In this document: piece after piece, positions 1-64,000 of the stretch
Layout: each line of letters begins with the position of its first letter
Numbering within the stretch: the first letter of the stretch is position 1
Virus record (IMG/VR): IMGVR_UViG_3300047491_001507
Reading direction: 5' to 3' (one strand)
From: a virus
Length of the DNA: 64,000 nt
Made by a program: the position numbers and the translations under genes
The notes under the pieces: generated by a model
What the model saw: the letters and a program-made list of their open reading frames with translations, nothing else
Told to the model about the DNA's origin: nothing
Databases searched by the model: none

Positions 1-208
1 CCAGTTCCACTACTATATTCATCGAGATTGTGTCCAAATCCACAACCGTATTTTGTGCTAAATCCACTACACCCACTTTCTCCGCTGCCATAACCCCCTT
101 CTAAACCACATCCATCTTCTAAACCATACCCATAACCACAATCTCCAAAACTATCGCCTATACTACAACCATGGCCATTTCCTTCTATACCAAACTTATC
201 TTCAGCAT
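1..208 (-). CDS. Gly/Cys-rich hypothetical protein, 5' part only; the gene runs off the window start
   Basis: Minus-strand ATG at 206-208 with an AGAGGGTG Shine-Dalgarno site upstream. Translation reads MNAEDKFGIEGNGHGCSIGDSFGDCGYGYGLEDGCGLEGGYGSGESGCSGF... and stays open to position 1. It was not in the ORF track because it is truncated. Confidence 0.3.
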
Positions 209-217
209 TCATCTCAA

Positions 218-688
218 TTACACCCTCTTTACATGTATCATCTTCCTGCCAGAAAATCCCTCAACCGCCTCTCTTGCTAAATTCTCTTTTGTATAGGCAG
301 TGCCTACCACATCCCCAGTGTCTACAATCCACCACTCTGATGGCTCACGGTCCAATTGTGATAATGAATTTATAAATTCTACATCAGATAATTCTTCTTT
401 TAACATTCTGATGTACTCTTCCATATCTTTGATTACTATCACATAATCAACTGTTTTGTTATAACATACATAATACCATGTATGATCACTAGAATAAATC
501 GTTCTGTGATTTAAACAAAAAAGTATACTTTTTAAAGAATCTAATTGTACTGGAGAAGAAAAATCCTCAATAGTAAACGAAATATGGATGGATTTCCCAT
601 CCAATTGTGAATTTAAAAATTGAATGCCTGGAAATTTGCCAAACAAACCCTTAATCTCTTCAACCTTGTCATCAAAAAAATCGTGCAT
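218..688 (-). CDS. hypothetical protein, paralog of 2316..2735 with a shared FPGIQFL motif
   Basis: 156-aa ORF with a GGAGGAAAAG Shine-Dalgarno site before the ATG. The central motif GKFPGIQFLNSQLDGKSIHISFT matches EQFPGIQFLDATLKGTLAEVTFT in the ORF at 2316..2735. Confidence 0.5.
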   Translation of the reverse strand: MHDFFDDKVEEIKGLFGKFPGIQFLNSQLDGKSIHISFTIEDFSSPVQLDSLKSILFCLNHRTIYSSDHTWYYVCYNKTVDYVIVIKDMEEYIRMLKEELSDVEFINSLSQLDREPSEWWIVDTGDVVGTAYTKENLAREAVEGFSGRKMIHVKRV

Positions 689-701
689 GCTTTTCCTCCG
701 T

Positions 702-1049
702 CTAATTTTTCAACTTAGCCAATAAATCCTTCAAAAACATTTCAACCTTTTCAAATGATGGAGCACCAATGATAATGTGACTGTTGTCACGATAGCCACT
801 ATCATTGTAAGCGAAAGTGAAAACCTTGTGTTTTTTCTTTGATTTAGAAATGGCACGTTCAACCAAAAGTTCATTTCGTTCTAAATCATCTTCGTCGCTT
901 TCGCAATCAAACCACTCAATTTGCCATCCTTTGGGAAGGTTGTTTGTCACAAATTCATAGAAACACTCGTCCTCGTCAGAATCTTCCAGTTTATCATACA
1001 ACTTGAATGCCAACTTTGTTAATGTGCTGTACTGTTTTTCTTCGTTCAT
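702..1049 (-). CDS. acidic hypothetical protein
   Basis: 115-aa ORF rich in D/E (EDSDEDECFYEF, CESDEDDLERNE). It is tightly packed between neighbouring genes. Confidence 0.4.
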   Translation of the reverse strand: MNEEKQYSTLTKLAFKLYDKLEDSDEDECFYEFVTNNLPKGWQIEWFDCESDEDDLERNELLVERAISKSKKKHKVFTFAYNDSGYRDNSHIIIGAPSFEKVEMFLKDLLAKLKN

Positions 1050-1066
1050 GTGATTAAAGTCCTAAA

Positions 1067-1378
1067 TTACCAAAACCTTCGACAAAGCCATTTCTTAAAC
1101 CAAGAATGATTCCACAGCCTGTCCTTAATAGACCTAGACCGCAAACGATAACCTTGACTTTCAATATTGTCCCAGGTGTGTTCCCATGGAATACGCTCAT
1201 CATTTGACATAAAATCATTAATATTCAAATCATTATCAATGCAAATTTGTTTTACAAGTTTTTCATATTCAATTTCCCAGTTGCGATTTAATTCTGCACG
1301 AAACACAGATTGTCGCTTTTTGGGACCTCTAAAGCCAACCCGCTTTTTGTCTTTAATTTTGCGATTGTGGTAAACCAT
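1067..1378 (-). CDS. basic hypothetical protein
   Basis: 103-aa ORF with a Lys/Arg-rich N-terminus (KIKDKKRVGFRGPKKRQ). Confidence 0.4.
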   Translation of the reverse strand: MVYHNRKIKDKKRVGFRGPKKRQSVFRAELNRNWEIEYEKLVKQICIDNDLNINDFMSNDERIPWEHTWDNIESQGYRLRSRSIKDRLWNHSWFKKWLCRRFW

Positions 1379-1399
1379 TTAAATCCTTCCTTCATCAAT

Positions 1400-1759
1400 T
1401 TATCTCATGTTCATAGAGTCTCTTGCGATGTCTGTATATGGAACTTGATTATTCAGTACTTTCTGATCAATCAAATCATCTCTATTTGGCAATGTATTAC
1501 AATCATAACACAATGTATAGACAAATACTCTGAATTTATTGGTTGCATCTAAACGTTTGCAATCATCTTCGCTAACACCTAAACGTTTGTAATCATCCTC
1601 TCTAGGAACATAAACAGAAGGCATTGCAGATGGCCCGTTACATAACAAACATCCATGTGAAAAATCTCCCATTGCCTCGTTTTGTGGGTTTCTTAAACAA
1701 CAAACCTTAAATTTCCTGCCGCTACCACACGGACAAGGACTATTGCGTCTAGCATTCAT
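1400..1759 (-). CDS. SEC-C-motif zinc-binding protein
   Basis: The N-terminus SPCPCGSGRKFKVCC matches the SEC-C metal-binding motif (CPCGSGKKYKxCC). More Cys pairs follow (CLLCNG, CYDCN). Confidence 0.45.
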   Translation of the reverse strand: MNARRNSPCPCGSGRKFKVCCLRNPQNEAMGDFSHGCLLCNGPSAMPSVYVPREDDYKRLGVSEDDCKRLDATNKFRVFVYTLCYDCNTLPNRDDLIDQKVLNNQVPYTDIARDSMNMR

Positions 1760-1935
1760 TCTGGAGTTCCTTTCAAATCAATCCATGGTGGAATTAAATC
1801 ATCTTTAGGTTCAAGAACAGGTTCTTGTCTAATTTTGTTCTGTTTTTGTATTCGACAAGATTTACATATTTTCTTTGACATTCCAATTCTTGTTTTGTGA
1901 CCACATTCAGGGCATATTCTCAATTTAGTTCCCAC
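1756..1935 (-). CDS. small zinc-ribbon protein, 59 aa, below the ORF-track length cutoff
   Basis: A GTG start is preceded by AGGACGAAAA. The product VGTKLRICPECGHKTRIGMSKKICKSCRIQKQ... has two CxxC pairs. Its TGA stop overlaps the ATG of the next gene (ATGA coupling). Confidence 0.3.
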   Translation of the reverse strand: MGTKLRICPECGHKTRIGMSKKICKSCRIQKQNKIRQEPVLEPKDDLIPPWIDLKGTPE

Positions 1936-1949
1936 TTTTCGTCCTAGCC

Positions 1950-2282
1950 TTATTTATACTTAAAACGGTCACGAGCATCCTGAAATGCCTCTTCCTTTGT
2001 TTTGTGGAAAAACTCCATTGTAGGCAACCAGTATTTTTCTGCATATTCTACGCCATTGTCAGGCCCATTGCCATCACTACCTTTCCACCATTTTCGAAAT
2101 ATTTGTAATGCTTCATTATAATTATTTGCCTTACCGTCGCTCCAAAGTATTCCTAGAAGATCGTTATAAGGAATACGATGTGCTTTTTGACATTCTTCAC
2201 ATCTCCATCCTGAATATGGTAGAAACGGTGATGGGGGACATTTATCGGTCAGTTTTTTGCAAACTAAACATGGGTGAGCCAT
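1950..2282 (-). CDS. Cys-rich hypothetical protein, putative zinc finger
   Basis: 110 aa. The N-terminus CLVCKK...C...WRCEECQK has four or more Cys in zinc-finger spacing. Confidence 0.4.
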   Translation of the reverse strand: MAHPCLVCKKLTDKCPPSPFLPYSGWRCEECQKAHRIPYNDLLGILWSDGKANNYNEALQIFRKWWKGSDGNGPDNGVEYAEKYWLPTMEFFHKTKEEAFQDARDRFKYK

Positions 2283-2315
2283 ATGTCATCCCTTTCTATA
2301 ATTTTGGATTGAAAT

Positions 2316-2735
2316 TTAATTTTTAGTAATTTTTGACAGTGCCGATTTTAATGCTAAAACATATTTGTCTAAATCTTCTAATTCAAACATTGTGATATAT
2401 TCGAATTTTTTATGATCAAAGCAATGTATGGTAGTCCAAACTGGACTACTACTTTCACAGGAAATCAGGGCTTTAAGTGAATTTTTACATTTTGATGTGA
2501 ATGTCACTTCAGCAAGTGTTCCCTTTAATGTTGCATCTAAAAATTGAATGCCTGGAAATTGCTCGATCAGTTTTTCAATTTCAGAAAATAGTGAGCATTC
2601 AAAAGAACCATCGTAATAATCATATTCTGTTACAAGTCCATTTACTGCGTCATGGACACGAAATTCATTCCATTGCTCTGCTTCAGCTTGAGCAATAACC
2701 TGTTTCAACTCATCTAACATTCTTTTTTCTTCCAT
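2316..2735 (-). CDS. hypothetical protein, paralog of 218..688
   Basis: I use the internal start MEEKRM, which is preceded by AAAAAAGGAA, to avoid a 107-nt overlap with the upstream gene. It shares the FPGIQFL motif with 218..688. Confidence 0.45.
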   Translation of the reverse strand: MEEKRMLDELKQVIAQAEAEQWNEFRVHDAVNGLVTEYDYYDGSFECSLFSEIEKLIEQFPGIQFLDATLKGTLAEVTFTSKCKNSLKALISCESSSPVWTTIHCFDHKKFEYITMFELEDLDKYVLALKSALSKITKN

Positions 2736-2736
2736 C

Positions 2737-3510
2737 TTAGATTCCTTTTTTCTGTTGATATTTTCCCTTGTAAATCTTCGCTCTACATTCTTTGCAAATA
2801 CATTTTTTGACACTAAAAGCATCCAAAGAAAGTACTCTACCACAAGTATTACATTTTTTCAACCCTTGTTCTGCAAGTGGATCAATTTTCTTTGGTTTAG
2901 GTTTACTGCCGCCAATGTGACCACCTTCCCACTCACAAATGTATCGGCCATTTTTGGCAACATTTTTGTCATGAGTTAATCGAAGGGCTTCGTGAGTGCA
3001 ATTACAGAATTGACACTCGACCAAAATTTTGTCGGTGGCTATGTGTTTGTGATAATATTTTTTGGATCGTTTTGAGTCCATTTCTTTGCGATATGCAACA
3101 TAATCTACACCTACAAGTTCACTGATATATTTATCTGCCCATTTTTTAGCATAATATTCATTCTTAAAACCAAGATCTGTTTCTGTCCAAATAATAAAAT
3201 CATAACCATGATCTAAAGCATATTGCCGATTGTCTTCAATTTGTTCTGAAAATTGTCCAAGACGACGAACAGGTTTCACCTCGATAATCTTCTTTGTTCC
3301 ATTTTTAAAATACACAATAAAATCAATAATTCGTTTGTTTCCATTAATTTCAAAATGAATTTGTGTTTCATAAAATGCGACATCATTATTTTCATCAAGC
3401 ATTAAACATGCTTTAAGTTCATAAGATGAACAACAATAAACTACTCCTGCTTTATCTGACTTGTGATAATGCCTTCTGACATATTTCATATTAGATGTAC
3501 TTTCACTCAT
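2737..3510 (-). CDS. PD-(D/E)XK-type endonuclease with C-terminal zinc ribbons, a possible free-standing homing endonuclease
   Basis: IDFIVYFKNGTKKIIEVKP gives a D..E.K nuclease motif. The C-terminus has CQFCNC and CNTCG...CICKEC Cys clusters. It lies immediately downstream of the major capsid gene. Confidence 0.4.
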   Translation of the reverse strand: MSESTSNMKYVRRHYHKSDKAGVVYCCSSYELKACLMLDENNDVAFYETQIHFEINGNKRIIDFIVYFKNGTKKIIEVKPVRRLGQFSEQIEDNRQYALDHGYDFIIWTETDLGFKNEYYAKKWADKYISELVGVDYVAYRKEMDSKRSKKYYHKHIATDKILVECQFCNCTHEALRLTHDKNVAKNGRYICEWEGGHIGGSKPKPKKIDPLAEQGLKKCNTCGRVLSLDAFSVKKCICKECRAKIYKGKYQQKKGI

Positions 3511-3539
3511 AAATATTTCCTTTAATTGAAAGTTATATT

Positions 3540-3568
3540 AATATAGTACATTACTAATCAAAATACAA
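3540..3568 (-). promoter_or_regulatory. putative sigma70-like promoter, TTGTAT-17-TATATT, on the minus strand
   Basis: On the minus strand the sequence reads TTGTATtttgattagtaatgtacTATATT. It lies upstream of the AAAGGAAA Shine-Dalgarno site and ATG of the endonuclease gene. Confidence 0.3.
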
Positions 3569-3596
3569 TAGAAAAGGCAGAAAATTATAAAATAAA

Positions 3597-3628
3597 AAAG
3601 CCCGCATTTCTGCGGGCTTTCTGTTTGT
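3597..3628 (-). terminator. rho-independent terminator after the major capsid gene, possibly bidirectional
   Basis: The minus-strand RNA folds as GCCCGCAG-AAAU-GCGGGC followed by UUUUUU. On the plus strand an A-tract precedes the stem and a short T-run follows it. Confidence 0.6.
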
Positions 3629-3657
3629 CTTAAGTCCTTAACTAGTAAGGATTTACG

Positions 3658-5106
3658 CTACACGATGAAATTTGCTATACTCATGCGTGCGTAAAATTTT
3701 GCCCCTTCACGTAACAACTTCTTTCCATATCTCGTAAGTATGCCTTTGCGGGGACAAAAACTCTCTGGATCTAACACAACTGGGGTCTGTGTTAGGGGTA
3801 CGTATGGGCAGTAGAAGTATCCACTATCCATATAGCTATCACCCTTATAACCCATGAGGATCTGTCCTTGTGGGAACAATGGGTCCTTATATAGTCTCCA
3901 TCTGTTGTTGATCGTTCCAACATATTGGATACCCAAAGAACTCGTGAATGTTTCCGAAGGAGCCGGTGCAAAACCAGCCGTAGCTGTCTCAAATACTGAG
4001 GCAACTTCGGGGGAAGTAACTAGCCAGTTACAACCACCACGGAGGGTTTTACGGTGAACGACGTTGCTAACTTCAACGACTTTCACATAGAGGCTTTCAT
4101 ACTTTTCCTTAATGGTATCACCGAGGGCTGTATTAAAGTCCCAAACGGCTACAGTACCAGCATTGTTGCGAAGATCGGTAAGAACTTCACGGTCGATTTC
4201 AAGGTTAATTTCTTGGGCGAGAACTGCTGTTAGTTCAGCTTCAGCGTCCAAGTTATGTTGGCTACGAAGATCTTGTTGAGCTTCATAGGACCAAACTGCC
4301 TTGAGTTTACGGGTTTTGGCGGCGATTTCTTCTGATTCAACGAGCAAGTTGACTTCAGGAAGATCCTGGTTGCATTCCATGTTATATTCATAGGACATAA
4401 CAACATGATTAGCACCTGGAGCCCCATTCCACGTTAGGGTTAGTTCACCGGTCACAGTATCAATAGATCCGCCAGTACACTTTGGTGCTGGGGTTCCAAT
4501 ATCACTGAAGGTGAAGGTTCCGGCTTCAGCAACTACGAAGGTTTGAACGGCGACTGAGCCATCGTAGATTGTACCAGTAAGAGTACCAGCAAGGACTGGT
4601 GTGTGCTCTAGTGGTGCGAAAACGGAGGTTACATCAGCACCGGCGTCAGTTGAGGAGGTCTCATTCTGAACGAACTGTGATGTGTAATAGATTTCTAGAT
4701 TTCCATCACCGCTAGCTAGCTGTTGCAATGAGGTGGCATCATCTGTGGGGTAGCCGCTGTTTAGGTCAGCACCACGCATAGCACCTTTATTGCTTGAGTA
4801 GCGGAATCGCAAGTAGTAGACCAAGCCGGTTGGGCCGAGCAACGGTTGAACGCTTACGATTTTGTTAGCGATAAGTTGTGGATAGATACGACGAACTAGA
4901 GGAATGCTAATTCTTTTGAATTGAGCAATATCTCCAGTATCGGTCATAGCTTCGTTCATAAGTCTCTGATTTTCCAACATGACAGCGGTAGTGGCTCGTT
5001 CATAACGATCCTTAATACCGTCGAGCAAAGATTTGCCATTGGAAAGAGGCTTAGACCATTTTGTTTCGATTTCTCGTGCTTCGTTTAGAAAGCGTGAATT
5101 TACCAT
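3658..5106 (-). CDS. major capsid protein, HK97-fold by position and size
   Basis: 482 aa. It follows the scaffold and protease genes, has a strong Shine-Dalgarno site (AAGAGGT) and a terminator downstream. Its GC content is higher than that of its neighbours. Confidence 0.7.
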   Translation of the reverse strand: MVNSRFLNEAREIETKWSKPLSNGKSLLDGIKDRYERATTAVMLENQRLMNEAMTDTGDIAQFKRISIPLVRRIYPQLIANKIVSVQPLLGPTGLVYYLRFRYSSNKGAMRGADLNSGYPTDDATSLQQLASGDGNLEIYYTSQFVQNETSSTDAGADVTSVFAPLEHTPVLAGTLTGTIYDGSVAVQTFVVAEAGTFTFSDIGTPAPKCTGGSIDTVTGELTLTWNGAPGANHVVMSYEYNMECNQDLPEVNLLVESEEIAAKTRKLKAVWSYEAQQDLRSQHNLDAEAELTAVLAQEINLEIDREVLTDLRNNAGTVAVWDFNTALGDTIKEKYESLYVKVVEVSNVVHRKTLRGGCNWLVTSPEVASVFETATAGFAPAPSETFTSSLGIQYVGTINNRWRLYKDPLFPQGQILMGYKGDSYMDSGYFYCPYVPLTQTPVVLDPESFCPRKGILTRYGKKLLREGAKFYARMSIANFIV

Positions 5107-5126
5107 ATTAATTACCTCTTATTCAA

Positions 5127-6020
5127 TTAGCTTTGTACAATACCTGAAAGAACCAACAGATCGTTCAGCGGTTCGTCCTCGCCCTTTGGAGGATTTTTGC
5201 TGCTGCTCGATGGATCAGTTGCATACTCAGCAATAATTTGCTCAGCAACAACTCTTTGACCACGCCCGCTTGCATTCTTTACTTTACTTTCTCTTTCTTG
5301 CTTTTTCAGTTGAGAAGCTTCTGTGAGTAATTGGCTTGCTTCTTTAACTTGCTCATTGAGTTTGTTATTTTGGGCAGACAATTTAACATTACGGGCTTCC
5401 ACGATACGTAATTGACCTTTAAGTTGTTCAAGTTGTTTATTTGTTTCTTCTAAGCGAGAAGTAGCAACTTGAGATAGCTGATCACCTTCTACGTATCGAG
5501 AGAGTAGTTCAGCCATTTTTTCGACAACAACACGCTGTTCAGCGAGTTGGGGGTCACTAAGAACATCACGTTTAGCGTGTTCATAGATTTCGGATTCTTG
5601 TAGATTTAAGAATTGATCAACTTTATCAACGATGAAGTCTTTCATATTCTTAAGTTTGCTATCGAATTCTTCATAGAGTTCGACTTCGATATTTTCGTTT
5701 TTACCTTTTTCTTTTTGGAGTTCTTGGTAAGCCTCTTCAAAACCTTCTTCTAGAGCGTGTTCTAATTCTTCACGTTGCTCATCAAGACGGTTCATAAGAG
5801 AGGCAATAATTTCATAAGCCTGTTGATACCCCTGTTCAGCAATGGCTTCATTAGCCGTTTTCTCTTCTGTGATTTGCTCATAAGCTTCATTCAATTTAGC
5901 TTGAAATTCTGCTTCAAGTTCCTCAACTTGTTCAGCAACCATAGTTTCAACTGCACTAGCTACTTCGCCAACCTGTTCTTCAGGAAGAATCTTCTTTAGT
6001 GATTCAATGATTTTATCCAT
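5127..6020 (-). CDS. scaffolding protein
   Basis: 297 aa, strongly acidic and Q/E/K-rich with heptad-like coiled-coil character. It sits between the prohead protease and the major capsid protein. Confidence 0.5.
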   Translation of the reverse strand: MDKIIESLKKILPEEQVGEVASAVETMVAEQVEELEAEFQAKLNEAYEQITEEKTANEAIAEQGYQQAYEIIASLMNRLDEQREELEHALEEGFEEAYQELQKEKGKNENIEVELYEEFDSKLKNMKDFIVDKVDQFLNLQESEIYEHAKRDVLSDPQLAEQRVVVEKMAELLSRYVEGDQLSQVATSRLEETNKQLEQLKGQLRIVEARNVKLSAQNNKLNEQVKEASQLLTEASQLKKQERESKVKNASGRGQRVVAEQIIAEYATDPSSSSKNPPKGEDEPLNDLLVLSGIVQS

Positions 6021-6700
6021 TATTGCAACCTCGATTTATAATTCTGAGTTTTAGATCTTACAAAGCCGCCCAAGCAAGCGATCAATGCCTCTTTATTAAC
6101 TTTATGTATGCTGCTAGATTCATTTTTAGCAGAAGAAAGTGGCTGAATTTTAGAGAAATTTACGCTTTCTCTTTTAGGTTTCGAAACAACCTTATCTTGA
6201 AATGCGGCAAACGTACTCGGATCAGCAACAGCGTCAAAGGTAATTAATCTATAAGATTCACCAATAACGAGGATGCCGTCCTCATTAACCTTACCATTTC
6301 CTACACCTCTGGAAGAAATGCCTACTCTAACATTATCCTCGATAAGAGCTTTAAGAACTTTACCGTGGGGTGTATTGAGAATTTCTCCTTCGCCCATAAG
6401 GATGTTTCCATCCCACCATAGTTTGGTAACAATATGTGAGGCATTGGCGAAGTGGATAATACTATCAGTTGGATGATCTAGTTCACCGATTAGTCTTCGT
6501 TCGGCAATAGCTTCATTAAGACGTTCAACGTTTTCACTAAGAACATCAAACGGATACATGCGTTTATTTTTGTTAACAGCTTCGGCTTCTTGGAATTTAC
6601 CACGGAATTTAACGAGCCCACCTGAGTGGGTGGACTCGCTTAATTGTAATTCATTAAAGCCAGAGCCTAAACAACAATCTATTAATAACATTTGATCCAT
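6020..6700 (-). CDS. prohead maturation protease, HK97 gp4-like (S78 family)
   Basis: GELDHP supplies the conserved His region. VRVGISSRGVGNGKV and RLITFDAVADPSTFAA resemble the vSiGF and EvSlV..PA blocks of S78 proteases. Its position is between the portal and scaffold genes. Confidence 0.6.
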   Translation of the reverse strand: MDQMLLIDCCLGSGFNELQLSESTHSGGLVKFRGKFQEAEAVNKNKRMYPFDVLSENVERLNEAIAERRLIGELDHPTDSIIHFANASHIVTKLWWDGNILMGEGEILNTPHGKVLKALIEDNVRVGISSRGVGNGKVNEDGILVIGESYRLITFDAVADPSTFAAFQDKVVSKPKRESVNFSKIQPLSSAKNESSSIHKVNKEALIACLGGFVRSKTQNYKSRLQ

Positions 6701-6720
6701 GTTGTTGCTCCTTAATGAAG

Positions 6721-8403
6721 TTATTTATCGACTACTAAATCTTTCTCTTTCATTTTGTAACTCTTACCAGCTTCCTTAGGAACATAGGGGTTCTGTAAGG
6801 AAGGATAAGTGTCCTTGGACTTCCAAGTAGCACCGAATTGTCCCTTAGAATCTTTATCGACGCCTTTTTCGCCTTTCATGGTGTAATCACCGAAGGGCTT
6901 GGGCACGTATGGATTCTTTAATTTCGGGAATACTTCACTGCCACCTTCTTGACCCCAGCTTTTTCCAGCGGCTGCTGATTTAACGCCACCAGCTTTATAT
7001 CCGCCATCATCATTAACACTAGGAAGTTCGGCTCCCCAATCGCCATTATGTTTGGCGGGAGTGCCATCAACCTGAGCTAATTTGGCCATATTGGGATGAT
7101 CGCCAGAAACTGTTTGGTGTGGTTTATTGGAGACATTCCACTTGCCAGCACCTTGCACATTGGCTTCGACCAATTCGGACAGCCAATTAGCAGCTTCTTC
7201 AGCAACGGCGAGATCTGGGTTTACATGTCCATTAAGGATATCAGCCAATTCACCGAGATATGCATTAGCATATTGTTTGACGGCATTATCTTTAGAATTT
7301 TTAGAGATAGCTTCTAATGATTCATACAAATCAACAAAAGCTTTTCTTTCAAGGCCGAACTTTTCATCCAAAGCTGGATAGAATTGTTCAACAACATTTT
7401 GAAATTCTAGATAAGCATCTTCGTTGCTAAGCTTAGCATTGGCTAAGTGTAGGATTTGAGCGACTTTTTCTTGATAAGCAGAGCATGCTTTACGGAGAAT
7501 ACCTTCTGCCATAAATTCGCATGTTTGATCATCATAGTTAGTTGCATCTACAGCTTCCAAAGATTCCTTAATAAGTTGAGAAAGTTCATTTTCTGTGACA
7601 TAGATCAACTGTGGCCAATTTTTAACAACATTATCAAGAGCTTCTTCTAGTCCTTGGGGATCAGAAAAGCTATTTTGTCGTTTCAGATTTGCAATAGCCT
7701 TACAAAAAGCTTGATCTTCTGTTAACTTTGCTACTTCTCCACGATTGGTATGAAGGTCAAAATTAGGTGCTCTCCATTCAGCACGTTGAATCCTGCTTCG
7801 ATTGCGTTCCTCAATAGTGCCGATGCTAACATCAGTAACCTGACCTTTATCATTGGTTCTGATTTCTGATTCGGCCAAAGTAGGACCGAATTTCATAAAA
7901 TCAACATATTCTAGAACGTTTTGAGCTACAGAATAGACTCCATCTAATCCTGCCTTTTTTGCTTCCTTCATTAAATTTGTTTTCTTCTTGGGTTTTTCGG
8001 AGCAGCATTTACGTGCTTCCCGATAATCACTCCAACGAACATTGCCAAGATATTCATTAAACAAAATTTCGGCTTTAGCGGAATCATCTTGAATAATAGC
8101 ATCAATCATTTCAGAGAGCAGGCTCTTGATTTTGCTTTGTCGAGTTGATTCATCAATTACTAATTCTTCGATGTTAGTAAAATTGACACGATCTTTCTTA
8201 ACATCAAAACCAGCATGTACAAAGTTGTCGTCCTTTGTCTTGTAAACAACAGCGTTTTCTGTGAAGCAATGAAGCTCCAAATCGCTTGTTTCCAGGGTTT
8301 TTGCTAGAATTGGTGCAGCCTCGACTAATTCACGTTCTGCCACAGTAACAGAATTTTGCTTAATTCTATCGAAGGCGTCTTGTTGAATGAGTTTTCGTCT
8401 CAT
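6721..8403 (-). CDS. putative minor head or virion protein, 560 aa
   Basis: A large ORF in the head module. The C-terminus carries repeated NPYVPKPFGDYTMKGEKG and NPYVPKEAGKSYKMKEKD units. Confidence 0.35.
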   Translation of the reverse strand: MRRKLIQQDAFDRIKQNSVTVAERELVEAAPILAKTLETSDLELHCFTENAVVYKTKDDNFVHAGFDVKKDRVNFTNIEELVIDESTRQSKIKSLLSEMIDAIIQDDSAKAEILFNEYLGNVRWSDYREARKCCSEKPKKKTNLMKEAKKAGLDGVYSVAQNVLEYVDFMKFGPTLAESEIRTNDKGQVTDVSIGTIEERNRSRIQRAEWRAPNFDLHTNRGEVAKLTEDQAFCKAIANLKRQNSFSDPQGLEEALDNVVKNWPQLIYVTENELSQLIKESLEAVDATNYDDQTCEFMAEGILRKACSAYQEKVAQILHLANAKLSNEDAYLEFQNVVEQFYPALDEKFGLERKAFVDLYESLEAISKNSKDNAVKQYANAYLGELADILNGHVNPDLAVAEEAANWLSELVEANVQGAGKWNVSNKPHQTVSGDHPNMAKLAQVDGTPAKHNGDWGAELPSVNDDGGYKAGGVKSAAAGKSWGQEGGSEVFPKLKNPYVPKPFGDYTMKGEKGVDKDSKGQFGATWKSKDTYPSLQNPYVPKEAGKSYKMKEKDLVVDK

Positions 8404-8587
8404 AATATATAACTCCTCGATTGTTTATTGCTTTGTAGGCATCTAACCTTAATATGTTGTTGCTTAGCACTACAGCTTTTGTTATTTTTATATACTCTGC
8501 TGGTTGTAATTTTAAACAAAATCTTACTAAATAGTTTATCTATTCGCTAATATTAGATATATAGAAACAACTTTAAAGGGGATTCAG

Positions 8588-8941
8588 ATGTCATTATTTC
8601 AACAATGGCTCAAAAAACGCAACTTAATAGAAAGTGGGCTAGAAGATAAATTTCAATTTTCAGATAAGGACTTGGAAAATTCTGATGATATGGGAGCTAC
8701 CGATTATGCAGATGATCACGATCATATTCGGGATGAACTTTTTAAAGTTGTTATGAGCAAATACCCCACAGAAACCATTGAATTTTTAAATGGAATCGCT
8801 CAACGAGGAGACGAAGAAGTTTCGCTCTTATTAAGCAAAGTACAGAAAAATACTCCTCACAATCAAGATATAAGACATCCAAGAGAACGGGATGAAGTAA
8901 AGCCACCTACTGCGGATACTGGTCATAATCCAATGGACTAA
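8588..8941 (+). CDS. acidic hypothetical protein, a plus-strand insertion in the head module
   Basis: 117 aa with an AAAGGGGA Shine-Dalgarno site. It is oriented opposite to the surrounding structural genes. Confidence 0.4.
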   Translation: MSLFQQWLKKRNLIESGLEDKFQFSDKDLENSDDMGATDYADDHDHIRDELFKVVMSKYPTETIEFLNGIAQRGDEEVSLLLSKVQKNTPHNQDIRHPRERDEVKPPTADTGHNPMD

Positions 8942-9693
8942 TGTTAAAATTAGAAAGAGTTAAAAATATTATTTGTGTGATTTCTTTTCACACTTATGGT
9001 TGGATTGAACCATGTTTTGCTGATTTACAAAAATATTGTTACAATAAGCCGCTATTAATGATTGATAACAATCCTTCTTGGGATGATTCATATGAAAGAT
9101 GGTGTACTTATGAATGTCATCCCGCATCTTGCTGGAAACCTCAATGTGAAGACGAAAGAAACTTTATTGAAAGTCAACGAAGTTATATTGAAAGCACTGG
9201 AGGTGCTATTATTCAAACAGAACGTCGTCTTTATCACGGAAATGTCATTGATTGGGCTTTAGAATGGTGCAAAGCGAATAAGTTTCATACTATTACGTTA
9301 ATTGAGCCTGATTGTAATATGACAGGCGATCTTTGGCTGAAGAATTTAGAAGATGCAATACTTAGAGGCTATTGGATGGCTGGAACACATACTACTTTTC
9401 ATAATGCAATTCATCCTTTTGGATCGATTTGGAGAATTGATAAAATTTCAACTAGTTTTCATGCTCAACCGAATCGTGAAATTAGAAACCTTAAAGAATT
9501 TAATAAAGTTTGTGGTCCATACGAAGAACCTTATAATATTTGGAATCGTACCAATTGGGACACTGGACTTCGTGGATGGTATTTAATAGCAAGGCAAAAT
9601 AAGGCAAAATTAGTAAAAGCCCCAGATATCAAACATTACTGGGGCGGTTCATATCGTCAAAGAAAATACACAGAACGATTTGAGAATTTTTAA
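8941..9693 (+). CDS. hypothetical protein, possibly a GT-A-like nucleotide-sugar transferase
   Basis: 250 aa. Its start overlaps the previous stop (TAATG). ICVISFHTYG...LLMIDNNPSWDD and LIEPDCNMTGD loosely resemble the GT-A N-terminal and DxD-like motifs. Confidence 0.3.
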   Translation: MLKLERVKNIICVISFHTYGWIEPCFADLQKYCYNKPLLMIDNNPSWDDSYERWCTYECHPASCWKPQCEDERNFIESQRSYIESTGGAIIQTERRLYHGNVIDWALEWCKANKFHTITLIEPDCNMTGDLWLKNLEDAILRGYWMAGTHTTFHNAIHPFGSIWRIDKISTSFHAQPNREIRNLKEFNKVCGPYEEPYNIWNRTNWDTGLRGWYLIARQNKAKLVKAPDIKHYWGGSYRQRKYTERFENF

Positions 9694-12305
9694 TCTTCTT
9701 CTGATACATCAATCTCTTCTTCGTCCATTTCTTGAGCATAATCTTTAATTTCTAGATCATATTTTTTGACATCATCCTCATTAACATCAGGAATTGTAGA
9801 CATATCATTGCTGCCGTCCTCTTCCTCTTCATCGTCCATATATTTCCTCATGCCCATCGGAGGTGGCCCTCCTGGAGGTGCTCCACCCATTTCTGGTCCA
9901 CCTGGAGGTGCCCCGCCCATATCTGGCCCCATTGGAGGTCCTGCTGCCATAGGCCCGCCCATAGGTCCACCTGGAGGTGCTCCCATAGATCCGCCTAACA
10001 TAGGACTGGGTCCGGTCGGTTCTGTTCCGACTTCGGTTTCATCAGATCCTGGCAATCCTACGCCCAACAGGGTTGGATTCTGAGCAATGATTTGCAGTTT
10101 GAGATCTTCCAGTTTCTGAATCTTAAGTCTGGCCAGCATTTTCTCTGCTTCTTCTTCTGAGTACTTTAACAATTTGATCATAATGTCATAATCGCTCATT
10201 AATTGAGAGCTTTTCAGATTAGAAGCATTAGTTAAACGGTTGGTAACGACTTCGGCTCTGGTGAGTTCTCTCCAATCAGAAGGAGGCGTCATTTTAACTT
10301 GTAAATCTTCGTAAGATTCTTCTGGATAGCCCAATAATTTCAAATGTCGATCACAAATTTCCCATAATGCATCTTCAATATGAGATTGTAGTCGTTCAAT
10401 CATTCTGGCAAATTTGATGTCTTGTGCCGACAGAGCGATTCTGGTGCTTTGTGTGTCTTCATTGTTGAAATAGTTTCTGGGGAAATTTAAAGAAGTAAAT
10501 AGTTTATTGCGGAAATAAATTGTATCATCTACTTCGCCTAAATTACTAGCTCCAGGCAATGTTTCTACTTTCGTATTGGAATTTGGACGAATAGGAATCC
10601 AGTAATCCTCATCTACCGCAGGAGCGTGCCATCGTTCTTCTACAGATGAAGCACCTGGAATTTGACTGCGATTAGGCACTTTCTTTTTCTTGAATTGGTC
10701 CTTCATTCTTTCCATAAATGCTTCTGCTTTAAAGGGAGGCATTTGCTGAACGTCAATATAAAACACACGACGTTCTGGGCTTCTGGAAAGTCTATAGACC
10801 ACCATAGAATCTTCCATTAATCTTAATTGATGGGCTGGACCTCTAGCTGGTTCAATTAAACTTACGCCATACGGATAGAAAGTGCTACGATCATCTCCAA
10901 TACGAATATGTACAATTTGTTCTGGAGCGAATCGGATAGCAGTAGCTTGTTGTAAATCAGCATCTGTAGCTTGAGTGATTTCTACTCGTGCCAGACTTTG
11001 ATAATCTGGACCTTCTTTAGATTGCTGAAATTCGACTAATTTGCCTTTAGTAGTTTCAATACGATACATGCTATCTGGAGGAAGGGGCACCAAGCCAATA
11101 ACTCCATACTTGGGATTTTCTATGTCAATTATAATTTCCCAAAAGAAATCGCCATTGATAAAAGTACGTTTGGTAATATTCCATATTTTCTTTTGGTCAA
11201 AGTTGAGCATATTACGATGGAAAAACAAATATTCTAATTCTTTTTTAATGCCTTCATTTTTTAGATTAATGGTAAATACTCTTCCGTCATCATCACGTTG
11301 GCAATTATGAACTACGCCCCAATCAGTGCAGAAATTTTGGTGTTTTTCAACAGACAGATCAAAGACTTCTCTTTCTTTTCCTTCTAAGACAGCAATAACA
11401 TGTCGTCTGTCGCTTTTAGCACCAAGCCATTTCATTTCTTTGTTGGAAAAGCCTGCTCTTTCGATGCGATCTTGAATGGTATGCAGATCATTGCCTGTCA
11501 TCTTTTGAATTTGGCGAACAGATAAGCCTTCGGCAATCATTTGACAATAGTGATTGACGATTTTTAATTCTTCATTAGTTTTTCCAGTTCTCCATTCATC
11601 AATGAATTGTCGTTCATGAATCCAGCCTTTATCATGGGTCCAAATTCTAGGAAACTGGTTGGTTTTTAGTCCTGTAAGGTCTTGATTGGCAGGAAGGTGA
11701 TAAAAAGGCATTAATTCAGCACCATATTCTAAACTTCCTGCTTCAATCCAACTACCATCTCTGGTTAATACACGATGATCTGGAGTACAAATCAATTCCT
11801 GTCCATTATCAAATAAGACTCTTATTGTTTTGGCGATTTTAGTTAAACGAGGGTTATAGGCCCATGCAAGGGTATAATCTCTTTTATCAAAATCATAGGC
11901 ATATACTAGGAAACGTTCGGTAGGATCTGTGTATTTTTCTTTAAGATGGCGTATGGTTTTAAACCCATGTGGGGTAGCAACTTTAGTTCGTCCTGCAAGA
12001 CAAGCTTCGTCAGCAAATACGGTCATAGCCATTTCAATTTCTGGCATATTTCTTAATCGTTCATATTCTTTATAGCGATTAACACGATTGGTAACAGTAG
12101 ATAAATCAACAAAGTCATTAGTATCTCTTAGTCGTATGGCTCCTTTACCACCGCCCCAAGAACCATCTTGACCAGCACGAATATCAGGAATGGCATCTGT
12201 TTGTGATGTACCGGCACCGACTGGATCTTTTTTGTTTTGTTTGCTAAGAGGATCTTGGGCGAAAGCATATTGAAAAAGTTTGAAAAAATCGTACCAAGCT
12301 GCCAT
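9690..12305 (-). CDS. portal protein (putative) containing a mini-intein
   Basis: It lies directly downstream of the terminase on the same strand and is the size of a portal once the intein is removed. I use the start at MAAWYDFF, which is preceded by AAGGAGT. The C-terminus is Gly/Pro/Met-rich low complexity followed by an acidic tail. Confidence 0.5.
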   Translation of the reverse strand: MAAWYDFFKLFQYAFAQDPLSKQNKKDPVGAGTSQTDAIPDIRAGQDGSWGGGKGAIRLRDTNDFVDLSTVTNRVNRYKEYERLRNMPEIEMAMTVFADEACLAGRTKVATPHGFKTIRHLKEKYTDPTERFLVYAYDFDKRDYTLAWAYNPRLTKIAKTIRVLFDNGQELICTPDHRVLTRDGSWIEAGSLEYGAELMPFYHLPANQDLTGLKTNQFPRIWTHDKGWIHERQFIDEWRTGKTNEELKIVNHYCQMIAEGLSVRQIQKMTGNDLHTIQDRIERAGFSNKEMKWLGAKSDRRHVIAVLEGKEREVFDLSVEKHQNFCTDWGVVHNCQRDDDGRVFTINLKNEGIKKELEYLFFHRNMLNFDQKKIWNITKRTFINGDFFWEIIIDIENPKYGVIGLVPLPPDSMYRIETTKGKLVEFQQSKEGPDYQSLARVEITQATDADLQQATAIRFAPEQIVHIRIGDDRSTFYPYGVSLIEPARGPAHQLRLMEDSMVVYRLSRSPERRVFYIDVQQMPPFKAEAFMERMKDQFKKKKVPNRSQIPGASSVEERWHAPAVDEDYWIPIRPNSNTKVETLPGASNLGEVDDTIYFRNKLFTSLNFPRNYFNNEDTQSTRIALSAQDIKFARMIERLQSHIEDALWEICDRHLKLLGYPEESYEDLQVKMTPPSDWRELTRAEVVTNRLTNASNLKSSQLMSDYDIMIKLLKYSEEEAEKMLARLKIQKLEDLKLQIIAQNPTLLGVGLPGSDETEVGTEPTGPSPMLGGSMGAPPGGPMGGPMAAGPPMGPDMGGAPPGGPEMGGAPPGGPPPMGMRKYMDDEEEEDGSNDMSTIPDVNEDDVKKYDLEIKDYAQEMDEEEIDVSEED
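9840..10020. repeat. imperfect ~33-nt tandem repeats encoding the Gly/Pro/Met-rich portal C-terminus
   Basis: cctggaggtgctccacccat, cctggaggtgccccgcccat and cctggaggtgctcccatag are repeated units. Confidence 0.5.
11304..12002 (-). other. intein of about 233 aa inside the portal gene
   Basis: Block A is CLAGRTKV. Block B is TPDHRVLT, the TxxH motif. Block G is VVHN followed by the +1 Cys (CQRDDDG). The middle region is HTH-like (SVRQIQKMTGNDLHTIQDRIERAG). No LAGLIDADG or HNH motif is present. Confidence 0.6.
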
Positions 12306-12362
12306 ATTAACTCCTTGACGATACTGTATTATAGTATATTTATGAAAAACACAACAATAATC

Positions 12363-12701
12363 ATGACTCACCTTTGTTCAGGTCATGAGCAATTAATAAA
12401 TGAGTTAATGAAAAACCCTCATTTTGATCACTTTGAAACTAAAGGTCTTCATCATTATGATGACTTCCAGATACTATTTAATAATCCGCATCGCAAAAAT
12501 GATAAAAAAGCGGTTTGGGGAACGACTATTTTTCATAATCAAGACCTAACATGTTTTTCATTAATCAAACATTGTAATTTTATTTATTATAGTAAAAAGT
12601 ATGATCCTAGTATGTCCATCAGTGCTTTATCTTATCGATATAGAATTACGGGTATGAAGATTTGGCATAATAGAACAGGCGGTGAATGGTTAGTCGTTTA
12701 G
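12363..12701 (+). CDS. hypothetical protein filling the gap between portal and the upstream gene
   Basis: This is the only ORF that covers the 12306-12689 gap. The start at MTHLCSG has no clear Shine-Dalgarno site. Confidence 0.2.
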   Translation: MTHLCSGHEQLINELMKNPHFDHFETKGLHHYDDFQILFNNPHRKNDKKAVWGTTIFHNQDLTCFSLIKHCNFIYYSKKYDPSMSISALSYRYRITGMKIWHNRTGGEWLVV

Positions 12702-13052
12702 AAGTTGGTTATCAGTTTCTGTTTCGTTAGATTGTTTCTCTAAATCTTTAATCTTTTGTTGTTCTGTTGAAATCATAGCATTCAATTTCTCTAGTGATTT
12801 TTTAGCTTCAGCAATACTAGTAACAGGCATATTGGCTACTCCTGCTTCAATATTTTTCCACCAACTTTCATGTTGAGTTTGATTGGCTTTTCTTTTTTGG
12901 TATTGGCTTTGTTCTATTTCTTCAATATTTTGCAAAGCTCTTTTGATGTTTTTCTTAGCTTCCATTGTGGCAGGACATTGTGGCAGATAGGAAGTTGCTC
13001 CTAATGCTTGTGTGAGAAGACTTTTGGCACGTTTGATTTCTGTAAAATTCAT
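12690..13052 (-). CDS. hypothetical coiled-coil protein
   Basis: 120-aa ORF between the terminase and portal genes. Confidence 0.4.
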   Translation of the reverse strand: MNFTEIKRAKSLLTQALGATSYLPQCPATMEAKKNIKRALQNIEEIEQSQYQKRKANQTQHESWWKNIEAGVANMPVTSIAEAKKSLEKLNAMISTEQQKIKDLEKQSNETETDNQLLND

Positions 13053-13072
13053 AATTTATCCTTTTGTGGCAA

Positions 13073-14887
13073 TCACCACCCGAACTCCCTCAAGAGATTA
13101 TCATTTGCTCTTCTTTTATAGCCAGATCCAAATAACAAATCATCATCATCAGAACGATTGATATTTTCAAAAAGCTGTAATTCCTCACCTTCTGAAAAAT
13201 CATTGATATTTTTGGCTAATTCTTGTTTGATTTCTTCATAGATTTCTGCTTTAAATACTTCGGTATATTGATTTGTATCTCCTAAAACGGGAGATTGTCG
13301 CATGGCAACATCTCTAGCATATAATGCTAAGCACAATGCCATAATAGCGTCATCATGAAAACCTTTAGTTGCTTCTGCTCGTTTTGTTTGGGAATTCCAG
13401 ATAAAACCTTTCAATTCTTTAACAAACCGCCTGCTACGAATAGCAATGCTTTGGTTGACCAATCTAGTTTGCATAGTTTCTAAGAAAGTAGAACGATTGC
13501 TGCTAGTGGTTTTAATTCCTGGCTTAGAGTTTCTACCTTGAGAACTTTCAAACAGGTTGTCATAATAGAAATCGTGTTGTAGTTTTTCTAGAACTGTTAA
13601 GCCAGCACTTTGACTTTCCACAACGATGATAGCGTTATTATAAGTTTGTCCAACCATAGCAAGAATTTGAGCAAAATGGTGAGGTGGACAGATATTGCTA
13701 TAAAATTCTGCTACTTGTTCACAGGTCACAGCATCAATTACTTCAAAACAGCTATTATCTCCTTCCTCGCCCATGCCTTCAGCAGCATCTACGCCAATAA
13801 TATAATCTCGTCCCTCAATAGGTTCTCGCCAAATATACAAGGCACCACGAATCCAGTTTTCCACATCTGTAATACGTTGCTCTTTTATTTCTCCACGATT
13901 ATTCCATTGAGGAAATAGCATTTTAGTGGGTTCAATTTCTCGTGTAATTATATCTAGATCATTGATAATATCTGGAGGAATATAAGAATCGCCAGCCCCC
14001 AAGAAGTCACGCATAACTTCTTGTAGCCAGCCTTTTTCGCCTAATTGGGCACGAGTTTGCTTGACCCATTCCTCATCGTCGTAATCTGGATGTTCCCAGT
14101 AATCCAATTCAATTACGAAGAAGTCATTTTCGCCTTTTTTCGCTCCCATGAATGTGTCATAGTACCAATTACCCACGCCATTTACCGTGGAGATACAAAT
14201 GCAGTGACCACCAGTACTAATGGTGGGGAACATAGCTTTCCAATGTTTTTCCATTTGTGGAACGTATGCAGCTTCGTCTAGAATAAGATAAGTGATAGAA
14301 CGTCCACGAGCAGCTTCGGGGGTGTAGAAGAATAATTTACAGCCAGTATCGGAGAAGATTTTTTGGTGGTCATTATTTTTCTCCATTTCGGGCTTCATCC
14401 AGCTTGGCAACTCGATTAAAGCACGTTTAGCAACTTCTCCAGCGGCAATAGCTTCACGATCAGACTTAGATAGAACCATAATGGTTTCATCTAATTTAAA
14501 TAAGCATCGCCAAATAGCCCAAATAACAGTAACGGTGGTCAAACCTCCTTGACGGAATTTTGAAAGAATGTTGAATCTTTGATTTTCATATTCTTGACAG
14601 CAGCGACGTTGATACTTATAAGGGATAAAAGGAATTAGACCACGTTTAGGATGAGCGATCTTAATATACTTATGGCAGAAATAGGGGAAGGACATAGCAC
14701 ATTTGAGCAGTTCCCTCTGTCTAGTTTCTGCATCATAGGCTTCAATTTCTTCGAAGCTTTCTAAAGGATCTATCTCTAATTCATACTTATTGAATTCATA
14801 ATATTTTGGATCATATTCATTGAGATAGAAATCTTTTAAATTGGTATATTTTTTCTTCCAATTAGGATCTATTTCTTTAAAAGGCAC
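13073..14887 (-). CDS. terL: terminase large subunit
   Basis: GTG start after TTAAGGAG. ATPase motifs are SKFRQGGLTT (Walker A-like) and ITYLILDEAAYV (Walker B). Nuclease-domain motifs are IIGVDAAEGMGEEGDNS and KGFHDDAIMAL. Confidence 0.8.
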   Translation of the reverse strand: MPFKEIDPNWKKKYTNLKDFYLNEYDPKYYEFNKYELEIDPLESFEEIEAYDAETRQRELLKCAMSFPYFCHKYIKIAHPKRGLIPFIPYKYQRRCCQEYENQRFNILSKFRQGGLTTVTVIWAIWRCLFKLDETIMVLSKSDREAIAAGEVAKRALIELPSWMKPEMEKNNDHQKIFSDTGCKLFFYTPEAARGRSITYLILDEAAYVPQMEKHWKAMFPTISTGGHCICISTVNGVGNWYYDTFMGAKKGENDFFVIELDYWEHPDYDDEEWVKQTRAQLGEKGWLQEVMRDFLGAGDSYIPPDIINDLDIITREIEPTKMLFPQWNNRGEIKEQRITDVENWIRGALYIWREPIEGRDYIIGVDAAEGMGEEGDNSCFEVIDAVTCEQVAEFYSNICPPHHFAQILAMVGQTYNNAIIVVESQSAGLTVLEKLQHDFYYDNLFESSQGRNSKPGIKTTSSNRSTFLETMQTRLVNQSIAIRSRRFVKELKGFIWNSQTKRAEATKGFHDDAIMALCLALYARDVAMRQSPVLGDTNQYTEVFKAEIYEEIKQELAKNINDFSEGEELQLFENINRSDDDDLLFGSGYKRRANDNLLREFGW

Positions 14888-14934
14888 AAAATCTCCTTAA
14901 TGTGATAAGGTATTTAGTGCTATTAGGCTAAGTT

Positions 14935-15816
14935 TTAATCTAGGAACTTACAGAGGTATTCTTGTTGCCAGCCTTTTTGTCCTAATCCTGCTTTGAGTTG
15001 TTTTACCCGATCTTTGTTGTTTGGATCATCACGATAATCTAATTTGAATTTTTTGAATCCATGTCTCTTAGCGTTTGTAAACACATTATGGAACCAGTTG
15101 TTTTTGCCGTTTGGAGTGGAGAAGCAAGCACAATGTCCATTTTTACTAATGATTGGAAGCAAAGATTTCCAACATTCATCCATTTTCGAAATGAATGCAA
15201 CTTCTTCCATAAATAAATAATCGATAGAACATCCTGGGCTTAATGTATGAGAATTAAGAATAAATAATCTACTATCAGTATTAATATTGCAGAAATTTTT
15301 TGGACGGACATACATTTCTGGTTTCATCCAAGCGGGAAGTGCTTCCAATGCATATTTTATGATGTTTTCTATATCAAGGCATTCTCTTTCATGTCTCACC
15401 ATAATGCTAATCGTTTCATCTGGTTTAAACGAAAATCGCCAAAGGCTGTATATTGCATTGAGAGTACTGAATCCGCCTTGACGGAATTTTGAGAAAATAC
15501 TAAAGTTATTATTTTCATATGCTTTAACACAACTTCGTTGACAGTTATGCAGGATAAATGGAACCAAATCTTGTTCAGGGCGTCTGATTTTTACATATTT
15601 GTGGCAAAAATAGGGGAAGAATGCAGCACATTTTAGGATTTCTTGTTTTTGGATTCTTGTGCTGTATGCTTCAATTTCTTCTTTAGTTTCTAGAGGATCT
15701 ATTTGGAGTTCGTACTTATCAAATTCATAATATTTTGGGTCATATTCATTTCTATAAAAGCTTCCCAGAAATGGGTATTTTTCTTTCCAATTTGGATCTA
15801 CTCGTTTAAAAGACAT
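14935..15816 (-). CDS. terminase large-subunit ATPase-domain paralog that lacks the nuclease domain
   Basis: It aligns along its full length with the N-terminal ~300 aa of TerL (VDPNWKEKYPFLGSFYRNEYDPKYYEFDKYELQIDPLE vs IDPNWKKKYTNLKDFYLNEYDPKYYEFNKYELEIDPLE; SKFRQGGFST vs SKFRQGGLTT). Walker B reads YLFMEE where TerL has YLILDE. I chose the ATG after TTCAGGAGAAAA as the start. Confidence 0.6.
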   Translation of the reverse strand: MSFKRVDPNWKEKYPFLGSFYRNEYDPKYYEFDKYELQIDPLETKEEIEAYSTRIQKQEILKCAAFFPYFCHKYVKIRRPEQDLVPFILHNCQRSCVKAYENNNFSIFSKFRQGGFSTLNAIYSLWRFSFKPDETISIMVRHERECLDIENIIKYALEALPAWMKPEMYVRPKNFCNINTDSRLFILNSHTLSPGCSIDYLFMEEVAFISKMDECWKSLLPIISKNGHCACFSTPNGKNNWFHNVFTNAKRHGFKKFKLDYRDDPNNKDRVKQLKAGLGQKGWQQEYLCKFLD

Positions 15817-15884
15817 TTTTCTCCTGAATATTTGTTTCAATAGCTATAATACATTATAGTGTTTTAATCAGAAAAAGAGGAAAT

Positions 15885-16982
15885 ATGAAAAAAGAACTGC
15901 TAATTGTTGGGATTATTATTGTTGACATATTAGTTGTCGTTTGGGCATATGACAAACGAAAAAATAAAGTAAATATAGAGAACAAGCCAACTAACAATTC
16001 GATTACTCAAATAGACCCAATTGTTCCTCCTAAGCCCACTTATACCTTGCAAAATGCTATAGATTCTATTAAGGCAGATGGGTTGAAAAGTATGGTCGAG
16101 TATCTTTCGAGCGATGAGCTTGAAGGCAGGAAGACAGGTTCGCCTGGAATGGAAAAGGCCAGAGATTTTCTGCTTAAAGAATTAACAGACTGCAAATTGC
16201 CAGCAAAAACCGATGTGTTTAAATTAATTTCGGCTAAGGGCGAAAATGTATATGCATGGATGGAAGGCAGCGAGAAAGGCGATGAGATAGTGGTAGTAGG
16301 AGCACATTATGATCATTTAGGAAAGAAGGCTGGCAAAATCAATCCTGGTGCAGATGACAATGCATCTGGCACAGCCGCAGTTTTGGCAATGGCTAAAGCA
16401 TTATCTAAATTGCAAGGACAAAATAAAAGAACAATTGTATTTCAGTTTTATGCTGGAGAAGAGCAAGGTTTATTAGGAAGTGAATTTTATGTTGAAAATC
16501 CAAAATTTCCATTAAAAAATCCTTCCATTAAACAGCATATTTTCATGGAAAATTTAGACATGATTGGGCATGGCAATTTTGAACAGGCATCTTCGATAGA
16601 CAGTCCAATAAGCGGATTGATCAATAGCTTTAAGGACAAATATCCATTTGCTGCAAAAATTACCACTGATGGATCAAACGGTTCTGACCATGCATCATTT
16701 CGAAGGGCTGGAGTGCCTGTTATAATGATACATACAGGACTTCATGGTAAATACCACACACCGGCAGACAAACCTGATACGTTAAATTATAAGAATATGG
16801 AAAAAATTACTCAATTTGGTCTTGAATTACTTTGGGAAGTTTGTCAGAATGGCACGAACATTAAGGTGAGTGATATTCAGGTTAGATCCGAAGCGTTTTT
16901 GGATCATGGTGTTACTCCGTTTGAAAAAGTTATCGATCATGCCACTGAAAGGAAAGACGATGAATTACAAAGAAAGAATTAA
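15885..16982 (+). CDS. M28-family zinc aminopeptidase with an N-terminal membrane anchor
   Basis: Motifs are GAHYDHLG, GADDNASGTAAVLAMAKAL, EEQGLLGSEFY and LDMIGHG. The N-terminus has the TM helix LLIVGIIIVDILVVVWAY. An AAGAGGAA Shine-Dalgarno site precedes the start. Confidence 0.7.
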   Translation: MKKELLIVGIIIVDILVVVWAYDKRKNKVNIENKPTNNSITQIDPIVPPKPTYTLQNAIDSIKADGLKSMVEYLSSDELEGRKTGSPGMEKARDFLLKELTDCKLPAKTDVFKLISAKGENVYAWMEGSEKGDEIVVVGAHYDHLGKKAGKINPGADDNASGTAAVLAMAKALSKLQGQNKRTIVFQFYAGEEQGLLGSEFYVENPKFPLKNPSIKQHIFMENLDMIGHGNFEQASSIDSPISGLINSFKDKYPFAAKITTDGSNGSDHASFRRAGVPVIMIHTGLHGKYHTPADKPDTLNYKNMEKITQFGLELLWEVCQNGTNIKVSDIQVRSEAFLDHGVTPFEKVIDHATERKDDELQRKN

Positions 16983-17313
16983 GCTTGAGAATTTCGTAAA
17001 GGATTTGGCAAAGAGTTCAAAGCCTGTTGCAAGATTTTATTACAAAGGTTCGCACAGTCATCCTGTGCGACGAACGGTATTAATTACTGAAGAAACTCCG
17101 ACTATGATTACTGGTTTGGAATTTCGTGAAGGATCACATGTGCGTAATTTGAAACAGGCGTTAAAAACCATTCGCAGTTATCGAAAAAGCAAAATTGCTA
17201 AGTGGGGAGATTATAGTCGCTTGATGAAATCGCAAGCAACATCTAAAAAGAATCCGAAGAGTACTACGTTGAAGAGGTTTCCGGCAGTGAGTATTTTTTC
17301 AGAAGTAAGTTAA
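16960..17313 (+). CDS. hypothetical basic protein
   Basis: The start MNYKERIK overlaps the 3' end of the peptidase gene and follows AAAGGAAA. A terminator lies downstream. Confidence 0.4.
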   Translation: MNYKERIKLENFVKDLAKSSKPVARFYYKGSHSHPVRRTVLITEETPTMITGLEFREGSHVRNLKQALKTIRSYRKSKIAKWGDYSRLMKSQATSKKNPKSTTLKRFPAVSIFSEVS

Positions 17314-17332
17314 CCTCACTTCACCTTCGTAA

Positions 17333-17360
17333 ACCGCAGGGTTAATTGCCCTGCGGTTTT
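17333..17360 (+). terminator. rho-independent terminator
   Basis: CCGCAGGG-ttaattg-CCCTGCGG followed by TTTTTTTT. Confidence 0.65.
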
Positions 17361-17462
17361 TTTTATTAATGGAAGAAAATTATTAAAGATTGTTTCTAAT
17401 TCTGGTTTTTTGGGAACAATTTTTTTTATTGTTTTAGATGAAGTTATATGAATTTTGTAGGA

Positions 17463-17491
17463 GGGAAAGTTGTAAAGCTTACAACTTTCCC
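17463..17491. promoter_or_regulatory. perfect 13-bp inverted repeat with a 3-nt loop, a hairpin or operator
   Basis: GGGAAAGTTGTAA-agc-TTACAACTTTCCC. It lies between convergent genes, 33 nt past the stop of the minus-strand gene at 17524. Confidence 0.4.
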
Positions 17492-17523
17492 AATCCTTAT
17501 AATCGCTCACGGATCATCCTAGA

Positions 17524-18048
17524 TTACATTAAGAAATATACATATCCAATAAACGCAACATTAACCAATAAGATTGCTGCCAAAACCAAATTGATTACTA
17601 GTTTGTTTTGGTTTTTTTCTTCAACATTCTTTTCTACCAATGCTTGGGCAGTAAGAGGAATATTGGAAACAGGCGGATCTTTAATTTGCATTTGATAAGT
17701 TAATCTACTAACCATTTCGTCCAAATCTGCTTTTGTAGCAAAAGAGTTTTCAGGGACTTCTGGTGCTTTTACAGCAATTCGTTCTCTTATTTGCAATGGC
17801 ACATCAGGTTCAGTAGAAAGAACTTCTTGCTGAACGACTTCTCCATTTTGGAATGTTTGACGAGTTTCTTTCGCTACTACATTTTTGTATTCACGAATTA
17901 TACGTTGTTCTATGTGAAGTGGCTTTACTTCTTCAGCAAATAGCTCAATCACTTCGTTGCCGTTTTCGTCAACATACGAATGACGCTCTGCAAGACGACC
18001 ATCTTCTAAACTAATTTTCTGAACAGCGATTTTGGATTCTTGTGTCAT
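17524..18048 (-). CDS. tail-anchored membrane protein
   Basis: 174 aa with a C-terminal TM helix (LVINLVLAAILLVNVAFIGYVYFLM). Confidence 0.45.
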   Translation of the reverse strand: MTQESKIAVQKISLEDGRLAERHSYVDENGNEVIELFAEEVKPLHIEQRIIREYKNVVAKETRQTFQNGEVVQQEVLSTEPDVPLQIRERIAVKAPEVPENSFATKADLDEMVSRLTYQMQIKDPPVSNIPLTAQALVEKNVEEKNQNKLVINLVLAAILLVNVAFIGYVYFLM

Positions 18049-18111
18049 AAATTTTCCCTCTATGTCGAATAATATATTTACTATAGGAAGCTATTTTTTT
18101 AGAAATCTATT

Positions 18112-18690
18112 TTATAATCCCCAACGTTCTTTAAGGACTCTCCAATAAGATATTTTGTTTTTTTCAATTTTTCTCTTTAATTCTTGATTTTCTTCAATTT
18201 TTCTCTTTTTAGCAGCTTTTTTTGCTTGTTCGTACAATTTGGCAATCAAATCTTCCCAAACTTTCTGAGGATTATAGCATTGTAGCTCCCCTGCCAACTC
18301 TTTATAAACCAAAAATCCCTTATAATGAACCTCAATTCGTTGATTTGTTTGAAAATATTTAATTTCAAGATGCATGGCTCTACTTAAACCATCAAAAACA
18401 TAACCTTCAATTGTGGAAAAATCATCTCCCATATCCTGGATTTTGTCGCTGCCCATCAATGGACCTTGTTGTCCACTGGCTGTTATTTCATATTCATTGT
18501 CGCTGTCATCTTCATAATAATCTTCTAAAAAACTAGGGTTGTACAAACCGCTACCTTGACGAATAATTGGATGACCAAAAGTTGTAACAATAATACCTAG
18601 TTTTCCAGCTACTCCCATTAAATTTTTTTTAGTAGCCTCAATGGTTCGAATTTCTTTTATCGCTTTTTCTTTTGGGGATTCATTTGACAT
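18112..18690 (-). CDS. hypothetical protein
   Basis: I prefer the ATG at 18688-18690 (MSNESPK) to the TTG listed in the ORF track. The gene diverges from the metalloprotease gene. Confidence 0.35.
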   Translation of the reverse strand: MSNESPKEKAIKEIRTIEATKKNLMGVAGKLGIIVTTFGHPIIRQGSGLYNPSFLEDYYEDDSDNEYEITASGQQGPLMGSDKIQDMGDDFSTIEGYVFDGLSRAMHLEIKYFQTNQRIEVHYKGFLVYKELAGELQCYNPQKVWEDLIAKLYEQAKKAAKKRKIEENQELKRKIEKNKISYWRVLKERWGL

Positions 18691-18712
18691 AATATATAAT
18701 GTAGGGGTAATT

Positions 18713-20140
18713 ATGAGTATTTTAAAAAATATTTTCAATGCTTTTCGATCTAGTAGGATTATCAGGACTGTTAAACGTCCACCTTCTACACCTGTGCCGC
18801 CACCTACTCCACAGCCAATTCAGTATTTGTTGAGTGATATGTTCACTCCTAATCTGGTTAAGCCAATTGATCCTTCTATTAAAGCAGTAGGCCCTCCTTT
18901 TGTAGTTAAAAATTATAAAGGGGGAGGATATAATCGAGGGACTTTAGAAGCAGTTTCTGCTAATTGTTACGTTACCATGTGTAATGTATTGAATTTTTTG
19001 CCTAAATATTCCTTGCAAGAAATAAATCGTTGGGCTGTAGTACAGAACTTGATGGTCAATCCCTTGGCTGGACAAAATTTAAATGCTTTTTACAATAGAA
19101 TTTCCCTTCAATTTTTTTATTTTTCCCATCCATCACTTTCATCCACATTATTTCTAGCAGATTCTGCTGATGTGGTTTCACACGAATTAGGACATGCGAT
19201 TTTTGACATATATCGTCCTGCTGGATTTAACGCCGCTTTAATTGAAGTTGCTGGGGCTCATGAAGGAATTGCCGATTTCTTTTCTATGCTAAATGCTCTA
19301 AGTTATTCAGAAGTAATGGCTTACGCAATAAATCAAGTCAATGGGGATTTAAGAAAGCCTAATTTAATTTCAGGATTGGCAGAAGATACTGGCCGTGTGA
19401 TCAATCAACTTACCGGCAATAGACACAATGTCAATTGTTTGAGAAACGCAATTAATAATTACAATTATGTTCCTCCTTCAGAGTTACCTGTAGAAGCTCC
19501 TGATGATCAGTTGTCCTCAGAATGCCATAGTTTTGGCAAGATTTTGGCGGGTACTTTTTATGATATTTTGGTAGCTCTTTATGAAAAGAAATTAACAGAA
19601 GACAAGAATCCTGTAAATGCATTAGCATATGCTCGTGATACTTTGGCTGTTTTAGTTATTTGGGCCATTAGAAAGGCTCCGTTGAATGTTAGATATTACG
19701 AATCTTTAGCCAAAACAATACTTTGGGTGGATCAAACTAAATTTTCTGGAGCAAATCAACAATTATTAAAACAGATTTTTTTGAATAGAAAATTAATTTC
19801 TGATCAAATCAAAATATTATCTGCGATGCCAAAGTGCAATGATTACACAAAGATCAAATACTCCAAAAATACTCTTGTAACAAAGCTTTCAGATCATTTT
19901 ATTGGAATTCAATCCAACAATCCTTTGTATAACACATCGATTGAAATTCCAAATGATCAGGCGATATTTTATGATTTACATGGGAATTGCATGGATTTTA
20001 CATCATTTAGTGCCAGTGAGGCAGTAAAAGGTGGGCAAGAAATGGTTCGTTATTTGCATGAAGGAAATAAGGTCAATAATGATCCTTTTTCGCAATTTAA
20101 GATTGAAAACGGCAAATTAATTAGAAATTGCTTTTTTTGA
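18713..20140 (+). CDS. zinc metalloprotease with an HEXXH motif
   Basis: VVSHELGHAIFDIY contains HELGH. The start MSILKN follows GTAGGGG. The N-terminal region is Pro-rich (PPSTPVPPPTPQP). Confidence 0.5.
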   Translation: MSILKNIFNAFRSSRIIRTVKRPPSTPVPPPTPQPIQYLLSDMFTPNLVKPIDPSIKAVGPPFVVKNYKGGGYNRGTLEAVSANCYVTMCNVLNFLPKYSLQEINRWAVVQNLMVNPLAGQNLNAFYNRISLQFFYFSHPSLSSTLFLADSADVVSHELGHAIFDIYRPAGFNAALIEVAGAHEGIADFFSMLNALSYSEVMAYAINQVNGDLRKPNLISGLAEDTGRVINQLTGNRHNVNCLRNAINNYNYVPPSELPVEAPDDQLSSECHSFGKILAGTFYDILVALYEKKLTEDKNPVNALAYARDTLAVLVIWAIRKAPLNVRYYESLAKTILWVDQTKFSGANQQLLKQIFLNRKLISDQIKILSAMPKCNDYTKIKYSKNTLVTKLSDHFIGIQSNNPLYNTSIEIPNDQAIFYDLHGNCMDFTSFSASEAVKGGQEMVRYLHEGNKVNNDPFSQFKIENGKLIRNCFF

Positions 20141-20427
20141 GGTGTAATATGGGTTCTTGCTGTAATGGTCCAGGGCGTTGGTCGCCAGAATATAATAAAA
20201 AATGGAAACCAGAAAACAATTCAGGTTGTTCTTGTGGCGGTAAAAGCTTAGGATGTAATAATCCTAGTCTTGCCTTGACAGACTCCCCACGCTGGCAATG
20301 GGAACAGGTTCATGGCAAATTAGTGACCAATTTTACCTGGGAAAATGATGACAATGGACATATAGTCATGAAGATTACACGCACTCCTTGTCCTAAAACA
20401 TCTCCACAAACGTCAAAACGTTGTTAA
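20128..20427 (+). CDS. small Cys-rich protein
   Basis: 99 aa with CCNG, CSCGG and C...C. It overlaps the end of the protease gene by 13 nt. Confidence 0.35.
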   Translation: MLFLRCNMGSCCNGPGRWSPEYNKKWKPENNSGCSCGGKSLGCNNPSLALTDSPRWQWEQVHGKLVTNFTWENDDNGHIVMKITRTPCPKTSPQTSKRC

Positions 20428-20451
20428 ATTTTTAAAAAATTTAAAGAGATC

Positions 20452-20482
20452 TTGCAAAAAAATATTTTTTTGATTCTAATAT
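20452..20482 (+). promoter_or_regulatory. putative promoter, TTGCAA-17-TCTAAT or TAATAT
   Basis: TTGCAAaaaaatatttttttgatTCTAATAT lies upstream of an AAGGAG Shine-Dalgarno site and the ATG at 20525. Confidence 0.25.
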
Positions 20483-20524
20483 ACTCTCAACGCTGTTTCA
20501 TTTATTCATCACAAGGAGCAAAAT

Positions 20525-20881
20525 ATGAGGTATCGAGAAGAATCTTGGTCAGAATGGCTAGAAGAGGCATGGTTAGAAGAAGCAAAAGGCGATTTTATTC
20601 CAACAGTTCAATTTGAATTGAATGAAGACGATGACGACGATGAAGACGATTGGGATGACGATGACCAAGATGATTATGACGATGACGACTATGATGACGA
20701 CGACTATGATGAAGATGATTATGACGATGATGATTATGATGACGACTATGATTGGAGCAATGGCAGTTTTGATGATGAAGATGAAGATGAAGACGAAGAT
20801 GACGATTATGATTACGACGACGATGATTATGACGATGATGACGATTATGATTATGACGACGACGATGAAGACGACGAATGA
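20525..20881 (+). CDS. extremely acidic D/Y-repeat protein
   Basis: 118 aa. A WLEEAWLEEA N-terminus is followed by about 85 aa of DDDDY and DED repeats. The underlying DNA is tandem GATGACGACGACTAT-type repeats. Confidence 0.5.
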   Translation: MRYREESWSEWLEEAWLEEAKGDFIPTVQFELNEDDDDDEDDWDDDDQDDYDDDDYDDDDYDEDDYDDDDYDDDYDWSNGSFDDEDEDEDEDDDYDYDDDDYDDDDDYDYDDDDEDDE

Positions 20882-20999
20882 TTTTTTCTTTTATCTCGTC
20901 GCATAAATTTTCTATTTTTTGGAATGTCAAAAGTAGGAAATGCTCCAACTCCTTTATTTGCATCGTCCATATGCATGGCTTGTAAATCGAAAGACGCAC

Positions 21000-21038
21000 T
21001 ATCCGGCCCGCCTCCTGGGCCGGATAAATTTTCTATTT
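21000..21038 (+). terminator. rho-independent terminator with a GC-rich 10-bp stem
   Basis: TATCCGGCCC-gcctcct-GGGCCGGATA followed by AATTTTCTATTT. Confidence 0.5.
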
Positions 21039-21099
21039 GTAACCAATTTTTAAATCGCATGTATTATATATTCACAAAGAGTAAAAAGGCTGGTGTAAA

Positions 21100-21630
21100 A
21101 TGAATAAAAAGCCATGGCATGGAATCATGAAAGTCTTAGAAGTATCTGTCTGGGACAATAATCAAATTATCAGACAAGAGAAGAACATATTAAATATGTT
21201 TCATAATGACGGGGAAAGATTCCTTTTAGAAGCAGCATTTGTTGGCGGTCAAGTAAGTAGCGTTATACCAGAAAATTACTTTCTTGGCTTAGACAATAGG
21301 GCTGAAGTTCTTGTTGGAGATGATATGAGCACCATTTATAATGGCGGCTCTCCTAAAGAACCAATAGGATCAGGCTACCAACGTCAATCCATCGGTTCAG
21401 AAAATGATTTCTCTATTAATTTTGTCTCCGATCATTATGTGGCAACCAGTCCAATTGTGTCATTTCAAGCCACAACTGCTGATTGGATAACAGTTTACAA
21501 TTTATTTCTCACTGATCAAAATACTTATGATGGTTATTTGATAGCAACTGCTGTTCTTTCGGCTCCACTTACAGTGGCCGCAGGACAAATAATCACAGTA
21601 AGAATTGGCATGCAACTTAAAGACTGTTAA
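21100..21630 (+). CDS. hypothetical protein
   Basis: 176-aa ORF. A TTGTAA hexamer upstream at 21037-21042 suggests a promoter. Confidence 0.4.
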   Translation: MNKKPWHGIMKVLEVSVWDNNQIIRQEKNILNMFHNDGERFLLEAAFVGGQVSSVIPENYFLGLDNRAEVLVGDDMSTIYNGGSPKEPIGSGYQRQSIGSENDFSINFVSDHYVATSPIVSFQATTADWITVYNLFLTDQNTYDGYLIATAVLSAPLTVAAGQIITVRIGMQLKDC

Positions 21631-22102
21631 TCAATTCTTCAATATCGGCAATTTTAACAAAATGTGTCACTTGAATTCTTTTCTCTCCTTTTTGTAATAC
21701 ATTTTGTTCACGATATGCCATGTATTTGCAGCCTCCGTCTTTGTTATTTAACAAATTTACAGAAGAGACTTCGCCAATACATCTTGAGTACAAATCATCT
21801 AATAAATCTATATTAGAATTGCTTAATTGTCTCCATTCATCATCAGAAATATCCAAAGATGATCCTGCTCGATAAGGGAGGCATATTTCATACCCATCAG
21901 ACCTAATTTTGATCGGCACTTCTTGCTTGTCATTTTTCAAATAATAATTGCAAAAAATTTCTTTAGCCGGTTCAGAAGTCACATTGTTCATAAACCATAC
22001 TGGAACAGAAACTCCAACTGTAACCAGTTCTATGCCTTCGTGTAAGGCATATCTTTGTTTCTCTGTCAAATGGATAATGTGTTGAATAGTTAGATTTAAC
22101 AT
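21617..22102 (-). CDS. hypothetical protein
   Basis: 161-aa ORF convergent with 21100..21630. Confidence 0.4.
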   Translation of the reverse strand: MLNLTIQHIIHLTEKQRYALHEGIELVTVGVSVPVWFMNNVTSEPAKEIFCNYYLKNDKQEVPIKIRSDGYEICLPYRAGSSLDISDDEWRQLSNSNIDLLDDLYSRCIGEVSSVNLLNNKDGGCKYMAYREQNVLQKGEKRIQVTHFVKIADIEELINSL

Positions 22103-22144
22103 TTTGTTTTAATATATATTAGTAACATCGTTGATGGAGCATGT

Positions 22145-23074
22145 ATGCAAAAATATAATATTTCAGTAATAATATCGTTATTGTTTCTCGTTAGTATCGG
22201 GTCATTTGTTTACAAATACTTGGAGAAAAAGCCAAAATACAATTTGACAATTAATAGAATTGACAAAATGCCTTTAGTGCAAGATGATCCTTTTGCTCAT
22301 CTTGCTAAAGGTGGCGTCCCTCAAGAACAAAGAGATGAAAAATTTAGAAAATGGCTTTCTCCTTGTATGAAAATTAAAGTCAAAAATGCATCAGGATCTG
22401 GAACTATTGTCTATTATGATTCTAAAGAAAATTATGCATATTTGCAATCTTGCGGGCATTTATGGAGCGGTGATGTATCAGCCGAAGAGGCCAAACGAAG
22501 AGCTATAAAGTGTAAAGTAATTACTTGGTATCATAATGATCAAAAACTGAATGAGCCAAAAGAATACAATGCTGAAGTTCTCTATTTTAGCAATAGTCGA
22601 GGTAGAGATTGTAGTTTATTACGATTCCAGCCTGATTGGAAGCCAAATTATTTACCTATCGCCCCTGCTGATTTTAAATTAGAGGAAAATTATAGATTAC
22701 ATTCTGTTGGTTGTGATGGAGGCGAAGAAGTCGCTCATTATGATGTTAAATATATTGGCACCAAAAAAGTCACAGAAGATGGATGGTATGATTGGGTAAC
22801 AACAGAAAATAGCCCCAGACCAGGGAGATCTGGTGGCGGTTTAATGACAGATAATTATTATGTTGGTATTTGTTGGGGCACATCTGAGTATGACGGAACA
22901 GGCAATGGGTTTTTTACTCCTTTAAGCACAGTTCGACAATATAACAAAATGAATGGATATGACTGGTTAAATGATGTAGGACACGATTGGATACAAAACA
23001 TCCCCATTATTGACAGAAATAATCCACAAAAAGAATATCCAAAAGATTATATTCCATTACCAGGAAGATTCTAA
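22145..23074 (+). CDS. trypsin-like serine protease with an N-terminal TM anchor
   Basis: QSCGHLW supplies the His, GRDCSLLRF the Asp and PGRSGGGLM the Ser (GDSGGPL-like), in the correct order and spacing. The TM helix is ISVIISLLFLVSIGSFVY. A GGAG Shine-Dalgarno site precedes the start. Confidence 0.5.
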   Translation: MQKYNISVIISLLFLVSIGSFVYKYLEKKPKYNLTINRIDKMPLVQDDPFAHLAKGGVPQEQRDEKFRKWLSPCMKIKVKNASGSGTIVYYDSKENYAYLQSCGHLWSGDVSAEEAKRRAIKCKVITWYHNDQKLNEPKEYNAEVLYFSNSRGRDCSLLRFQPDWKPNYLPIAPADFKLEENYRLHSVGCDGGEEVAHYDVKYIGTKKVTEDGWYDWVTTENSPRPGRSGGGLMTDNYYVGICWGTSEYDGTGNGFFTPLSTVRQYNKMNGYDWLNDVGHDWIQNIPIIDRNNPQKEYPKDYIPLPGRF

Positions 23075-23896
23075 ATGGCTCATATCCCCGTCCCAATTTG
23101 AGCTAGATTTATAAAATGGACAAATATTAGCATAGTCGCAATTTTTACATTGCCAGCTAACTTTTCCCCAGACTTTATCTGGATCGGCCTGTCGAATAGA
23201 TATGTAACTGTCCAACATGTCCTTTTCTACGTCAATTAATGATTGTTGACTGTACTGACATGCAACAAGTTCTTCTCCGTCCAGAAAGAATAAAGCTGCC
23301 TTGATATTTTCTGCTGGCAGTTTAAATTCTTGTTGGACGATTCTTGCGTATACTTTTAATTGCAAATCATTTACTACAGTCTTAGAATTTACTCGATATT
23401 TACTTTTCTGGGTGGTCTTGTAGTCAATGATATATGCTTTGTTGTTTTTAATTATTAGACGATCTATAAATCCTACAACATTTAATTGATTTGGAGGATC
23501 AAGATCATAATTAAACTCATATTCGGTATAACCATCAGTACCAGTGCGTTGGGTTAGTTTATGAATTGATTTTATGTGTTTTGGTATCTTTTTCTTGTAT
23601 TCGGCGGGGATTTCAGGACAAAATGTTCCATGCTCTAGTTCAATTTTGCCAGAAACAATATCGTTGGTAATGCTTTCAATTGGAATTTGAGCCTTATTTT
23701 GAACGAAAAGTTCTGCTATTCTGTGTATAATCGTTCCGTAAGTGAGATAAAATTTATCCGATTCTGGTGCGGGGACTTTTAAATGATATCTAAATTTGTA
23801 TTGAGCAGGACACGAATCATAACATTTTTTACGACTTACTGAAGTGTGCTTTATTTCCATTTTCAGTCCTTTTATTTTAATATAGTTTAGAATCAA
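23057..23896 (-). CDS. Cas4-like PD-(D/E)XK exonuclease with an Fe-S cysteine cluster
   Basis: The N-terminal Cys sits in KKCYDSCPAQYKFRY. The nuclease core is GFIDRLII...YIIDYKT. The C-terminus is CKNCDYANIC (C-x2-C-x5-C). Confidence 0.6.
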   Translation of the reverse strand: MILNYIKIKGLKMEIKHTSVSRKKCYDSCPAQYKFRYHLKVPAPESDKFYLTYGTIIHRIAELFVQNKAQIPIESITNDIVSGKIELEHGTFCPEIPAEYKKKIPKHIKSIHKLTQRTGTDGYTEYEFNYDLDPPNQLNVVGFIDRLIIKNNKAYIIDYKTTQKSKYRVNSKTVVNDLQLKVYARIVQQEFKLPAENIKAALFFLDGEELVACQYSQQSLIDVEKDMLDSYISIRQADPDKVWGKVSWQCKNCDYANICPFYKSSSNWDGDMSHLESSW

Positions 23897-23904
23897 AAAT
23901 TCGC

Positions 23905-23933
23905 TTGAGCTTTTGATATTTTGTTGGTATAAT
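23905..23933 (+). promoter_or_regulatory. sigma70-like promoter, TTGAGC-17-TATAAT
   Basis: A perfect -10 hexamer TATAAT at 23928-23933 and a -35 TTGAGC at 23905-23910, 17 nt apart. They lie upstream of the GAGGG Shine-Dalgarno site and ATG at 23953. Confidence 0.5.
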
Positions 23934-23952
23934 TCTTTTGAGGGCCAATATT

Positions 23953-25026
23953 ATGGGAATAGATTTTGACACATTCTACGATTGGTGTAAAGATCGATTT
24001 GGAGAGAGAAATCTAAAAATTAGACGTACTGCTCACGGCGATGAGATTTGCACTCACTCTCCCTTTGCTATTAAAAAACTAGGAAAAGAAGATCAAAAAT
24101 TTCATTTATGGCTTAATCCAAGTGGCGGGAAAAACAATTATGAATGTGGCGTTTATCGTTGTTGGCTCACTGACGAAATGGGATCTTTAATTTCATTTGT
24201 ATCAGAAATTGACAATATCTCTTACGATGAAGCAGAAGAACTAATTATTGGAATCAGTTCGTTAAGATCTTTGGAACGTAAAGTCCATGATCTTTTTGGT
24301 AATTATGAAGAACATATTCCGGTAAAACAAGAGCAAGTTGTAAAAACTGAAGAAGATAAACTTAAATTGCCAGAATCATGTTATCTAATTGAAACTATGT
24401 TTCCAAATGATTATTGGAAAATACGAGCAACAAAGTATTTGAAAGCAAGAAAAATTCCTTCAGTTGGATTGTATGTCTGCACAAACAACAAAGAATATGG
24501 CAATCGAATCATTATTCCTTGGTACGATAAGAATGGAGAGCTAATATTCTGGAATGGACGCAGTATGTCTCCAAAAGACAACATACTAAGATATGCTAAA
24601 CCCAAAAAAGCAGATCAAAGTTCTGCTTTGTATATGACAGCATGGCCAGAAAAGGGAGCAAAGATTTATATTATGGAAGGGGAATTTGATGCGATTTCTC
24701 TATCCTTGGCCAATTTAACAGGTTGTGCATGTGGTGGTAAATACCTTTCTGAAACCCAAATTGATTTACTAAGAGATTACACAATTGTATTGGCTTTTGA
24801 TGCTGATGAGGGTGGTCGGGAGGCAATGCTAAATATAGGTCGAGAATTACTAGAACAAGGTTTTAAAAATTTGTCTTATGTTCGTCCTCCAACAGTCTAC
24901 AAAGATTGGAACAAATTATTACAAGTCAGGAACATACAAACCTTAAATGCTTATGTGCATCGATTTGAAAAGCCTTTTACCACTATGACTGCTGATCTTT
25001 TGTTGTCTCGGAAGCTTTCAAATTAG
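23953..25026 (+). CDS. DNA primase (Zn-ribbon plus TOPRIM)
   Basis: The N-terminal zinc-binding segment is CTHSPF...ECGVYRC. The TOPRIM motifs are YIMEGEFDAISLSL (E) and IVLAFDADEGGREA (DxD). Confidence 0.65.
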   Translation: MGIDFDTFYDWCKDRFGERNLKIRRTAHGDEICTHSPFAIKKLGKEDQKFHLWLNPSGGKNNYECGVYRCWLTDEMGSLISFVSEIDNISYDEAEELIIGISSLRSLERKVHDLFGNYEEHIPVKQEQVVKTEEDKLKLPESCYLIETMFPNDYWKIRATKYLKARKIPSVGLYVCTNNKEYGNRIIIPWYDKNGELIFWNGRSMSPKDNILRYAKPKKADQSSALYMTAWPEKGAKIYIMEGEFDAISLSLANLTGCACGGKYLSETQIDLLRDYTIVLAFDADEGGREAMLNIGRELLEQGFKNLSYVRPPTVYKDWNKLLQVRNIQTLNAYVHRFEKPFTTMTADLLLSRKLSN

Positions 25027-25189
25027 GGTTTGCCAGATTTAGGAAATCTTCTTTAGTCACATAACGCAATGTTCCATCATGATGCCAAACTGGAATTGTG
25101 GCATTCTCGGTTGGTTGTCTTTTGAATATAGATGGAGTAAGAGACAAACCTCTCTTGATTTTACTGTTTTTACTACGAATTTCTGGCAT
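24983..25189 (-). CDS. small hypothetical protein
   Basis: The start MPEIRSK follows ACGGAG. The gene overlaps the 3' end of the primase gene on the opposite strand. Confidence 0.2.
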   Translation of the reverse strand: MPEIRSKNSKIKRGLSLTPSIFKRQPTENATIPVWHHDGTLRYVTKEDFLNLANPNLKASETTKDQQS

Positions 25190-25206
25190 GATTACTCCGT
25201 TAAAAT

Positions 25207-25608
25207 ATGAATTCAAAAACTATAAGTAAGATGCAGGATCGCTACATCGGTAAAATATGTAGTATTATTAGTTCGGCAATGAATAGAGATTTTGAAGAAA
25301 AAATTTGCAGAGAGCATTTCGTTGTCAGAGTTAAAGAAATTGATATGGATGGCGTTTGGGGAGTTCACCCATTTAATACAGATATGTTTAGTTTCTTTTC
25401 GATGAACCATATTATTTCAATTCATGAAGAATTTGAGATAAACGAAAATGATCCAGAACATTTAAAAATGATTCAAGAATTCGAAAAAGTTACTGGCAAA
25501 AAGATTGAACCAGACATTAAAACAAAAAAGGAACCATCTAGTGATTCCTTCTTTGTGGACATTGAAAGTCTGTCTAAATTAGCAGAGCAGGCCAAATCTA
25601 TAGTTTAA
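25207..25608 (+). CDS. hypothetical protein
   Basis: 133-aa ORF. Confidence 0.4.
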   Translation: MNSKTISKMQDRYIGKICSIISSAMNRDFEEKICREHFVVRVKEIDMDGVWGVHPFNTDMFSFFSMNHIISIHEEFEINENDPEHLKMIQEFEKVTGKKIEPDIKTKKEPSSDSFFVDIESLSKLAEQAKSIV

Positions 25609-27906
25609 TTACCAAGGACTTCCTGTATCTTCCTCTTCTTCATCGTTATCATCATCATTTGATGGTTCTACGTTCTTTGGAGGTGTTGCCTTAGGTTTGC
25701 CTTCTGATTTTGTATCTTTTGGCGGATTTACCTTAGGCTTCTCTTCTGATTTTGTATCTTTTGGCGGATTTACCTTAGGCTTCTCTTCGCTTTTTGGTGT
25801 TATGCTAGTTTTAGCCTTAGCTGGTGGCTCTGCCTTTGGTGGCTCTTCTGCCTTTGGTGGCTCTTCTGCCTTTGGCGGCTCTGCCTTAGCTGGTGGCTCT
25901 TCTGCCTTTGGCTCTGCTTTGGCCGGTGGTTCTTCTACCTTTGGCTCTGCTGCTTTGGCCGGTGGTTCTTCTACCTTTGGCTCTGCTGCTTTGGCCGGTG
26001 GTTCTTCTACCTTTGGCTCTGCTGCTTTGGCCGGTGGTTCTTCTGCCTTTGGCGGTTCTGCCTTAGCTTCTGGCGTTTCTAATTTCTTAGCTAATTGTTT
26101 AATGAATTTATTGGTTATCTTTTCAACGTCTTTTTCTTCGTAATGCTTCTTTAAAACTTCTCTCATTTCAGATTCAGTTGAGAATTGAGCAAATGTATTT
26201 AAGAGTTTTTCAAAATACATTTGGTTTATTTTAAAGCTATCAACTAATAAATCTAAACTGTTAGCACTTGAACCTTTTGAAAGTTCTTTGAATTTTTTAA
26301 GCACCTCTTTCTCATATTCTTCAATAGACATGCCTTCTGAAGAATTTTTGGTCTTAATGTCTTTGACTCTGGCTTTCATATCTTTAGGCTTAGTTTCTTT
26401 TTTGGCATCTTTTGATAAAGCATTATTGATTTCGGCATCTGATTCTGCCGATTCTGCCGATTCTGGTGTTTCTGGCACAAAATCTAAATCGGGAATTTCA
26501 ATATTTCCGAATCGTTTACCAATAGCCTCTAATAAATGATAAAGGTACTTTTTATTGATTGCCTCTGCATATTGCATGTCTAACTCAACATTAATAGCAT
26601 GAATAATTTCTAATACATATTCTGCTTTAGAAATGGCAGGAGACAAAAATCTTATGACCTTATTTTTCAATTTGCCCTTATAAAACAAAATTTGAAAATG
26701 TTCTTTAATTTTGCCGTTTTCGTCATGCAATATATTTAACTTCAAAAACAACTTGAGTATTCTCTTGCAAATAGCATTGATCTGTCTGAAAGAAAAGTTT
26801 TTGCTATTTGGAACAATATCTTCTGGCTTAATCACTGGATATCGACTTACCTTGGCATCATATTCAGGAACCTTAAATCCAAGAACCTTGATTCCTTTTA
26901 ATATGTCTTCGGCTCTATTTTGGAAAGTCCTGTTGTCTGGCAAAGTCGATACCTTTCGGCCTTGAGTGTTACTCATGGCATTGTCGTCGCTTACCTCTTG
27001 TTCGTCTCCAACTATTTTCATATTCTGAGCCAAAGGTGCTGAATCAGATTTAGGACCAACTTCTGTTTGTGCAATTTTAGATTTAATCAAATCAATTAAT
27101 TGCTTCTTAAAGACAGCAAAAATATCACTGATATTAGAAGTGTTCTCTGAAAATACATTTTCAAGAATTTCAGCTTGTTCTCTAGTCGGATCGCCATGCC
27201 ATATACGACGAATGGGTCTGGTGGCTCTACGAAACATGCGACTCAAACCGCCTCTGATGCCGTCAGAAGGTAATTTATCTCCATATTTTGCTGGCTGGAA
27301 ATCTCCTGCTTTTGGTCTAGATTGACCTTTAAAATCTGACCATCTAGGATATCGTTTTGAAGGCCCTTCAGTTGGCTTGACTGCTGGTTTTGCTGTTGGT
27401 GCAACTGTTGGCTCTGCTGCCGGTTCTGTTGCAGGTTCTGAGGAAACATCTGCGGCTCCCTGGCTTGTGCTGCCAGATGGCAATTTGCTTCCACGGATAG
27501 GTTGAGGCCCTGGAACACTTGCGGACTTATCGCTACTTATGTCACTGCTTACAGGCGTATCACTTCTAGATAAACTGATGATTTGTTTGACATCTGATTC
27601 TAATTTATCAATTAGATCTGAGATATCTTTTAAATCCACGCCTGCCGTAGCTTCTTTAATTAGCTCATCTTTGTATTCCTGAATAAAATTGTTTATCCAA
27701 TATTTGTTAAATTCATAATCTTGTTTTCGAAAATTTAAGTAATGTGCTTCAGAAACAATACCATCAAACATTGATTCTGGTAATTTAACAACTTCTAAAA
27801 CAGTTAATCTTAATACTTCACAATACTGTTCTATGCTTTCTTTTAGCGAAAGTTTTGGAATGGAATCGACAATTTGATTTCTTCTGTATTCTGAAAAACT
27901 ATACAT
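25609..27906 (-). CDS. large hypothetical protein with C-terminal PAKAAEPKVEEP-type tandem repeats
   Basis: 765 aa. The C-terminus has about nine proline/alanine/lysine/glutamate repeats and then KSEEKPKVNPPKDT repeats. The nucleotide tandem repeats are at 25697-26090. Confidence 0.5.
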   Translation of the reverse strand: MYSFSEYRRNQIVDSIPKLSLKESIEQYCEVLRLTVLEVVKLPESMFDGIVSEAHYLNFRKQDYEFNKYWINNFIQEYKDELIKEATAGVDLKDISDLIDKLESDVKQIISLSRSDTPVSSDISSDKSASVPGPQPIRGSKLPSGSTSQGAADVSSEPATEPAAEPTVAPTAKPAVKPTEGPSKRYPRWSDFKGQSRPKAGDFQPAKYGDKLPSDGIRGGLSRMFRRATRPIRRIWHGDPTREQAEILENVFSENTSNISDIFAVFKKQLIDLIKSKIAQTEVGPKSDSAPLAQNMKIVGDEQEVSDDNAMSNTQGRKVSTLPDNRTFQNRAEDILKGIKVLGFKVPEYDAKVSRYPVIKPEDIVPNSKNFSFRQINAICKRILKLFLKLNILHDENGKIKEHFQILFYKGKLKNKVIRFLSPAISKAEYVLEIIHAINVELDMQYAEAINKKYLYHLLEAIGKRFGNIEIPDLDFVPETPESAESAESDAEINNALSKDAKKETKPKDMKARVKDIKTKNSSEGMSIEEYEKEVLKKFKELSKGSSANSLDLLVDSFKINQMYFEKLLNTFAQFSTESEMREVLKKHYEEKDVEKITNKFIKQLAKKLETPEAKAEPPKAEEPPAKAAEPKVEEPPAKAAEPKVEEPPAKAAEPKVEEPPAKAEPKAEEPPAKAEPPKAEEPPKAEEPPKAEPPAKAKTSITPKSEEKPKVNPPKDTKSEEKPKVNPPKDTKSEGKPKATPPKNVEPSNDDDNDEEEEDTGSPW
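25697..26090. repeat. in-frame tandem nucleotide repeats of about 36 and 42 nt inside the 765-aa gene
   Basis: tgctgctttggccggtggttcttctacctttggctc occurs three times. ccttctgattttgtatcttttggcggatttaccttaggctt occurs twice. ggtggctcttctgcctttgg units recur. Confidence 0.7.
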
Positions 27907-27953
27907 ATTTCCTCTTGGTGATTTAAAATATATAGTCCAAGATTATTTCATTT

Positions 27954-28481
27954 CTAAGGCATATATTCACCAATTTTCTTTAATGCCATTAAATTAGAAT
28001 CGTAGGTTTGAAAAGGGCTTGGTAAATATTGGTAGCAAATACGGTCAAACTCTGCTCCTTTGCCTTCTGGATATTCAAAATGAACATATTTTCCTTTTTT
28101 ACCAATAACTTTTACTCCAAGAGCTTTATCTGAATATTCTTTCATTAAAAGATAGGCGGCAACACCTAAGTCGGCAACAGTTTTGCAACGCCTCTCATCA
28201 GTAATTCCTGGATCAAATTCGTTGATTTTTTTCAAAAACATCAAACAAGAATCGAAGGTGTAAAACTCGTTTGGTGGTTGGTATTCCAGCACCAAACGAT
28301 CAAATTCTTTAGCTTCTTGCTCGTCTGAACATTCAAAATAAATCGATCTGCCTCTTTTGCCAATTACAATATAACCATGCATTAGAACATAGGCAGCTAC
28401 CCCTAAATCATTTACGAACTTATGAATACATTCTGTCATTTCTTCCCCTTTCTTGTTACTTAGTTGCATTCTCTGCGGCAA
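27954..28481 (-). CDS. protein with two tandem ~80-aa repeats of an uncharacterised domain
   Basis: NDLGVAAYVLMHGY...FECSDEQEAKEFDRLVLEYQPPNEFYTFDSCLMFLKKINEF matches ADLGVAAYLLMKEY...FEYPEGKGAEFDRICYQYLPSPFQTYDSNLMALKKIGEY. Confidence 0.45.
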   Translation of the reverse strand: MPQRMQLSNKKGEEMTECIHKFVNDLGVAAYVLMHGYIVIGKRGRSIYFECSDEQEAKEFDRLVLEYQPPNEFYTFDSCLMFLKKINEFDPGITDERRCKTVADLGVAAYLLMKEYSDKALGVKVIGKKGKYVHFEYPEGKGAEFDRICYQYLPSPFQTYDSNLMALKKIGEYMP

Positions 28482-29496
28482 TTAAACATCCACGGCTTAC
28501 ACAATACAAAGGATCATCTGGCCTGATAATTTCTCCGAAATTAACTGGAATTTGTGCATTAAGTAACAGATTCTTAAATAATGCATCAAAACCAGGAGGA
28601 CTTGCACTTCCACCGGCCACAATAACATCAATTGGATTGTCTAATCTTCTTATCTTTTCCTCATTTTCCATCAAACCTTTTTTAATTCCAGCTACTGTTC
28701 TCTCAATCATCAATTCATATTGAGTACGAATTGCTCTTTCTACTAATGTTGTTGGTGGTTTGGTCAAATTAATTTTGTGTTTTTCTTTGTTAATAAAGGC
28801 AATACTTTCTCCAGTAGCCTTGGCAGCTTGTTTATCAATCCAATCTCCTGAGTTTACAAGAGAAAAACTGAATACTTCTACGCCATACAAAGCAAATGCT
28901 ACATTGACCATGCCACTACCGCAACTTACGCCAAGACCTGTCCAATATTTGTTGGCGAGTTCAGAATACACAACTGCCATTCCTTCATTAATTGGACGAG
29001 CATCGACTGTGTAGCCTTGTTCGGACTTATAAGCTTTAAAAATAGCATCGAGTATTTTACGGTGATAATCTGCATCCGTTTCTTGATTAACTGCATTAGC
29101 AGGCACACTGTAATACATAATTTCCTTATCATGATCAATATTGTCCAATAAGCTGTGCATCATAATGTTCATGATCTGAAATGCGTCTTTTTCCTTGGGA
29201 TTGACACAGCCATCTTGCATAGGTCTACGAAGCGAAATCTGACTCATGGTGTAAGCAATGTTTACAGCAGCTTCGCCTAATGCATAAGCGATTTTGGCAT
29301 CTTCTCGTAAAATAAGAGGAACGCCAGATTTTTTCATCATATTGAAAACAAATTCGTTCTCCAGAGGCATTTCTAAGAATGCATTGACTTCTCTTTTATA
29401 AACTAAATCGCCTTTTTCGTTTCGTTTGCAAGTAACGATATTATAAGTACCTGCGTCAAATCCACAACTCATAAAATCCTCCAAATTATTTGCCAA
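28456..29496 (-). CDS. actin-like ATPase (ParM/MreB/Alp-like)
   Basis: Phosphate-1 is GFDAGTYNIV. Phosphate-2 is LGVSCGSGMVNVAF. The adenosine motif is VIVAGGSASPPGFD. The 346-aa size is typical of bacterial actins. Confidence 0.55.
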   Translation of the reverse strand: MANNLEDFMSCGFDAGTYNIVTCKRNEKGDLVYKREVNAFLEMPLENEFVFNMMKKSGVPLILREDAKIAYALGEAAVNIAYTMSQISLRRPMQDGCVNPKEKDAFQIMNIMMHSLLDNIDHDKEIMYYSVPANAVNQETDADYHRKILDAIFKAYKSEQGYTVDARPINEGMAVVYSELANKYWTGLGVSCGSGMVNVAFALYGVEVFSFSLVNSGDWIDKQAAKATGESIAFINKEKHKINLTKPPTTLVERAIRTQYELMIERTVAGIKKGLMENEEKIRRLDNPIDVIVAGGSASPPGFDALFKNLLLNAQIPVNFGEIIRPDDPLYCVSRGCLIAAENATK

Positions 29497-29707
29497 AATT
29501 CAACTTCATACCTGATGTAAAATCAGGTATGACATGATCTGTTCTTTCTATATGTTTTTCTTCTTTTAATGTAGTAACATCTGCTTCATTTGAAGATGCA
29601 TTTATCTGTCCGTCAACGGTTATATTAATGTTTAAAGTTATTTCTAATTCCCCATCTCTAGGTACAATTTTGATTTTTGTTGGACCTTTTTGAATAAGTT
29701 GCGGCAT
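29486..29707 (-). CDS. small hypothetical protein
   Basis: 73 aa. It overlaps the start of the actin-like gene by 11 nt. Confidence 0.3.
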   Translation of the reverse strand: MPQLIQKGPTKIKIVPRDGELEITLNINITVDGQINASSNEADVTTLKEEKHIERTDHVIPDFTSGMKLNFGK

Positions 29708-29708
29708 A

Positions 29709-30668
29709 TCACCACCTTTTAAACATCTCTTCTGTTTTTTCTAATATCATCTCCACTGTAATATTTGTTACACAAGGCTTAGGAGTATTTAGCGTCTTGA
29801 CGCATTTTCCCCATTCATAACATGGGCCACATTCCCAGTTTGTGTCAAGATTTCTGTGTTTTTGTACTAAAAAGAAATCAAAATATTTTCCATAAGTAAT
29901 TCCGTCTACAAAAGTAAATATGCCCACCAATGGTTTTTTCATGCCTCCAGCAGCATGAAATGTAGCAGTGTCTACACTAATCACATAATCGCTTTCATGA
30001 ATTACTGCTAACCACTGTCGCAAATTAATGTCGAAAATTGTTGGTATGTCATTTGCCAACATACATGGAATTACAGTATTATGTAGTCCGATTACACAAT
30101 ATCCCTTTTGACGCAAATTATAAACTAACCCCATGATCTGCTCTTCAGTCAAATTTTTATTTAACATTGCGGATATGGGCGACAAAATAACAATTTTTCC
30201 TGGACGATCTCTTTTTTTTTCTAATATGTACTTCCCTTCTATTTTCTCAACTTCTGAAAGATGAATGTGCATATTGTGTTCAGTTAATGTCAACCCGCAA
30301 TGTTCTGCCCAAATATCACTGCGATGCTTGTCGCAAAATGGAGCATATTTCATTTCATAACGACCGCAAATGGTAGAAGTGTTGTATGACATTAAATACT
30401 TTCTGCGATCAATCTCTTCTATGGTTAAAATCTTATCGACAAAAGGATGATCTTCAACAGCCGAATGGTAATATTTGGGACATGCAAAATGAATTTCAAT
30501 TTCAGGACATAATTTCTTAAAATCCTCAAATAACATCCTGTGCATTAAAATATCCCCCAAACCCCCCACATTACGTATAATTAAAAGTTTATTCTTAATC
30601 TCTTGGAATTCTTTGATATTTAATTGTTTTTTCTTAGGATGGCGATTTGGTTGAGTGATTATGGGCAT
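29709..30668 (-). CDS. GT9-like (heptosyltransferase-family) glycosyltransferase
   Basis: LLIIRNVGGLGDILMHRMLFEDFKKLCPEIEIHFACPKYY matches the GT9 N-terminal signature (iliIRlsalGDvl...p.a.idwlv). Confidence 0.5.
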   Translation of the reverse strand: MPIITQPNRHPKKKQLNIKEFQEIKNKLLIIRNVGGLGDILMHRMLFEDFKKLCPEIEIHFACPKYYHSAVEDHPFVDKILTIEEIDRRKYLMSYNTSTICGRYEMKYAPFCDKHRSDIWAEHCGLTLTEHNMHIHLSEVEKIEGKYILEKKRDRPGKIVILSPISAMLNKNLTEEQIMGLVYNLRQKGYCVIGLHNTVIPCMLANDIPTIFDINLRQWLAVIHESDYVISVDTATFHAAGGMKKPLVGIFTFVDGITYGKYFDFFLVQKHRNLDTNWECGPCYEWGKCVKTLNTPKPCVTNITVEMILEKTEEMFKRW

Positions 30669-30689
30669 TCAATAATAAAGTAATTAAAT

Positions 30690-30720
30690 AAAAAAAGGGC
30701 CACCGAAGTGACCCTTTTTT
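30690..30720 (-). terminator. strong rho-independent terminator with a UUCG tetraloop, probably bidirectional
   Basis: The minus-strand RNA folds as GGGUCAC-UUCG-GUGGCCC followed by UUUUUUU. A-tracts and T-tracts sit on both flanks. Confidence 0.65.
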
Positions 30721-30753
30721 CCAGACTAATCTGGTATCGATCTAACCATGTTA

Positions 30754-31344
30754 TCAGCTAGTTGGGACTGAGCGAATGGCTGCAATCCAACTTGCGTCTG
30801 AAGCTGCGGTTGACTTTAGTCGCAAATAAGTAATTGCTAAGTCGCCCTGATTGAAAATCTGAGTCTCGCCAGCTTTCAATGTAAATGTAACATCCGTATC
30901 TGCATTCAATTCACCCGAAACCGTTTGAGTAGCATCCAAGTTCTGGACCTGTAAGAATCGAGCGGGACCACCGTAGGTCGTTACGAAATCAACTACTGTG
31001 TCAGCGTAATCTGTCGTCAATGTCTCAGTTGCACCAGCAGCGAAAGTATTCTCTTCTGGAATATCACTGTATACACTGCCATCATCCGTAACTACTTCGA
31101 TGAAAGCTGCTTCTTGTGCTACCTGTGGATATGCAAATCGTTTCCAATAGTTGCAGTCCGTAAATGTAGCACCATCAACCAAAAGACGATAACTGCGATT
31201 CGGGCCAGCTACGAAAATCTGACGCTGCTTTGATGCAGTGAAAGGCGTGCCCAATGCACCATACGTGGTTGATGTGTCTGTGGTCGGATCAAGATCCAAT
31301 AGACCCTGCTTTACATTCTGTAATTTTACTCTAAATACTGACAT
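30754..31344 (-). CDS. Ser/Thr-rich structural-like protein that is probably highly expressed
   Basis: 196 aa. Its GC content is distinctly higher than the flanking DNA. It has a strong Shine-Dalgarno site (AGGAG) and a strong terminator immediately downstream. The sequence is T/S-rich (DPTTDTSTTYGALGTPFTASK, ATETLTTDYADTVVDFVTTYGG). Confidence 0.4.
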   Translation of the reverse strand: MSVFRVKLQNVKQGLLDLDPTTDTSTTYGALGTPFTASKQRQIFVAGPNRSYRLLVDGATFTDCNYWKRFAYPQVAQEAAFIEVVTDDGSVYSDIPEENTFAAGATETLTTDYADTVVDFVTTYGGPARFLQVQNLDATQTVSGELNADTDVTFTLKAGETQIFNQGDLAITYLRLKSTAASDASWIAAIRSVPTS

Positions 31345-31385
31345 GGAATTCTCCTGTTTTCTCTAATTTTTTCGTCCGTCAAAAT

Positions 31386-31982
31386 TTATATATCCCATAC
31401 CTCTCCTTTTAAAAATAATTTTTTATACAATCGTGTACCAATTCCTGTAGGCACTAAAAATGTCATTGTTTCATTAATAGCAGCATTAAATAAATCAGGA
31501 CTTTCTACTCCAGCTACACATCCTGCGAATTCCACGTTTCCATTAATTTCTACAGAGAATCCTTTGTCTAATAATTTCTGCCGTAATTTTTCAATTTGTA
31601 AAGAAGTCAAGCTTTTAGTTGGATGGTTGCCTTGAGTAATAATAACAGCCCTATTGGTCAATAAAGATTTTGTTGAATCGATAAAATTAAACCTGATTTT
31701 AGAATCTTCAATTAAATGCTCAATAGGATGGCGAATTCCGTCATAAGATAAAGTGTAAACGTAAGAATAAAGGCGTTTGTTAAGTTGAGACAGTCCAACA
31801 GCATTCTTGCCCGCTAAATGAACTTTATCGTCCTTACAAGCAATAGTTAATTTAATTGGAAAGTATTGTTTTTCAATTGCTGATGTTAAAAACTTAAGCA
31901 AAACAAGATATTCATCAGAATATCCTGAGTAAAGAATGCAATAATTATTGATAATTTTTGAATATTGTTCGAATGGTAGCAT
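31386..31982 (-). CDS. GT9-like protein, short form
   Basis: AVIITQGNHPTKSLTSLQIEKLRQKLLDKGFSV resembles the GT9 central region (ihpgas...KrWp.e.f.eLa..L...g..vvl). No clear Shine-Dalgarno site precedes the start. Confidence 0.3.
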   Translation of the reverse strand: MLPFEQYSKIINNYCILYSGYSDEYLVLLKFLTSAIEKQYFPIKLTIACKDDKVHLAGKNAVGLSQLNKRLYSYVYTLSYDGIRHPIEHLIEDSKIRFNFIDSTKSLLTNRAVIITQGNHPTKSLTSLQIEKLRQKLLDKGFSVEINGNVEFAGCVAGVESPDLFNAAINETMTFLVPTGIGTRLYKKLFLKGEVWDI

Positions 31983-32111
31983 ATATTATAATAATGGACG
32001 ATACAGAAAAAATCCAATCTGGTTTACATGCATTTCACGATTTTTTTCAACAATTTGGGGATGATGTCTATGCCAGAATACTTATTGAAGTAATTATGGA
32101 AGGAATAATCA

Positions 32112-32474
32112 ATGCTGAGACTCTATTTATATTTGGCGAGCAGGAAGAAGAAGGGAATCAAATTGATCACAGTGCTACAGGGAACCCAATCTGTTAATAG
32201 CGAATTGACAGATTTGGAAAGTCTAAATCTTAACGCTACATGGTCAAACAAAATTGCTAAAATCATTAACGAACATAAACTGCTCTATTTCCCTATGATT
32301 GAATCGGCAAAAGACTATCAAGAGTTAAAATCTAGATTAGAAAGTCGTGGTTATGATAATATCCCTTCCGGCGTTGTGCCTTTGTTGCATATGCAAGCAT
32401 ATGCAAAAGCTCCTATAGCTGATGTAAGTTCATGTAAAGTTGTGAAAACTATGATTAGAAGAGGAAAACAATGA
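32112..32474 (+). CDS. hypothetical protein
   Basis: An AAGGAA Shine-Dalgarno site precedes the ATG at 32112. Its stop overlaps the start of the next gene (ATGA). Confidence 0.4.
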   Translation: MLRLYLYLASRKKKGIKLITVLQGTQSVNSELTDLESLNLNATWSNKIAKIINEHKLLYFPMIESAKDYQELKSRLESRGYDNIPSGVVPLLHMQAYAKAPIADVSSCKVVKTMIRRGKQ

Positions 32475-33340
32475 ATGAATGCTTAGATCGTTTAAACAAC
32501 GAAAAAATGGAATTTTATAAGTTTGCATACCGAAATAGCAAACGATGGACTCCAGATCAAGGATCTTTAAATGGGAAAACAGTAATTGTCTATGGAGAGC
32601 AAGGATTTGGAGATATCATACAATTTTCTCGATATATTCCAATTCTTCAGTCTAAAGGCTGTAAAATATTGTTTGCCTGTCCCAAAGAATTGCATAGATT
32701 GTTTGCTTGTTTGAACGTGGAGCTTATTGATAAGGAAACTTTAGAATTACCACCCCATGACTTCCATATTTTATCCTTCAGTTTGCCTTTTGCCCTTCAA
32801 CAACTTCATGATGGAATAAAATTTCCGTATCTTGTTGTGCCAGAAAAACATGAAATTGATAAGATTGACAATGTTAAAAATATAGGAATTTGTTGGGAAA
32901 GCGGAGCAGACAATCAAAAAAATTGTCCTTTAAATTATTTTAGAATGCTAGCATGTCCTTATATTCGTTTTTATTCTCTTCAAAAACAAATTCTAATCCC
33001 TCAATTATTAAACGACTGTGATGATTTTGAATTGTTCGGGACTGAACTAGAAGATTTCTACGATACTGCCAAGTTAATTAATGCTATGGACATGGTTATT
33101 AGTGTAGATACGGCAGTATTGCATCTTGCAGGAGCTTTAAATAAGCTTACTTATGGAATTTTGAACTTTGAGCATGATCCTCGCTGGGATGTTGGAAATT
33201 GGTATCATAGTGCCGTTATAATAAGACTAAAACAAAGAGATAATTGGTATGCAGCATTTAAGACAATTATCGATATGTGCATCGGAATTAGATCTGCTAT
33301 CAATCCTGATGATGACTTAATGAACTTAATGTCTTCCTAG
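32471..33340 (+). CDS. GT9-like glycosyltransferase
   Basis: KTVIVYGEQGFGDIIQFSRYIPILQSKGCKILFACPKE matches the GT9 N-terminal signature. An AGAGGAAAA Shine-Dalgarno site precedes the start. Confidence 0.45.
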   Translation: MNECLDRLNNEKMEFYKFAYRNSKRWTPDQGSLNGKTVIVYGEQGFGDIIQFSRYIPILQSKGCKILFACPKELHRLFACLNVELIDKETLELPPHDFHILSFSLPFALQQLHDGIKFPYLVVPEKHEIDKIDNVKNIGICWESGADNQKNCPLNYFRMLACPYIRFYSLQKQILIPQLLNDCDDFELFGTELEDFYDTAKLINAMDMVISVDTAVLHLAGALNKLTYGILNFEHDPRWDVGNWYHSAVIIRLKQRDNWYAAFKTIIDMCIGIRSAINPDDDLMNLMSS

Positions 33341-33541
33341 CTCAATAAAAGCCATTGATTTAACCATTGCTGCAAAACGAGGCAGAGACCATGCTTTGGT
33401 AGGCAACAAATTCAAAGACTCAATGGCTGTAATTAAATTCTCTATTGGCATTTCTATGATGTTTTCTAGCTTTAGATTGTTTTTGTCACATAATGCATCT
33501 AATGCTTTGATAGCTTCGTATTGTTGCAATTTGTACATCAT
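33326..33541 (-). CDS. small hypothetical protein
   Basis: 71-aa ORF. Confidence 0.3.
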   Translation of the reverse strand: MMYKLQQYEAIKALDALCDKNNLKLENIIEMPIENLITAIESLNLLPTKAWSLPRFAAMVKSMAFIELGRH

Positions 33542-33783
33542 TATGCCACATCATCATATTGTGAATGTGCATCTTGCACGCAAGTTCTGAATTTTTCTAT
33601 TAAAAATTTAAGCTGAATAAGCAATTCGTAAAATTCCCCTCTATTGGAGGGTAAATCACGAAGTCTTATTTTCAATGCATTGATTTCTCTTCTTAATTTG
33701 TTCAATTCTGAAAGATTTTTGTCAGGAATGTAACTGAATGTTTTTGTTTCTTTGAACTCAAGCCATTTTTGAAAAATACCCAT
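33541..33783 (-). CDS. small coiled-coil protein
   Basis: 80-aa ORF (LNKLRREINALKIRLRDL). Confidence 0.3.
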   Translation of the reverse strand: MGIFQKWLEFKETKTFSYIPDKNLSELNKLRREINALKIRLRDLPSNRGEFYELLIQLKFLIEKFRTCVQDAHSQYDDVA

Positions 33784-33824
33784 ATTTTTTACCTATTCAG
33801 TTAGTGAGTATGGATAACATCAAA

Positions 33825-34127
33825 TTATGACTTGATTTTAACACAAAAACGAGGCAAGGAGAACTCCCCTGATTCTACTTCGATGTTAACCATTTTTCCT
33901 TCAATTGAAAGTACAGTTCCACCATTTTTGATGAACTCCTCAATTAAAGCTTCTGCATCATCAGTTGTTTCTATTTTTTCTAGCATCTTTTTTTGACTAA
34001 CTTTAGACTTAACTGGTTTTCCAATTACTTCGTCTAAAGCGTCTTTTTCAATATTGAAGAAGTTGGACATGCCTTGTTGGCCAGCCAACCAATTTTTAAA
34101 ATCTTTTAGTGATAATGGTCTGTTCAT
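33825..34127 (-). CDS. hypothetical protein
   Basis: 100-aa ORF. Confidence 0.35.
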   Translation of the reverse strand: MNRPLSLKDFKNWLAGQQGMSNFFNIEKDALDEVIGKPVKSKVSQKKMLEKIETTDDAEALIEEFIKNGGTVLSIEGKMVNIEVESGEFSLPRFCVKIKS

Positions 34128-34132
34128 AATTA

Positions 34133-35014
34133 TTATTTAAAAAATTCTATTGCCTCTTCATTATTATGTATACACAAAGCGTTATTATATTTTGCTCCTT
34201 CAGAAAAATCACAAATTTTTATGCTTTTATTTTCTTGTTGTGTTAGCCAATACAACTTTGCATCCACAATTTCTTGGGCTCTTAAATGCTGCGGATATGT
34301 GTATAACCCATTCTCTAAAAGAACCGATGCATCCTTTTTGATTTTAAACGAATCATCGCAACAAAGCAACATTAATTTTTCAACGCCAAAACGATAGCTC
34401 AAATCAATTGCGGCACAAATTGGATTGCGATAATCGTCAACGTGTCCCTCATCAGTATTGTTTCCAAATTCATAGTCACAAGTTGGGTTGTAAGTGTAAA
34501 TAGTGCCTTGATATTTTTGTAAGAAATTATAGTTCGTCCTTCTAGATGCTACACAAGCTGGATAATATTTTGTTTCTATTGGCAAATAAGAAGCACATTC
34601 AGGATATGGATTGTTCACAATATAAGCATTAATAGATCTTGGATTAGTAGGATCTGTATGTAATTTCCACTCCTTAAGCACCTTGTTAACTGCAAAAACT
34701 GCCACATCTTTAGGAAATTGAGCAATCAATTTGTGTCTAGAGGCAAAAGCAAAACCATCAGAGACGATTACGATTTTACTGAAATTGATTTTTTCTTTTA
34801 AGATGTCTGAAAAATTAGCGTTTTTAATTTCATTCAACATCACAATATGATAATCATCTTGACGATACAAATTATTTAAAATTACTGAAGTTGTACTGGG
34901 CTTTAAGAAATTGCGGACCCAAATATCTCCAGCAAAAATATATTCATTTTTGGTAAAACGGTCTTTTTTTATGTACATATTTAACCTGTAGGACACGGAG
35001 AAATTACCACGCAT
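34133..35014 (-). CDS. putative nucleotide-sugar glycosyltransferase (sialyltransferase/Maf/DUF115-like)
   Basis: IVIVSDGFAFASRHKLIAQFPKDVAVFAVNKV follows the hhhhGNGPSl...VfRCN pattern of GT42/Maf-type transferases. The resemblance is weak. Confidence 0.3.
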   Translation of the reverse strand: MRGNFSVSYRLNMYIKKDRFTKNEYIFAGDIWVRNFLKPSTTSVILNNLYRQDDYHIVMLNEIKNANFSDILKEKINFSKIVIVSDGFAFASRHKLIAQFPKDVAVFAVNKVLKEWKLHTDPTNPRSINAYIVNNPYPECASYLPIETKYYPACVASRRTNYNFLQKYQGTIYTYNPTCDYEFGNNTDEGHVDDYRNPICAAIDLSYRFGVEKLMLLCCDDSFKIKKDASVLLENGLYTYPQHLRAQEIVDAKLYWLTQQENKSIKICDFSEGAKYNNALCIHNNEEAIEFFK

Positions 35015-36846
35015 TTTTGTCCTGCTGCGTCTTTGCTTAGTATTTCATCCATGGTAATTTTGACTTCTATAGGACTGCCTCGCCATACCAATTCAACTTC
35101 TGGCATCTTGTCAGGAAAAACAACAGGTAAAGCGAAGTTATCTGGCAATGATAAAGGAATCGATTGTGGTCCTTCTAATATAATTTTCTCTGGAATTGTG
35201 TGCTCAATGCTAATGGTACTTGGAATAGGAACAGGCATCTCTACCACAATGTGATTAGGAATGTCCTTTTCCATAACAAGTTTAATTTCTTTAGGAACTT
35301 GAGAAGTATCAATAGGTATAGCACTCCCACTATAAACCAAATCAATTGTATCTGGTATTTCATATCCTTCTAAGCGAATTGAATTGGGAATAGGGCTATC
35401 TGGACCATAAATCTTAATTTTGTCAGGCATTTGAACATCTGAAGAATCAATTTTAATCTTCTGAGGCAGATTGCTTTCTATTTTAATAGAAGGAAATTCA
35501 GGAGGAATAATTCTGATCTCTTCAGGAATTCCTACACTCTCATATTCTACTTTTAATGAATCTGATGCCTCAAACAAATCTGCAAATTCTGTCCCAAATT
35601 CTTTAACAATTTCTGGATCTGCTACAAGACGTTGAGGATTGCTTACATTTTTAGCTAATGTAAGAGCAACTTCCATTGGCGGAGGGGCTCCCCAATCTAC
35701 TTCTAGTCGAGGTAAATTTGAGGCATCAAGCTCTAAAGAAAGTACAGATGCAGGAGGAACAAGAACAATTGTCGGAGGAATTGGTGGATCTATGACAATT
35801 GTATTCGGCATATCTACGAAAATTATTGATGGAATGTTAATGCCATCTCCAGTAATAGTCACCTGACTGTGCAGTATTTGTACAGGCTCATTTGGTCCTT
35901 CAATCACCACATGACTAACCATATTGATATATGGGCCTGAAATAATAGAAGGAATGTTTACTAATTGTCCTGCAAGGGAAATACAGGGAAAAACCAAAGG
36001 AGGCAAGCTAATATCTGCTTCTGGAACACTACATGGAACAAATGTAAAATCTGGAATATCAGGAATTTCTGGAACCGGAACGTCAAAAATAGGTCGGGTT
36101 TCTGTTTCGGGCTGATTTGGATCTGTTCTTTCAATGGCTGTTTGTACAGTTTCACACAATCCATTTGAAATTGTGATTACAGGGTCAATTTTAGTATTGA
36201 CGGCATATCTGTGAAAACCCTCTAATTCTGTCGTAGTATATTGTCCATCTCCAAAATCCAATCTGAATGACTCAACATTACCTGGATCAGTAATTTTTAC
36301 CGAATAACTATAAAGGATGCCTGTTTCAGGGTCGTTTTCTACTAAATTAAAATCAAAAATTACATCAGGACAGTTATAATCATCATAAATTGATTGTAGT
36401 GAGGCTAAATTACGAATTCTCCAATCTAAAGTTTCTTGTCTTGTGTCGTAATTATAGCCAATAAAATTCTCTGTTTTGATAATGGCATTTACTAATTGAT
36501 TGTGATGTTCTGCTACCACAAAACCTCTGATCCATGTACCTTTGTTGTTGAATTTTGTGGTTCCGCTTAACTGTCTAGAACATCTTCTTAGTTTGTAGAC
36601 TTTTCCGTTAACATCTTTGCCAACTGCATCATAATACAACAATTCGCCATCAATATTGGCAAAACCGTTGTCGGGCCATATTTCGTTTTCATCAGCAGCC
36701 ACAGGAACTATTTCGATTTCTTGTGACCAAGCAGAATTATCTACAGCAATTTGTGCTTCGGTTGTGTTATGAACCAAATACAAAGTGTAATCTGAATCAA
36801 TTGCTTGAGGATATCTTGGTACTGGAATAAATGCCATTTTTTTCAC
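34981..36846 (-). CDS. tail fibre or receptor-binding protein, paralog 1 (AEHHN module plus PKD-like domain)
   Basis: VVAEHHNQLVNAIIKTENFIGY is shared with the two upstream paralogs. RLDFGDGQYTTTELEGFHRY is PKD-like. The C-terminal half is Pro-rich (IPD/VPxP repeats). Confidence 0.5.
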   Translation of the reverse strand: MKKMAFIPVPRYPQAIDSDYTLYLVHNTTEAQIAVDNSAWSQEIEIVPVAADENEIWPDNGFANIDGELLYYDAVGKDVNGKVYKLRRCSRQLSGTTKFNNKGTWIRGFVVAEHHNQLVNAIIKTENFIGYNYDTRQETLDWRIRNLASLQSIYDDYNCPDVIFDFNLVENDPETGILYSYSVKITDPGNVESFRLDFGDGQYTTTELEGFHRYAVNTKIDPVITISNGLCETVQTAIERTDPNQPETETRPIFDVPVPEIPDIPDFTFVPCSVPEADISLPPLVFPCISLAGQLVNIPSIISGPYINMVSHVVIEGPNEPVQILHSQVTITGDGINIPSIIFVDMPNTIVIDPPIPPTIVLVPPASVLSLELDASNLPRLEVDWGAPPPMEVALTLAKNVSNPQRLVADPEIVKEFGTEFADLFEASDSLKVEYESVGIPEEIRIIPPEFPSIKIESNLPQKIKIDSSDVQMPDKIKIYGPDSPIPNSIRLEGYEIPDTIDLVYSGSAIPIDTSQVPKEIKLVMEKDIPNHIVVEMPVPIPSTISIEHTIPEKIILEGPQSIPLSLPDNFALPVVFPDKMPEVELVWRGSPIEVKITMDEILSKDAAGQKCVVISPCPTG

Positions 36847-36849
36847 CTA

Positions 36850-39120
36850 CTAATATATAGTCATCAACCACTGTTCACCAGTAGGTCTGCTGCCAATTGA
36901 AGAAAAAGTTAAATCAATTTCATTAAACTTGATAAAGACATTTGAGCTATAGTCGAAACTTAAATAAGCTCGTCTATCACCATCTGATGATGCTAACAAC
37001 GGATTGCTTTCTTCGTCAAATCCTGCAACAGTTGAATCTTGCAAACTACGATATGCCAATGAATTGACGCCAGGACCTCCTGCTGCCCATACCATTGTTA
37101 TAGGTTCGTATCTAGCAACCGATCCTGTGTTGTTTAGGAAGAAAACACCTGTGCTTAAACTAACTAACTGACCTTCTGTTCTGACAATCCCTTGCATATC
37201 TTGCAATTTTCTGATGTTTAAAAATGGATCACTTAAAGTACCCTCTGTACGATAAAAGCTTCTTAATCTAAAGAATGATCCTACACTATCATTACGCAGT
37301 AAATATCCCACATTGTTTTTCCAAGTACTACGATATACGCTAAAATGCCCATAAGATGAGTTTCCTTCGCTGTCATAAACAGCAACATTACTGTTTAACT
37401 CATCTGCTCCATTTAAGTAATTTTCCGCAGTTAAATCTACTTCATCGCATGTGTAACTGCCAATATCATATTTCTGTTTCTTGACATTTGTTAAAGATTG
37501 GTCAGGTTCTCTTTCGCCATTAATTGCTCCAAATACAAAATAAGAATAATTGGAGGAGTTAAAATTAACCCAGTTCCATGGTCTAGTGATAGAATTACGA
37601 GCGATGTAAATATCAGTAAAAGCATTGTACTCTGTTACATAAATTTTTTCTGCACTTGGAGGCTCGACTGCTGTCCTGCCGCTTGCATAATATATGAGAC
37701 TACTACCTCCCTTGCCTGATGAAACAGTACTTCTGGGAGCAAATCCTGTATTTCTTTCAAATTCGTGTTTTTGCTTTAAATATTCTGGCTCACCTTGTAA
37801 AAACGAACTGTTCCGCTGCACGACAAGTGTGTTGCTAGATGCCAATTTAAATGTTTCGCTCAACAAGCCATACTCATAAGATCTAGCTTGATTATTAGTA
37901 ATGGTCCAAAACCAAAGATTTTGATTTTCTATGATGTCTATTGCATTTTCGTAGGTAGTGATTCTATATGCCCCGCTATCAGTATCCACTCTTAATTTTA
38001 AGTCGTAAATCCCTCCAACACTATATGCTGCTTTTGCTGTCGAATCGCTAACATGAGTAAGATCATCTCCTAATGACCAAGTATAAGTTACAATTGGATC
38101 AATTGGAGAACCTAAATCATTCAATAATTCACCTGATTTAGAGTAAGTGGAGCCATCATAAATAAAAGTTCCATCTGGGATTTCAATGTTAATAATCGTA
38201 TTTATTGGAGATTTAATTCTTGGAACGATTTGATACGGCCCATTGGGAGGGGCTCCAGGGGTTACACTTTGGTATGTGTATTGAATAAAGTTTATTACTG
38301 CCTCTTGAGGAGCTTTTTGTCTTGCGTTGATATATGCTGGAAATTCACATATATCTGATCCAAAATTGTTACTGACGGTTAGTTTTACGTCATAAATTCC
38401 TGGTTGATAATAGGTCTTTTTGATTTTTCCGCCATCAGTATCTCTAATAACAACATCTATAGCCCCACCAGGAACCTCATCTGTAGCACTGATTTCACTG
38501 TAGGAGATGCTGGAATAGGTATGATCTCCAAAATCCCAGACCAAGCTAATTACGCCAGAATTTCCATCAGTACCTAAACGAAAGCTTAAATCCTCAAATT
38601 CTACTTCAAGCGGTATGTTTCCGAAGCGTTTGTCAGATGTAAACCAAGCTTTTGGTTGTAAAACTAAATTTCTGAGAAAATTAACTCTACCTTCTAACGT
38701 ATCTCCAAAAGGCATAGTGTCAGTAACACCTTCTACTCCGCAAAATTCCTGTATGTTGATGAGAGCATCTTTGATACAATTATGATGTTCTGCCATAACA
38801 CTTATCGTAACATCAGTAATTCTTTTGTATTTTATATTATCTTCAAATCCTGAGAGGATTTCCAGGCCAGAAAAGATATTAGATGTTGAATCAAAGCCGC
38901 TATAATAAAAAGAAATTGCTCTTAATTTTTTATCGCTACATTGATCTGTCAATGTAATAATGCCGGTTGGCGGTACAGAAGCAATTGTGAAAACATCCCC
39001 TTCTACCAAAATGGATGTGTCTCCAGGGTTGTAATCTTCAGACAGAGTCAATCTTAATCCATTCTGGACCAAGAAAAGATTTGTGTCTGTATCAAATGAT
39101 ATCGGATAATTTGAAGTCAT
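36850..39120 (-). CDS. tail fibre or receptor-binding protein, paralog 2
   Basis: VMAEHHNCIKDALINIQEFCGV. PKD-like segments are LVWDFGDHTYSS and YTWSLGDDLTHV...YDLKLRVDTDSG. Confidence 0.5.
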   Translation of the reverse strand: MTSNYPISFDTDTNLFLVQNGLRLTLSEDYNPGDTSILVEGDVFTIASVPPTGIITLTDQCSDKKLRAISFYYSGFDSTSNIFSGLEILSGFEDNIKYKRITDVTISVMAEHHNCIKDALINIQEFCGVEGVTDTMPFGDTLEGRVNFLRNLVLQPKAWFTSDKRFGNIPLEVEFEDLSFRLGTDGNSGVISLVWDFGDHTYSSISYSEISATDEVPGGAIDVVIRDTDGGKIKKTYYQPGIYDVKLTVSNNFGSDICEFPAYINARQKAPQEAVINFIQYTYQSVTPGAPPNGPYQIVPRIKSPINTIINIEIPDGTFIYDGSTYSKSGELLNDLGSPIDPIVTYTWSLGDDLTHVSDSTAKAAYSVGGIYDLKLRVDTDSGAYRITTYENAIDIIENQNLWFWTITNNQARSYEYGLLSETFKLASSNTLVVQRNSSFLQGEPEYLKQKHEFERNTGFAPRSTVSSGKGGSSLIYYASGRTAVEPPSAEKIYVTEYNAFTDIYIARNSITRPWNWVNFNSSNYSYFVFGAINGEREPDQSLTNVKKQKYDIGSYTCDEVDLTAENYLNGADELNSNVAVYDSEGNSSYGHFSVYRSTWKNNVGYLLRNDSVGSFFRLRSFYRTEGTLSDPFLNIRKLQDMQGIVRTEGQLVSLSTGVFFLNNTGSVARYEPITMVWAAGGPGVNSLAYRSLQDSTVAGFDEESNPLLASSDGDRRAYLSFDYSSNVFIKFNEIDLTFSSIGSRPTGEQWLMTIY

Positions 39121-39129
39121 ATTTTCTCC

Positions 39130-40155
39130 TTAGAGTACCACCAATGTTTCTGAAAGTTCAAATTTCTTAATTCTATTATTGCTGAACTGTATAAGTTCCG
39201 TTACTGTATATTCTCCTGGCGATTGATAAATATGACTTACTGTGTGAATATCTGGATCTTCTTGTGTATAAGTCTCTCCATCACCAAAAACCCAATGTCT
39301 TTGAACAATATCGCCATCGGTTTGATCAACAAATATAAATTCCTTTGGCGTTAAATTTTCAGAAGTCGCAGTCTCCTCTGAATAGGCATTGTCAATAGAT
39401 TCTACATAGAAAAAAGGAAGGATCTCATCTGCACTTACTTTAATATAATCGCTTTTAGTTACTACTCCTTGTGCTCCAGCAGAAGTTATGACGTTTAATC
39501 TTACGGTATAATAACCTTCTGTAACATAGGTGTGTATTGGATTTTTTTCTACAGATGTTCCTCCATCTCCAAAATCCCATAAATAACGAATCACATGTCC
39601 GCTGCTAAGATTCTGAAAACGTACTTTTAAAGCAGGAGGACCATTCAGAGGAAATGCACGAAATAATGGTTTAGGTGCTAAGAATCTTACCTCCTGAGCC
39701 GTTAAAATGCCATTTAAGGAAGCATCAGCAGCATTCTCTTTGATCCCTAAATCAGTCTGAATATTTATGATGGCATCTTTGATGGCATTGTGATGTTCCG
39801 CATCAACAGAATTACTGACATATGAATTACTGGCTGTCCAAAAGCCATGTTTAGATCCTGCAAAACCTCTAATTAAATCTCGAAAGGTATTGCCGGTTTT
39901 GTAGCTATAATATATCATCTCATATGGCCCAGGTTCTCCAGGAGCAGATCCAATCCTTACGATGCCATTATCTGGAAATAACGATGTGTCTTCTACGATT
40001 ATAACCTTGCCAGAATGTGTTAAGGTTTGTTTTAAAGGAACAACAGCATTATTGGAAACTTCGTATAAAGTTTCTTTAGTATCTAATTCTGTTGGGAAAA
40101 CAGATAGATTTCCTGCCACATAATTTGCATCTGATGTTGATGTTCGACTTGCCAT
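39130..40155 (-). CDS. tail fibre or receptor-binding protein, paralog 3, with two PKD domains
   Basis: VDAEHHNAIKDAIINIQTDLGI. The PKD consensus appears in RYLWDFGDGGTSVEKNPIHTYVTEGYYTVRLNV and in HWVFGDGETYTQEDPDIHTVSHIYQSPGEYTV. Confidence 0.5.
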   Translation of the reverse strand: MASRTSTSDANYVAGNLSVFPTELDTKETLYEVSNNAVVPLKQTLTHSGKVIIVEDTSLFPDNGIVRIGSAPGEPGPYEMIYYSYKTGNTFRDLIRGFAGSKHGFWTASNSYVSNSVDAEHHNAIKDAIINIQTDLGIKENAADASLNGILTAQEVRFLAPKPLFRAFPLNGPPALKVRFQNLSSGHVIRYLWDFGDGGTSVEKNPIHTYVTEGYYTVRLNVITSAGAQGVVTKSDYIKVSADEILPFFYVESIDNAYSEETATSENLTPKEFIFVDQTDGDIVQRHWVFGDGETYTQEDPDIHTVSHIYQSPGEYTVTELIQFSNNRIKKFELSETLVVL

Positions 40156-40157
40156 TG

Positions 40158-40847
40158 TTACCTACCAATATTTGCTTTAGGAGTTGCTTTTGGTTGAACG
40201 CTTAACTTTTGTTGTAAACTTTGTAATATCTTGGACATATTTTGTTTTACAGGTGCCTCATCATGCAAACACATGATTGTGCGGACCAATTCTATATCAA
40301 ATGGTTTCTGTAAAATAATCCTTAAATTAAATTCCTCTAATAACTTCTCGTTCCACATCTCCTTTTGTGCTTGTTCGTCATCAAGGGGCTTCATTTCCCC
40401 ATATTGAGAAACTATTGCATCATAAGCATTTGCTAAAAAAACCATCTCTTCCAATACACTTTCACATTTTTGCTTAACCTTTCTCGCTGTACAAATCAAA
40501 GATTCTTTTTCCCTTTGTGTCCTTCTTATATTTATTTCTCTCTCTTTGATATCTAAATCAGTATTTTCGTTATTGTTATTAACTAAACTGCGAATTTCTC
40601 GATCAAGCCTTTCAATATTGATGTCGAATAATTCCAGATTGTCCTCTGCATTGTGCAAATCCTTTTGATATGCATCTACAGTTTCCCGTCTGGCTTCTAA
40701 TTCTCTAACAATTTGCCACAATTGAGATTGAGCAGTAGGTTCTTTTCCAATAACAAACTTTTCTAACTGATAATAGGTATGGCGATTAGGTAAGGTATTT
40801 TTGCTTAAAATCTCATCTACTTTAGACAATAATTGCTCTGTTGACAT
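40158..40847 (-). CDS. coiled-coil protein, possibly a fibre assembly or accessory protein
   Basis: 229 aa of heptad-rich, E/K/R/L-rich sequence. Confidence 0.35.
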   Translation of the reverse strand: MSTEQLLSKVDEILSKNTLPNRHTYYQLEKFVIGKEPTAQSQLWQIVRELEARRETVDAYQKDLHNAEDNLELFDINIERLDREIRSLVNNNNENTDLDIKEREINIRRTQREKESLICTARKVKQKCESVLEEMVFLANAYDAIVSQYGEMKPLDDEQAQKEMWNEKLLEEFNLRIILQKPFDIELVRTIMCLHDEAPVKQNMSKILQSLQQKLSVQPKATPKANIGR

Positions 40848-40893
40848 AAAAACATCTCCTTTAATATTTTAATGGAGTGTTTGTGTCACTATT

Positions 40894-41427
40894 TTAGACG
40901 ATTTTCATTCCTACAATGCCTTTAAAAACAACCCCCTGCTCTATTGCAGATAATGACCACATAAATTTAGCAAATTCAAAATCGTTAAATTGTTGTTTTT
41001 GTGCAGTAATTGTTGGAAAATCCCCAGCTTGAACAAAAAAAGATTTGTGAATCAATACCCCATTAAACGAACCTTCAATAAATCCTAAGTAATGGTTTAA
41101 AATTGGATACAATACGTCCTTTTCAGATTTGGCAAATAGCTCTAGTTTTCTTTCTAGGTATTTGGTTACTCGACTTCCTGCAAAAATTAGAAATACCCAA
41201 TCTTGTTTGACCTTTTTAAACCCAGCATTAATCAAGCTGGTAATTGTATTTCCTGCCTTGACACAATCACAAATCTCTTTAAATTCTTTTAACTCCTTGG
41301 TGGTAACACTTTCGGCAGCAACCGCAACAATGTTGTTGTTGCAGCAATTGTTGCGAATTGAATTTACGGTGATTTTTAATGATTGTATATTCCGATCAGG
41401 ACATAAAATAACATAAGTAATATTCAT
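40894..41427 (-). CDS. hypothetical protein, possibly GT2-like
   Basis: MNITYVILCPDRNIQSLKITVNSI...WVFLIFAGSRV weakly resembles a GT-A/GT2 N-terminus. Confidence 0.25.
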   Translation of the reverse strand: MNITYVILCPDRNIQSLKITVNSIRNNCCNNNIVAVAAESVTTKELKEFKEICDCVKAGNTITSLINAGFKKVKQDWVFLIFAGSRVTKYLERKLELFAKSEKDVLYPILNHYLGFIEGSFNGVLIHKSFFVQAGDFPTITAQKQQFNDFEFAKFMWSLSAIEQGVVFKGIVGMKIV

Positions 41428-41438
41428 TCTGTCTATCC

Positions 41439-42215
41439 CTAAACTAACGATACATCAAAATCTATTTTGATGATATCAGAACTATTTAATGCTTCTGATA
41501 ATTGAAGCGTGCCATTAGTAGAATCAGCAGTAAAATGCAATAAAGTCCATGCATTTGTCAAATTGGCTGAAGGTACATAAACATCGTCATCTTCGAAAAT
41601 TCTCATGCCATTGACATAAACTTTCAAAGAACCATCCATGTAAGATGTTATTGGCGAAGGTGTTGTGTAATTAATGTAATCAGGCGTTATGTCATTTGCA
41701 TGATATGGAGTAACTCCACAATAATGACGATGGGCCGATTCGGTGGGAAAATTCAAGTTGAATTTTATTCTATTGGGAGAAGTAAACGCAGTTGTAATTG
41801 TATTTGAAGATTCAAATATTACTTCTCCGCTATCTAACGTCACTTCTGAAGTGTTATCGCTAAATGTAATAACCAAATTGGTTGCTTCGTCAGCGATTAA
41901 ATCTAATTTGTCCGATTGTGCAACACTCATCCTAACGTAATTATCGCTGTCTGAATGCTGTTCGATACTGTGTAGCACTTCATCAATAGCTTCTACTTTT
42001 AAGCTTCCATCTGGATTAATTGATTGACTGAGACGATTCGCCACACTTCCTTGTGTTCCAATCGCTTCCCTCATGTCTGTAATCACATTGTCCAAAGCAA
42101 GATTAATGAGATTTTGCCTACGAATAATATTTTTTAAAGGCAGATTGTCATATTCCCAATGAATAGGATCATTAGGCTGATAAAAAACTTCTGGAATAAG
42201 TTCTATTCTAGGCAA
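41439..42215 (-). CDS. tail or baseplate-associated protein
   Basis: 258-aa ORF in the tail module directly after the baseplate genes. Confidence 0.35.
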   Translation of the reverse strand: MPRIELIPEVFYQPNDPIHWEYDNLPLKNIIRRQNLINLALDNVITDMREAIGTQGSVANRLSQSINPDGSLKVEAIDEVLHSIEQHSDSDNYVRMSVAQSDKLDLIADEATNLVITFSDNTSEVTLDSGEVIFESSNTITTAFTSPNRIKFNLNFPTESAHRHYCGVTPYHANDITPDYINYTTPSPITSYMDGSLKVYVNGMRIFEDDDVYVPSANLTNAWTLLHFTADSTNGTLQLSEALNSSDIIKIDFDVSLV

Positions 42216-42253
42216 AATATACCTCCATACTATTTATCAAAAATTCAATAAAT

Positions 42254-42727
42254 TTAGATAAACGATATTCTCCAATTTAGAGTTAATTGCAAATCTTCTG
42301 TTTTGGTCAAATCTGGGAATGTTGTCATACTATACAAGCTCCCATTTGCCATTTGTAAAGCCATCTCATTAATTGTGACGCCAATTAATTCGTCAAACCG
42401 AATAACTGATGTGAAAATGGCTTGAGTTGGAACAGAATTGTCAATATTCGCTAATACAGGCTTTCTGACAAGTGTGGTTCCAAAAAGACCATTTCTTCCT
42501 GCGTCTACGTATCTCTTTACGCCATCAGGAGTTGTGCCATCATCGCCAAAAATCATTTGAGTAATATAATATTGATAAGAATCACCATAATTATTAGCCA
42601 AAGAATTGGTTAAAGCACAACGCCCCGCATAAAGAATTGTATTTTTAATATTCGTGATGTCTTGTGTGCCATCTTTATAACTTTTAATAATTTCTACACA
42701 ACCCATTGATTGAAGTTTGTCAATCAT
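42254..42727 (-). CDS. tail or baseplate-associated protein
   Basis: 157 aa. Its start overlaps the upstream stop (ATGA). Confidence 0.35.
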   Translation of the reverse strand: MIDKLQSMGCVEIIKSYKDGTQDITNIKNTILYAGRCALTNSLANNYGDSYQYYITQMIFGDDGTTPDGVKRYVDAGRNGLFGTTLVRKPVLANIDNSVPTQAIFTSVIRFDELIGVTINEMALQMANGSLYSMTTFPDLTKTEDLQLTLNWRISFI

Positions 42728-45700
42728 AATGCTCCTTTTAACGTTTTTCCGTCCAATGTTTCAATTATAAGAATTATTCCTTCGTCCTGACCAACCGCTT
42801 CCTGTATGCCTGTCCCTGTACTCTTTGATAAAGCCTCAATAGCTATAGATCCATCAACTGTATTTTCTATCTCACTTATTATAATATCACGACTGTTGTG
42901 ATCTAACTCATCAAAAACAACAAATTGTACATTTACTTCATTTTTTGTAAAATGTACTAAATCGTAATTAACCAAAGTGCCTCCAAATCCTAATGTCGTC
43001 CATTGCTGGTCCAATCCCGATAAACTAACCGTATTAGAAGTCCATTCTAATATCTTAAAATACTGACCGTCAATTTTAAATAAATAACTTTCCTTGAAAT
43101 TATCTTTACCCTTTAAATACACAACATTATTAGAGTCTTTAGGTGAATTTGGAGGATATGTGCCATTGATAATGTCTAAGGTGTCTTCGAAATCTGTAGT
43201 TGTTTGCAAATTCAACCCATAATATCCAAAATAACCCATTTTGTCTTCTAATAACCTTCTTCGTGTATTGACTGCCACTCCAACCACATCTCCTAATGTC
43301 CAATCTGCAATCCAAAAACACGCATCATCAAAATCTGTGATTCTATACTCTATGTCGTCATATTGTAAATAATCACCGGAATGTATAAACTGCTCTCTGT
43401 TAATTAATTCAGAATCGTTCAAATCTACATAGCCACGCCTTGTACATCGCAATAAACCAGTAGAACTCATCAATATATCAACATCCTCATCTGAAATTAA
43501 CACATAAGATATATCAGAATTAACACTGTTTGTCGGCAAAGTCCCATTGTCTTCCAATATCAAACAATTGTTAATTATGTTTTTGATTTCGTAAGGAGTT
43601 GCAGAATATGCAGAAATCAACACCTTCCATGGAGTGCCTTCGCCCTCTTCTGCCACGCTCCATTGAGTTTTAATAGAAGTTTCTGTGAAATTTACGTTAA
43701 CATCGGAAAATTCAAAGTAATCGTCCTGTGTAATAGAAGTAAAACGATTGCTATAAACAATATTAGATAAATTAAAAGTAAATGGATTAGAATCGACGGG
43801 TTCATTTACGTCAGTTGTAACTTTGGCCGTGTTAGAAGATATATCTGATAAAATATACGTTCCCGCATTGGGAGATGGAGCCAATACTTCTAAAATGTTG
43901 CTCCCATTCATAACCCCCAAATATTCTAAAATATCATCAACAACAACAAACATCACATGATTGTTATAGGCTAAACCTGTTTCGCTCGTCACAATATCTG
44001 TTTGTTCTGCTAACTGATCACGATTAATTGCCCAAGTTTGCAGTCCGCTTTCCATCACTCTATTAAACAAAAGATTGTTCTGACCAGAAATCACATTCTG
44101 TTTTAAACTAAAAGTCACTAAAAAATCAATTTGTTCTTCAGGAGAGGTACAAAAGTCATTAAACTCTCCATAAACATTTACTGTGTAAAGGTTTGAGTGA
44201 AATGGCATGTGTTCTTCTAGTATATCATAACATTCTAAAATTCTATCATTTGATAGCTCTTCGATGCCTACATCTACAGAATAACTACTACTTAAACAAT
44301 ATCCACAAGGATCTATAAAGGTTTTGTCAATAAAACACGCATCATAAGAAGGACGAAGAGATCCATTGTATTCGTCCATGTTGTAAATGTTTTCTCCATA
44401 AGGAAATTCGGTTCTTAAATACCCAAAAATAACTGGATCATGATGAGGATGTCGTACAGGAACTATAATATCAAAAAGCGGATCTCCTTCTTCAATTAAT
44501 TTGACGTTCCAATTTTTAGGAGGAAATTCCTGTACTGCTTCATCTCTATTATCTTGAATTGGCAAAGATCTAATATAATCTTCTATTTGCTGCTCAGTTG
44601 GATTAGGAATAGCTTTGTATTGATACAACACTTTGATGATATCGCCAGAGGATAATTGCTCTCCTGTCCAGGTCATTCTTAGTTTAAAATCGTTTCCAAT
44701 TTCAAAACTGACGTTGTTTTCATCGACCGATGTGTATTCACTGTCTCCAGAATAACGAATCCACAAGCCAAAGTTGTCGTCGTCAATGGGGGCGACAATG
44801 TTGTCTTTCTCTAATTCAAATACTGGATTTTCTGGATCTACATAAAAAGATTCGGCCCAAGTATACGACGAAGTAACTTGCCAATATTGTGTATATTGAC
44901 TCAATATCATTCCTGATTGGGCAAATGCTTGTCTGAGTCCATCTAATGTACCTTTCTTTTTAAATAAAGGTATTGCTTCTTTGATCTGCCTTCTCCAAAG
45001 AGTTGGATCGCTAGATCTTAATTTCAAATTAAATAAATTCGACAAATATACCAATAATGACTCGTGCAAGGCATTTGCGTCAAATAAATCAATGATTTGA
45101 TTCGCAAAATCTTCCAGGAAAGTAAATCCAGAAGCAACAGCTTTATTTAACTTAAATGTCACATCAGGCGTTAAATCCACATCGCTTACTGTAGATTTGT
45201 ACATCTCTGGCAAGTATCTTTCAAGTAATACTTCATATTTCTCTTCGGGAGTAATGTGTGTGGGAATGGCAGTTGTAATACGAGGATCATCTTCTAATGT
45301 AAAAACAAGGTTTGCAGATAATTTGCTGCCATACTGATTTGGCATCCAACTCCAACAAACAAAGTAATCTCCACCACGAACACTGCCTTCTGGACGCCAT
45401 TCATATGTAAAATGACCATATTGAGTTTCGCCATTGTCATCTTCTGTTACATGAACCAATGACGAATTGCTCTCATCTGTAGATAGCCAAGCGGGTTCGC
45501 CTTCACTCCCGATAACCTTTACTGGTTTACGATCTTTAAAATAATAGGTGGTAGATACCCTTTTTGAAACTAAAGCAGATTCTGCTTCTTGTAGTAAGAG
45601 TGCATATTGCTCATTGGTTGGATTGTTACATGCTTGTGTTTTAAGAAGACTTACGGCAGTTGCTAGTTGTTCATCGTCAACTACTTTAGAATATTCTCCG

Positions 45701-45858
45701 AAATTAGGCGAAGAAAAATCTCTCTCGACATAATAAATGATAATTTTGTCAATCTTGTAAGGATCGCTTAAGAAACAACCATCAACATCAGGCGTTTCTA
45801 TGTTTATTATGATTGTGTCCGTTGATCTTGGACTTTGATTAAAATATTTTATTGCCAT
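42724..45858 (-). CDS. large baseplate protein (gpI/gp6-7-like by position)
   Basis: 1044 aa, immediately downstream of baseplate J. Its start overlaps the baseplate J stop (TAATG). Confidence 0.4.
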   Translation of the reverse strand: MAIKYFNQSPRSTDTIIINIETPDVDGCFLSDPYKIDKIIIYYVERDFSSPNFGEYSKVVDDEQLATAVSLLKTQACNNPTNEQYALLLQEAESALVSKRVSTTYYFKDRKPVKVIGSEGEPAWLSTDESNSSLVHVTEDDNGETQYGHFTYEWRPEGSVRGGDYFVCWSWMPNQYGSKLSANLVFTLEDDPRITTAIPTHITPEEKYEVLLERYLPEMYKSTVSDVDLTPDVTFKLNKAVASGFTFLEDFANQIIDLFDANALHESLLVYLSNLFNLKLRSSDPTLWRRQIKEAIPLFKKKGTLDGLRQAFAQSGMILSQYTQYWQVTSSYTWAESFYVDPENPVFELEKDNIVAPIDDDNFGLWIRYSGDSEYTSVDENNVSFEIGNDFKLRMTWTGEQLSSGDIIKVLYQYKAIPNPTEQQIEDYIRSLPIQDNRDEAVQEFPPKNWNVKLIEEGDPLFDIIVPVRHPHHDPVIFGYLRTEFPYGENIYNMDEYNGSLRPSYDACFIDKTFIDPCGYCLSSSYSVDVGIEELSNDRILECYDILEEHMPFHSNLYTVNVYGEFNDFCTSPEEQIDFLVTFSLKQNVISGQNNLLFNRVMESGLQTWAINRDQLAEQTDIVTSETGLAYNNHVMFVVVDDILEYLGVMNGSNILEVLAPSPNAGTYILSDISSNTAKVTTDVNEPVDSNPFTFNLSNIVYSNRFTSITQDDYFEFSDVNVNFTETSIKTQWSVAEEGEGTPWKVLISAYSATPYEIKNIINNCLILEDNGTLPTNSVNSDISYVLISDEDVDILMSSTGLLRCTRRGYVDLNDSELINREQFIHSGDYLQYDDIEYRITDFDDACFWIADWTLGDVVGVAVNTRRRLLEDKMGYFGYYGLNLQTTTDFEDTLDIINGTYPPNSPKDSNNVVYLKGKDNFKESYLFKIDGQYFKILEWTSNTVSLSGLDQQWTTLGFGGTLVNYDLVHFTKNEVNVQFVVFDELDHNSRDIIISEIENTVDGSIAIEALSKSTGTGIQEAVGQDEGIILIIETLDGKTLKGAL

Positions 45859-47414
45859 TATTCATACACAAAATTAGTTAAAATAGTAGAAGGTCTTATT
45901 ATTTCAAAGAAACGAGCCGTTACGATTGTGCCGGAATTGTTCTCATTGATCGTCTGGAAATCGACATCTACGGTCCTAATTTCTTTAATATCTGAAATCT
46001 CTTTGATCAAATCAACTGCTTTTAAAGTTTTACCATAATCCCAATTACTTAGAGAAAAGAAATTACTGATTCTAGTGTCTATTTTCCCTCTAAGCTCATC
46101 CTCAAATTTACGATAAAACTTGTCTATAGTGACATCTATAGTAACATCTGTTTCTATTACCACGCCATCTTTTATACATATTAGATCAGATATCATTTTT
46201 ATATTATTGACAGCATCTCTTAAATCTACTTTAAGCTCATTAGAAGCAGAAATTAAACCATTGTCGCCATCTAATGCTAATATATATAGGTCGATTACAT
46301 TTGCTGCACATCCAAATTGTCTCAATACAGCATTCGCCTTGCCGACTTGCCCATGATAATCGGTAATAAATTGACTGGCAAAAGTTTCATAATCTGTTCC
46401 AGTCACAATACGATTTTGTAGCCTTAACCAAGCTGGTAATTTTCGCTTAATATCTGTAATTGTATCGCCAGCATAACCATATTCACCACGAGTATAGTTG
46501 CGAAAAGCCACAGGAAGACGATATCCCAAACCTGGAACAGCAAAATTCCTTTGAATTTCGACACTTCCAGTAACAATATTTCCTGCGACTCCACCGCCAA
46601 CTCGATAAGTAATAGATATTTCTGCTCCATCAGGAGGAATTAAGCCAGCACGATTATTGCCAAATATAACGTAAGCTGCATAATTTGGATCATATTCAAC
46701 CCTAAACTCTTTTCTGGGCTGAGAATCTGTAAAATAATCTACCTTATCCCACTCTAAGCCATTTACCTGTACTCGTATGGAGTTGGAAATTACTGGAGAA
46801 TTTACCAGTTGTACATATTGATTTAGTGATCCGTTTCCGAAAGTCTGTTGAACATATGTTCTTCCTTCTAGACCTACAACACTAGTTGTAATAAAACTGC
46901 CCGCTGGAATAATAATTGATTCATTATAAATCGGAGCATTGGAAGGATCTGCGGCAAACAATTCAATGGTTTTAGGCCCATATTCTGTAGTGACTTCAAT
47001 AGCTTGTGGCGTGGGTATAACCATGTCCGTTTCTAAAGAGGTCGCTATATTTGCCGACCACAAAGATCTGGCGGCAATTGGAGGCTGAGGATTAAATCCG
47101 ACCAATTTGCTCAATCGAAATGCGTTATCTACCTCTCCGACTGTATCAATAAATACCTCATTGGCAATCTGATCCATCTTAAACGACAATGTATCTGCTA
47201 TAAATGCCCAATTTTCAATTAACATTAAGGCTAAATCAGATTCTACAAAATCATTAAATGAATCTCCAAACTGTTCCTTGATATAACCAATTAAACGTGA
47301 CTTCATTGACCAAAAGTCTTGATTCGTATAATTCAAATTTATCAATTTGGGAGATTTGACCAAATTGGCTTCGTCATAAGGAGTTACGTCAAAAGGACAA
47401 CTTTCATATGCCAT
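45858..47414 (-). CDS. baseplate J-like protein
   Basis: 518 aa directly downstream of the gp25-like gene, the canonical W-J-I order. Confidence 0.5.
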   Translation of the reverse strand: MAYESCPFDVTPYDEANLVKSPKLINLNYTNQDFWSMKSRLIGYIKEQFGDSFNDFVESDLALMLIENWAFIADTLSFKMDQIANEVFIDTVGEVDNAFRLSKLVGFNPQPPIAARSLWSANIATSLETDMVIPTPQAIEVTTEYGPKTIELFAADPSNAPIYNESIIIPAGSFITTSVVGLEGRTYVQQTFGNGSLNQYVQLVNSPVISNSIRVQVNGLEWDKVDYFTDSQPRKEFRVEYDPNYAAYVIFGNNRAGLIPPDGAEISITYRVGGGVAGNIVTGSVEIQRNFAVPGLGYRLPVAFRNYTRGEYGYAGDTITDIKRKLPAWLRLQNRIVTGTDYETFASQFITDYHGQVGKANAVLRQFGCAANVIDLYILALDGDNGLISASNELKVDLRDAVNNIKMISDLICIKDGVVIETDVTIDVTIDKFYRKFEDELRGKIDTRISNFFSLSNWDYGKTLKAVDLIKEISDIKEIRTVDVDFQTINENNSGTIVTARFFEIIRPSTILTNFVYE

Positions 47415-47417
47415 AAA

Positions 47418-47840
47418 TTACCTGCCTATTGTATACTCTAATTGTAGTTGTTCGACTTTAGAAATATTTTGAGGATCTATAAATTCAATTTTTATATGCA
47501 ATATTTCATCTTTGTCATAACCAGGGTCGTTTGGATTTAAATTGCTTTCATCAATTTGGGATGTAACATTGATTTTTAAAATTTCAATTCTTGGCTCCCA
47601 AGTTGCAATGGCTTGTCTCACCATATCTTCTGCTTCTTTTTCTAAAATAGCATCATTTGGTTGAAATTGCAGTCTTTTTAAATCAGTACCATAGTTAGGC
47701 ATCATTATCCTTTCCCCTGGATTTGTTAGCAATAATTGAACGATATCTGCTTTGATTTGATCAACTCCTGTTTTTTGAGCCATCAAACCTCTTGGGGTTT
47801 TTCTTAAAGGATATTGCAGACCTAAAAATTCATTCATCAT
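47418..47840 (-). CDS. gp25/GPW-like baseplate wedge protein
   Basis: IKADIVQLLLTNPGERIMMPNYGTDLKRLQFQPND matches the GPW/gp25 core (i..si..iL.T..GER.m.P.fG..l..l.f.p). Confidence 0.75.
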   Translation of the reverse strand: MMNEFLGLQYPLRKTPRGLMAQKTGVDQIKADIVQLLLTNPGERIMMPNYGTDLKRLQFQPNDAILEKEAEDMVRQAIATWEPRIEILKINVTSQIDESNLNPNDPGYDKDEILHIKIEFIDPQNISKVEQLQLEYTIGR

Positions 47841-47846
47841 TACCTC

Positions 47847-50201
47847 TTAACTAGTTGGGAGAAATTCATCCAATGCTTTCAGAGCCGCTTCTTGTCCAGC
47901 TTGTACCTCTTGTCCAACACCACTATTTTCAACACAACCCTTCCCTCCCGCATTTGCCATGGCATTGTTATAATCTCCACAACTGCCGCCACAACCAGCT
48001 TGACATTCATGCTTGGCTGATGCGAAAACTCGTTCACTTACTGATTGATCTGTCCAATGTATGATTCCTGTTAATGGACATAACGTCGGACAACGAGAAA
48101 CTACCACATTATATAGACATGGACTCTTACACTTCCCTCCAGTTGGTGGAGGACAATCACGGCCAGCACCTAAAATAATGTTTTCTTCAGCAAAAAGCAC
48201 ATGAGATTGACCTGTATATCGATAATCTATATCCTCTGAAATACGCAAATGCTTCTTCGATACATATGTAAATTTATCAGATGGATTCTTTTCTTTATCT
48301 CCTACAATAACCACATCAGCATCATAAGTTTGTCTGACATGATATCCGCCAGCCCTAAGAAAAACCATTCCTGGAGTTCCTAAGGGGCGACCTTGAAATC
48401 TTAATATATGCGGCCCACAACTTCCCTTGGCTCCAGAAGAATTACAATTTGGATCTGCACTCCCTCCAGCACATTGAGGATGGAGAATTTGAATTGATTG
48501 AGATTCGGTTTTTTCCTGAGAAGGAGCGTCATCAAATCGCATTTCCAATCCATAACCAGATTGAAACAACATGTATGCATTAGTTGCCTTCGCTTTAGCT
48601 TCTCCTCCCTCTTTTCGACAAGGACTACATTGCATATTCATATGATCGATTAACTTGATCTTATGATTGCTGGTAGAATGAATATGCACTCCACGACGAG
48701 GACCAGCATGATCTGGTGGACATTTCTGATCTTGTCCTTCACAGCCTTGGGAATCCGACTGCTGTCCCTTAATTGTTTCATCATTTAGTTGTATAAAACT
48801 ACCATTGGCACTTCGTAATTCGACAAAGTTACGATAGCCTCGCACCTTACTGGTTTCTTCCATGTCGCACATGGTCAATGCATGACCAGTTGCTGACTTC
48901 ATATACATCAAGCCTAAATACTTGTCATTGCAGCCAAAATCAAATGGTTCCAAAGAACGTTCCCATTCTGGTTTTCCACTTGGTTCTTCCACTGAATCAT
49001 CCATTACAAAAGTATGTCCGCTAATTGACAGGAACTGAATTCCTGTTTGTGGAAGATCACAACGGTTATTTTGGGGTGTGCCAGGGCCTTTATAAGGACG
49101 ACATTCATTTTTGTGCTTAAATGTGATATTGGAACCGCCCTGATTGCGATGATATTTGTGAGGAGGATCAGGAGGGTCGCCAGGGGTAGAACTATGCTGG
49201 AATGCTGAGCTATCATTGACATTTGTGGCTAACGGATTGGTTTGGACACAGCCATTACAATCTGTTTTTTCAAATGGGATTCCTTTTATGTCGGTATAAA
49301 ATGGAACAGGATTACAAAAATTTACTGTGGCAAGTTTATCTGAACCCAAGGCCGGATCTGGAGGACAACTTGGATGTGCCCATTGACCACCATAATGTAA
49401 ATGATCATCTTTAAACATCATCCAATTACCGCCACTGGACATAATTTCAAATCGTTTCCATCTCCGATTGCATCTGGCATCTCCGTCCACCATCTTAATC
49501 ATATGTTTTTCAGGAGTTTTAAAGCCATAGATATGAGGAAAAGTGACTGCATTTGTGCTTTGTTTGACAAATTGGTTGTTTTGATCTAAATCAAGATCGT
49601 TATAATTTTCTGTATTCCAAGGAGGAAGTACTTGAGACTCATTATTGGCATCCTTTCCTGGCCCATGGAAATAACCTTTACGATGCCCTTCATAAATAGC
49701 CCATTCTGGAATTGGATAAGGAAATTCTGTAGCAAAAGCTCCTCGATCTCGATGCCAGACAGTTCCTAAATAATAAGGAGAGCCTAATGATCCATTTTTG
49801 AATACCACCATGATGGTTGAACCAGCAGGAGGAACCCAATTTAATCCACAATCATCAAAACCGCCCATTGGATTAATTGGATTGGCAAAAGGCAGTGAGT
49901 CCAACAAAACTGTAGGATCATGTAAAACAGGGTGAAAAAATCTTACACGATTTTCTTTCCAAGGATCAATTGTATCCACAACCAATGCGGTGGAAATTGA
50001 ATTTAAAGATATGTTGCGTTTAATACTTTTATTTCGCAAAATATCGCTATTGGCAGCTTCTTGCCCGATATTATTAAGGGCTTGCTCTAACAAGCCTATT
50101 CGTTCTTCAACGCTAATCAAAATGTCGCTGACAGATACATTATCAAGTTCTGTGGGGTTTTTCATATACGTACTCCATCCTGGCAGCTTATTGGTTTCCA
50201 C
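47847..50201 (-). CDS. central spike protein (gpV/VgrG-like) with a Cys/His-rich C-terminal domain
   Basis: GSTIMVVFKNGSLGSPYYLGTVWH matches the phage baseplate V motif (G..V.V.F..GD...P...G..W). The C-terminal ~150 aa hold more than 20 Cys and His residues (CKSPC, CPTLCPL, CQAGCGGSCGDY). Confidence 0.55.
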   Translation of the reverse strand: METNKLPGWSTYMKNPTELDNVSVSDILISVEERIGLLEQALNNIGQEAANSDILRNKSIKRNISLNSISTALVVDTIDPWKENRVRFFHPVLHDPTVLLDSLPFANPINPMGGFDDCGLNWVPPAGSTIMVVFKNGSLGSPYYLGTVWHRDRGAFATEFPYPIPEWAIYEGHRKGYFHGPGKDANNESQVLPPWNTENYNDLDLDQNNQFVKQSTNAVTFPHIYGFKTPEKHMIKMVDGDARCNRRWKRFEIMSSGGNWMMFKDDHLHYGGQWAHPSCPPDPALGSDKLATVNFCNPVPFYTDIKGIPFEKTDCNGCVQTNPLATNVNDSSAFQHSSTPGDPPDPPHKYHRNQGGSNITFKHKNECRPYKGPGTPQNNRCDLPQTGIQFLSISGHTFVMDDSVEEPSGKPEWERSLEPFDFGCNDKYLGLMYMKSATGHALTMCDMEETSKVRGYRNFVELRSANGSFIQLNDETIKGQQSDSQGCEGQDQKCPPDHAGPRRGVHIHSTSNHKIKLIDHMNMQCSPCRKEGGEAKAKATNAYMLFQSGYGLEMRFDDAPSQEKTESQSIQILHPQCAGGSADPNCNSSGAKGSCGPHILRFQGRPLGTPGMVFLRAGGYHVRQTYDADVVIVGDKEKNPSDKFTYVSKKHLRISEDIDYRYTGQSHVLFAEENIILGAGRDCPPPTGGKCKSPCLYNVVVSRCPTLCPLTGIIHWTDQSVSERVFASAKHECQAGCGGSCGDYNNAMANAGGKGCVENSGVGQEVQAGQEAALKALDEFLPTS

Positions 50202-51796
50202 CCGCCATCAATTAAATTTTGTTCTAAATTAATCCAATCTGTAGGTGTTCCGTCGCTATTGAAAGCCGGTCTATCATTCCAAACCAAACTCAGCTTTAAA
50301 GTAGTAGTATACTTTCCAGAATCAATTTTGTGATTTACTTCTTTAATTTGCCATATTTTATGAGTTAAAGCCAAGTTCTCTGCTGGATAGGAAACTGTCC
50401 AATCAAGTCCGCTTGGATTTGAAAAAGGAGCTAAGAAGAATGGATTTATAAAAACTATCCAAACACAAGTTGCATTTAAAATATGAACTATTGGAGCCAA
50501 ATCTGGATTGCCAACAATGACCAAATCTGCCTCTATGGCATAAATTGGAAGTTTTCTATAAACAGAAACACTTTGTTGCTTCTGTGCTTCTTGCATTCCC
50601 CATTTTCCATAATAATTTCTGAAATTATCATTATCATTATACATTACTGGAATACCAGCACCGAGATTGGACGACCGTGTTAAACCGGCAGAATTGATTC
50701 CAGGGGTTGTTGCACTTCCGCCTTTAGTTTTTTCTGCCAAATCAGAAAAAGGACCTACTGCACTATTACTAATTGCACCGCCAACCGTCTGCATTTGTGC
50801 AAAATTCCATTTGAAATTAGGGTTAAACTCAAGCACAGGACCTATGTTTCCAGCATTAACATAATATTTTCCAATGCATCTAAATCCTATTGGATCTTTG
50901 TCTGTACCTTGCTGTTCCCAGTACTCTACTTCTTCTGTTTCGGCATTATAAAAACCTTTCCATGGTTTTTTATTTTCACTTAAATTTGTGCTCAGCCAAT
51001 AATCACAAGTACTATACTTATCAAATCCATAACAACTCCAATTCCCTACTTTTCCATCTGGATTTGATTCTTCAAAGAATCCACAGCCTAATTTTCCATG
51101 TGGTCCCATTTTGTAAAAACCTACAGATTTTACATTGGGAGAAAAAGAATTAGTCCACAATAGTCTTATAGCTTGAGCTATTCGCATATTGCCATAAGAT
51201 ATATTGGTGCTTCCTTGTTGTCCAATATGCATTGGATCAGTCAATGTCAATTGAGTGGTGAAAATACCTTTGTTGATTTGTGATTGAACATCCATTAGTT
51301 TCAAAGTCATACACGGACTTTTATGCAAGATTCTTCCTGCATTGGAGCAATTAGATCTAATCCAGCCATATTGCACATCACAATCTAAATTTGCAAAGCT
51401 GAAATCTGTACAAGACCAATCTTTTACTAAATGATCAAGAAACGTAGCTAAAGTGCCTCCTTCTTGATCTTGTATTGAAATACGCACTTGATGACCAGCT
51501 TCGGCACCATGTTCAAAAGAAGTAATACATGCACTATTTTTATATGGTAGTGTATCTGGAGATGAGTCATTAGATACAGTAATAATTGATCCACCTTGTC
51601 CATTAGAAGCAGCATTGGCATTGCTTCCTCGAAAGCTTAATTTAACCCACGGACTGATAATTTCGCCTCGTTCAGTCATAGCAATTGGAACATTGTCATT
51701 TTGTGAATAATAAATTCTTGGCAGAGAATCTGCTGCTAGACAATCAAGAATTCCAATAGCACTTGAACTTTGCGGGTCATTTTGGTCGGGCATCAA
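50162..51796 (-). CDS. baseplate hub protein (gp27/gpD-like by position)
   Basis: 544 aa between the tail-X-like gene and the spike gene. It overlaps the spike gene by 40 nt. Confidence 0.4.
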   Translation of the reverse strand: MMPDQNDPQSSSAIGILDCLAADSLPRIYYSQNDNVPIAMTERGEIISPWVKLSFRGSNANAASNGQGGSIITVSNDSSPDTLPYKNSACITSFEHGAEAGHQVRISIQDQEGGTLATFLDHLVKDWSCTDFSFANLDCDVQYGWIRSNCSNAGRILHKSPCMTLKLMDVQSQINKGIFTTQLTLTDPMHIGQQGSTNISYGNMRIAQAIRLLWTNSFSPNVKSVGFYKMGPHGKLGCGFFEESNPDGKVGNWSCYGFDKYSTCDYWLSTNLSENKKPWKGFYNAETEEVEYWEQQGTDKDPIGFRCIGKYYVNAGNIGPVLEFNPNFKWNFAQMQTVGGAISNSAVGPFSDLAEKTKGGSATTPGINSAGLTRSSNLGAGIPVMYNDNDNFRNYYGKWGMQEAQKQQSVSVYRKLPIYAIEADLVIVGNPDLAPIVHILNATCVWIVFINPFFLAPFSNPSGLDWTVSYPAENLALTHKIWQIKEVNHKIDSGKYTTTLKLSLVWNDRPAFNSDGTPTDWINLEQNLIDGGWKPISCQDGVRI

Positions 51797-51799
51797 TCC

Positions 51800-52120
51800 T
51801 CACATTAAAATAGGCAAAATTATAGTCTTTCCTGATACAAACTGATATATGTCGCTCATGTTGTTTGCTTCTAAAATTGACCACCAATAATTAGAACTGC
51901 CATAAACATCAAAAGCAACTAAATCCGGTCGATATTCTGCTCCTTTAGTAATAACCATTACTTTTTCTTTGCCAGTTGGTCTATATCTTTTTCGGATATA
52001 CAAATCAAAGGTCAAAAACTTATTTTCTCCATAGTAAACTATGTTTTGTTGTATGTATCGACTATTAGCAGAAACAACATTTCGAGTTTCAATTTGTGTT
52101 TTTTGAATTAACTGTGTCAT
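51800..52120 (-). CDS. LysM-like tail protein X family protein
   Basis: YRPDLVAFDVYGSSNYWWSILEANNMSD...GKTIILP matches the Phage_tail_X LysM-like pattern. Confidence 0.5.
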   Translation of the reverse strand: MTQLIQKTQIETRNVVSANSRYIQQNIVYYGENKFLTFDLYIRKRYRPTGKEKVMVITKGAEYRPDLVAFDVYGSSNYWWSILEANNMSDIYQFVSGKTIILPILM

Positions 52121-52122
52121 TT

Positions 52123-52773
52123 TTACCTAGCATAATAATAAATTCTTGATTGATATGGCAAGTTTGTTGAGTCATAAACGGCAAGCCAACTGGTATCTAC
52201 GTCAAAACGATAAGGACAAAAGTTAGATTCGTCCCAAGGAACATCATTCGGGAAACTAACCCTACAACTTGTTAATATGGCACATATTGGAGCAACTCCT
52301 AATAAACCCCCAATACATATAGTACAAACAGGGGGTGGCTGAAAAGGGGCTCCGTAAGTTGAATTTCCTTCTCTAGGATATAAAGCACTCTGTAATGCAC
52401 GCAAATTCTGAAGATTACAATCAGCACATTGATTGCATCCTCCACCTCCAAAACTATTAGAAAGCGGAGATTGTCCAGGCAAAACTCTTGTGTCATAACT
52501 AAAGCAAGGCTCTTGCGTTATGAAAAAATGCAATTGTATATCGATGGTTCGATCTCCAGAATAAGAATAAGTATACATTGGAAAGCTTCTTCCAAGTATT
52601 AATTCTTGATTGTATTGTGCGGTTTTACCTTCTGAAACATTCGGTAAAGCCACCATTTTTACATAATGTACGCCTGAGTATATCGGTATAGCAATATAAC
52701 AAATATCTGGATTGATTAATCGCAATATGTCTTTGCCACCATTTTTAGTTAATGTTGCTTTTCTAATACTCAT
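52123..52773 (-). CDS. tail protein (Dit or DNA-circularisation-like by position)
   Basis: 216 aa directly downstream of the tape measure gene. It has a Cys cluster (CNQCADC). Confidence 0.35.
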   Translation of the reverse strand: MSIRKATLTKNGGKDILRLINPDICYIAIPIYSGVHYVKMVALPNVSEGKTAQYNQELILGRSFPMYTYSYSGDRTIDIQLHFFITQEPCFSYDTRVLPGQSPLSNSFGGGGCNQCADCNLQNLRALQSALYPREGNSTYGAPFQPPPVCTICIGGLLGVAPICAILTSCRVSFPNDVPWDESNFCPYRFDVDTSWLAVYDSTNLPYQSRIYYYAR

Positions 52774-52784
52774 ATTTTACACCA

Positions 52785-55700
52785 TTACTTGCTATATTGA
52801 TCAGCGGTATAGCTGTTAATGTCTGACAATGGCAAGTCCATTCTTCCATTTAATGTTCCCATTGCCTTGCTCGAAATCTTCGATTGTTTTCCAAATCCTC
52901 TCTTCTGTCTTGATGGGTGAATAACTTCAGAATTATTATTTGATGCTATTAGACTGCTAATATTTTTTAATTCATCTAATATCATAGACAAACTTCTTGC
53001 TTGTATATTAGTTAAATAATCTTCGATTGTGCTATTAAATAAGCCACTATTTTGGGATTTACTCTCTTCAATTTTTCTTTGTTCTAAACGTTGTTCTGCT
53101 GTAGATTTATCGATCAATACTGGATTGACAGTGTTCTTTACTTCATCTGTGTAATCTATGTTGTTTGCTCGTATTTGTCCTGTGGTTATAGGAGCATTTG
53201 GAGAAACACGGTTCAAATCAGTTACAATGTTTCTATTCTCGGCAACGCCTTCTTTTTCTTTAAGTACATCGGCATTTGCATTAACTACGTCCCTTAATTG
53301 ATTTGTACCAAAGATACTGCCTCCTGATAACGCATCAATTATTCCTAATCCAGTCATGCCTTTAAATGTTTCAGTAAGAATAAATTTGTTTACTTCTGCT
53401 ACAGTGCCAATTAGTGAGCCGCTTTTTTCTAACAAACCACCACGATCTGCTTTTAGAGCTTTTTCGGCCAACATAACAAACAGCATTTGTTCTAATATTT
53501 TTTCGACATGAACATCATGAACATAAAAGCTTCCAGGTTTGGTTCCAGGCTTTAATGATTCATTGATTTCTTTGATGTTATTTTGTTCTTTAATGTTTGC
53601 TTGTTGTTCAGCCTGAGGTTTCTCGCTAGGCTTCATTCCTAACCATTTGCCAAGTCTTGAATTGGCAAACCAATCATGAATGCTGTCCCATAGCGAAGTG
53701 AATTTCTTGCCAAATGATTTGAAATAACCAACAGATTTAACAATGAAATTTGTGAGAGATTCAACAATGCCATTGTAAAAATTGCTAATTCCATCACTAA
53801 TTGCAACACCAAAGTTTTTAGCACCAGTAAAGACAGAAGCAGCTAATTCTCCTGCTGATTTGGAAAGCCATGAAACGCCTTCAGAAATTTTATCTGCTAA
53901 ATAACTGGCTCCTTGATTAACTAATATCCATGATCCAGAAGCTATTTCTGAGGTTGCATCTTTTACTGAACTGCCAAAACTACGCAATGCACCGCCAATT
54001 GTAGATTCTTCATCTGTGGCCAATTTATAAAGTTCAGCACCAGCCCCAACAACTGCACCTACTCCTGCTCCTACAGCAGTTCCTATGCCAGGAAGAATAA
54101 ACGAACCAATAGCGGCTCCAGTCATAGCTCCTGTTCCAGCAGCCCCTGCAATTCCCATTGCTTCATCTGCTGTGCTTCCTTTTTCTATGCCCAACCACGA
54201 ACTAAACATAGAGCCTTTTCCAGCACCTCCTGTTAATGCTCCGAGAATTGTTCCTTCAACTTTGCCTCGACCTTCTTTTTCAGCTTCCATATAGCCTACG
54301 GCACCACCAATCAAAGGTGCTAGCCATCCGGCTATTTTGCCTGTCATTTTTAACAAACCTCCTGCTTTACCTAGCAATGAAGTAGCTTTACCAGCCATTT
54401 TTGTCGCATTAACAACCGCAGTAGCTTCTTCGGCGGCAGCAGCGGCGATTTTGGCCTCATCAGCAAGTTTAACAGCGGCATTAGTAGCTTTAGCAAGAGC
54501 AGCCATATCTCCACTGGCAGCAGCAGCATCAACAGCAGCATCAGCAGCTTTTGCAGCGGCAGCAGCTTTTTCAGCAGCAGAAGTGGCTTTAGCAATATCA
54601 ACAGCAGTATCAGCAACTTTGGCGGCATCAGCAACTCCACTGGCTGCATTAGCTACAGTCGTACCACCCTTCCACGCAGTGTAGATGCTGCGACCAATGT
54701 CTAGTGCCCATTTTCCTGCTTTGAAAAGGAGAAATGCCTCTAACATATATGCCAATGTATTGCTGATTATATAAAGAGGCATAACAGCAGCACCAATCAT
54801 TTTGCCTAAATAGGTGTCGTCCCCACCAACCTTTTTCAAAGCCTCAAACATTCCTCCTGTAAAGAAATTATGCCACTCTCTTAACTGTTCTCTTATGTCT
54901 GAGATATTATCTTGCATGGATTTTTCTTTGACATTAGACTTCTCTTGTATATTTGACATAACTGTCAGAGCGTCTGTCATTTTTGCAGAATCTTTAGAAG
55001 CTAATGCATCTCTAAGTTCTTGTTCGCCAGAATACCCTTGTGATTGTAGTTCTTTCGCAAAATCAACTTTAGCTTCTGTTGCTTGTTCTTTTAATTTGTC
55101 AATTGCTGATTGTGCAGCAATTGCTGCATTTTGAGGATCTTGAAATCGTGCTGCTTTATCTTTTCCTAAAACATTCTCTAATTGTGCTTTTTTAACTTCA
55201 TCTGATAATTCATTGTTGGCAAGAGTCTTATATGCTTCAAAGTATTGTCTGTTTTCTTCGTTTCTAAGTTTCTTTCTTAATTCATTAGTAGCATTAGCCT
55301 TTCCACGACCCGCTGCTATTTCTTTATCTATTTGAGTTTGTAAATTACCAACTCTTTCATGAATTGGTTTCGACAATTCCTCCATCTCCTTGGAAGCTTT
55401 CATCATATTCTCATAAACACCAATGGGTATGCCCATCATATCTTCAAAAGCTTTAGCAATTGTGCCTGCTTCAAAATCTTTGCCAGCTTTTCTTAATTCA
55501 TCTAGCTTTTCATTCAATTTTGTCATGTCCAATTTATCAATAGGACCTAGTAAATCTGCAAAACCACTCAAAGATTGTCTGCCTGCAACTTGCATGCCTT
55601 GATTAAAGTTTCTCACTGAACCAGCATCTTTTAAAGCACTGCCGCTAATCATCTTTTCATACATTCTGGGATCGCCAGATCCTGCGGCCACTCTGGACAT

Positions 55701-56846
55701 GAATCTAAATGTTTCTGGAGATGCATTGTAAAAAGCTTTTCTGCTAGATAATGCACTGAGTAAATTAGCTCCTTCTTCTCCAACTCCATATTTTTCCATC
55801 GATACCATCATACTTTGTATGTTTTTATGGGTATCTGCGGAATAAGAACCAGCTTTCTGGAAGCTTTTCGCTAAACTTTCAGAAGATTTAATAGCTCTTT
55901 CTAGTCTTTCGCCTGTTACTCCTGTGGATCTAGCAATAAATTGCATATGATGACCCATTGAAACGAGGTCTAATGTGGCTAAGCCTAAGTGCATATGCCA
56001 ATCCATAAACATTTCACTGGTTGAACCCAAATTCATGTTTAACATTTTGGCAGTGTTTAAAGCCGTAGTGGTCATCTTCGTGGTTCTTCGTAGCCCCATG
56101 TCAGACAATTTCATCTGTTTTTCTTGTAATGTTAGATTTCTTTTCGTGCCATTTTCTACAATTTTAAACTGATCCACATAAGCTTTGTCTTGTTGGGATG
56201 TTAAATCCAAGCCTCGTTCTATATTTTTTGTTTGTTCTATGTAGAATTTTTCTGCTACAACCCCTGATGCCGAAATGGCTGAATCTAATCCAGCAAAATA
56301 AGAATCTTCCATTTTACGGTTTTCTTTGCCATAACCTCTTGTTTCGAATACGATTTCTCGGATTCTTTCACGATAAAAATTTGCTTCTTTCCAAGCAGGA
56401 GCGATACTTCCAATGCCAATATCTAATTGATTGGACACATCTTTAACAAAGTTGGTCATTGCTAATAATGTTGTTTTGGTAATGGCTCCAAATTTAGCCC
56501 ATTTACTACTTCCTGCTAATTTAGATAGGTCCATGCCACCTTCACCACCTGAAGGTTTTGCTGTTCCTTTTTTGATAATTTTGTTTGCGGCATCTCTGGC
56601 TTTTTCACTTGCTGCACCTATAGCGTTTCTAGATTCTCTTTCTGCTGCTGCTCGATCTGCATTTAGATCTTCACCCAATCTACGACTTACTACTTCTAAT
56701 ATTTTGACGATTTTCTCTAATTTTTCATCTGACTTTTGAGAATCTCTTGTTTCTACTATTCTTACAGGGACAACTAGATTATCAGCAATATCTTGGATAG
56801 TTACATTATATTCCCTGTTAAATAAATCTTTTACTGTTTGAAACAT
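52785..56846 (-). CDS. tail tape measure protein
   Basis: 1353 aa of largely helical, coiled-coil sequence. It has an Ala-rich repeat block (AAEKAAAAAKAADAAVDAAAASGDMAALAKA) and Gly-rich TM-like segments (GAGVGAVVGAG). Confidence 0.7.
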   Translation of the reverse strand: MFQTVKDLFNREYNVTIQDIADNLVVPVRIVETRDSQKSDEKLEKIVKILEVVSRRLGEDLNADRAAAERESRNAIGAASEKARDAANKIIKKGTAKPSGGEGGMDLSKLAGSSKWAKFGAITKTTLLAMTNFVKDVSNQLDIGIGSIAPAWKEANFYRERIREIVFETRGYGKENRKMEDSYFAGLDSAISASGVVAEKFYIEQTKNIERGLDLTSQQDKAYVDQFKIVENGTKRNLTLQEKQMKLSDMGLRRTTKMTTTALNTAKMLNMNLGSTSEMFMDWHMHLGLATLDLVSMGHHMQFIARSTGVTGERLERAIKSSESLAKSFQKAGSYSADTHKNIQSMMVSMEKYGVGEEGANLLSALSSRKAFYNASPETFRFMSRVAAGSGDPRMYEKMISGSALKDAGSVRNFNQGMQVAGRQSLSGFADLLGPIDKLDMTKLNEKLDELRKAGKDFEAGTIAKAFEDMMGIPIGVYENMMKASKEMEELSKPIHERVGNLQTQIDKEIAAGRGKANATNELRKKLRNEENRQYFEAYKTLANNELSDEVKKAQLENVLGKDKAARFQDPQNAAIAAQSAIDKLKEQATEAKVDFAKELQSQGYSGEQELRDALASKDSAKMTDALTVMSNIQEKSNVKEKSMQDNISDIREQLREWHNFFTGGMFEALKKVGGDDTYLGKMIGAAVMPLYIISNTLAYMLEAFLLFKAGKWALDIGRSIYTAWKGGTTVANAASGVADAAKVADTAVDIAKATSAAEKAAAAAKAADAAVDAAAASGDMAALAKATNAAVKLADEAKIAAAAAEEATAVVNATKMAGKATSLLGKAGGLLKMTGKIAGWLAPLIGGAVGYMEAEKEGRGKVEGTILGALTGGAGKGSMFSSWLGIEKGSTADEAMGIAGAAGTGAMTGAAIGSFILPGIGTAVGAGVGAVVGAGAELYKLATDEESTIGGALRSFGSSVKDATSEIASGSWILVNQGASYLADKISEGVSWLSKSAGELAASVFTGAKNFGVAISDGISNFYNGIVESLTNFIVKSVGYFKSFGKKFTSLWDSIHDWFANSRLGKWLGMKPSEKPQAEQQANIKEQNNIKEINESLKPGTKPGSFYVHDVHVEKILEQMLFVMLAEKALKADRGGLLEKSGSLIGTVAEVNKFILTETFKGMTGLGIIDALSGGSIFGTNQLRDVVNANADVLKEKEGVAENRNIVTDLNRVSPNAPITTGQIRANNIDYTDEVKNTVNPVLIDKSTAEQRLEQRKIEESKSQNSGLFNSTIEDYLTNIQARSLSMILDELKNISSLIASNNNSEVIHPSRQKRGFGKQSKISSKAMGTLNGRMDLPLSDINSYTADQYSK

Positions 56847-56882
56847 TCTTACCGCCGATATAATCTAGTGCAGATTATATAT

Positions 56883-57479
56883 TTATCTCATGTCCGCAGC
56901 TAATTGTTGCATACTTCCAACTTTTTGTCCAAATTGACGTTGTTGAGATTTGCTCAATTTTGCACGCCAATCTTCATATGATGTCATTTCGTTTGCTTTA
57001 GCTTGCAGCCTTTGTTGTATTTGTTTTTGTATTGTTAATTTGATTTGTTCTAATTCTCCAGGTGAAAAAGTACGAACACTTTTTAAAACCTGTAATAAAA
57101 AAGGCGAGTCTAACTTCTTTGGGGTGACAATACCCCCTCTTACATACATCCTGATTGCATATCGCAAAGGCATATACAATCTGCTTTTTTTAATTGCAGC
57201 CCAGCTAAATCCTGAGTTGCCTCCCCAATAAGTCAATAAACTTTGAATCTCTTGGTATCTAAGATAATGTAAGTTTACTCCACAAACATACTTAGACCAA
57301 ATATTTGTAATTAAAATTACTGGATAAGGGTCATGAATTATATTAGGAATAATCGCCCAACTACGAGGATAATGAAAAGAAATCAACGAACCACGACCTA
57401 TTTCTTTTACACTTGCCCCATATTGATTGGCGGCTATCCTTTGTATAGGATTAAAATCTTCAAATAAACCAGGCATCAA
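56883..57479 (-). CDS. hypothetical protein, a candidate tail assembly chaperone by position
   Basis: 198 aa immediately upstream of the tape measure gene. Confidence 0.25.
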   Translation of the reverse strand: MMPGLFEDFNPIQRIAANQYGASVKEIGRGSLISFHYPRSWAIIPNIIHDPYPVILITNIWSKYVCGVNLHYLRYQEIQSLLTYWGGNSGFSWAAIKKSRLYMPLRYAIRMYVRGGIVTPKKLDSPFLLQVLKSVRTFSPGELEQIKLTIQKQIQQRLQAKANEMTSYEDWRAKLSKSQQRQFGQKVGSMQQLAADMR

Positions 57480-57512
57480 TATTATTTAGTTTAAATTACA
57501 AAAATCTGTATA
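57480..57512 (+). promoter_or_regulatory. putative promoter with an extended -10 (TGtATAAAT)
   Basis: ctgTATAAAT lies 21 nt upstream of the AGGAG Shine-Dalgarno site of the plus-strand gene at 57533. A weak -35 (TTTAAA or TTAGTT) lies upstream. Confidence 0.3.
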
Positions 57513-57532
57513 AATATATCAGGAGCATTATT

Positions 57533-57823
57533 ATGAAGACTTATACTGAATGGCTAAATTCTCAAAACGAAACCATGGGAACATCTCCTGTTGTATCTTT
57601 TTTACAGAAAATCAAACAAACATATGGCCTTTCAGGTCTCAAAATAATGCAAAGCATGCGATTCACTGGATTAGAAGCCGTGGCCAGTCAATTTCATGTT
57701 TCTTTAGAAGAAGCAAAAGCAGCTAAAGAAGCAGGATATGTTAATAGACAGGCAGACAATCATTACACAATAGATCTTGCCAAAATTCTAGGAGCCATGA
57801 AGACCCTTGGACTAATTGCGTGA
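57533..57823 (+). CDS. hypothetical protein, a plus-strand insertion inside the minus-strand tail operon
   Basis: 96 aa with a strong Shine-Dalgarno site (AGGAG). Confidence 0.4.
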   Translation: MKTYTEWLNSQNETMGTSPVVSFLQKIKQTYGLSGLKIMQSMRFTGLEAVASQFHVSLEEAKAAKEAGYVNRQADNHYTIDLAKILGAMKTLGLIA

Positions 57824-58348
57824 ATGAATTAAAGAACTATAATCTGTTCCTGTACTTCTAATTAAAACGTTTCCTGCTGAATCTTTGTCTAATATGTGCC
57901 TACGTTCATCTCTTTCTGCTTTATGGCTATCCTCAAAAAACTTTCGCATTTCCAGACACATTGCTTTAATAACTTTTTCTCCAGCCTTTTTTCGACTTAT
58001 ATTATCGCTTAAATAGCTATCAAACATTTCTTGAACAGGAAGCGGATAGGCCGCACCATAAGGATGGGTCTTGCTTTCCTTTTGCACTCTGAAGGCAATT
58101 TGATCGCCTATTTTGTAAATGCGAACTCCCCGAAAATCACCTGCATTCATTGGAGAATAACAAAATATATAAGGATCACTATCGCTATCATGCAAGAAAT
58201 TTTCAGTCTTAAAGCCGCCTTCATCTAACACATTCTTCAAAAGACCTAGTTGATGAATTGCCTCACGCTTTTTCTTGTCTACAAATGAACCAAAACTATT
58301 TTTTCTCATTATTCTCTCCGGTTTTTTTGAACTTCTTTTTGGGAACAC
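57812..58348 (-). CDS. hypothetical protein, a candidate tail tube by position and size
   Basis: 178 aa located upstream of the tape measure and chaperone genes. No diagnostic motif was recognised. Confidence 0.2.
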   Translation of the reverse strand: MFPKRSSKKPERIMRKNSFGSFVDKKKREAIHQLGLLKNVLDEGGFKTENFLHDSDSDPYIFCYSPMNAGDFRGVRIYKIGDQIAFRVQKESKTHPYGAAYPLPVQEMFDSYLSDNISRKKAGEKVIKAMCLEMRKFFEDSHKAERDERRHILDKDSAGNVLIRSTGTDYSSLIHSRN

Positions 58349-58458
58349 ATTTCTTGGGATTTAATTTAGAATTCTTAATTACTCCAATTATACCTCGCAC
58401 TCCCTCTTTAAAATTTCGCTCCGCTAAATACTCGCTAAATGTTTTAAACATAATTCTC

Positions 58459-59745
58459 CTAGCAATTTCTCAATATAATTTCTGAAGTACTAGGAACACA
58501 TCTTTGCACTCTAAGTAAATCACTGGGATTGCCTTGCCATAATGTTTCTTTGAATACAATCCCTTGTAATGAAACGGCAGCTTCTTTCACCAAAGATAAT
58601 GGAGCAGATAAATAAAGCACTCCATCTCGATGGCTTATAAATTCTAGCTCTTCCAATTCCGTTTTTCCTGATTTACTTAAACTATCTGACTCCTTCACAT
58701 AATAAATATCCATATTTGGAATCGGAATTATCGAGCCTTCTTCATTAACAAATGCTTCTCTTTCGTCATTGTCGCTTGTTCGGACTACTAATTTACCATC
58801 CAAAAATGCTGCCTTTAAAGAATTGCCTAAATCCCAGCCCAAATGATGTATTGTTCCATCAGGACTTACAACATTGATAATGAATGCTCGTTCCATAAAA
58901 TGTTCGGCTATTGATTCAATAACAATACGACGACGTAATACGTCTCGTTCTTCAGGACTTCCTCCTTCTAAACGTTCCAATTCGGCATTCTTTAAAAACT
59001 TCTCAGGATCATCTTCTGTTAAATACCAACGGCCAAGATTGACATCCCCCCATTTGGTATTAAATCGAGTAGACATCCGAATTGAATAATCTGTCTCTTC
59101 AAACACTAGATCCTCATTCTGACCACCGCTTCCTACTTGCACTGAACCGGTTAAGGCAGCAATGAATTTTCGATGACAATCGCCCTTTGCTCCACCTAGT
59201 CCAATGAATTTAATGTATATTTCATTAAGCAATGGACTACGTTCCAAAACTGCTGTAATATGATTTACTACAGAGGTTGCGGGATTAGTCCTATCGAAAT
59301 CTTTCTTGATCAACTTGCGAATTTCAGAAGAGGCTTCAAAAATATTTGCATTTTGACGCAAGAAACAAATGTCCAGATTATCTTCTACAAATTTTCGAGG
59401 ATATGGTTCTAATTCATTATCTCGTATATGTAAAATTGCATTGATTAATTTGTTAGGATCACCTTTGATGGATTCCTTGACAAATTTCATCTTCCATGTC
59501 TCAAAATCGTTTGGTCGTTCTTTCTCCTCAGGCATATCTGGAACTTGAGGATCTTGACTTATATCTTCCTGTCCTTGTGGATCTACCGACATATCTATAG
59601 GTCCCATTTCGGACTGTCCCATCGGATTCTGATTTATCCCTGGCTGGCCCATGGGAGGACCGCCCGCTGGTACATCAGGTTGTCCCCCCATTGGAGGGAT
59701 GTCTTGTTCAAACAACCATTGATCGGTATTAATTCGATTACTCAT
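58459..59745 (-). CDS. hypothetical virion protein, a candidate tail sheath by position and size
   Basis: 428 aa. The N-terminus is Pro/Met/Gly-rich low complexity (GGQPDVPAGGPPMGQPGINQNPMGQ). The body is globular. Confidence 0.25.
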   Translation of the reverse strand: MSNRINTDQWLFEQDIPPMGGQPDVPAGGPPMGQPGINQNPMGQSEMGPIDMSVDPQGQEDISQDPQVPDMPEEKERPNDFETWKMKFVKESIKGDPNKLINAILHIRDNELEPYPRKFVEDNLDICFLRQNANIFEASSEIRKLIKKDFDRTNPATSVVNHITAVLERSPLLNEIYIKFIGLGGAKGDCHRKFIAALTGSVQVGSGGQNEDLVFEETDYSIRMSTRFNTKWGDVNLGRWYLTEDDPEKFLKNAELERLEGGSPEERDVLRRRIVIESIAEHFMERAFIINVVSPDGTIHHLGWDLGNSLKAAFLDGKLVVRTSDNDEREAFVNEEGSIIPIPNMDIYYVKESDSLSKSGKTELEELEFISHRDGVLYLSAPLSLVKEAAVSLQGIVFKETLWQGNPSDLLRVQRCVPSTSEIILRNC

Positions 59746-60230
59746 GTTTTACCTTTCTGTGCTAATTTGCTAATGGACTTAATCATTTCACGTTTGCTGC
59801 CTTCGATTACAACTTTGGTATTATGTTGTTGTGCTAAATAACGAGGAAATGTATCTCGATCTTTTAGCTTTAATCGAGTCATCAATTCTGCTATTTTTGT
59901 CATTTTATCAGCGATATCGCTTTTAATTTTCAGCAAATTCACCATTGCTTCTTTGCTAGCAGAACTTGCATCTCCGTCATTAATAACCATTTCTGCGATA
60001 TTTGACAGAAGATCATCTGCATTTACTCGATCTTGTCTGCAATTATTTAGAACTTCATTGTATACATTTACAAGAGTATCATCACTTATAATGCATTCCT
60101 TTTCCTGATCCATAATAGCTGTTGGTGGTTCTACTTTAGGAATTAATTGCCCGATATCAAAATCAGGAAGATTTTCTATTGGACTTGAATTTACAGAAAT
60201 TTCCTCTGTTAATACTTCTTTTTTTGACAT
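59742..60230 (-). CDS. hypothetical protein
   Basis: 162 aa. Its stop overlaps the next gene start. Confidence 0.35.
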   Translation of the reverse strand: MSKKEVLTEEISVNSSPIENLPDFDIGQLIPKVEPPTAIMDQEKECIISDDTLVNVYNEVLNNCRQDRVNADDLLSNIAEMVINDGDASSASKEAMVNLLKIKSDIADKMTKIAELMTRLKLKDRDTFPRYLAQQHNTKVVIEGSKREMIKSISKLAQKGKT

Positions 60231-60294
60231 TAATATCTCCCAATAATCTATTTATGATCTTGCTACATTAAATATATTATCTACGAGGCAAAAT

Positions 60295-60615
60295 ATGGAT
60301 GAATGTAACATTAGAACTGATGAGCGCATTAAAGTGCTACAAGATAAAAATAGGCAGTTAGAAGAAATTCTTGCTGATATTTCTCAAAATAAACAAAACA
60401 TTTTAGCGAAATTGTTGGTTATTGAAGAAACCACTCATGAATTGCACGAAGATATGAAAGCTCTTGAAAAGAGAATTATTATTCTTGAGTCAGACAACAA
60501 CAAAAACAGAGATCGTTGGAATAACATAATCAGTTTAATTATGCAAATTATCTGGGTGCTTTTGGCTGCTTGGCTACTTAGCAAACTTAATTTACAACCC
60601 CCAATTATTTCATAA
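60295..60615 (+). CDS. small coiled-coil protein with a C-terminal TM helix (holin or spanin-like topology)
   Basis: 106 aa. A heptad-rich N-terminus is followed by IISLIMQIIWVLLAAWLLSKL. A GAGG Shine-Dalgarno site precedes the start. Confidence 0.35.
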   Translation: MDECNIRTDERIKVLQDKNRQLEEILADISQNKQNILAKLLVIEETTHELHEDMKALEKRIIILESDNNKNRDRWNNIISLIMQIIWVLLAAWLLSKLNLQPPIIS

Positions 60616-60650
60616 TTTCACTTGATTTGCATAAATAACTAAGGATTAAA

Positions 60651-62111
60651 TTGGAGAAAATTATGTTCAAAAAGTTTAGTGATTATAAACGCTCTAAAGA
60701 TCAACTCAATGAAGCTTCTGAGACTAACGGCAAAAAATCTGAAAACGATCTAGGATTAGGAGCCAAAATTACTCTAGGAGATAATAATGACTATCTCCCC
60801 TTTGAAGTTAGTGATGATCCTAAAAGTGAATCTTATGGAAAAAACAAAAATTTAGCTCCAATCATCAGAGCCTTTAAAGATGGAGCAAATTGGGGCTGGT
60901 CTCGTGATGATAAAAACGGCAACGATAAGCCTGTTAAAATTGGCAGTAAAAAACTTTACCTTGCTGGTGGAGCCGTTCGCTCTCATCTTAAAGGTGAAAA
61001 ACCAAGAAATATCGAACTTGTTACCAATGCCTCGCCTGATGAAGTGTATCACATTCTGAAACAAAATGATTTTAATTATCTTAAGGACGAAGAGCCAAAA
61101 GCAGCAAAAGGAAAGAATTTCTGGATTACTAAAACAAATAAAAATGGAAGACCCTTCGCTTTTGGCGTACAAGTAAATGAAGATGAATTTGAATTAGAAG
61201 TTTTCCGAAAAACTCCTCGTGGCATCGAGCACGATAGTGATGATCCAGAACCAGGAACACACAAAGACGATGCTTCAGGACGAGACTTCACCATCAATTC
61301 TATGTACATTCTGCTAAGCAATGACAATGGTCCCAATAAAGAACTAGTTGATTTTCATAGTGGAATTCATGATCTTAAAAATAAAAAAGTCACACCTATC
61401 GGCGGAATGAAAGCACTTGACGAACATCCTTCCAGAGTGATTCGCATGATTCGTTTCATGCATGCTGATGGTGATCCCAAAAAATTAACAGACGATGAAA
61501 AAGAATCCATCAAAAATGCTTCTAAAAATCTTAAGAAAGTAGACAAGAAATACATGATGAAAGAGTTCAGAAAGGGCTTTAAAGGCGACACCCGAAAATA
61601 CCTCAGTCTAGCTTCTGATCTAGGTATTACTGACAGCCTTTTCCCTGGAAAATTCTTTGATTCTAAATTGCCTAAGGAACTTTCTGAAATTGAAGATGCA
61701 GATATGCCTTTGGCTTATGCTTTACGGCTCAATAATCCTGATCATTTACGGGGATTAGATCTTGACAATTTAAATAAAATTCTGGTACTCATTAAATTGC
61801 TTAATTTGAAGTCTTTGGATCAGAACAATCTTGATGATCTTACCAATTGTTACAATCAAAGCGATATTTCTACCAGAAAGCTACAAGATTGGGCTCTTAA
61901 AATTGGAAATGTCGATCCTAAATTAGTTCAAGGCTTTATTGCACATTGTCGATCACCTAGAGTTAAAGTCTCTTTCAGTGATCAGGGCAAAGATAAAGTT
62001 CATGACGATTTTGCTGATCTTATTGATCCCTTTAATGGGGAATTAGATGATGAAAGAGCTAAAAGTCGTCGTAAAGAAATTGAATATCGAAATTTCCTCA
62101 GCAAACTATAA
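60651..62111 (+). CDS. CCA-adding/poly(A) polymerase-family nucleotidyltransferase with substituted catalytic carboxylates
   Basis: The head-domain motif KLYLAGGAVRSHLKGEKPRNIELVTNASPDEVYHIL corresponds to GGaVRDxLLg...DiDlat, but NIE replaces DxD. GRDFTINSMYI matches the RRDFTINAla motif. A GGAG Shine-Dalgarno site precedes the start. Confidence 0.55.
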   Translation: MEKIMFKKFSDYKRSKDQLNEASETNGKKSENDLGLGAKITLGDNNDYLPFEVSDDPKSESYGKNKNLAPIIRAFKDGANWGWSRDDKNGNDKPVKIGSKKLYLAGGAVRSHLKGEKPRNIELVTNASPDEVYHILKQNDFNYLKDEEPKAAKGKNFWITKTNKNGRPFAFGVQVNEDEFELEVFRKTPRGIEHDSDDPEPGTHKDDASGRDFTINSMYILLSNDNGPNKELVDFHSGIHDLKNKKVTPIGGMKALDEHPSRVIRMIRFMHADGDPKKLTDDEKESIKNASKNLKKVDKKYMMKEFRKGFKGDTRKYLSLASDLGITDSLFPGKFFDSKLPKELSEIEDADMPLAYALRLNNPDHLRGLDLDNLNKILVLIKLLNLKSLDQNNLDDLTNCYNQSDISTRKLQDWALKIGNVDPKLVQGFIAHCRSPRVKVSFSDQGKDKVHDDFADLIDPFNGELDDERAKSRRKEIEYRNFLSKL

Positions 62112-62194
62112 TTTCAATCTTGCTTAACATTTTTCTATTTGTTACATTGAAAAATGATCGGCACTGTTATATATTATAGAAGCGAGGTTATAAA

Positions 62195-62896
62195 ATGCGT
62201 AAAGCTGCACTTTATGTCCATGGCCGTGTCGTGATCGCTGACAGTCACATGCTCGCTTATCAACAGCTTACTCATCATGAAAAAGAATCGCATATTACCA
62301 GTGGCGTCTTCGATTCAAGTACCAAAGAATTTGAAAGCGATTTGCCTGAAGAACATTTCTATAACATTGAATGTGTTCTAATTCGTCATGGTCATGTGAC
62401 TGATTCTAATGAGCCTGATGCTCCCCTTTCTCCAGTCGGCATTCAAAAAGTCAATGAACTCTGCAAAACCTTGAAGAATTTTGATTTCAAAGATTTTACT
62501 GGCATTACCAGTCCTTTATTGAGGTGTCTTCAAACCTCTCTAATTATTTATGAAAAATTGCACATAGATTTTAAGACTCAAGCTTCCCTTATGGAATTAC
62601 CTTGGTTTTTAAATCAAAAAAAACAATATCGATTGCAAAATCATAAACTTAAATTTCCCCAATTTTCCTGGGAATCTAATGATGACTTTATTATAAATTA
62701 TGAATCTAATGAGGATTTTCTGGAAAGAACAAAACTGGCCTTGCAAAATTTTCAATCAAAAGTTATAGTTATTACTCATTACGGTTTTATTGTTAATGCT
62801 ATTCGATTGGCTCTTTGTAAAGAAAAAGTGGTTTCTGATATTGCTCCAGCCAGTCTTACTTATATTAACAACCAAGATCTCATGTATCAAGGATAA
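62195..62896 (+). CDS. histidine phosphatase superfamily (phosphoglycerate-mutase-like) protein
   Basis: ECVLIRHGHVTD carries the RHG catalytic motif. A GAGGT Shine-Dalgarno site precedes the start. Confidence 0.5.
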   Translation: MRKAALYVHGRVVIADSHMLAYQQLTHHEKESHITSGVFDSSTKEFESDLPEEHFYNIECVLIRHGHVTDSNEPDAPLSPVGIQKVNELCKTLKNFDFKDFTGITSPLLRCLQTSLIIYEKLHIDFKTQASLMELPWFLNQKKQYRLQNHKLKFPQFSWESNDDFIINYESNEDFLERTKLALQNFQSKVIVITHYGFIVNAIRLALCKEKVVSDIAPASLTYINNQDLMYQG

Positions 62897-62899
62897 TTT

Positions 62900-63106
62900 A
62901 TGGAATTGGAATTTTGTACCAATCAACAACTTATCGATGAATTGGTAAACCGCTCTACTTTTGCTGGAATTATTATTTACTCTGAAGATGAAAACAGAGA
63001 TATTTTACAAAATCATGATCAATTCGATTTAGTAACCAAAACTTCCCCGCAAGAAACTATTGATGTACTAGAAGCAGCTATTCAAGAGTTGCAGCCTCTT
63101 ATTTAA
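62900..63106 (+). CDS. small acidic hypothetical protein
   Basis: 68-aa ORF three nucleotides after the previous stop. Confidence 0.3.
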   Translation: MELEFCTNQQLIDELVNRSTFAGIIIYSEDENRDILQNHDQFDLVTKTSPQETIDVLEAAIQELQPLI

Positions 63107-64000
63107 CGCTTTCACTTAAAAAATAAACAAATGATTCATATGTCTTGTTTAATTCAGAAAGTATTTCAATATCATTAGGAGTCTTCTGCTCTTCTCCAAA
63201 TTCTATTACTAACGAAAAACAACCGTGACGATAATACCAATCAGCTTCCGTGCCAAATATTGGATATCCATAATTGTTCCGTAATTGTAGTTTCTTGTAG
63301 CCACTTAATTCAGTCATCTTGCTTAATATTTTGCGGTATTTAGCATCGTCTGGAGTTCTGTCTGATGTGTCTCCATATGGGTATAAAAATACTTGACCAT
63401 TACTATGCCCCGATATGGCTGCTGCTGGCTTGATTTTTAGAAAAAATTCCTTCAGTCGTTCTATTGGAATACATGAATCTCTTTCTGGATAACGGTATTC
63501 AGAAAAATCTCGGTTTGGATCTACTCCATCTACATACCGACTTTCTTGATAACTATCTGGACTCACCACTGGTATAAAATATAAATCCCGATTGTCCAAT
63601 AGCTCTTTTATCTCTGGTCTAGATTGATATTCCACTAACAAACGACCTATGTAATCCATTATCATAGCTGTCGAATATAATTCATTGCCATGAATGGTTC
63701 CTGTCGCTAATATTACTGGCTGCATTCTTTTGCTTGGATTAATCCTAAAATACACCAAATCTCTATTGCCAGAAGACTTACCGTATGTACCTATTTCGGT
63801 ATTTTCGGGACATTCTTTGTGCCATTCATTTAATTGAACGATTAATTGATGATAGTTCAAAATACTAGGTGACGGATTGTTTATTCTATATGGAATTGCT
63901 TCTTTTTCTTCTAATAACAAAGAAAATCCGCCACTTTCTATTAAATTATTTCGTTTTCCTGCTAAAATTAAGAGTAATACAAATATTGTTATATTAACTA
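63099..64000 (-). CDS. M14-family zinc carboxypeptidase, N-terminal part beyond the window
   Basis: ILATGTIHGNELYS carries the HxxE zinc site. ISGHSNGQVFLYPYG matches the second M14 His block. The reading frame stays open to position 64000 and there encodes a hydrophobic signal or anchor (NITIFVLLLILAG). Confidence 0.6.
   Translation of the reverse strand, partial: VNITIFVLLLILAGKRNNLIESGGFSLLLEEKEAIPYRINNPSPSILNYHQLIVQLNEWHKECPENTEIGTYGKSSGNRDLVYFRINPSKRMQPVILATGTIHGNELYSTAMIMDYIGRLLVEYQSRPEIKELLDNRDLYFIPVVSPDSYQESRYVDGVDPNRDFSEYRYPERDSCIPIERLKEFFLKIKPAAAISGHSNGQVFLYPYGDTSDRTPDDAKYRKILSKMTELSGYKKLQLRNNYGYPIFGTEADWYYRHGCFSLVIEFGEEQKTPNDIEILSELNKTYESFVYFLSESVK

Follow-up and report, generated by a model that had tools for sequence, protein, structure and literature searches.

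WaaC and WaaF are heptosyltransferases of the GT9 family (CAZy GT9; PF01075). In WaaC the catalytic base is Asp13, which lies within the G-D motif of the N-lobe, and the D-T-x-x-x-H motif of the C-lobe binds the donor. TibC and Aah (BAHT) are GT-B heptosyltransferases which hyperglycosylate serines of an abundant surface protein encoded by the adjoining gene, and their C-lobe carries an inserted Cys4 metal finger, on which oligomerisation and the binding of the acceptor depend (PMC4358343). The original prediction for the locus described here regarded GT9 enzymes as normally acting on LPS cores; protein-glycosylating GT9-like enzymes, the heptosyltransferases of the TibC/Aah type, were however already known. 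Maf enzymes are Ser/Thr O-glycosyltransferases for flagellin, an abundant structural protein, and can also use CMP-Kdo and CMP-Neu5Ac (PMC11339370; bioRxiv 10.1101/2020.06.03.131540). For phage-encoded virion glycosylation the mycobacteriophages provide a precedent, which PMC12619734 credits to Freeman et al. (2023).

The window, i.e., the whole 64-kb stretch of DNA analyzed, probably belongs to a lineage formed by the “moraphages” and their huge relatives, with Bacteroidota as predicted hosts. A cultured relative of the lineage was not found, and the unannotated LR756511 was the sole match in the phage database. Gene order was compared over 84 loci, with sets of 70, 68, 66, or 52 distinct loci depending on the comparison. 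The analysis yielded enzyme folds and motifs, gene linkage, and expression signals. Our preferred reading is that phages throughout the lineage encode a system which O-glycosylates virion proteins, and we give this reading an even chance of being correct. All ORFs named in the original prediction exist at their coordinates. From the glycosyltransferase cluster proposed there, two GT9-like enzymes and one Maf-like enzyme stood and a fourth (31386-31982) is probable, while both GT-A candidates had to be dropped.

The core GT9-like glycosyltransferase (29709..30668, minus strand, 319 aa) matched PF01075 with 22.8 bits at a threshold of 22, and the match covered only residues 214-254. Pfam scores for GT9 are thus marginal and concern the C-terminal motif only. 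Most of the approximately 120 homologs listed for this ORF carried a precomputed PF01075 match or the JGI name “ADP-heptose:LPS heptosyltransferase.” The family profile matched the GT9 structure 3tov in the N-lobe (E 0.0035) and WaaC in the C-lobe, and these separate matches support a two-lobed GT-B fold at the level of sequence profiles. In the profile alignment to WaaC (2gt1), G38-D39 fell on G12-D13 and VSVDTaaFH on VSVDTGLSH. Among 25 core GT9-like sequences D39, D233, and H238 were invariant and T234 was conserved to at least 90%. Furthermore, the cysteines of a C-terminal Cys4 cluster (C280, C283, C289, and C299) were invariant in the family. The GT9-like assignment of this ORF was retained, with PF01075 above threshold and catalytic motifs aligned with those of WaaC.

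The second GT9 enzyme (32471..33340, plus strand, 289 aa) was also correctly predicted. It matched PF01075 with 26.6 bits (threshold 22), and the residues G47-D48 and D213-T214...H218, corresponding to the GD and DTxxxH motifs, were invariant over the 9 sequences of its family. Alignment to the core GT9-like family with hhalign reached 97.6%; a profile match in the PDB was not obtained. The two had been presented as clear GT9-like ORFs. Both match PF01075, but only 29709-30668 is a core partner, whereas 32471-33340 is an accessory enzyme of canonical type, present in only 15 of 84 loci and encoded in a variable island on the strand opposite to the core genes. In relatives this island contains genes for GT2, UDP-glucose/GDP-mannose (sugar-nucleotide) dehydrogenase, and aldehyde dehydrogenase.

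The ORF at 31386..31982 (minus strand, 198 aa), described before as a shorter GT9-like gene, is, to judge from profile comparison, a probable paralog of the core GT9-like gene that has degenerated. Its kinship is visible at the profile level: hhalign against the core GT9-like profile gave 80% (E 1.4e-5, 167 collinear columns; 52% in a first attempt), and 8 control profiles each stayed below 1%. However, a Pfam GT9 match was absent in all 25 homologs, and the GD motif is lost, with xxE at the GD position and ES at the DT position. A PDB match for this ORF was not found. The gene was present in 58 of 68 distinct loci, and its homolog in LR756511 is shortened to 102 aa.

Between the core GT9-like gene and this paralog lies the gene of an acidic, Ser/Thr-rich protein of 196 aa (30754..31344, minus strand), which is a candidate both for an abundant virion protein and for an acceptor. 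The features originally noted for it were all recovered. With 19.9% its Ser plus Thr content was the highest among the 61 ORFs in the window, its GC content of 0.450 (window mean 0.356, sd 0.030) was exceeded only by the capsid gene, and an AGGAG stands 7 nt ahead of the ATG. On its 3' side an intrinsic terminator was located (30690..30721, minus strand; GGGTCAC-TTCG-GTGGCCC followed by T7, 14-pair stem). Behind this gene 56 of 66 distinct loci have an equivalent hairpin with T-run, the stem sequences being unrelated; the terminator is conserved by position, not by sequence. The claim of high expression stood in part. It is backed by GC content, Shine-Dalgarno site, and terminator and rests on these, since a CAI-type index with the capsid gene as reference placed the gene outside the 12 top-scoring ORFs and thus failed to single it out.

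According to the predicted model, which is of moderate quality (pLDDT 65.8), the C-terminal half of the 196-aa protein is a jellyroll and not a tail tube. Residues 21-38 form a disordered, Ser/Thr-rich, indel-prone loop. The protein fell outside the DUF3992 (Ena) sequence family. As judged from the model, a role of the jellyroll protein as acceptor is plausible, given the highest Ser plus Thr content, the disordered loop, and a fold resembling cement, turret, and spike proteins of phages.

The third enzyme is a putative protein O-glycosyltransferase with Maf-like (MptE-like/DUF115) fold (34133..34978, minus strand, 281 aa; homologs 258-315 aa), which consists of the catalytic core only. PF01973 gave 17.2 bits for this ORF (threshold 34.6), and 16 of 30 homologs matched at E ≤0.01, the best at 6.6e-9. 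The catalytic core was found structurally similar to Maf, and the Maf-like assignment holds. S73-D74-G75, N122-N123-P124, D181-D182, and D208 are among the invariant polar residues of the family. The full Maf architecture of about 600 aa with N- and C-terminal accessory domains was absent from this ORF. Genes for flagellin or CMP-nonulosonate biosynthesis were not found in the window; the neighbors of the Maf-like gene are phage fibre genes. The Maf-like gene occurred in 34/34 loci, and fibre C lay within 60 nt of it in 45 of 52 distinct loci; in the rearranged L092 the two are still adjacent. Since the Maf-like gene begins right behind the stop codon of fibre C, fibre C is a candidate acceptor of the Maf-like enzyme.

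All fibre-like genes are encoded on the minus strand. Fibre A (39130..40155, 341 aa, Ser plus Thr 16.7%) contains PKD domains, with PKD/PKD_4 Pfam matches on the identical gene in L002 and PHROG matches to baseplate wedge and virion structural proteins. Fibre B (36850..39120, 756 aa, Ser plus Thr 18.1%) contains PKD domains according to Pfam, and fibre C (34981..36846, 621 aa) has AEHHN and N-terminal motifs that are also present in fibre B. The three had been called paralogs. This was confirmed for A and B, whose N-termini have a module of roughly 200 aa in common (31% identity, E 3e-13), but not for C, which shares only short motifs with A and B (E 0.003). Further conserved genes encode a 100-aa protein without family match (33825..34127, minus strand; 63 of 84 loci have it behind the Maf-like gene), a 120-aa protein between the 100-aa and 198-aa genes (32112..32474, plus strand; 72 of 84 loci), and a 73-aa protein between the GT9-like and actin-like genes (29486..29707, minus strand; 57 of 84 loci). 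Neither of the dropped GT-A-like candidates showed a significant Pfam match of GT2 type or a DxD motif. For 40894-41427 GT2 was matched in 1 of 8 homologs at E 0.14, AGS/SGS stood at the DxD position, and a PDB match was lacking; 8941-9693 had no match in Pfam, PHROGs, or phage tblastn.

In 67 of 70 distinct loci the core GT9-like gene followed on the downstream side of the jellyroll gene, at identities as low as 45%. In at least 3 distinct loci (L030, L035, L042) the jellyroll gene was present, but the GT9 gene was missing and had not been replaced. In L092 the triad of 198-aa, jellyroll, and GT9 genes is inverted as an intact unit, and L089/L090 encode, behind a distant homolog of the jellyroll protein, a protein of 525 aa that contains a domain like that of the core GT9-like enzyme. 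Comparative genomics thus supports a functional coupling of the enzymes to structural-type genes. We are aware of the fact that genes of a conserved structural block may also be neighbors because of common timing rather than an enzyme-substrate relation. Of the virion-protein glycosylation originally proposed, the coupling to structural-type genes stood, while the 196-aa product is a candidate and not a demonstrated virion protein and glycosylation itself is an inference. Altogether, the data suggest, without proving it, that a jumbo T4-like phage glycosylates its own particle proteins.

A different target would be the host envelope. During infection the enzymes would then modify its LPS core, capsule, or S-layer glycan, for instance to prevent superinfection or the adsorption of progeny to debris, and their position near structural genes would be incidental. 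GT9 is classically the family of LPS-core heptosyltransferases, the homologs are named accordingly, a gene of this kind is treated as a host-metabolism gene in a paper on huge phages from wastewater (PMC10747093), and an island with GT2, GT9, and UDPG dehydrogenase resembles a surface-polysaccharide gene set. Nevertheless, the jellyroll-GT9 and fibre-Maf pairs are kept over approximately 70 distinct loci and the triad stays intact despite inversion, which favors protein targets over a function on host LPS. Moreover, both core enzymes are lineage-wide, co-oriented with late structural genes, and tied to jellyroll and fibre C through rearrangements, an action on proteins is known for Maf-type enzymes, and the Cys4 insertion is absent, in the aligned region, from the LPS heptosyltransferases retrieved by profile. 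We consider a host-glycan role unlikely.

In T4-like phages fibre genes are often followed by dedicated chaperones. The glycosyltransferase-like proteins might be inactive and either assist as chaperones in the assembly of the fibres and the jellyroll protein or accompany these as minor components of the virion. The 198-aa paralog without GD motif and with only 102 aa in LR756511, the bare Maf-like core, and a donor pathway absent from the window, in which genes for sugar-nucleotide biosynthesis were not found, are consistent with this. Loss of activity is improbable, however, as the catalytic Asp and, apart from the nearly invariant T234, the DTxxxH motif of the core GT9-like enzyme are invariant over 25 sequences and many polar residues of the Maf-like family are invariant. 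The T4 beta-glucosyltransferase has a GT-B fold. That one or more of the enzymes glycosylate phage DNA (hypermodified bases), as the alpha- and beta-glucosyltransferases of T4 and further DNA glycosyltransferases encoded by viruses do, would fit this fold, a T4-like phage, a Cys4 knuckle that could bind DNA, and the moraphage paper, which names DNA glucosylation among possible roles of four core glycosyltransferase groups (PMC12619734), but is very improbable, as genes for base hydroxymethylase, TET, or methyltransferase were not found nearby, the genes lie in the fibre/structural block and not in the replication block, the GT9 motifs are of ADP-heptose type, and the top fold match of one enzyme of the locus is a protein glycosyltransferase.

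Under the preferred reading, O-glycosylation of virion proteins, the locus would be a core, late-expressed module of jumbo/huge T4-like phages, for which we infer acceptors, donors, location in the virion, and that a glycan exists at all. The jellyroll protein would be made abundantly from its own Shine-Dalgarno site and a terminator-bounded transcript, and the GT9-like enzyme just behind the terminator in small amounts through read-through. In the host cytoplasm this enzyme may glycosylate the jellyroll protein, most likely on the loop 21-38, using a nucleotide sugar such as ADP-heptose, and both its Cys4 knuckle and the degenerate paralog of 198 aa may aid the binding of the protein acceptor. 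The Maf-like enzyme would transfer an ulosonic or nonulosonic acid (Kdo, Pse, Leg, or Neu type) from its CMP-activated form to Ser/Thr of the fibres or the jellyroll protein, and the island enzymes, the canonical GT9 here and those listed above in relatives, may vary the glycan among strains. A more specific version is tentative and rather doubtful: two dedicated protein O-glycosyltransferases as core genes of the lineage, a minimal Maf-type enzyme acting on tail fibres and a Cys4-finger GT9-like enzyme with its degenerate paralog acting on an abundant jellyroll surface protein, and a variable island diversifying the glycan coat of the virion. If this is true, a Maf would for the first time be found to act outside flagella and to occur in a virus.

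Compared to the known systems, differences became visible. The Ena subunits of Bacillus endospore appendages (DUF3992) and small jellyroll decoration, turret, and spike proteins of phages show no sequence similarity to the 196-aa protein, whose window copy lacks the C-terminal Cys and whose model is of moderate confidence. The phage-encoded Maf-like protein has 281 aa versus about 630 (632) in Maf (PF01973 core; structure 5mu5), lacks its N- and C-terminal domains, shares about 10% identity, and has no genes for flagellin, FliS, or Pse/Leg biosynthesis nearby. With WaaC/WaaF the core enzyme shares the Pfam match, the N-lobe G-D, and the C-lobe (S/V)-D-T-x-x-x-H; it differs by marginal scores, very low identity, the invariant C-terminal Cys4, and linkage to a protein partner gene instead of LPS genes. 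TibC was not retrieved by the 29709-30668 profile at E ≤1, and its N-terminal beta-barrel and hairpin thumb were not evident in the phage ORF, which opens directly with the GT N-lobe; the C-terminal cysteines of the phage enzyme may recall the C-lobe Cys4 finger of TibC, but are spaced CxxC-x5-C-x9-C versus CxxC-x15-C-x11-C in TibC (Cys339/342/358/370). From mycobacteriophage glycosylation the locus differs in enzyme families (Maf-like and GT9-like here), host phylum, and acceptors (jellyroll and fibres here versus capsid/tail-tube C-termini there), while both have phage glycosyltransferases beside genes for abundant virion proteins, here a candidate one, and an enzyme repertoire that varies among related phages.

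A total of 84 loci carrying a homolog of the 196-aa gene (30754-31344, minus strand), called the jellyroll gene here for the predicted fold of its product, were retrieved, and the neighbouring genes of the window were mapped onto them. Down to 45% identity the gene order was kept: fibre A (39130-40155), fibre B (36850-39120), fibre C (34981-36846), the Maf-like gene (34133-34978), a 100-aa gene (33825-34127), a 120-aa gene on the opposite strand (32112-32474), a 198-aa gene (31386-31982), the jellyroll gene, the core GT9-like gene (29709-30668), a 73-aa gene (29486-29707) and a Volactin-type actin gene, all on the minus strand of the window except the 120-aa gene. Linkage was counted among 70 distinct loci. 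The GT9-like gene was located 3' of the jellyroll gene in 67 of the 70, at a distance of at most 300 nt in 58. The Maf-like gene was found in all 34 loci extending far enough and lay at most 60 nt from fibre C in 45 of 52 distinct loci, while the 198-aa gene was present in 58 of 68. In 56 of 66 distinct loci a strong hairpin with a T-run came after the jellyroll gene; the stems were unrelated in sequence, so the terminator is kept as a function and not as a sequence. Distant homologs came from an exhaustive profile search. In two of these loci (L092, L093) the triad of 198-aa-like, jellyroll and GT9 genes was intact, yet inverted en bloc relative to the Maf-like, fibre and actin genes. In two others (L089, L090) the jellyroll gene was followed by the gene for a 525-aa protein with a domain resembling GT9a, the core GT9-like family profile. 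Locus L087 encoded a short jellyroll form without the N-terminal extension, preceded by a 1782-aa RCC1-repeat protein, and no GT9 gene was visible there. The GT9 gene was absent from at least three distinct loci, and a search of loci without it for a non-homologous replacement enzyme found none. The fibre C/Maf-like and jellyroll/GT9-like pairs are conserved across deep divergence; the latter outlasts inversion, and fibre C and the Maf-like gene are still adjacent in the rearranged locus.

Only 15 of the 84 loci carried the second GT9 gene (32471-33340, plus strand). Its location is a variable island bounded by the 100-aa and 120-aa genes, an island missing from distant relatives: the distance from the 100-aa gene to the jellyroll gene is 0.8-1.2 kb there and up to 6.4 kb in close relatives. 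Island ORFs of the relatives encode aldehyde dehydrogenases (9), UDP-glucose/GDP-mannose dehydrogenases (7), GT2 (4) and GT9 (4) enzymes, gp23-like paralogs (3) and a TnpB (1). These contents, and the classical role of GT9 enzymes, agree with a modification of host glycans by the glycosyltransferases; we nevertheless consider it unlikely, as it leaves the core status of the genes and their partner-specific linkage unexplained. With Pfam matches assigned to ORFs by size, the capsid paralogs of about 573 aa were placed at L022:7100-8821, L026:6230-7954 and L025:7085-8827 and the TnpB/Cas12f-like transposon nuclease at L021:7461-8606. The jellyroll and GT9 genes on the 527-kb contig of L052 are separated by a group of three ORFs, each about 195-216 aa long (10707-12522), at least two of them membrane-protein-like by eye.

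The window represents the structural module of a jumbo phage of the T4 type. Its products include a gp23-type capsid protein (3658-5106), a T4-type gp20 portal (9690-12371, minus strand) with an intein (PF14890, residues about 180-356), the large terminase (13073-14887), a wedge protein resembling gp6 (45858-47414) and proteins resembling gp25 and gp5, the latter with an OB domain. A protein identical to the 196-aa product has been recorded on a contig of 306,208 bp. The sole relative in the phage collection was the unannotated LR756511 (595 kb), with a capsid protein 77% and a 196-aa homolog 49% identical to those of the window. At 28456-29496 (minus strand) lies the gene for an actin-like protein that belongs to the Volactin family (PF25216, E 4e-66); all of 62 related loci carried this gene, in every case adjoining the 73-aa and GT9-like genes. 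Volactin is otherwise known from cell-shape control in haloarchaea. A 765-aa protein (25609-27906, minus strand) carries a long C-terminal Pro/Ala/Lys/Glu repeat array (PAKAAEPKVEEP and similar) and gave no family match. Outside 27-43 kb, Pfam matches included M28, M14 and M20 peptidases, a poly(A)-polymerase head domain, a histidine phosphatase, a SEC-C motif and a PD-(D/E)XK nuclease. Moraphages were described in 2025 (PMC12619734) as jumbo phages with genomes of 200-307 kb, Bacteroidota as predicted hosts and relatives among the huge phages of marine sediment. The window matches this description, as does the length of the 306-kb contig, which makes it a candidate member of the lineage.

The original prediction regarded the 196-aa gene as apparently highly expressed. 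Elevated GC (0.450; capsid gene 0.456, window mean 0.356), an AGGAG 7 nt 5' and a 14-pair UUCG-loop terminator immediately 3' (30690-30721) were indeed present; the gene did not stand out in a CAI-like index calibrated on the capsid gene, and the index was therefore not counted as evidence. The product is acidic (pI 4.4), has the highest S+T content of 61 ORFs (19.9%) and more than 1000 homologs in 177 clusters at 50% identity. Residues 21-38, disordered in the model and S/T-rich, form the least conserved stretch and the main indel site among 72 homologs. The Bacteroidota-type O-glycosylation motif D-(S/T)-(A/I/L/V/M/T) occurs once (DTV, 115-117; by eye and not informative). A tail tube function was ruled out, as the fold is a jellyroll and moraphages possess separate gp19 and sheath genes (PMC12619734). 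Cys64 is near-invariant among the homologs, and 76% carry another Cys near the end, three residues from the C-terminus (xCNS), where the window copy reads PTS; this Cys could form an inter-subunit disulfide, gone in the window phage. L012, L014, L015 and L017 carry tandem duplicates of the jellyroll gene (e.g., L012:5160-5804 and 5906-6547), the copies being 56% and 67% identical to that of the window. In L012, inspection by eye also showed a LAGLIDADG-like ORF that separates the jellyroll gene from the GT9 gene, and a GIY-YIG-like one behind the 73-aa gene. P0461, a 4267-aa protein of the representative library, gave 19 jellyroll-profile matches, the best covering profile positions 118-158, and may be a giant repeat protein made from part of the jellyroll domain.

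All ORFs of the original prediction exist as described, while their assignments fared differently. The GT9 assignment of 29709-30668 and 32471-33340 held in Pfam by a narrow margin and for the C-terminal motif only (22.8 and 26.6 bits versus a gathering score of 22). A 25-sequence profile of the core GT9-like family matched 3tov, a GT9 structure, in the N-lobe (E 0.0035) and WaaC in the C-lobe. Its invariant G38-D39 aligns with WaaC G12-D13, of which Asp13 is the catalytic base, and VSVDTxxFH with VSVDTGLSH; four cysteines (C280, C283, C289, C299) are also invariant. The second GT9 ORF retains G47-D48 and D213-T214...H218 and was related to the first by hhalign (probability 97.6%), while its profile found nothing useful in the PDB. 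For 31386-31982, likewise proposed as GT9-like, Pfam and PDB gave no match, but it aligned collinearly with the core GT9-like profile at a probability of 80% (E 1.4e-5; 8 of 8 control profiles below 1%). Its GD motif is gone, and we read it as probably a degenerate paralog of the core gene. The GT-A-like candidates at 40894-41427 and 8941-9693 were unsupported and rejected.

The proposed sialyltransferase/Maf-like ORF showed a weak though full-length match to PF01973, shared by 16 of 30 homologs; translation truly begins at Met13 (34978), directly 3' of the fibre C stop codon, and not at 35014. PDB profile searches with the Maf-like and 198-aa profiles yielded nothing useful, and the Maf-like ORF was resolved by structure prediction alone (AlphaFold, alignment of 43 database homologs, pLDDT 95.3). 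Non-catalytic chaperone roles would agree with the degenerate 198-aa protein; they are at odds with the catalytic motifs that stay invariant in the other two enzymes, and we judge them quite improbable. DNA glycosylation is very unlikely, with no base-modification genes in the neighbourhood.

The conserved pairs, the gene arrangement and the Maf, TibC and mycobacteriophage precedents favour O-glycosylation of virion proteins. The order of abundant product, terminator and enzyme gene without a Shine-Dalgarno site fits an enzyme made in catalytic amounts beside its substrate: the core GT9-like enzyme would act on the jellyroll protein, and the accessory island would diversify the virion glycan. 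We see about an even chance that this constitutes a lineage-wide O-glycosylation module with a diversifying island. Genes for donor-sugar or sugar-nucleotide pathways were not found in the 64-kb window. The moraphage core includes four orthogroups of putative glycosyltransferases whose function is undecided (PMC12619734); provided the window belongs to this lineage, at least two of them gain a concrete candidate assignment. If true, virion glycosylation would count among the core traits of a widespread and uncultured aquatic/sediment jumbo-phage lineage, achieved via different enzyme families and bearing on receptor recognition, on the stability and environmental stickiness of particles and on how they evade recognition by host or grazer. 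Maf-type enzymes would extend beyond flagellin, and a compact Ser/Thr glycosyltransferase core of 281 aa might be of use in glyco-engineering.

To our knowledge, phage-encoded virion glycosylation has been demonstrated in mycobacteriophages only. There it shields the particles from antibodies. The mycobacteriophage precedent is that of Freeman et al. (2023), as cited in PMC12619734. Flagellin is O-glycosylated on Ser/Thr by Maf enzymes, for which CMP-Kdo or CMP-Neu5Ac can serve as donor (PMC11339370; bioRxiv 10.1101/2020.06.03.131540), so any Gram-negative host could supply a donor. The literature searched held no relevant description of Maf-like enzymes or DUF115 in phages. TibC demonstrates that a heptosyltransferase fold can be protein-directed, with a Cys4 finger in acceptor binding (PMC4358343); its likeness to the core GT9-like enzyme is an analogy only, because a sequence relation was not detected. 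Virion glycosylation by phage-encoded enzymes is not new as such; what is new here is the enzyme set, together with the candidate acceptors and the phage lineage.

Follow-up and report, generated by a model that had tools for sequence, protein, structure and literature searches.

A nucleotidyltransferase homologue of huge phages with degenerate catalytic motifs: a candidate pseudoenzyme of CCA-adding descent

The locus and its genes

The 64-kb stretch of viral DNA analysed here (the window) carries a gene for a homologue of the class II tRNA nucleotidyltransferases (NTase), which is followed on the same strand, after 83 bp, by a gene for a histidine phosphatase (Table 1). The NTase was originally predicted to be a protein of 486 residues. 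The open reading frame is real, but its TTG start at 60651 is probably wrong. The ATG at 60663 is preceded, at a distance of 7 nt, by a GGAG Shine-Dalgarno sequence, with which the TTG overlaps. This ATG is taken as the probable start, since it agrees both with the N-termini of the family (MxxKxFxEYK) and with the gene as called by JGI (P0001, 482 aa). Residue numbers nevertheless follow the 486-aa frame throughout.

Table 1. Features of the NTase locus, with their positions in the window
Feature	Position	Strand	Remarks
p428 and p162, divergently transcribed	58459..60230	-	Flank the p106-NTase pair in all loci
p106, coiled coil with C-terminal hydrophobic segment	60295..60615	+	From a tblastn map of 13 loci and the gene tables of L014, L015 and L016
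Class II tRNA-nucleotidyltransferase homologue, catalytically degenerate	60663..62111	+	482 aa counted from the ATG
Approximate layout of the NTase			N-terminal extension, residues 1-100; head, 101-250; neck/body, 251-400; tail, 401-486
N-terminal extension of the NTase (residues 36-101)	60756..60953	+	Most conserved part of the NTase (120-sequence alignment)
Motif A metal-ligand position	61002..61016	+	R-N-I-E-L replaces x-D-x-D-x
Motif D position	61419..61436	+	D-E-H-P-S-R replaces x-E-D-x-x-R; base-templating Asp is His
Histidine phosphatase (branch 1)	62195..62896	+	Pfam E=8e-16, alignments; intact catalytic core, conserved ~55-aa N-terminal extension
p68, small conserved ORF	62900..63106	+	Follows HisPhos-ClpP in relatives

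Residues 102-247 of the NTase match the PolyA_pol head domain of Pfam (PF01743; E=5e-17, 62.8 bits against a 23-bit cutoff), the protein matches PHROG 2244, 'tRNA nucleotidyltransferase' (E=1e-27), and the fold is complete, with the class II head-neck-body-tail architecture. It stays below the NCBIfam equivalog cutoffs for TIGR02692 (54 against 438.8 bits) and NF009814 (47.9 against 290) and scores 71.6 bits with the PcnB model TIGR01942. In BFVD, the best TMq is 0.59. Among cultured phages, megablast found no relative, and the best tblastn match, at 32% identity, is a member of clade B, the megaphage relatives described below. No second, intact NTase was found within the window. Similarly, the surroundings of the NTase, here and in 10 related loci, contained neither tRNA genes nor other RNA elements, and there was no Rfam match.

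The gene lies downstream of a structural module with a gp2-like end protector, large tail-like proteins, capsid, portal and terminase, and p428 and p162 mark the edge of this block. The small gene p106 stands immediately upstream of the NTase, on the same strand, in every examined locus of both clades. The order p428/p162, then p106-NTase, is found in L001-L016, including the degenerate forms of clade B. Searches of Pfam, PHROG, NCBIfam, PADLOC and the PDB gave no informative match for p428, p162 or p106.

Catalytic motifs of the NTase

The NTase query LAGGAVRSHLKGEKPRNIELVTNA pairs without gaps with a 24-residue segment of human TRNT1 (1ou5/4x4w). By this alignment, N120-I-E122 sits at the DxD position, opposite the human D-I-D, and a serine occupies the place of the aspartate in GGxVRD, which therefore reads GGAVRS. 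It had been asked in the original prediction whether such an alignment would reveal the catalytic aspartates as merely offset; against human TRNT1 they are missing, and both replacements named there are real. An offset aspartate was rejected on two further grounds, namely that the spacing from GGxVR to DxD is identical in all sequences and that no D occurs between residues 112 and 129. The motif strings, read unaligned, have no indels.

In motif B the NTase has GRD where RRD is canonical, and in motif D, the nucleotide template, EDxxR is replaced by EHPSR. These two substitutions were absent from the earlier list of altered residues.

The DxD is essential in a CCA-adding enzyme, the AxA variant being inactive, and within EDxxR both D165 and R168 tolerate no substitution in selection experiments (PMC11784652). 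D111 and D259 are also lost in the subclade of the window, so that even recognition of the nucleotide base may be gone. Compared with the class II CCA-adding enzymes (TRNT1, 1ou5; B. stearothermophilus, 1miv; A. thaliana, 9kma), the NTase has NxE, GRD, GGxVRS and EHxxR, along with an additional conserved N-terminal extension of ~95 aa and an insertion in the head domain. It differs from bacterial poly(A) polymerase I (PcnB; 3aql) in lacking the catalytic DxD and in falling far under the 305.65-bit cutoff. Pfam, PHROG and the TRNT1 alignment together support the view that the protein belongs by homology with the class II NTases and that its catalytic residues are altered.

Conservation in the T4-like huge phages

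The family of the window (family A) was represented by the best 120 of 833 database matches (E<=1e-3), which come from T4-like huge phages. At least 120 relatives are known, all of them full-length at ~50% identity. The substitutions proved not to be private to this genome, as they are family-wide in these 120 sequences and recur as losses in clade B. The first DxD position is N in 105 members, D in 11, H in 3 and G in 1, while the second is E in 113, Q in 6 and D in 1; the combination DxE is carried by 11/120. The first arginine of RRD is replaced by G (88) or S (30) and is never R. At the acidic position opposite the human FEI, E is found in 54 members, T in 20, D in 19 and S in 19. The aspartate of EDxxR is kept in 104/120 and lost in the subclade of the window, whose copy is among the most degenerate of the family in its motif states.

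It could be supposed that such a gene is a decaying remnant without function. Of the 173 columns with a conservation of 90% or more, the window copy indeed deviates at 11, where the family median is 4, and HAD_SAK_1 and ClpP, two further genes of the same island, have also been lost from this genome. Decay is nevertheless very improbable. The reading frame is intact at 482 aa, the copy has all 57 residues that are invariant in the family alignment (n=120, ~50% identity), and it matches 162/173 of the near-invariant columns (94%). Relatives by the hundred, the best 120 of them full-length, and a confident AF2 model also speak against it. The pattern of conservation across the family shows purifying selection on the NTase, the strongest constraint being in the N-terminal extension and in the head domain.

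The head pocket retains G106, G107, R110, R211, D212, N216 and R268 as invariant residues. At the altered motif A, N120 is 88% and E122 94% conserved, and the old site is therefore not free to drift. At the same time, the first position switches among N, D and H between relatives at 81-85% identity, and the second between E and Q among close relatives.

The N-terminal extension

The extension of about 95 residues was correctly recognised at the outset; residues 41-80 are modelled with confidence by AF2 (pLDDT 94-97), and the Pfam domain does not begin before residue 102. Its invariant residues are D55, D56, G63, K64, N65, R73, F75, G78, N80, W81, G82, W83, G90 and K93. An exhaustive search found the extension restricted to this NTase architecture. 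Two intermediates, P0251 and P0254, combine it with intact catalytic motifs.

Relocated carboxylates supplied by D55 and D56 were considered as a replacement for the DxD and are unlikely. P0254 and the nearest members of clade B (P0219, P0221, P0222, P0226) have the pair alongside an intact DxD, and it was therefore not acquired in compensation.

Repeated loss of the DxD in megaphages

Clade B (e.g. P0121 of LR756511, with the intermediates P0251 and P0254) occupies the orthologous position, in the order p428/p162, p106-NTase, HAD_SAK_1 and then HisPhos-ClpP. Its NTases are equal in length to that of the window and ~30% identical to it. They share the head insertion and have an N-terminal extension homologous to that of family A, in which, however, the YGKNKN and NWGWS motifs are missing. 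Unlike the window NTase, most clade B enzymes keep DxD, RRD and EDxxR, and as judged from these motifs, most are presumably active.

A minority has independently lost the DxD, in parallel to family A. The motif is kept in 88/116 and lost in 28/116, where it reads NxD, DxN, GxD, NxN, HxD or GxE. These losses fall into ~10 separate groups, as counted from UPGMA and nearest-neighbour identities, and for many of the groups the nearest relative is intact at 75-86% identity. Loss of the DxD tracks loss of the RRD arginine (81/7 against 5/23; Fisher p=1e-13, uncorrected for phylogeny). With NxE and [G/S]RD across family A and a recurrent loss of DxD in the megaphages, the lineage keeps dropping catalysis while retaining the protein.

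Could the NTase still transfer nucleotides? N120 and E122 might hold the metals, perhaps helped by the acidic residues D55, D56 and E60 of the extension folding into the cleft, with an altered specificity for the substrate or the nucleotide. Variants of the [DE]x[DE] type are tolerated elsewhere in the Pol-beta superfamily, and DxE does occur within family A. The conservation of N120 and E122, the persistence of GGxVR and RDFTxN (and, in most of family A, of EDxxR), and an extension that is the most conserved region, with D55/D56 invariant, are all in keeping with activity. This reading is, however, improbable. The switching at both motif A positions among close relatives is unexpected for an essential ligand, the RRD arginine is gone in 120/120 and the third acidic position varies. 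In clade B, losses of the same kind occur again in proteins that lack extension motifs of the family A type, and the DD pair is found beside an intact DxD. Furthermore, the window NTase lacks the EDxxR aspartate, which is intolerant of substitution (PMC11784652).

The histidine phosphatase and its partner

A histidine phosphatase directly after the NTase had been predicted, and this holds. His_Phos_1 (PF00300) is matched at 58.7 bits against a cutoff of 21.7 (E=8e-16), and the catalytic core R64, H65, R110, H195 and E170 is invariant in 19 sequences of both clades. As in other branch 1 enzymes (PhoE/CobC/dPGM/SixA/Sts-like), the RH(G), the second Arg, the second His and the conserved Glu are present. 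The best partial matches are CobC, dPGM and Sts-like enzymes, all under the family cutoffs. The phosphatase is unlike the known members in reaching no curated cutoff, in its lineage-specific ~55-aa N-terminal extension, and in its translational coupling to a phage ClpP in relatives.

Among the loci compared, the phosphatase adjoins the NTase in the window genome only. It lies 2.5-6.4 kb downstream in four distinct family A loci (L001, L002, L007, L010) and is absent within 10 kb of the NTase in L008 and L012. HisPhos and ClpP overlap or abut in L001, L002, L007, L014 and L016, and an overlap of 23 nt is found in four divergent lineages, the megaphages included. As read from gene order, the fixed partner of the phosphatase is ClpP, with apparent translational coupling. 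In the window, p68 directly follows HisPhos and thus marks the place of the missing ClpP. The phosphatase stands beside the NTase here since this genome is without the intervening genes, including HAD_SAK_1 and ClpP. It is probably an active enzyme, separate from the functional unit of the NTase.

These data bear on the proposal, made in the original prediction, that the two genes form a tRNA 3'-end repair module in which the phosphatase strips a 3' or 2',3' phosphate and CCA is then restored by the NTase. The two genes share a strand and are closely spaced, both families occur in one genomic island in many relatives of both clades, and that island has an RNA-repair flavour. HAD_SAK_1 and cRec genes come after the NTase in relatives, and HAD_SAK_1 lies downstream of it in 9/11 distinct related loci, with gaps down to 3-79 bp. 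An RNA-repair ancestry of the wider lineage is thereby supported. The standalone 'Swiss-army-knife' HAD phosphatases of jumbo-phage RNA repair (PF10307), the usual followers of the NTase in relatives, also suit the broader notion that a CCA enzyme has a phosphatase as its partner. They belong, however, to another superfamily than the histidine phosphatase of the window, and tblastn found no HAD_SAK_1 in the 64 kb.

For the window itself, the module is unsupported and is scarcely probable. Linkage in relatives, a recognised RNA-repair phosphatase (HAD_SAK_1, PNK-HAD, 2H or cRec) and a competent NTase are all wanting. The NTase lacks the DxD and the EDxxR aspartate, both indispensable (PMC11784652). 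The adjacency is unique to the window, which goes against the conserved linkage that the proposal had looked to, and the phosphatase has its own RBS and a 10/12 promoter-like site, the scan for sigma-70 sites and terminators being otherwise uninformative. To our knowledge, no member of the histidine-phosphatase family heals RNA ends. On linkage and motif data taken together, the module reading appears largely refuted already.

A proposed maintained pseudoenzyme

The other option raised for the NTase, an inactive protein that binds rather than catalyses, fits best. We give an even chance to the reading that the NTase is a maintained pseudoenzyme, derived from a CCA-adding enzyme of the RNA-repair island of a huge phage, which carries out no nucleotidyl transfer and most likely binds. 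The chemistry would have been lost with both DxD aspartates, the first arginine of RRD and the templating aspartate of EDxxR. With its fold kept and parts of the pocket still conserved (GGxVR, RDFTxN, R262/R265/R268), the protein may bind, but not turn over, a nucleotide or the 3' end of an RNA, and the YGKNKN and NWGWS motifs of the extension may add a new interaction surface. Such a protein could act as a shield, a sensor or an adaptor. Against this, the site of N120 and E122 could hold one metal or ligand and support some chemistry.

The ligand is a further matter. The net charge of body and tail averages -3.8 in family A against +3.0 in intact clade B, about 7 fewer positive charges, the window NTase itself having +3. 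The canonical body and tail bind tRNA, and the lower charge of family A would weaken the case for tRNA as the ligand. It can also be counted towards a function unrelated to RNA, in which the NTase would act together with p106 as an assembly factor, a structural protein or a membrane-associated one, with the fold as a scaffold only. The invariant order around p106 across clades, at ~30% NTase identity, and the place of the gene at the boundary of the structural module are consistent with such a factor, and a protein that is kept while its catalysis is lost time and again implies a role independent of catalysis. On the other hand, the invariant pocket remnants (G106, G107, R110, R211, D212, N216 and R268) exceed what a scaffold needs. 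Also, synteny alone is weak evidence of interaction, as gene order is broadly conserved in these phages. A function apart from RNA is unlikely.

The pseudoenzyme reading can be taken further, to a form that is distinctly unlikely as a whole. The huge T4-like lineage would have turned a CCA-adding enzyme into a dead binder of tRNA 3' ends, once at the root of family A and some 10 times in the megaphages. The Asp-to-Asn change would create a substrate trap, shielding or capping acceptor ends, or a decoy against tail-directed host immunity, with the YGKNKN/NWGWS extension as a grip or a partner interface. The immunity so countered would be tail cleavage by Cas12a3, pyrophosphorylation by toxSAS or extension by MenT/AbiEii.

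Significance

Phage CCA-adding enzymes are routinely annotated as enzymes of tRNA repair or translation support (PMC7824862, PMC7162821). The motif data indicate that a large uncultured branch of these proteins cannot do CCA chemistry, catalysis having apparently been lost repeatedly and the protein kept. The common annotation would then be wrong for hundreds of metagenomic proteins. The findings also point to a role of the class II NTase scaffold that needs no catalysis, of which full-text literature searches returned no description. Should that role be the binding of tRNA ends, the NTase would exemplify a novel way of countering those immune systems, described only lately, whose target is the tRNA tail. 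The relatives also form a natural series from polymerase to pseudoenzyme, passing from the intact state through a single Asp-to-Asn change to NxE/GRD and, finally, to the loss of EDxxR.

Late-promoter-like motifs

The enrichment of T4-late-like TATAAATA motifs across the window is weak (12 genes against ~5 expected). Matches of 7/8 to this motif occur upstream of the NTase and of p162.

Catalytic residues of the nucleotidyltransferase

Two ORFs lie on one strand between 60651 and 62896. The first encodes a class II tRNA nucleotidyltransferase (NTase) homologue, with matches to the Pfam PolyA_pol head domain (E=5e-17, residues 102-247) and to PHROG 2244 'tRNA nucleotidyltransferase' (E=1e-27). 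The 486-aa ORF of the original prediction is present, but a GGAG Shine-Dalgarno sequence 7 nt 5' of the ATG at 60663, the JGI call of 482 aa and the N-termini of the family indicate that the true start is this ATG and not the TTG at 60651. The 486-aa numbering is kept throughout.

The stretch LAGGAVRSHLKGEKPRNIELVTNA of this protein aligns without gaps opposite human TRNT1. N120-I-E122 occupies the DxD position and S111 that of the GGxVRD Asp, which agrees with the predicted changes; they are substitutions and not offset aspartates. Further, motif B reads GRD (canonical RRD) and motif D reads EHPSR (canonical EDxxR), two changes missing from the original prediction. It has been reported that catalysis requires both DxD aspartates, an AxA variant being inactive, and that neither the EDxxR Asp nor its Arg could be replaced in selections for A- or CCA-addition from randomised libraries (PMC11784652). 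With DxD and the EDxxR Asp missing, the window NTase thus fails both requirements.

Substitutions shared across the family

At E<=1e-3 the search for homologues gave 833 proteins, and the statistics of family A were drawn from the best 120 of these. All 120 are full-length, about 50% identical and from metagenomes only; none was present in the cultured-phage collection searched. Among these best 120 of 833, the first DxD position is N in 105, D in 11, H in 3 and G in 1, and the second is E in 113, Q in 6 and D in 1. No member has Arg at the first position of RRD (G88/S30), and the acidic residue opposite human F-E-I is E54/T20/D19/S19. G106, G107, R110, D207, R211, D212, N216 and R268 are invariant, and EDxxR is retained in 104. 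The first DxD position alternates between N, D and H at 81-85% identity (DxE in P0054 vs NxE in P0061, for example), which is not the behaviour expected of an essential metal ligand; that the NTase keeps a residual, non-canonical catalysis is unlikely.

The window NTase falls in a 16-sequence subclade with S or A for the GGxVRD Asp, and in 12 of the 16 the EDxxR Asp is also gone (K[YHRF]xxR or EHxxR). These losses are a second stage, in which the nucleotide pocket decays. The window protein departs from the consensus at 11 of 173 highly conserved columns (family median 4). As all 57 family-invariant residues are present, it is a divergent member and not a pseudogene.

Repeated loss of catalysis in the sister clade

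The closest match among deposited phage genomes is LR756511, a 595-kb megaphage. Its locus has the same gene order, with divergent genes of 447 and 147 aa followed by a 129-aa coiled-coil gene and an NTase of 508 aa, in which all canonical motifs are intact (GGAVRD...KDYDL, FEIATFR, ARRDFTAN, EEDQLRALR). A search with this enzyme defined clade B (P0121-P0240), the megaphage sister enzymes, on contigs of up to 669 kb.

DxD is present in 88 of the 116 full-length clade B members. The remaining 28 carry NxD, DxN, GxD, NxN, HxD or GxE in about 10 separate groups, and for many of them the nearest relative is intact at 75-86% identity. The unaligned motif strings bear out the equal spacing; examples are PKDYDLATD (P0129), PRDYNLVTD (P0130), PKNYDLATD (P0132) and PKGYDLVTD (P0131). 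Loss of DxD tracks loss of the first RRD Arg (81/7 vs 5/23, Fisher p=1e-13, kinship ignored) and is also accompanied by changes at several head-domain positions. Degenerate P0195 (NxD) and P0130 (DxN) occupy the same syntenic slot as intact NTases; the degenerate forms are thus orthologous replacements, not extra paralogues. Judging by these sequences, the lineage gives up catalysis repeatedly while the protein is retained, which argues for a selected function without the need for nucleotidyl transfer.

The N-terminal extension

Conservation in family A is highest over residues 36-101, with a column mean of 0.76 (0.55 in intact clade B). The invariant positions are D55, D56, G63, K64, N65, R73, F75, G78, N80, W81, G82, W83, G90 and K93, and the motifs YGKNKN and NWGWS occur in the degenerate family only. 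When the extension by itself was run exhaustively with HMMER against 1.84 billion representatives, it matched 13 proteins; all non-fragments share the NTase architecture, bar one incidental repeat protein. This giant protein (P0247, 3,539 aa) matches in 11 stretches via an SSWGWDDDI-like motif resembling NWGWSRDD, a likeness that is probably convergent or incidental and not homology.

Two intermediates, P0251 and P0254, combine a family-A-like extension (ITLGDGNDYPPF...NLAPIIRAFKDG) with intact DxD, RRD and EDxxR, and the DD pair already occurs in P0254 and the nearest clade B members. The extension and DD are thus older than the loss of catalysis, which argues against DD as relocated catalytic carboxylates.

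The histidine phosphatase and gene order

The second ORF matches Pfam His_Phos_1 (E=8e-16) and reached none of the curated family cutoffs. R64, H65, R110, H195 and E170 do not vary among 19 sequences drawn from the two clades; the catalytic core is intact, and the predicted histidine phosphatase (HisPhos) was correctly recognised. About 55 residues at its N-terminus form a conserved extension, and its homologues occur in this phage lineage alone.

It had also been proposed that NTase and HisPhos form a pair repairing tRNA 3' ends. Marker proteins were mapped over 16 loci, and the conserved order is p428(-) and p162(-), then p106(+) and NTase(+), a variable stretch, HAD_SAK_1, a second variable stretch, HisPhos-ClpP-p68 and, further on, an M14 carboxypeptidase(-). 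The distance between NTase and HisPhos is 2.5-6.4 kb in L001, L002, L007 and L010; HisPhos is absent within 10 kb of the NTase in L008 and L012, and adjoins it (83 bp) only in the window. The fixed neighbour of HisPhos is ClpP: in L007 the two ORFs abut, and in four divergent lineages (L001, L002, L016 and L014, the last a distant megaphage) they overlap by 23 nt. HisPhos-ClpP looks like a conserved unit, possibly tying protein dephosphorylation to proteolysis. In L002, a Clp_N-domain gene lies just 5' of it. ClpP and HAD_SAK_1 are both absent from the entire 64-kb window, where HisPhos runs directly into p68; the adjacency to the NTase thus arises from gene loss in a variable island. HisPhos is preceded by a 10/12 sigma-70-like site and its own RBS. 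On gene order, HisPhos is not the partner of the NTase, and with the catalytic residues of the latter missing, the proposed pair is not supported.

Several neighbours deserve mention. The p106 protein, a coiled coil with a C-terminal hydrophobic segment, possibly tail-anchored, is encoded just before the NTase on its strand at all loci of the two clades; none of its family matches is informative, the one in L015 being a weak match to DUF1664. For the invariant divergent neighbours p428 and p162, no homology could be detected to any known family or solved structure; p428 has a Pro/Gly/Gln-rich N-terminus and is 56-75% identical across relatives, above the conservation of the NTase. The M14 zinc carboxypeptidase (Pfam E=3e-32), an unusual phage enzyme, marks the end of the variable island in the window, L007, L008 and L012.

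The window (GC ~35%) comes, by its genes, from a T4-like myovirus, and contigs of 250-460 kb carry proteins identical or related to its own. Three structural-block ORFs without a PHROG match presumably encode tail, baseplate or fibre proteins of an uncultured lineage. The octamer CATAAATA, which agrees with the T4 late-promoter consensus TATAAATA at 7/8 positions, precedes the NTase start by 33 nt and p162 by 26 nt. The sole exact + strand copy lies 5' of the 57533 ORF, and the - strand has two. T4-late-like motifs are weakly enriched upstream of genes (12 vs about 5 expected).

Coordinates of features in the window and in related loci
Feature	Location	Coordinates (strand)
gp23-like major head protein	window	3658-5106
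gp20-like portal	window	9690-12371
Large terminase	window	13073-14887
1,353-, 1,044- and 784-aa structural-block ORFs	window	52785-56846, 42724-45858, 47847-50201 (-)
gp2-like DNA end protector	window	56883-57479
p428	window	58459-59745 (-)
p162	window	59742-60230 (-)
p106	window	60295-60615 (+)
NTase	window	60663-62111 (+)
HisPhos	window	62195-62896 (+)
p68	window	62900-63106 (+)
M14 zinc carboxypeptidase	window	63099-63920 (-)
CATAAATA before NTase	window	60630-60637
CATAAATA before p162	window	~60256
Exact TATAAATA	window	57509 (+)
Exact TATAAATA	window	32131 (-)
Exact TATAAATA	window	1958 (-)
HisPhos-ClpP, small p68 ORF next	L001	15798-17127
HisPhos-ClpP, small p68 ORF next	L002	12020-13430
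HisPhos-ClpP, small p68 ORF next	L016	12479-13697
HisPhos-ClpP, small p68 ORF next	L014	9266-10481
HAD_SAK_1	L016	9599-10210
HAD_SAK_1	L004	11501-12112
HAD_SAK_1	L012	11579-12214
HAD_SAK_1	L015	9941-10938

A plausible RNA-repair ancestry of the island

The commonest gene after the NTase is PF10307 HAD_SAK_1 ('HAD domain family 1 in Swiss Army Knife RNA repair proteins'), which scores 44-58 bits against a cutoff of 25.6 bits. Nine of 11 distinct loci carry it, and the gap to the NTase is 3 bp in L016, about 40 bp in L004 and 79 bp in L012. In L015 it is followed by a cRec-domain gene. According to Iyer et al., RNA repair in jumbo phages typically has the standalone Swiss-army-knife HAD as its linear 3'-phosphatase, and cRec is a domain predicted to process cyclic phosphates (PMC7824862). 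It is therefore plausible that the ancestral island was a set for the repair of tRNA/RNA 3' ends and included an active CCA-adding enzyme. Thus, the repair idea may stand for the ancestral island but not for an NTase-HisPhos module in the window, which would represent the far end of island decay, its NTase dead and its HAD gone. Even where the NTase is catalytically degenerate, the HAD_SAK_1/cRec set persists beside it, so that one may ask if the dead NTase is the RNA-recognition subunit of the set.

Likely role of the NTase

The window NTase has a complete class II fold under purifying selection, has lost its catalytic and NTP-handling residues, and is orthologous to active enzymes. In reviews of huge and jumbo phages, phage CCA-adding enzymes are treated as active repair or translation factors (PMC7824862, PMC7162821), and a limited full-text literature search brought up no account of phage class II NTases with degenerate catalytic residues. 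The present case goes beyond an ordinary CCA enzyme: it points to a large, maintained pseudoenzyme family, with parallel losses of catalysis recurring in its sister clade.

Going by its conserved residues, the NTase most likely acts by binding an RNA 3' end, such as the tRNA acceptor end, or a nucleotide; the remnants of the pocket and the new motifs of the extension would make the binding surface. A role outside RNA, tied to p106 and the neighbouring structural genes, is rather improbable. The body and tail domains of family A are on average ~7 charges less positive than those of intact clade B, which counts against a tRNA ligand; the window NTase does not share this difference. If an RNA 3' end is what the NTase binds, a part as shield or decoy of tRNA tails is conceivable, since immune systems that attack these tails are documented, namely Cas12a3 (PMC12851939), the toxSAS FaRel2 (PMC11559606) and MenT (PMC11541572).
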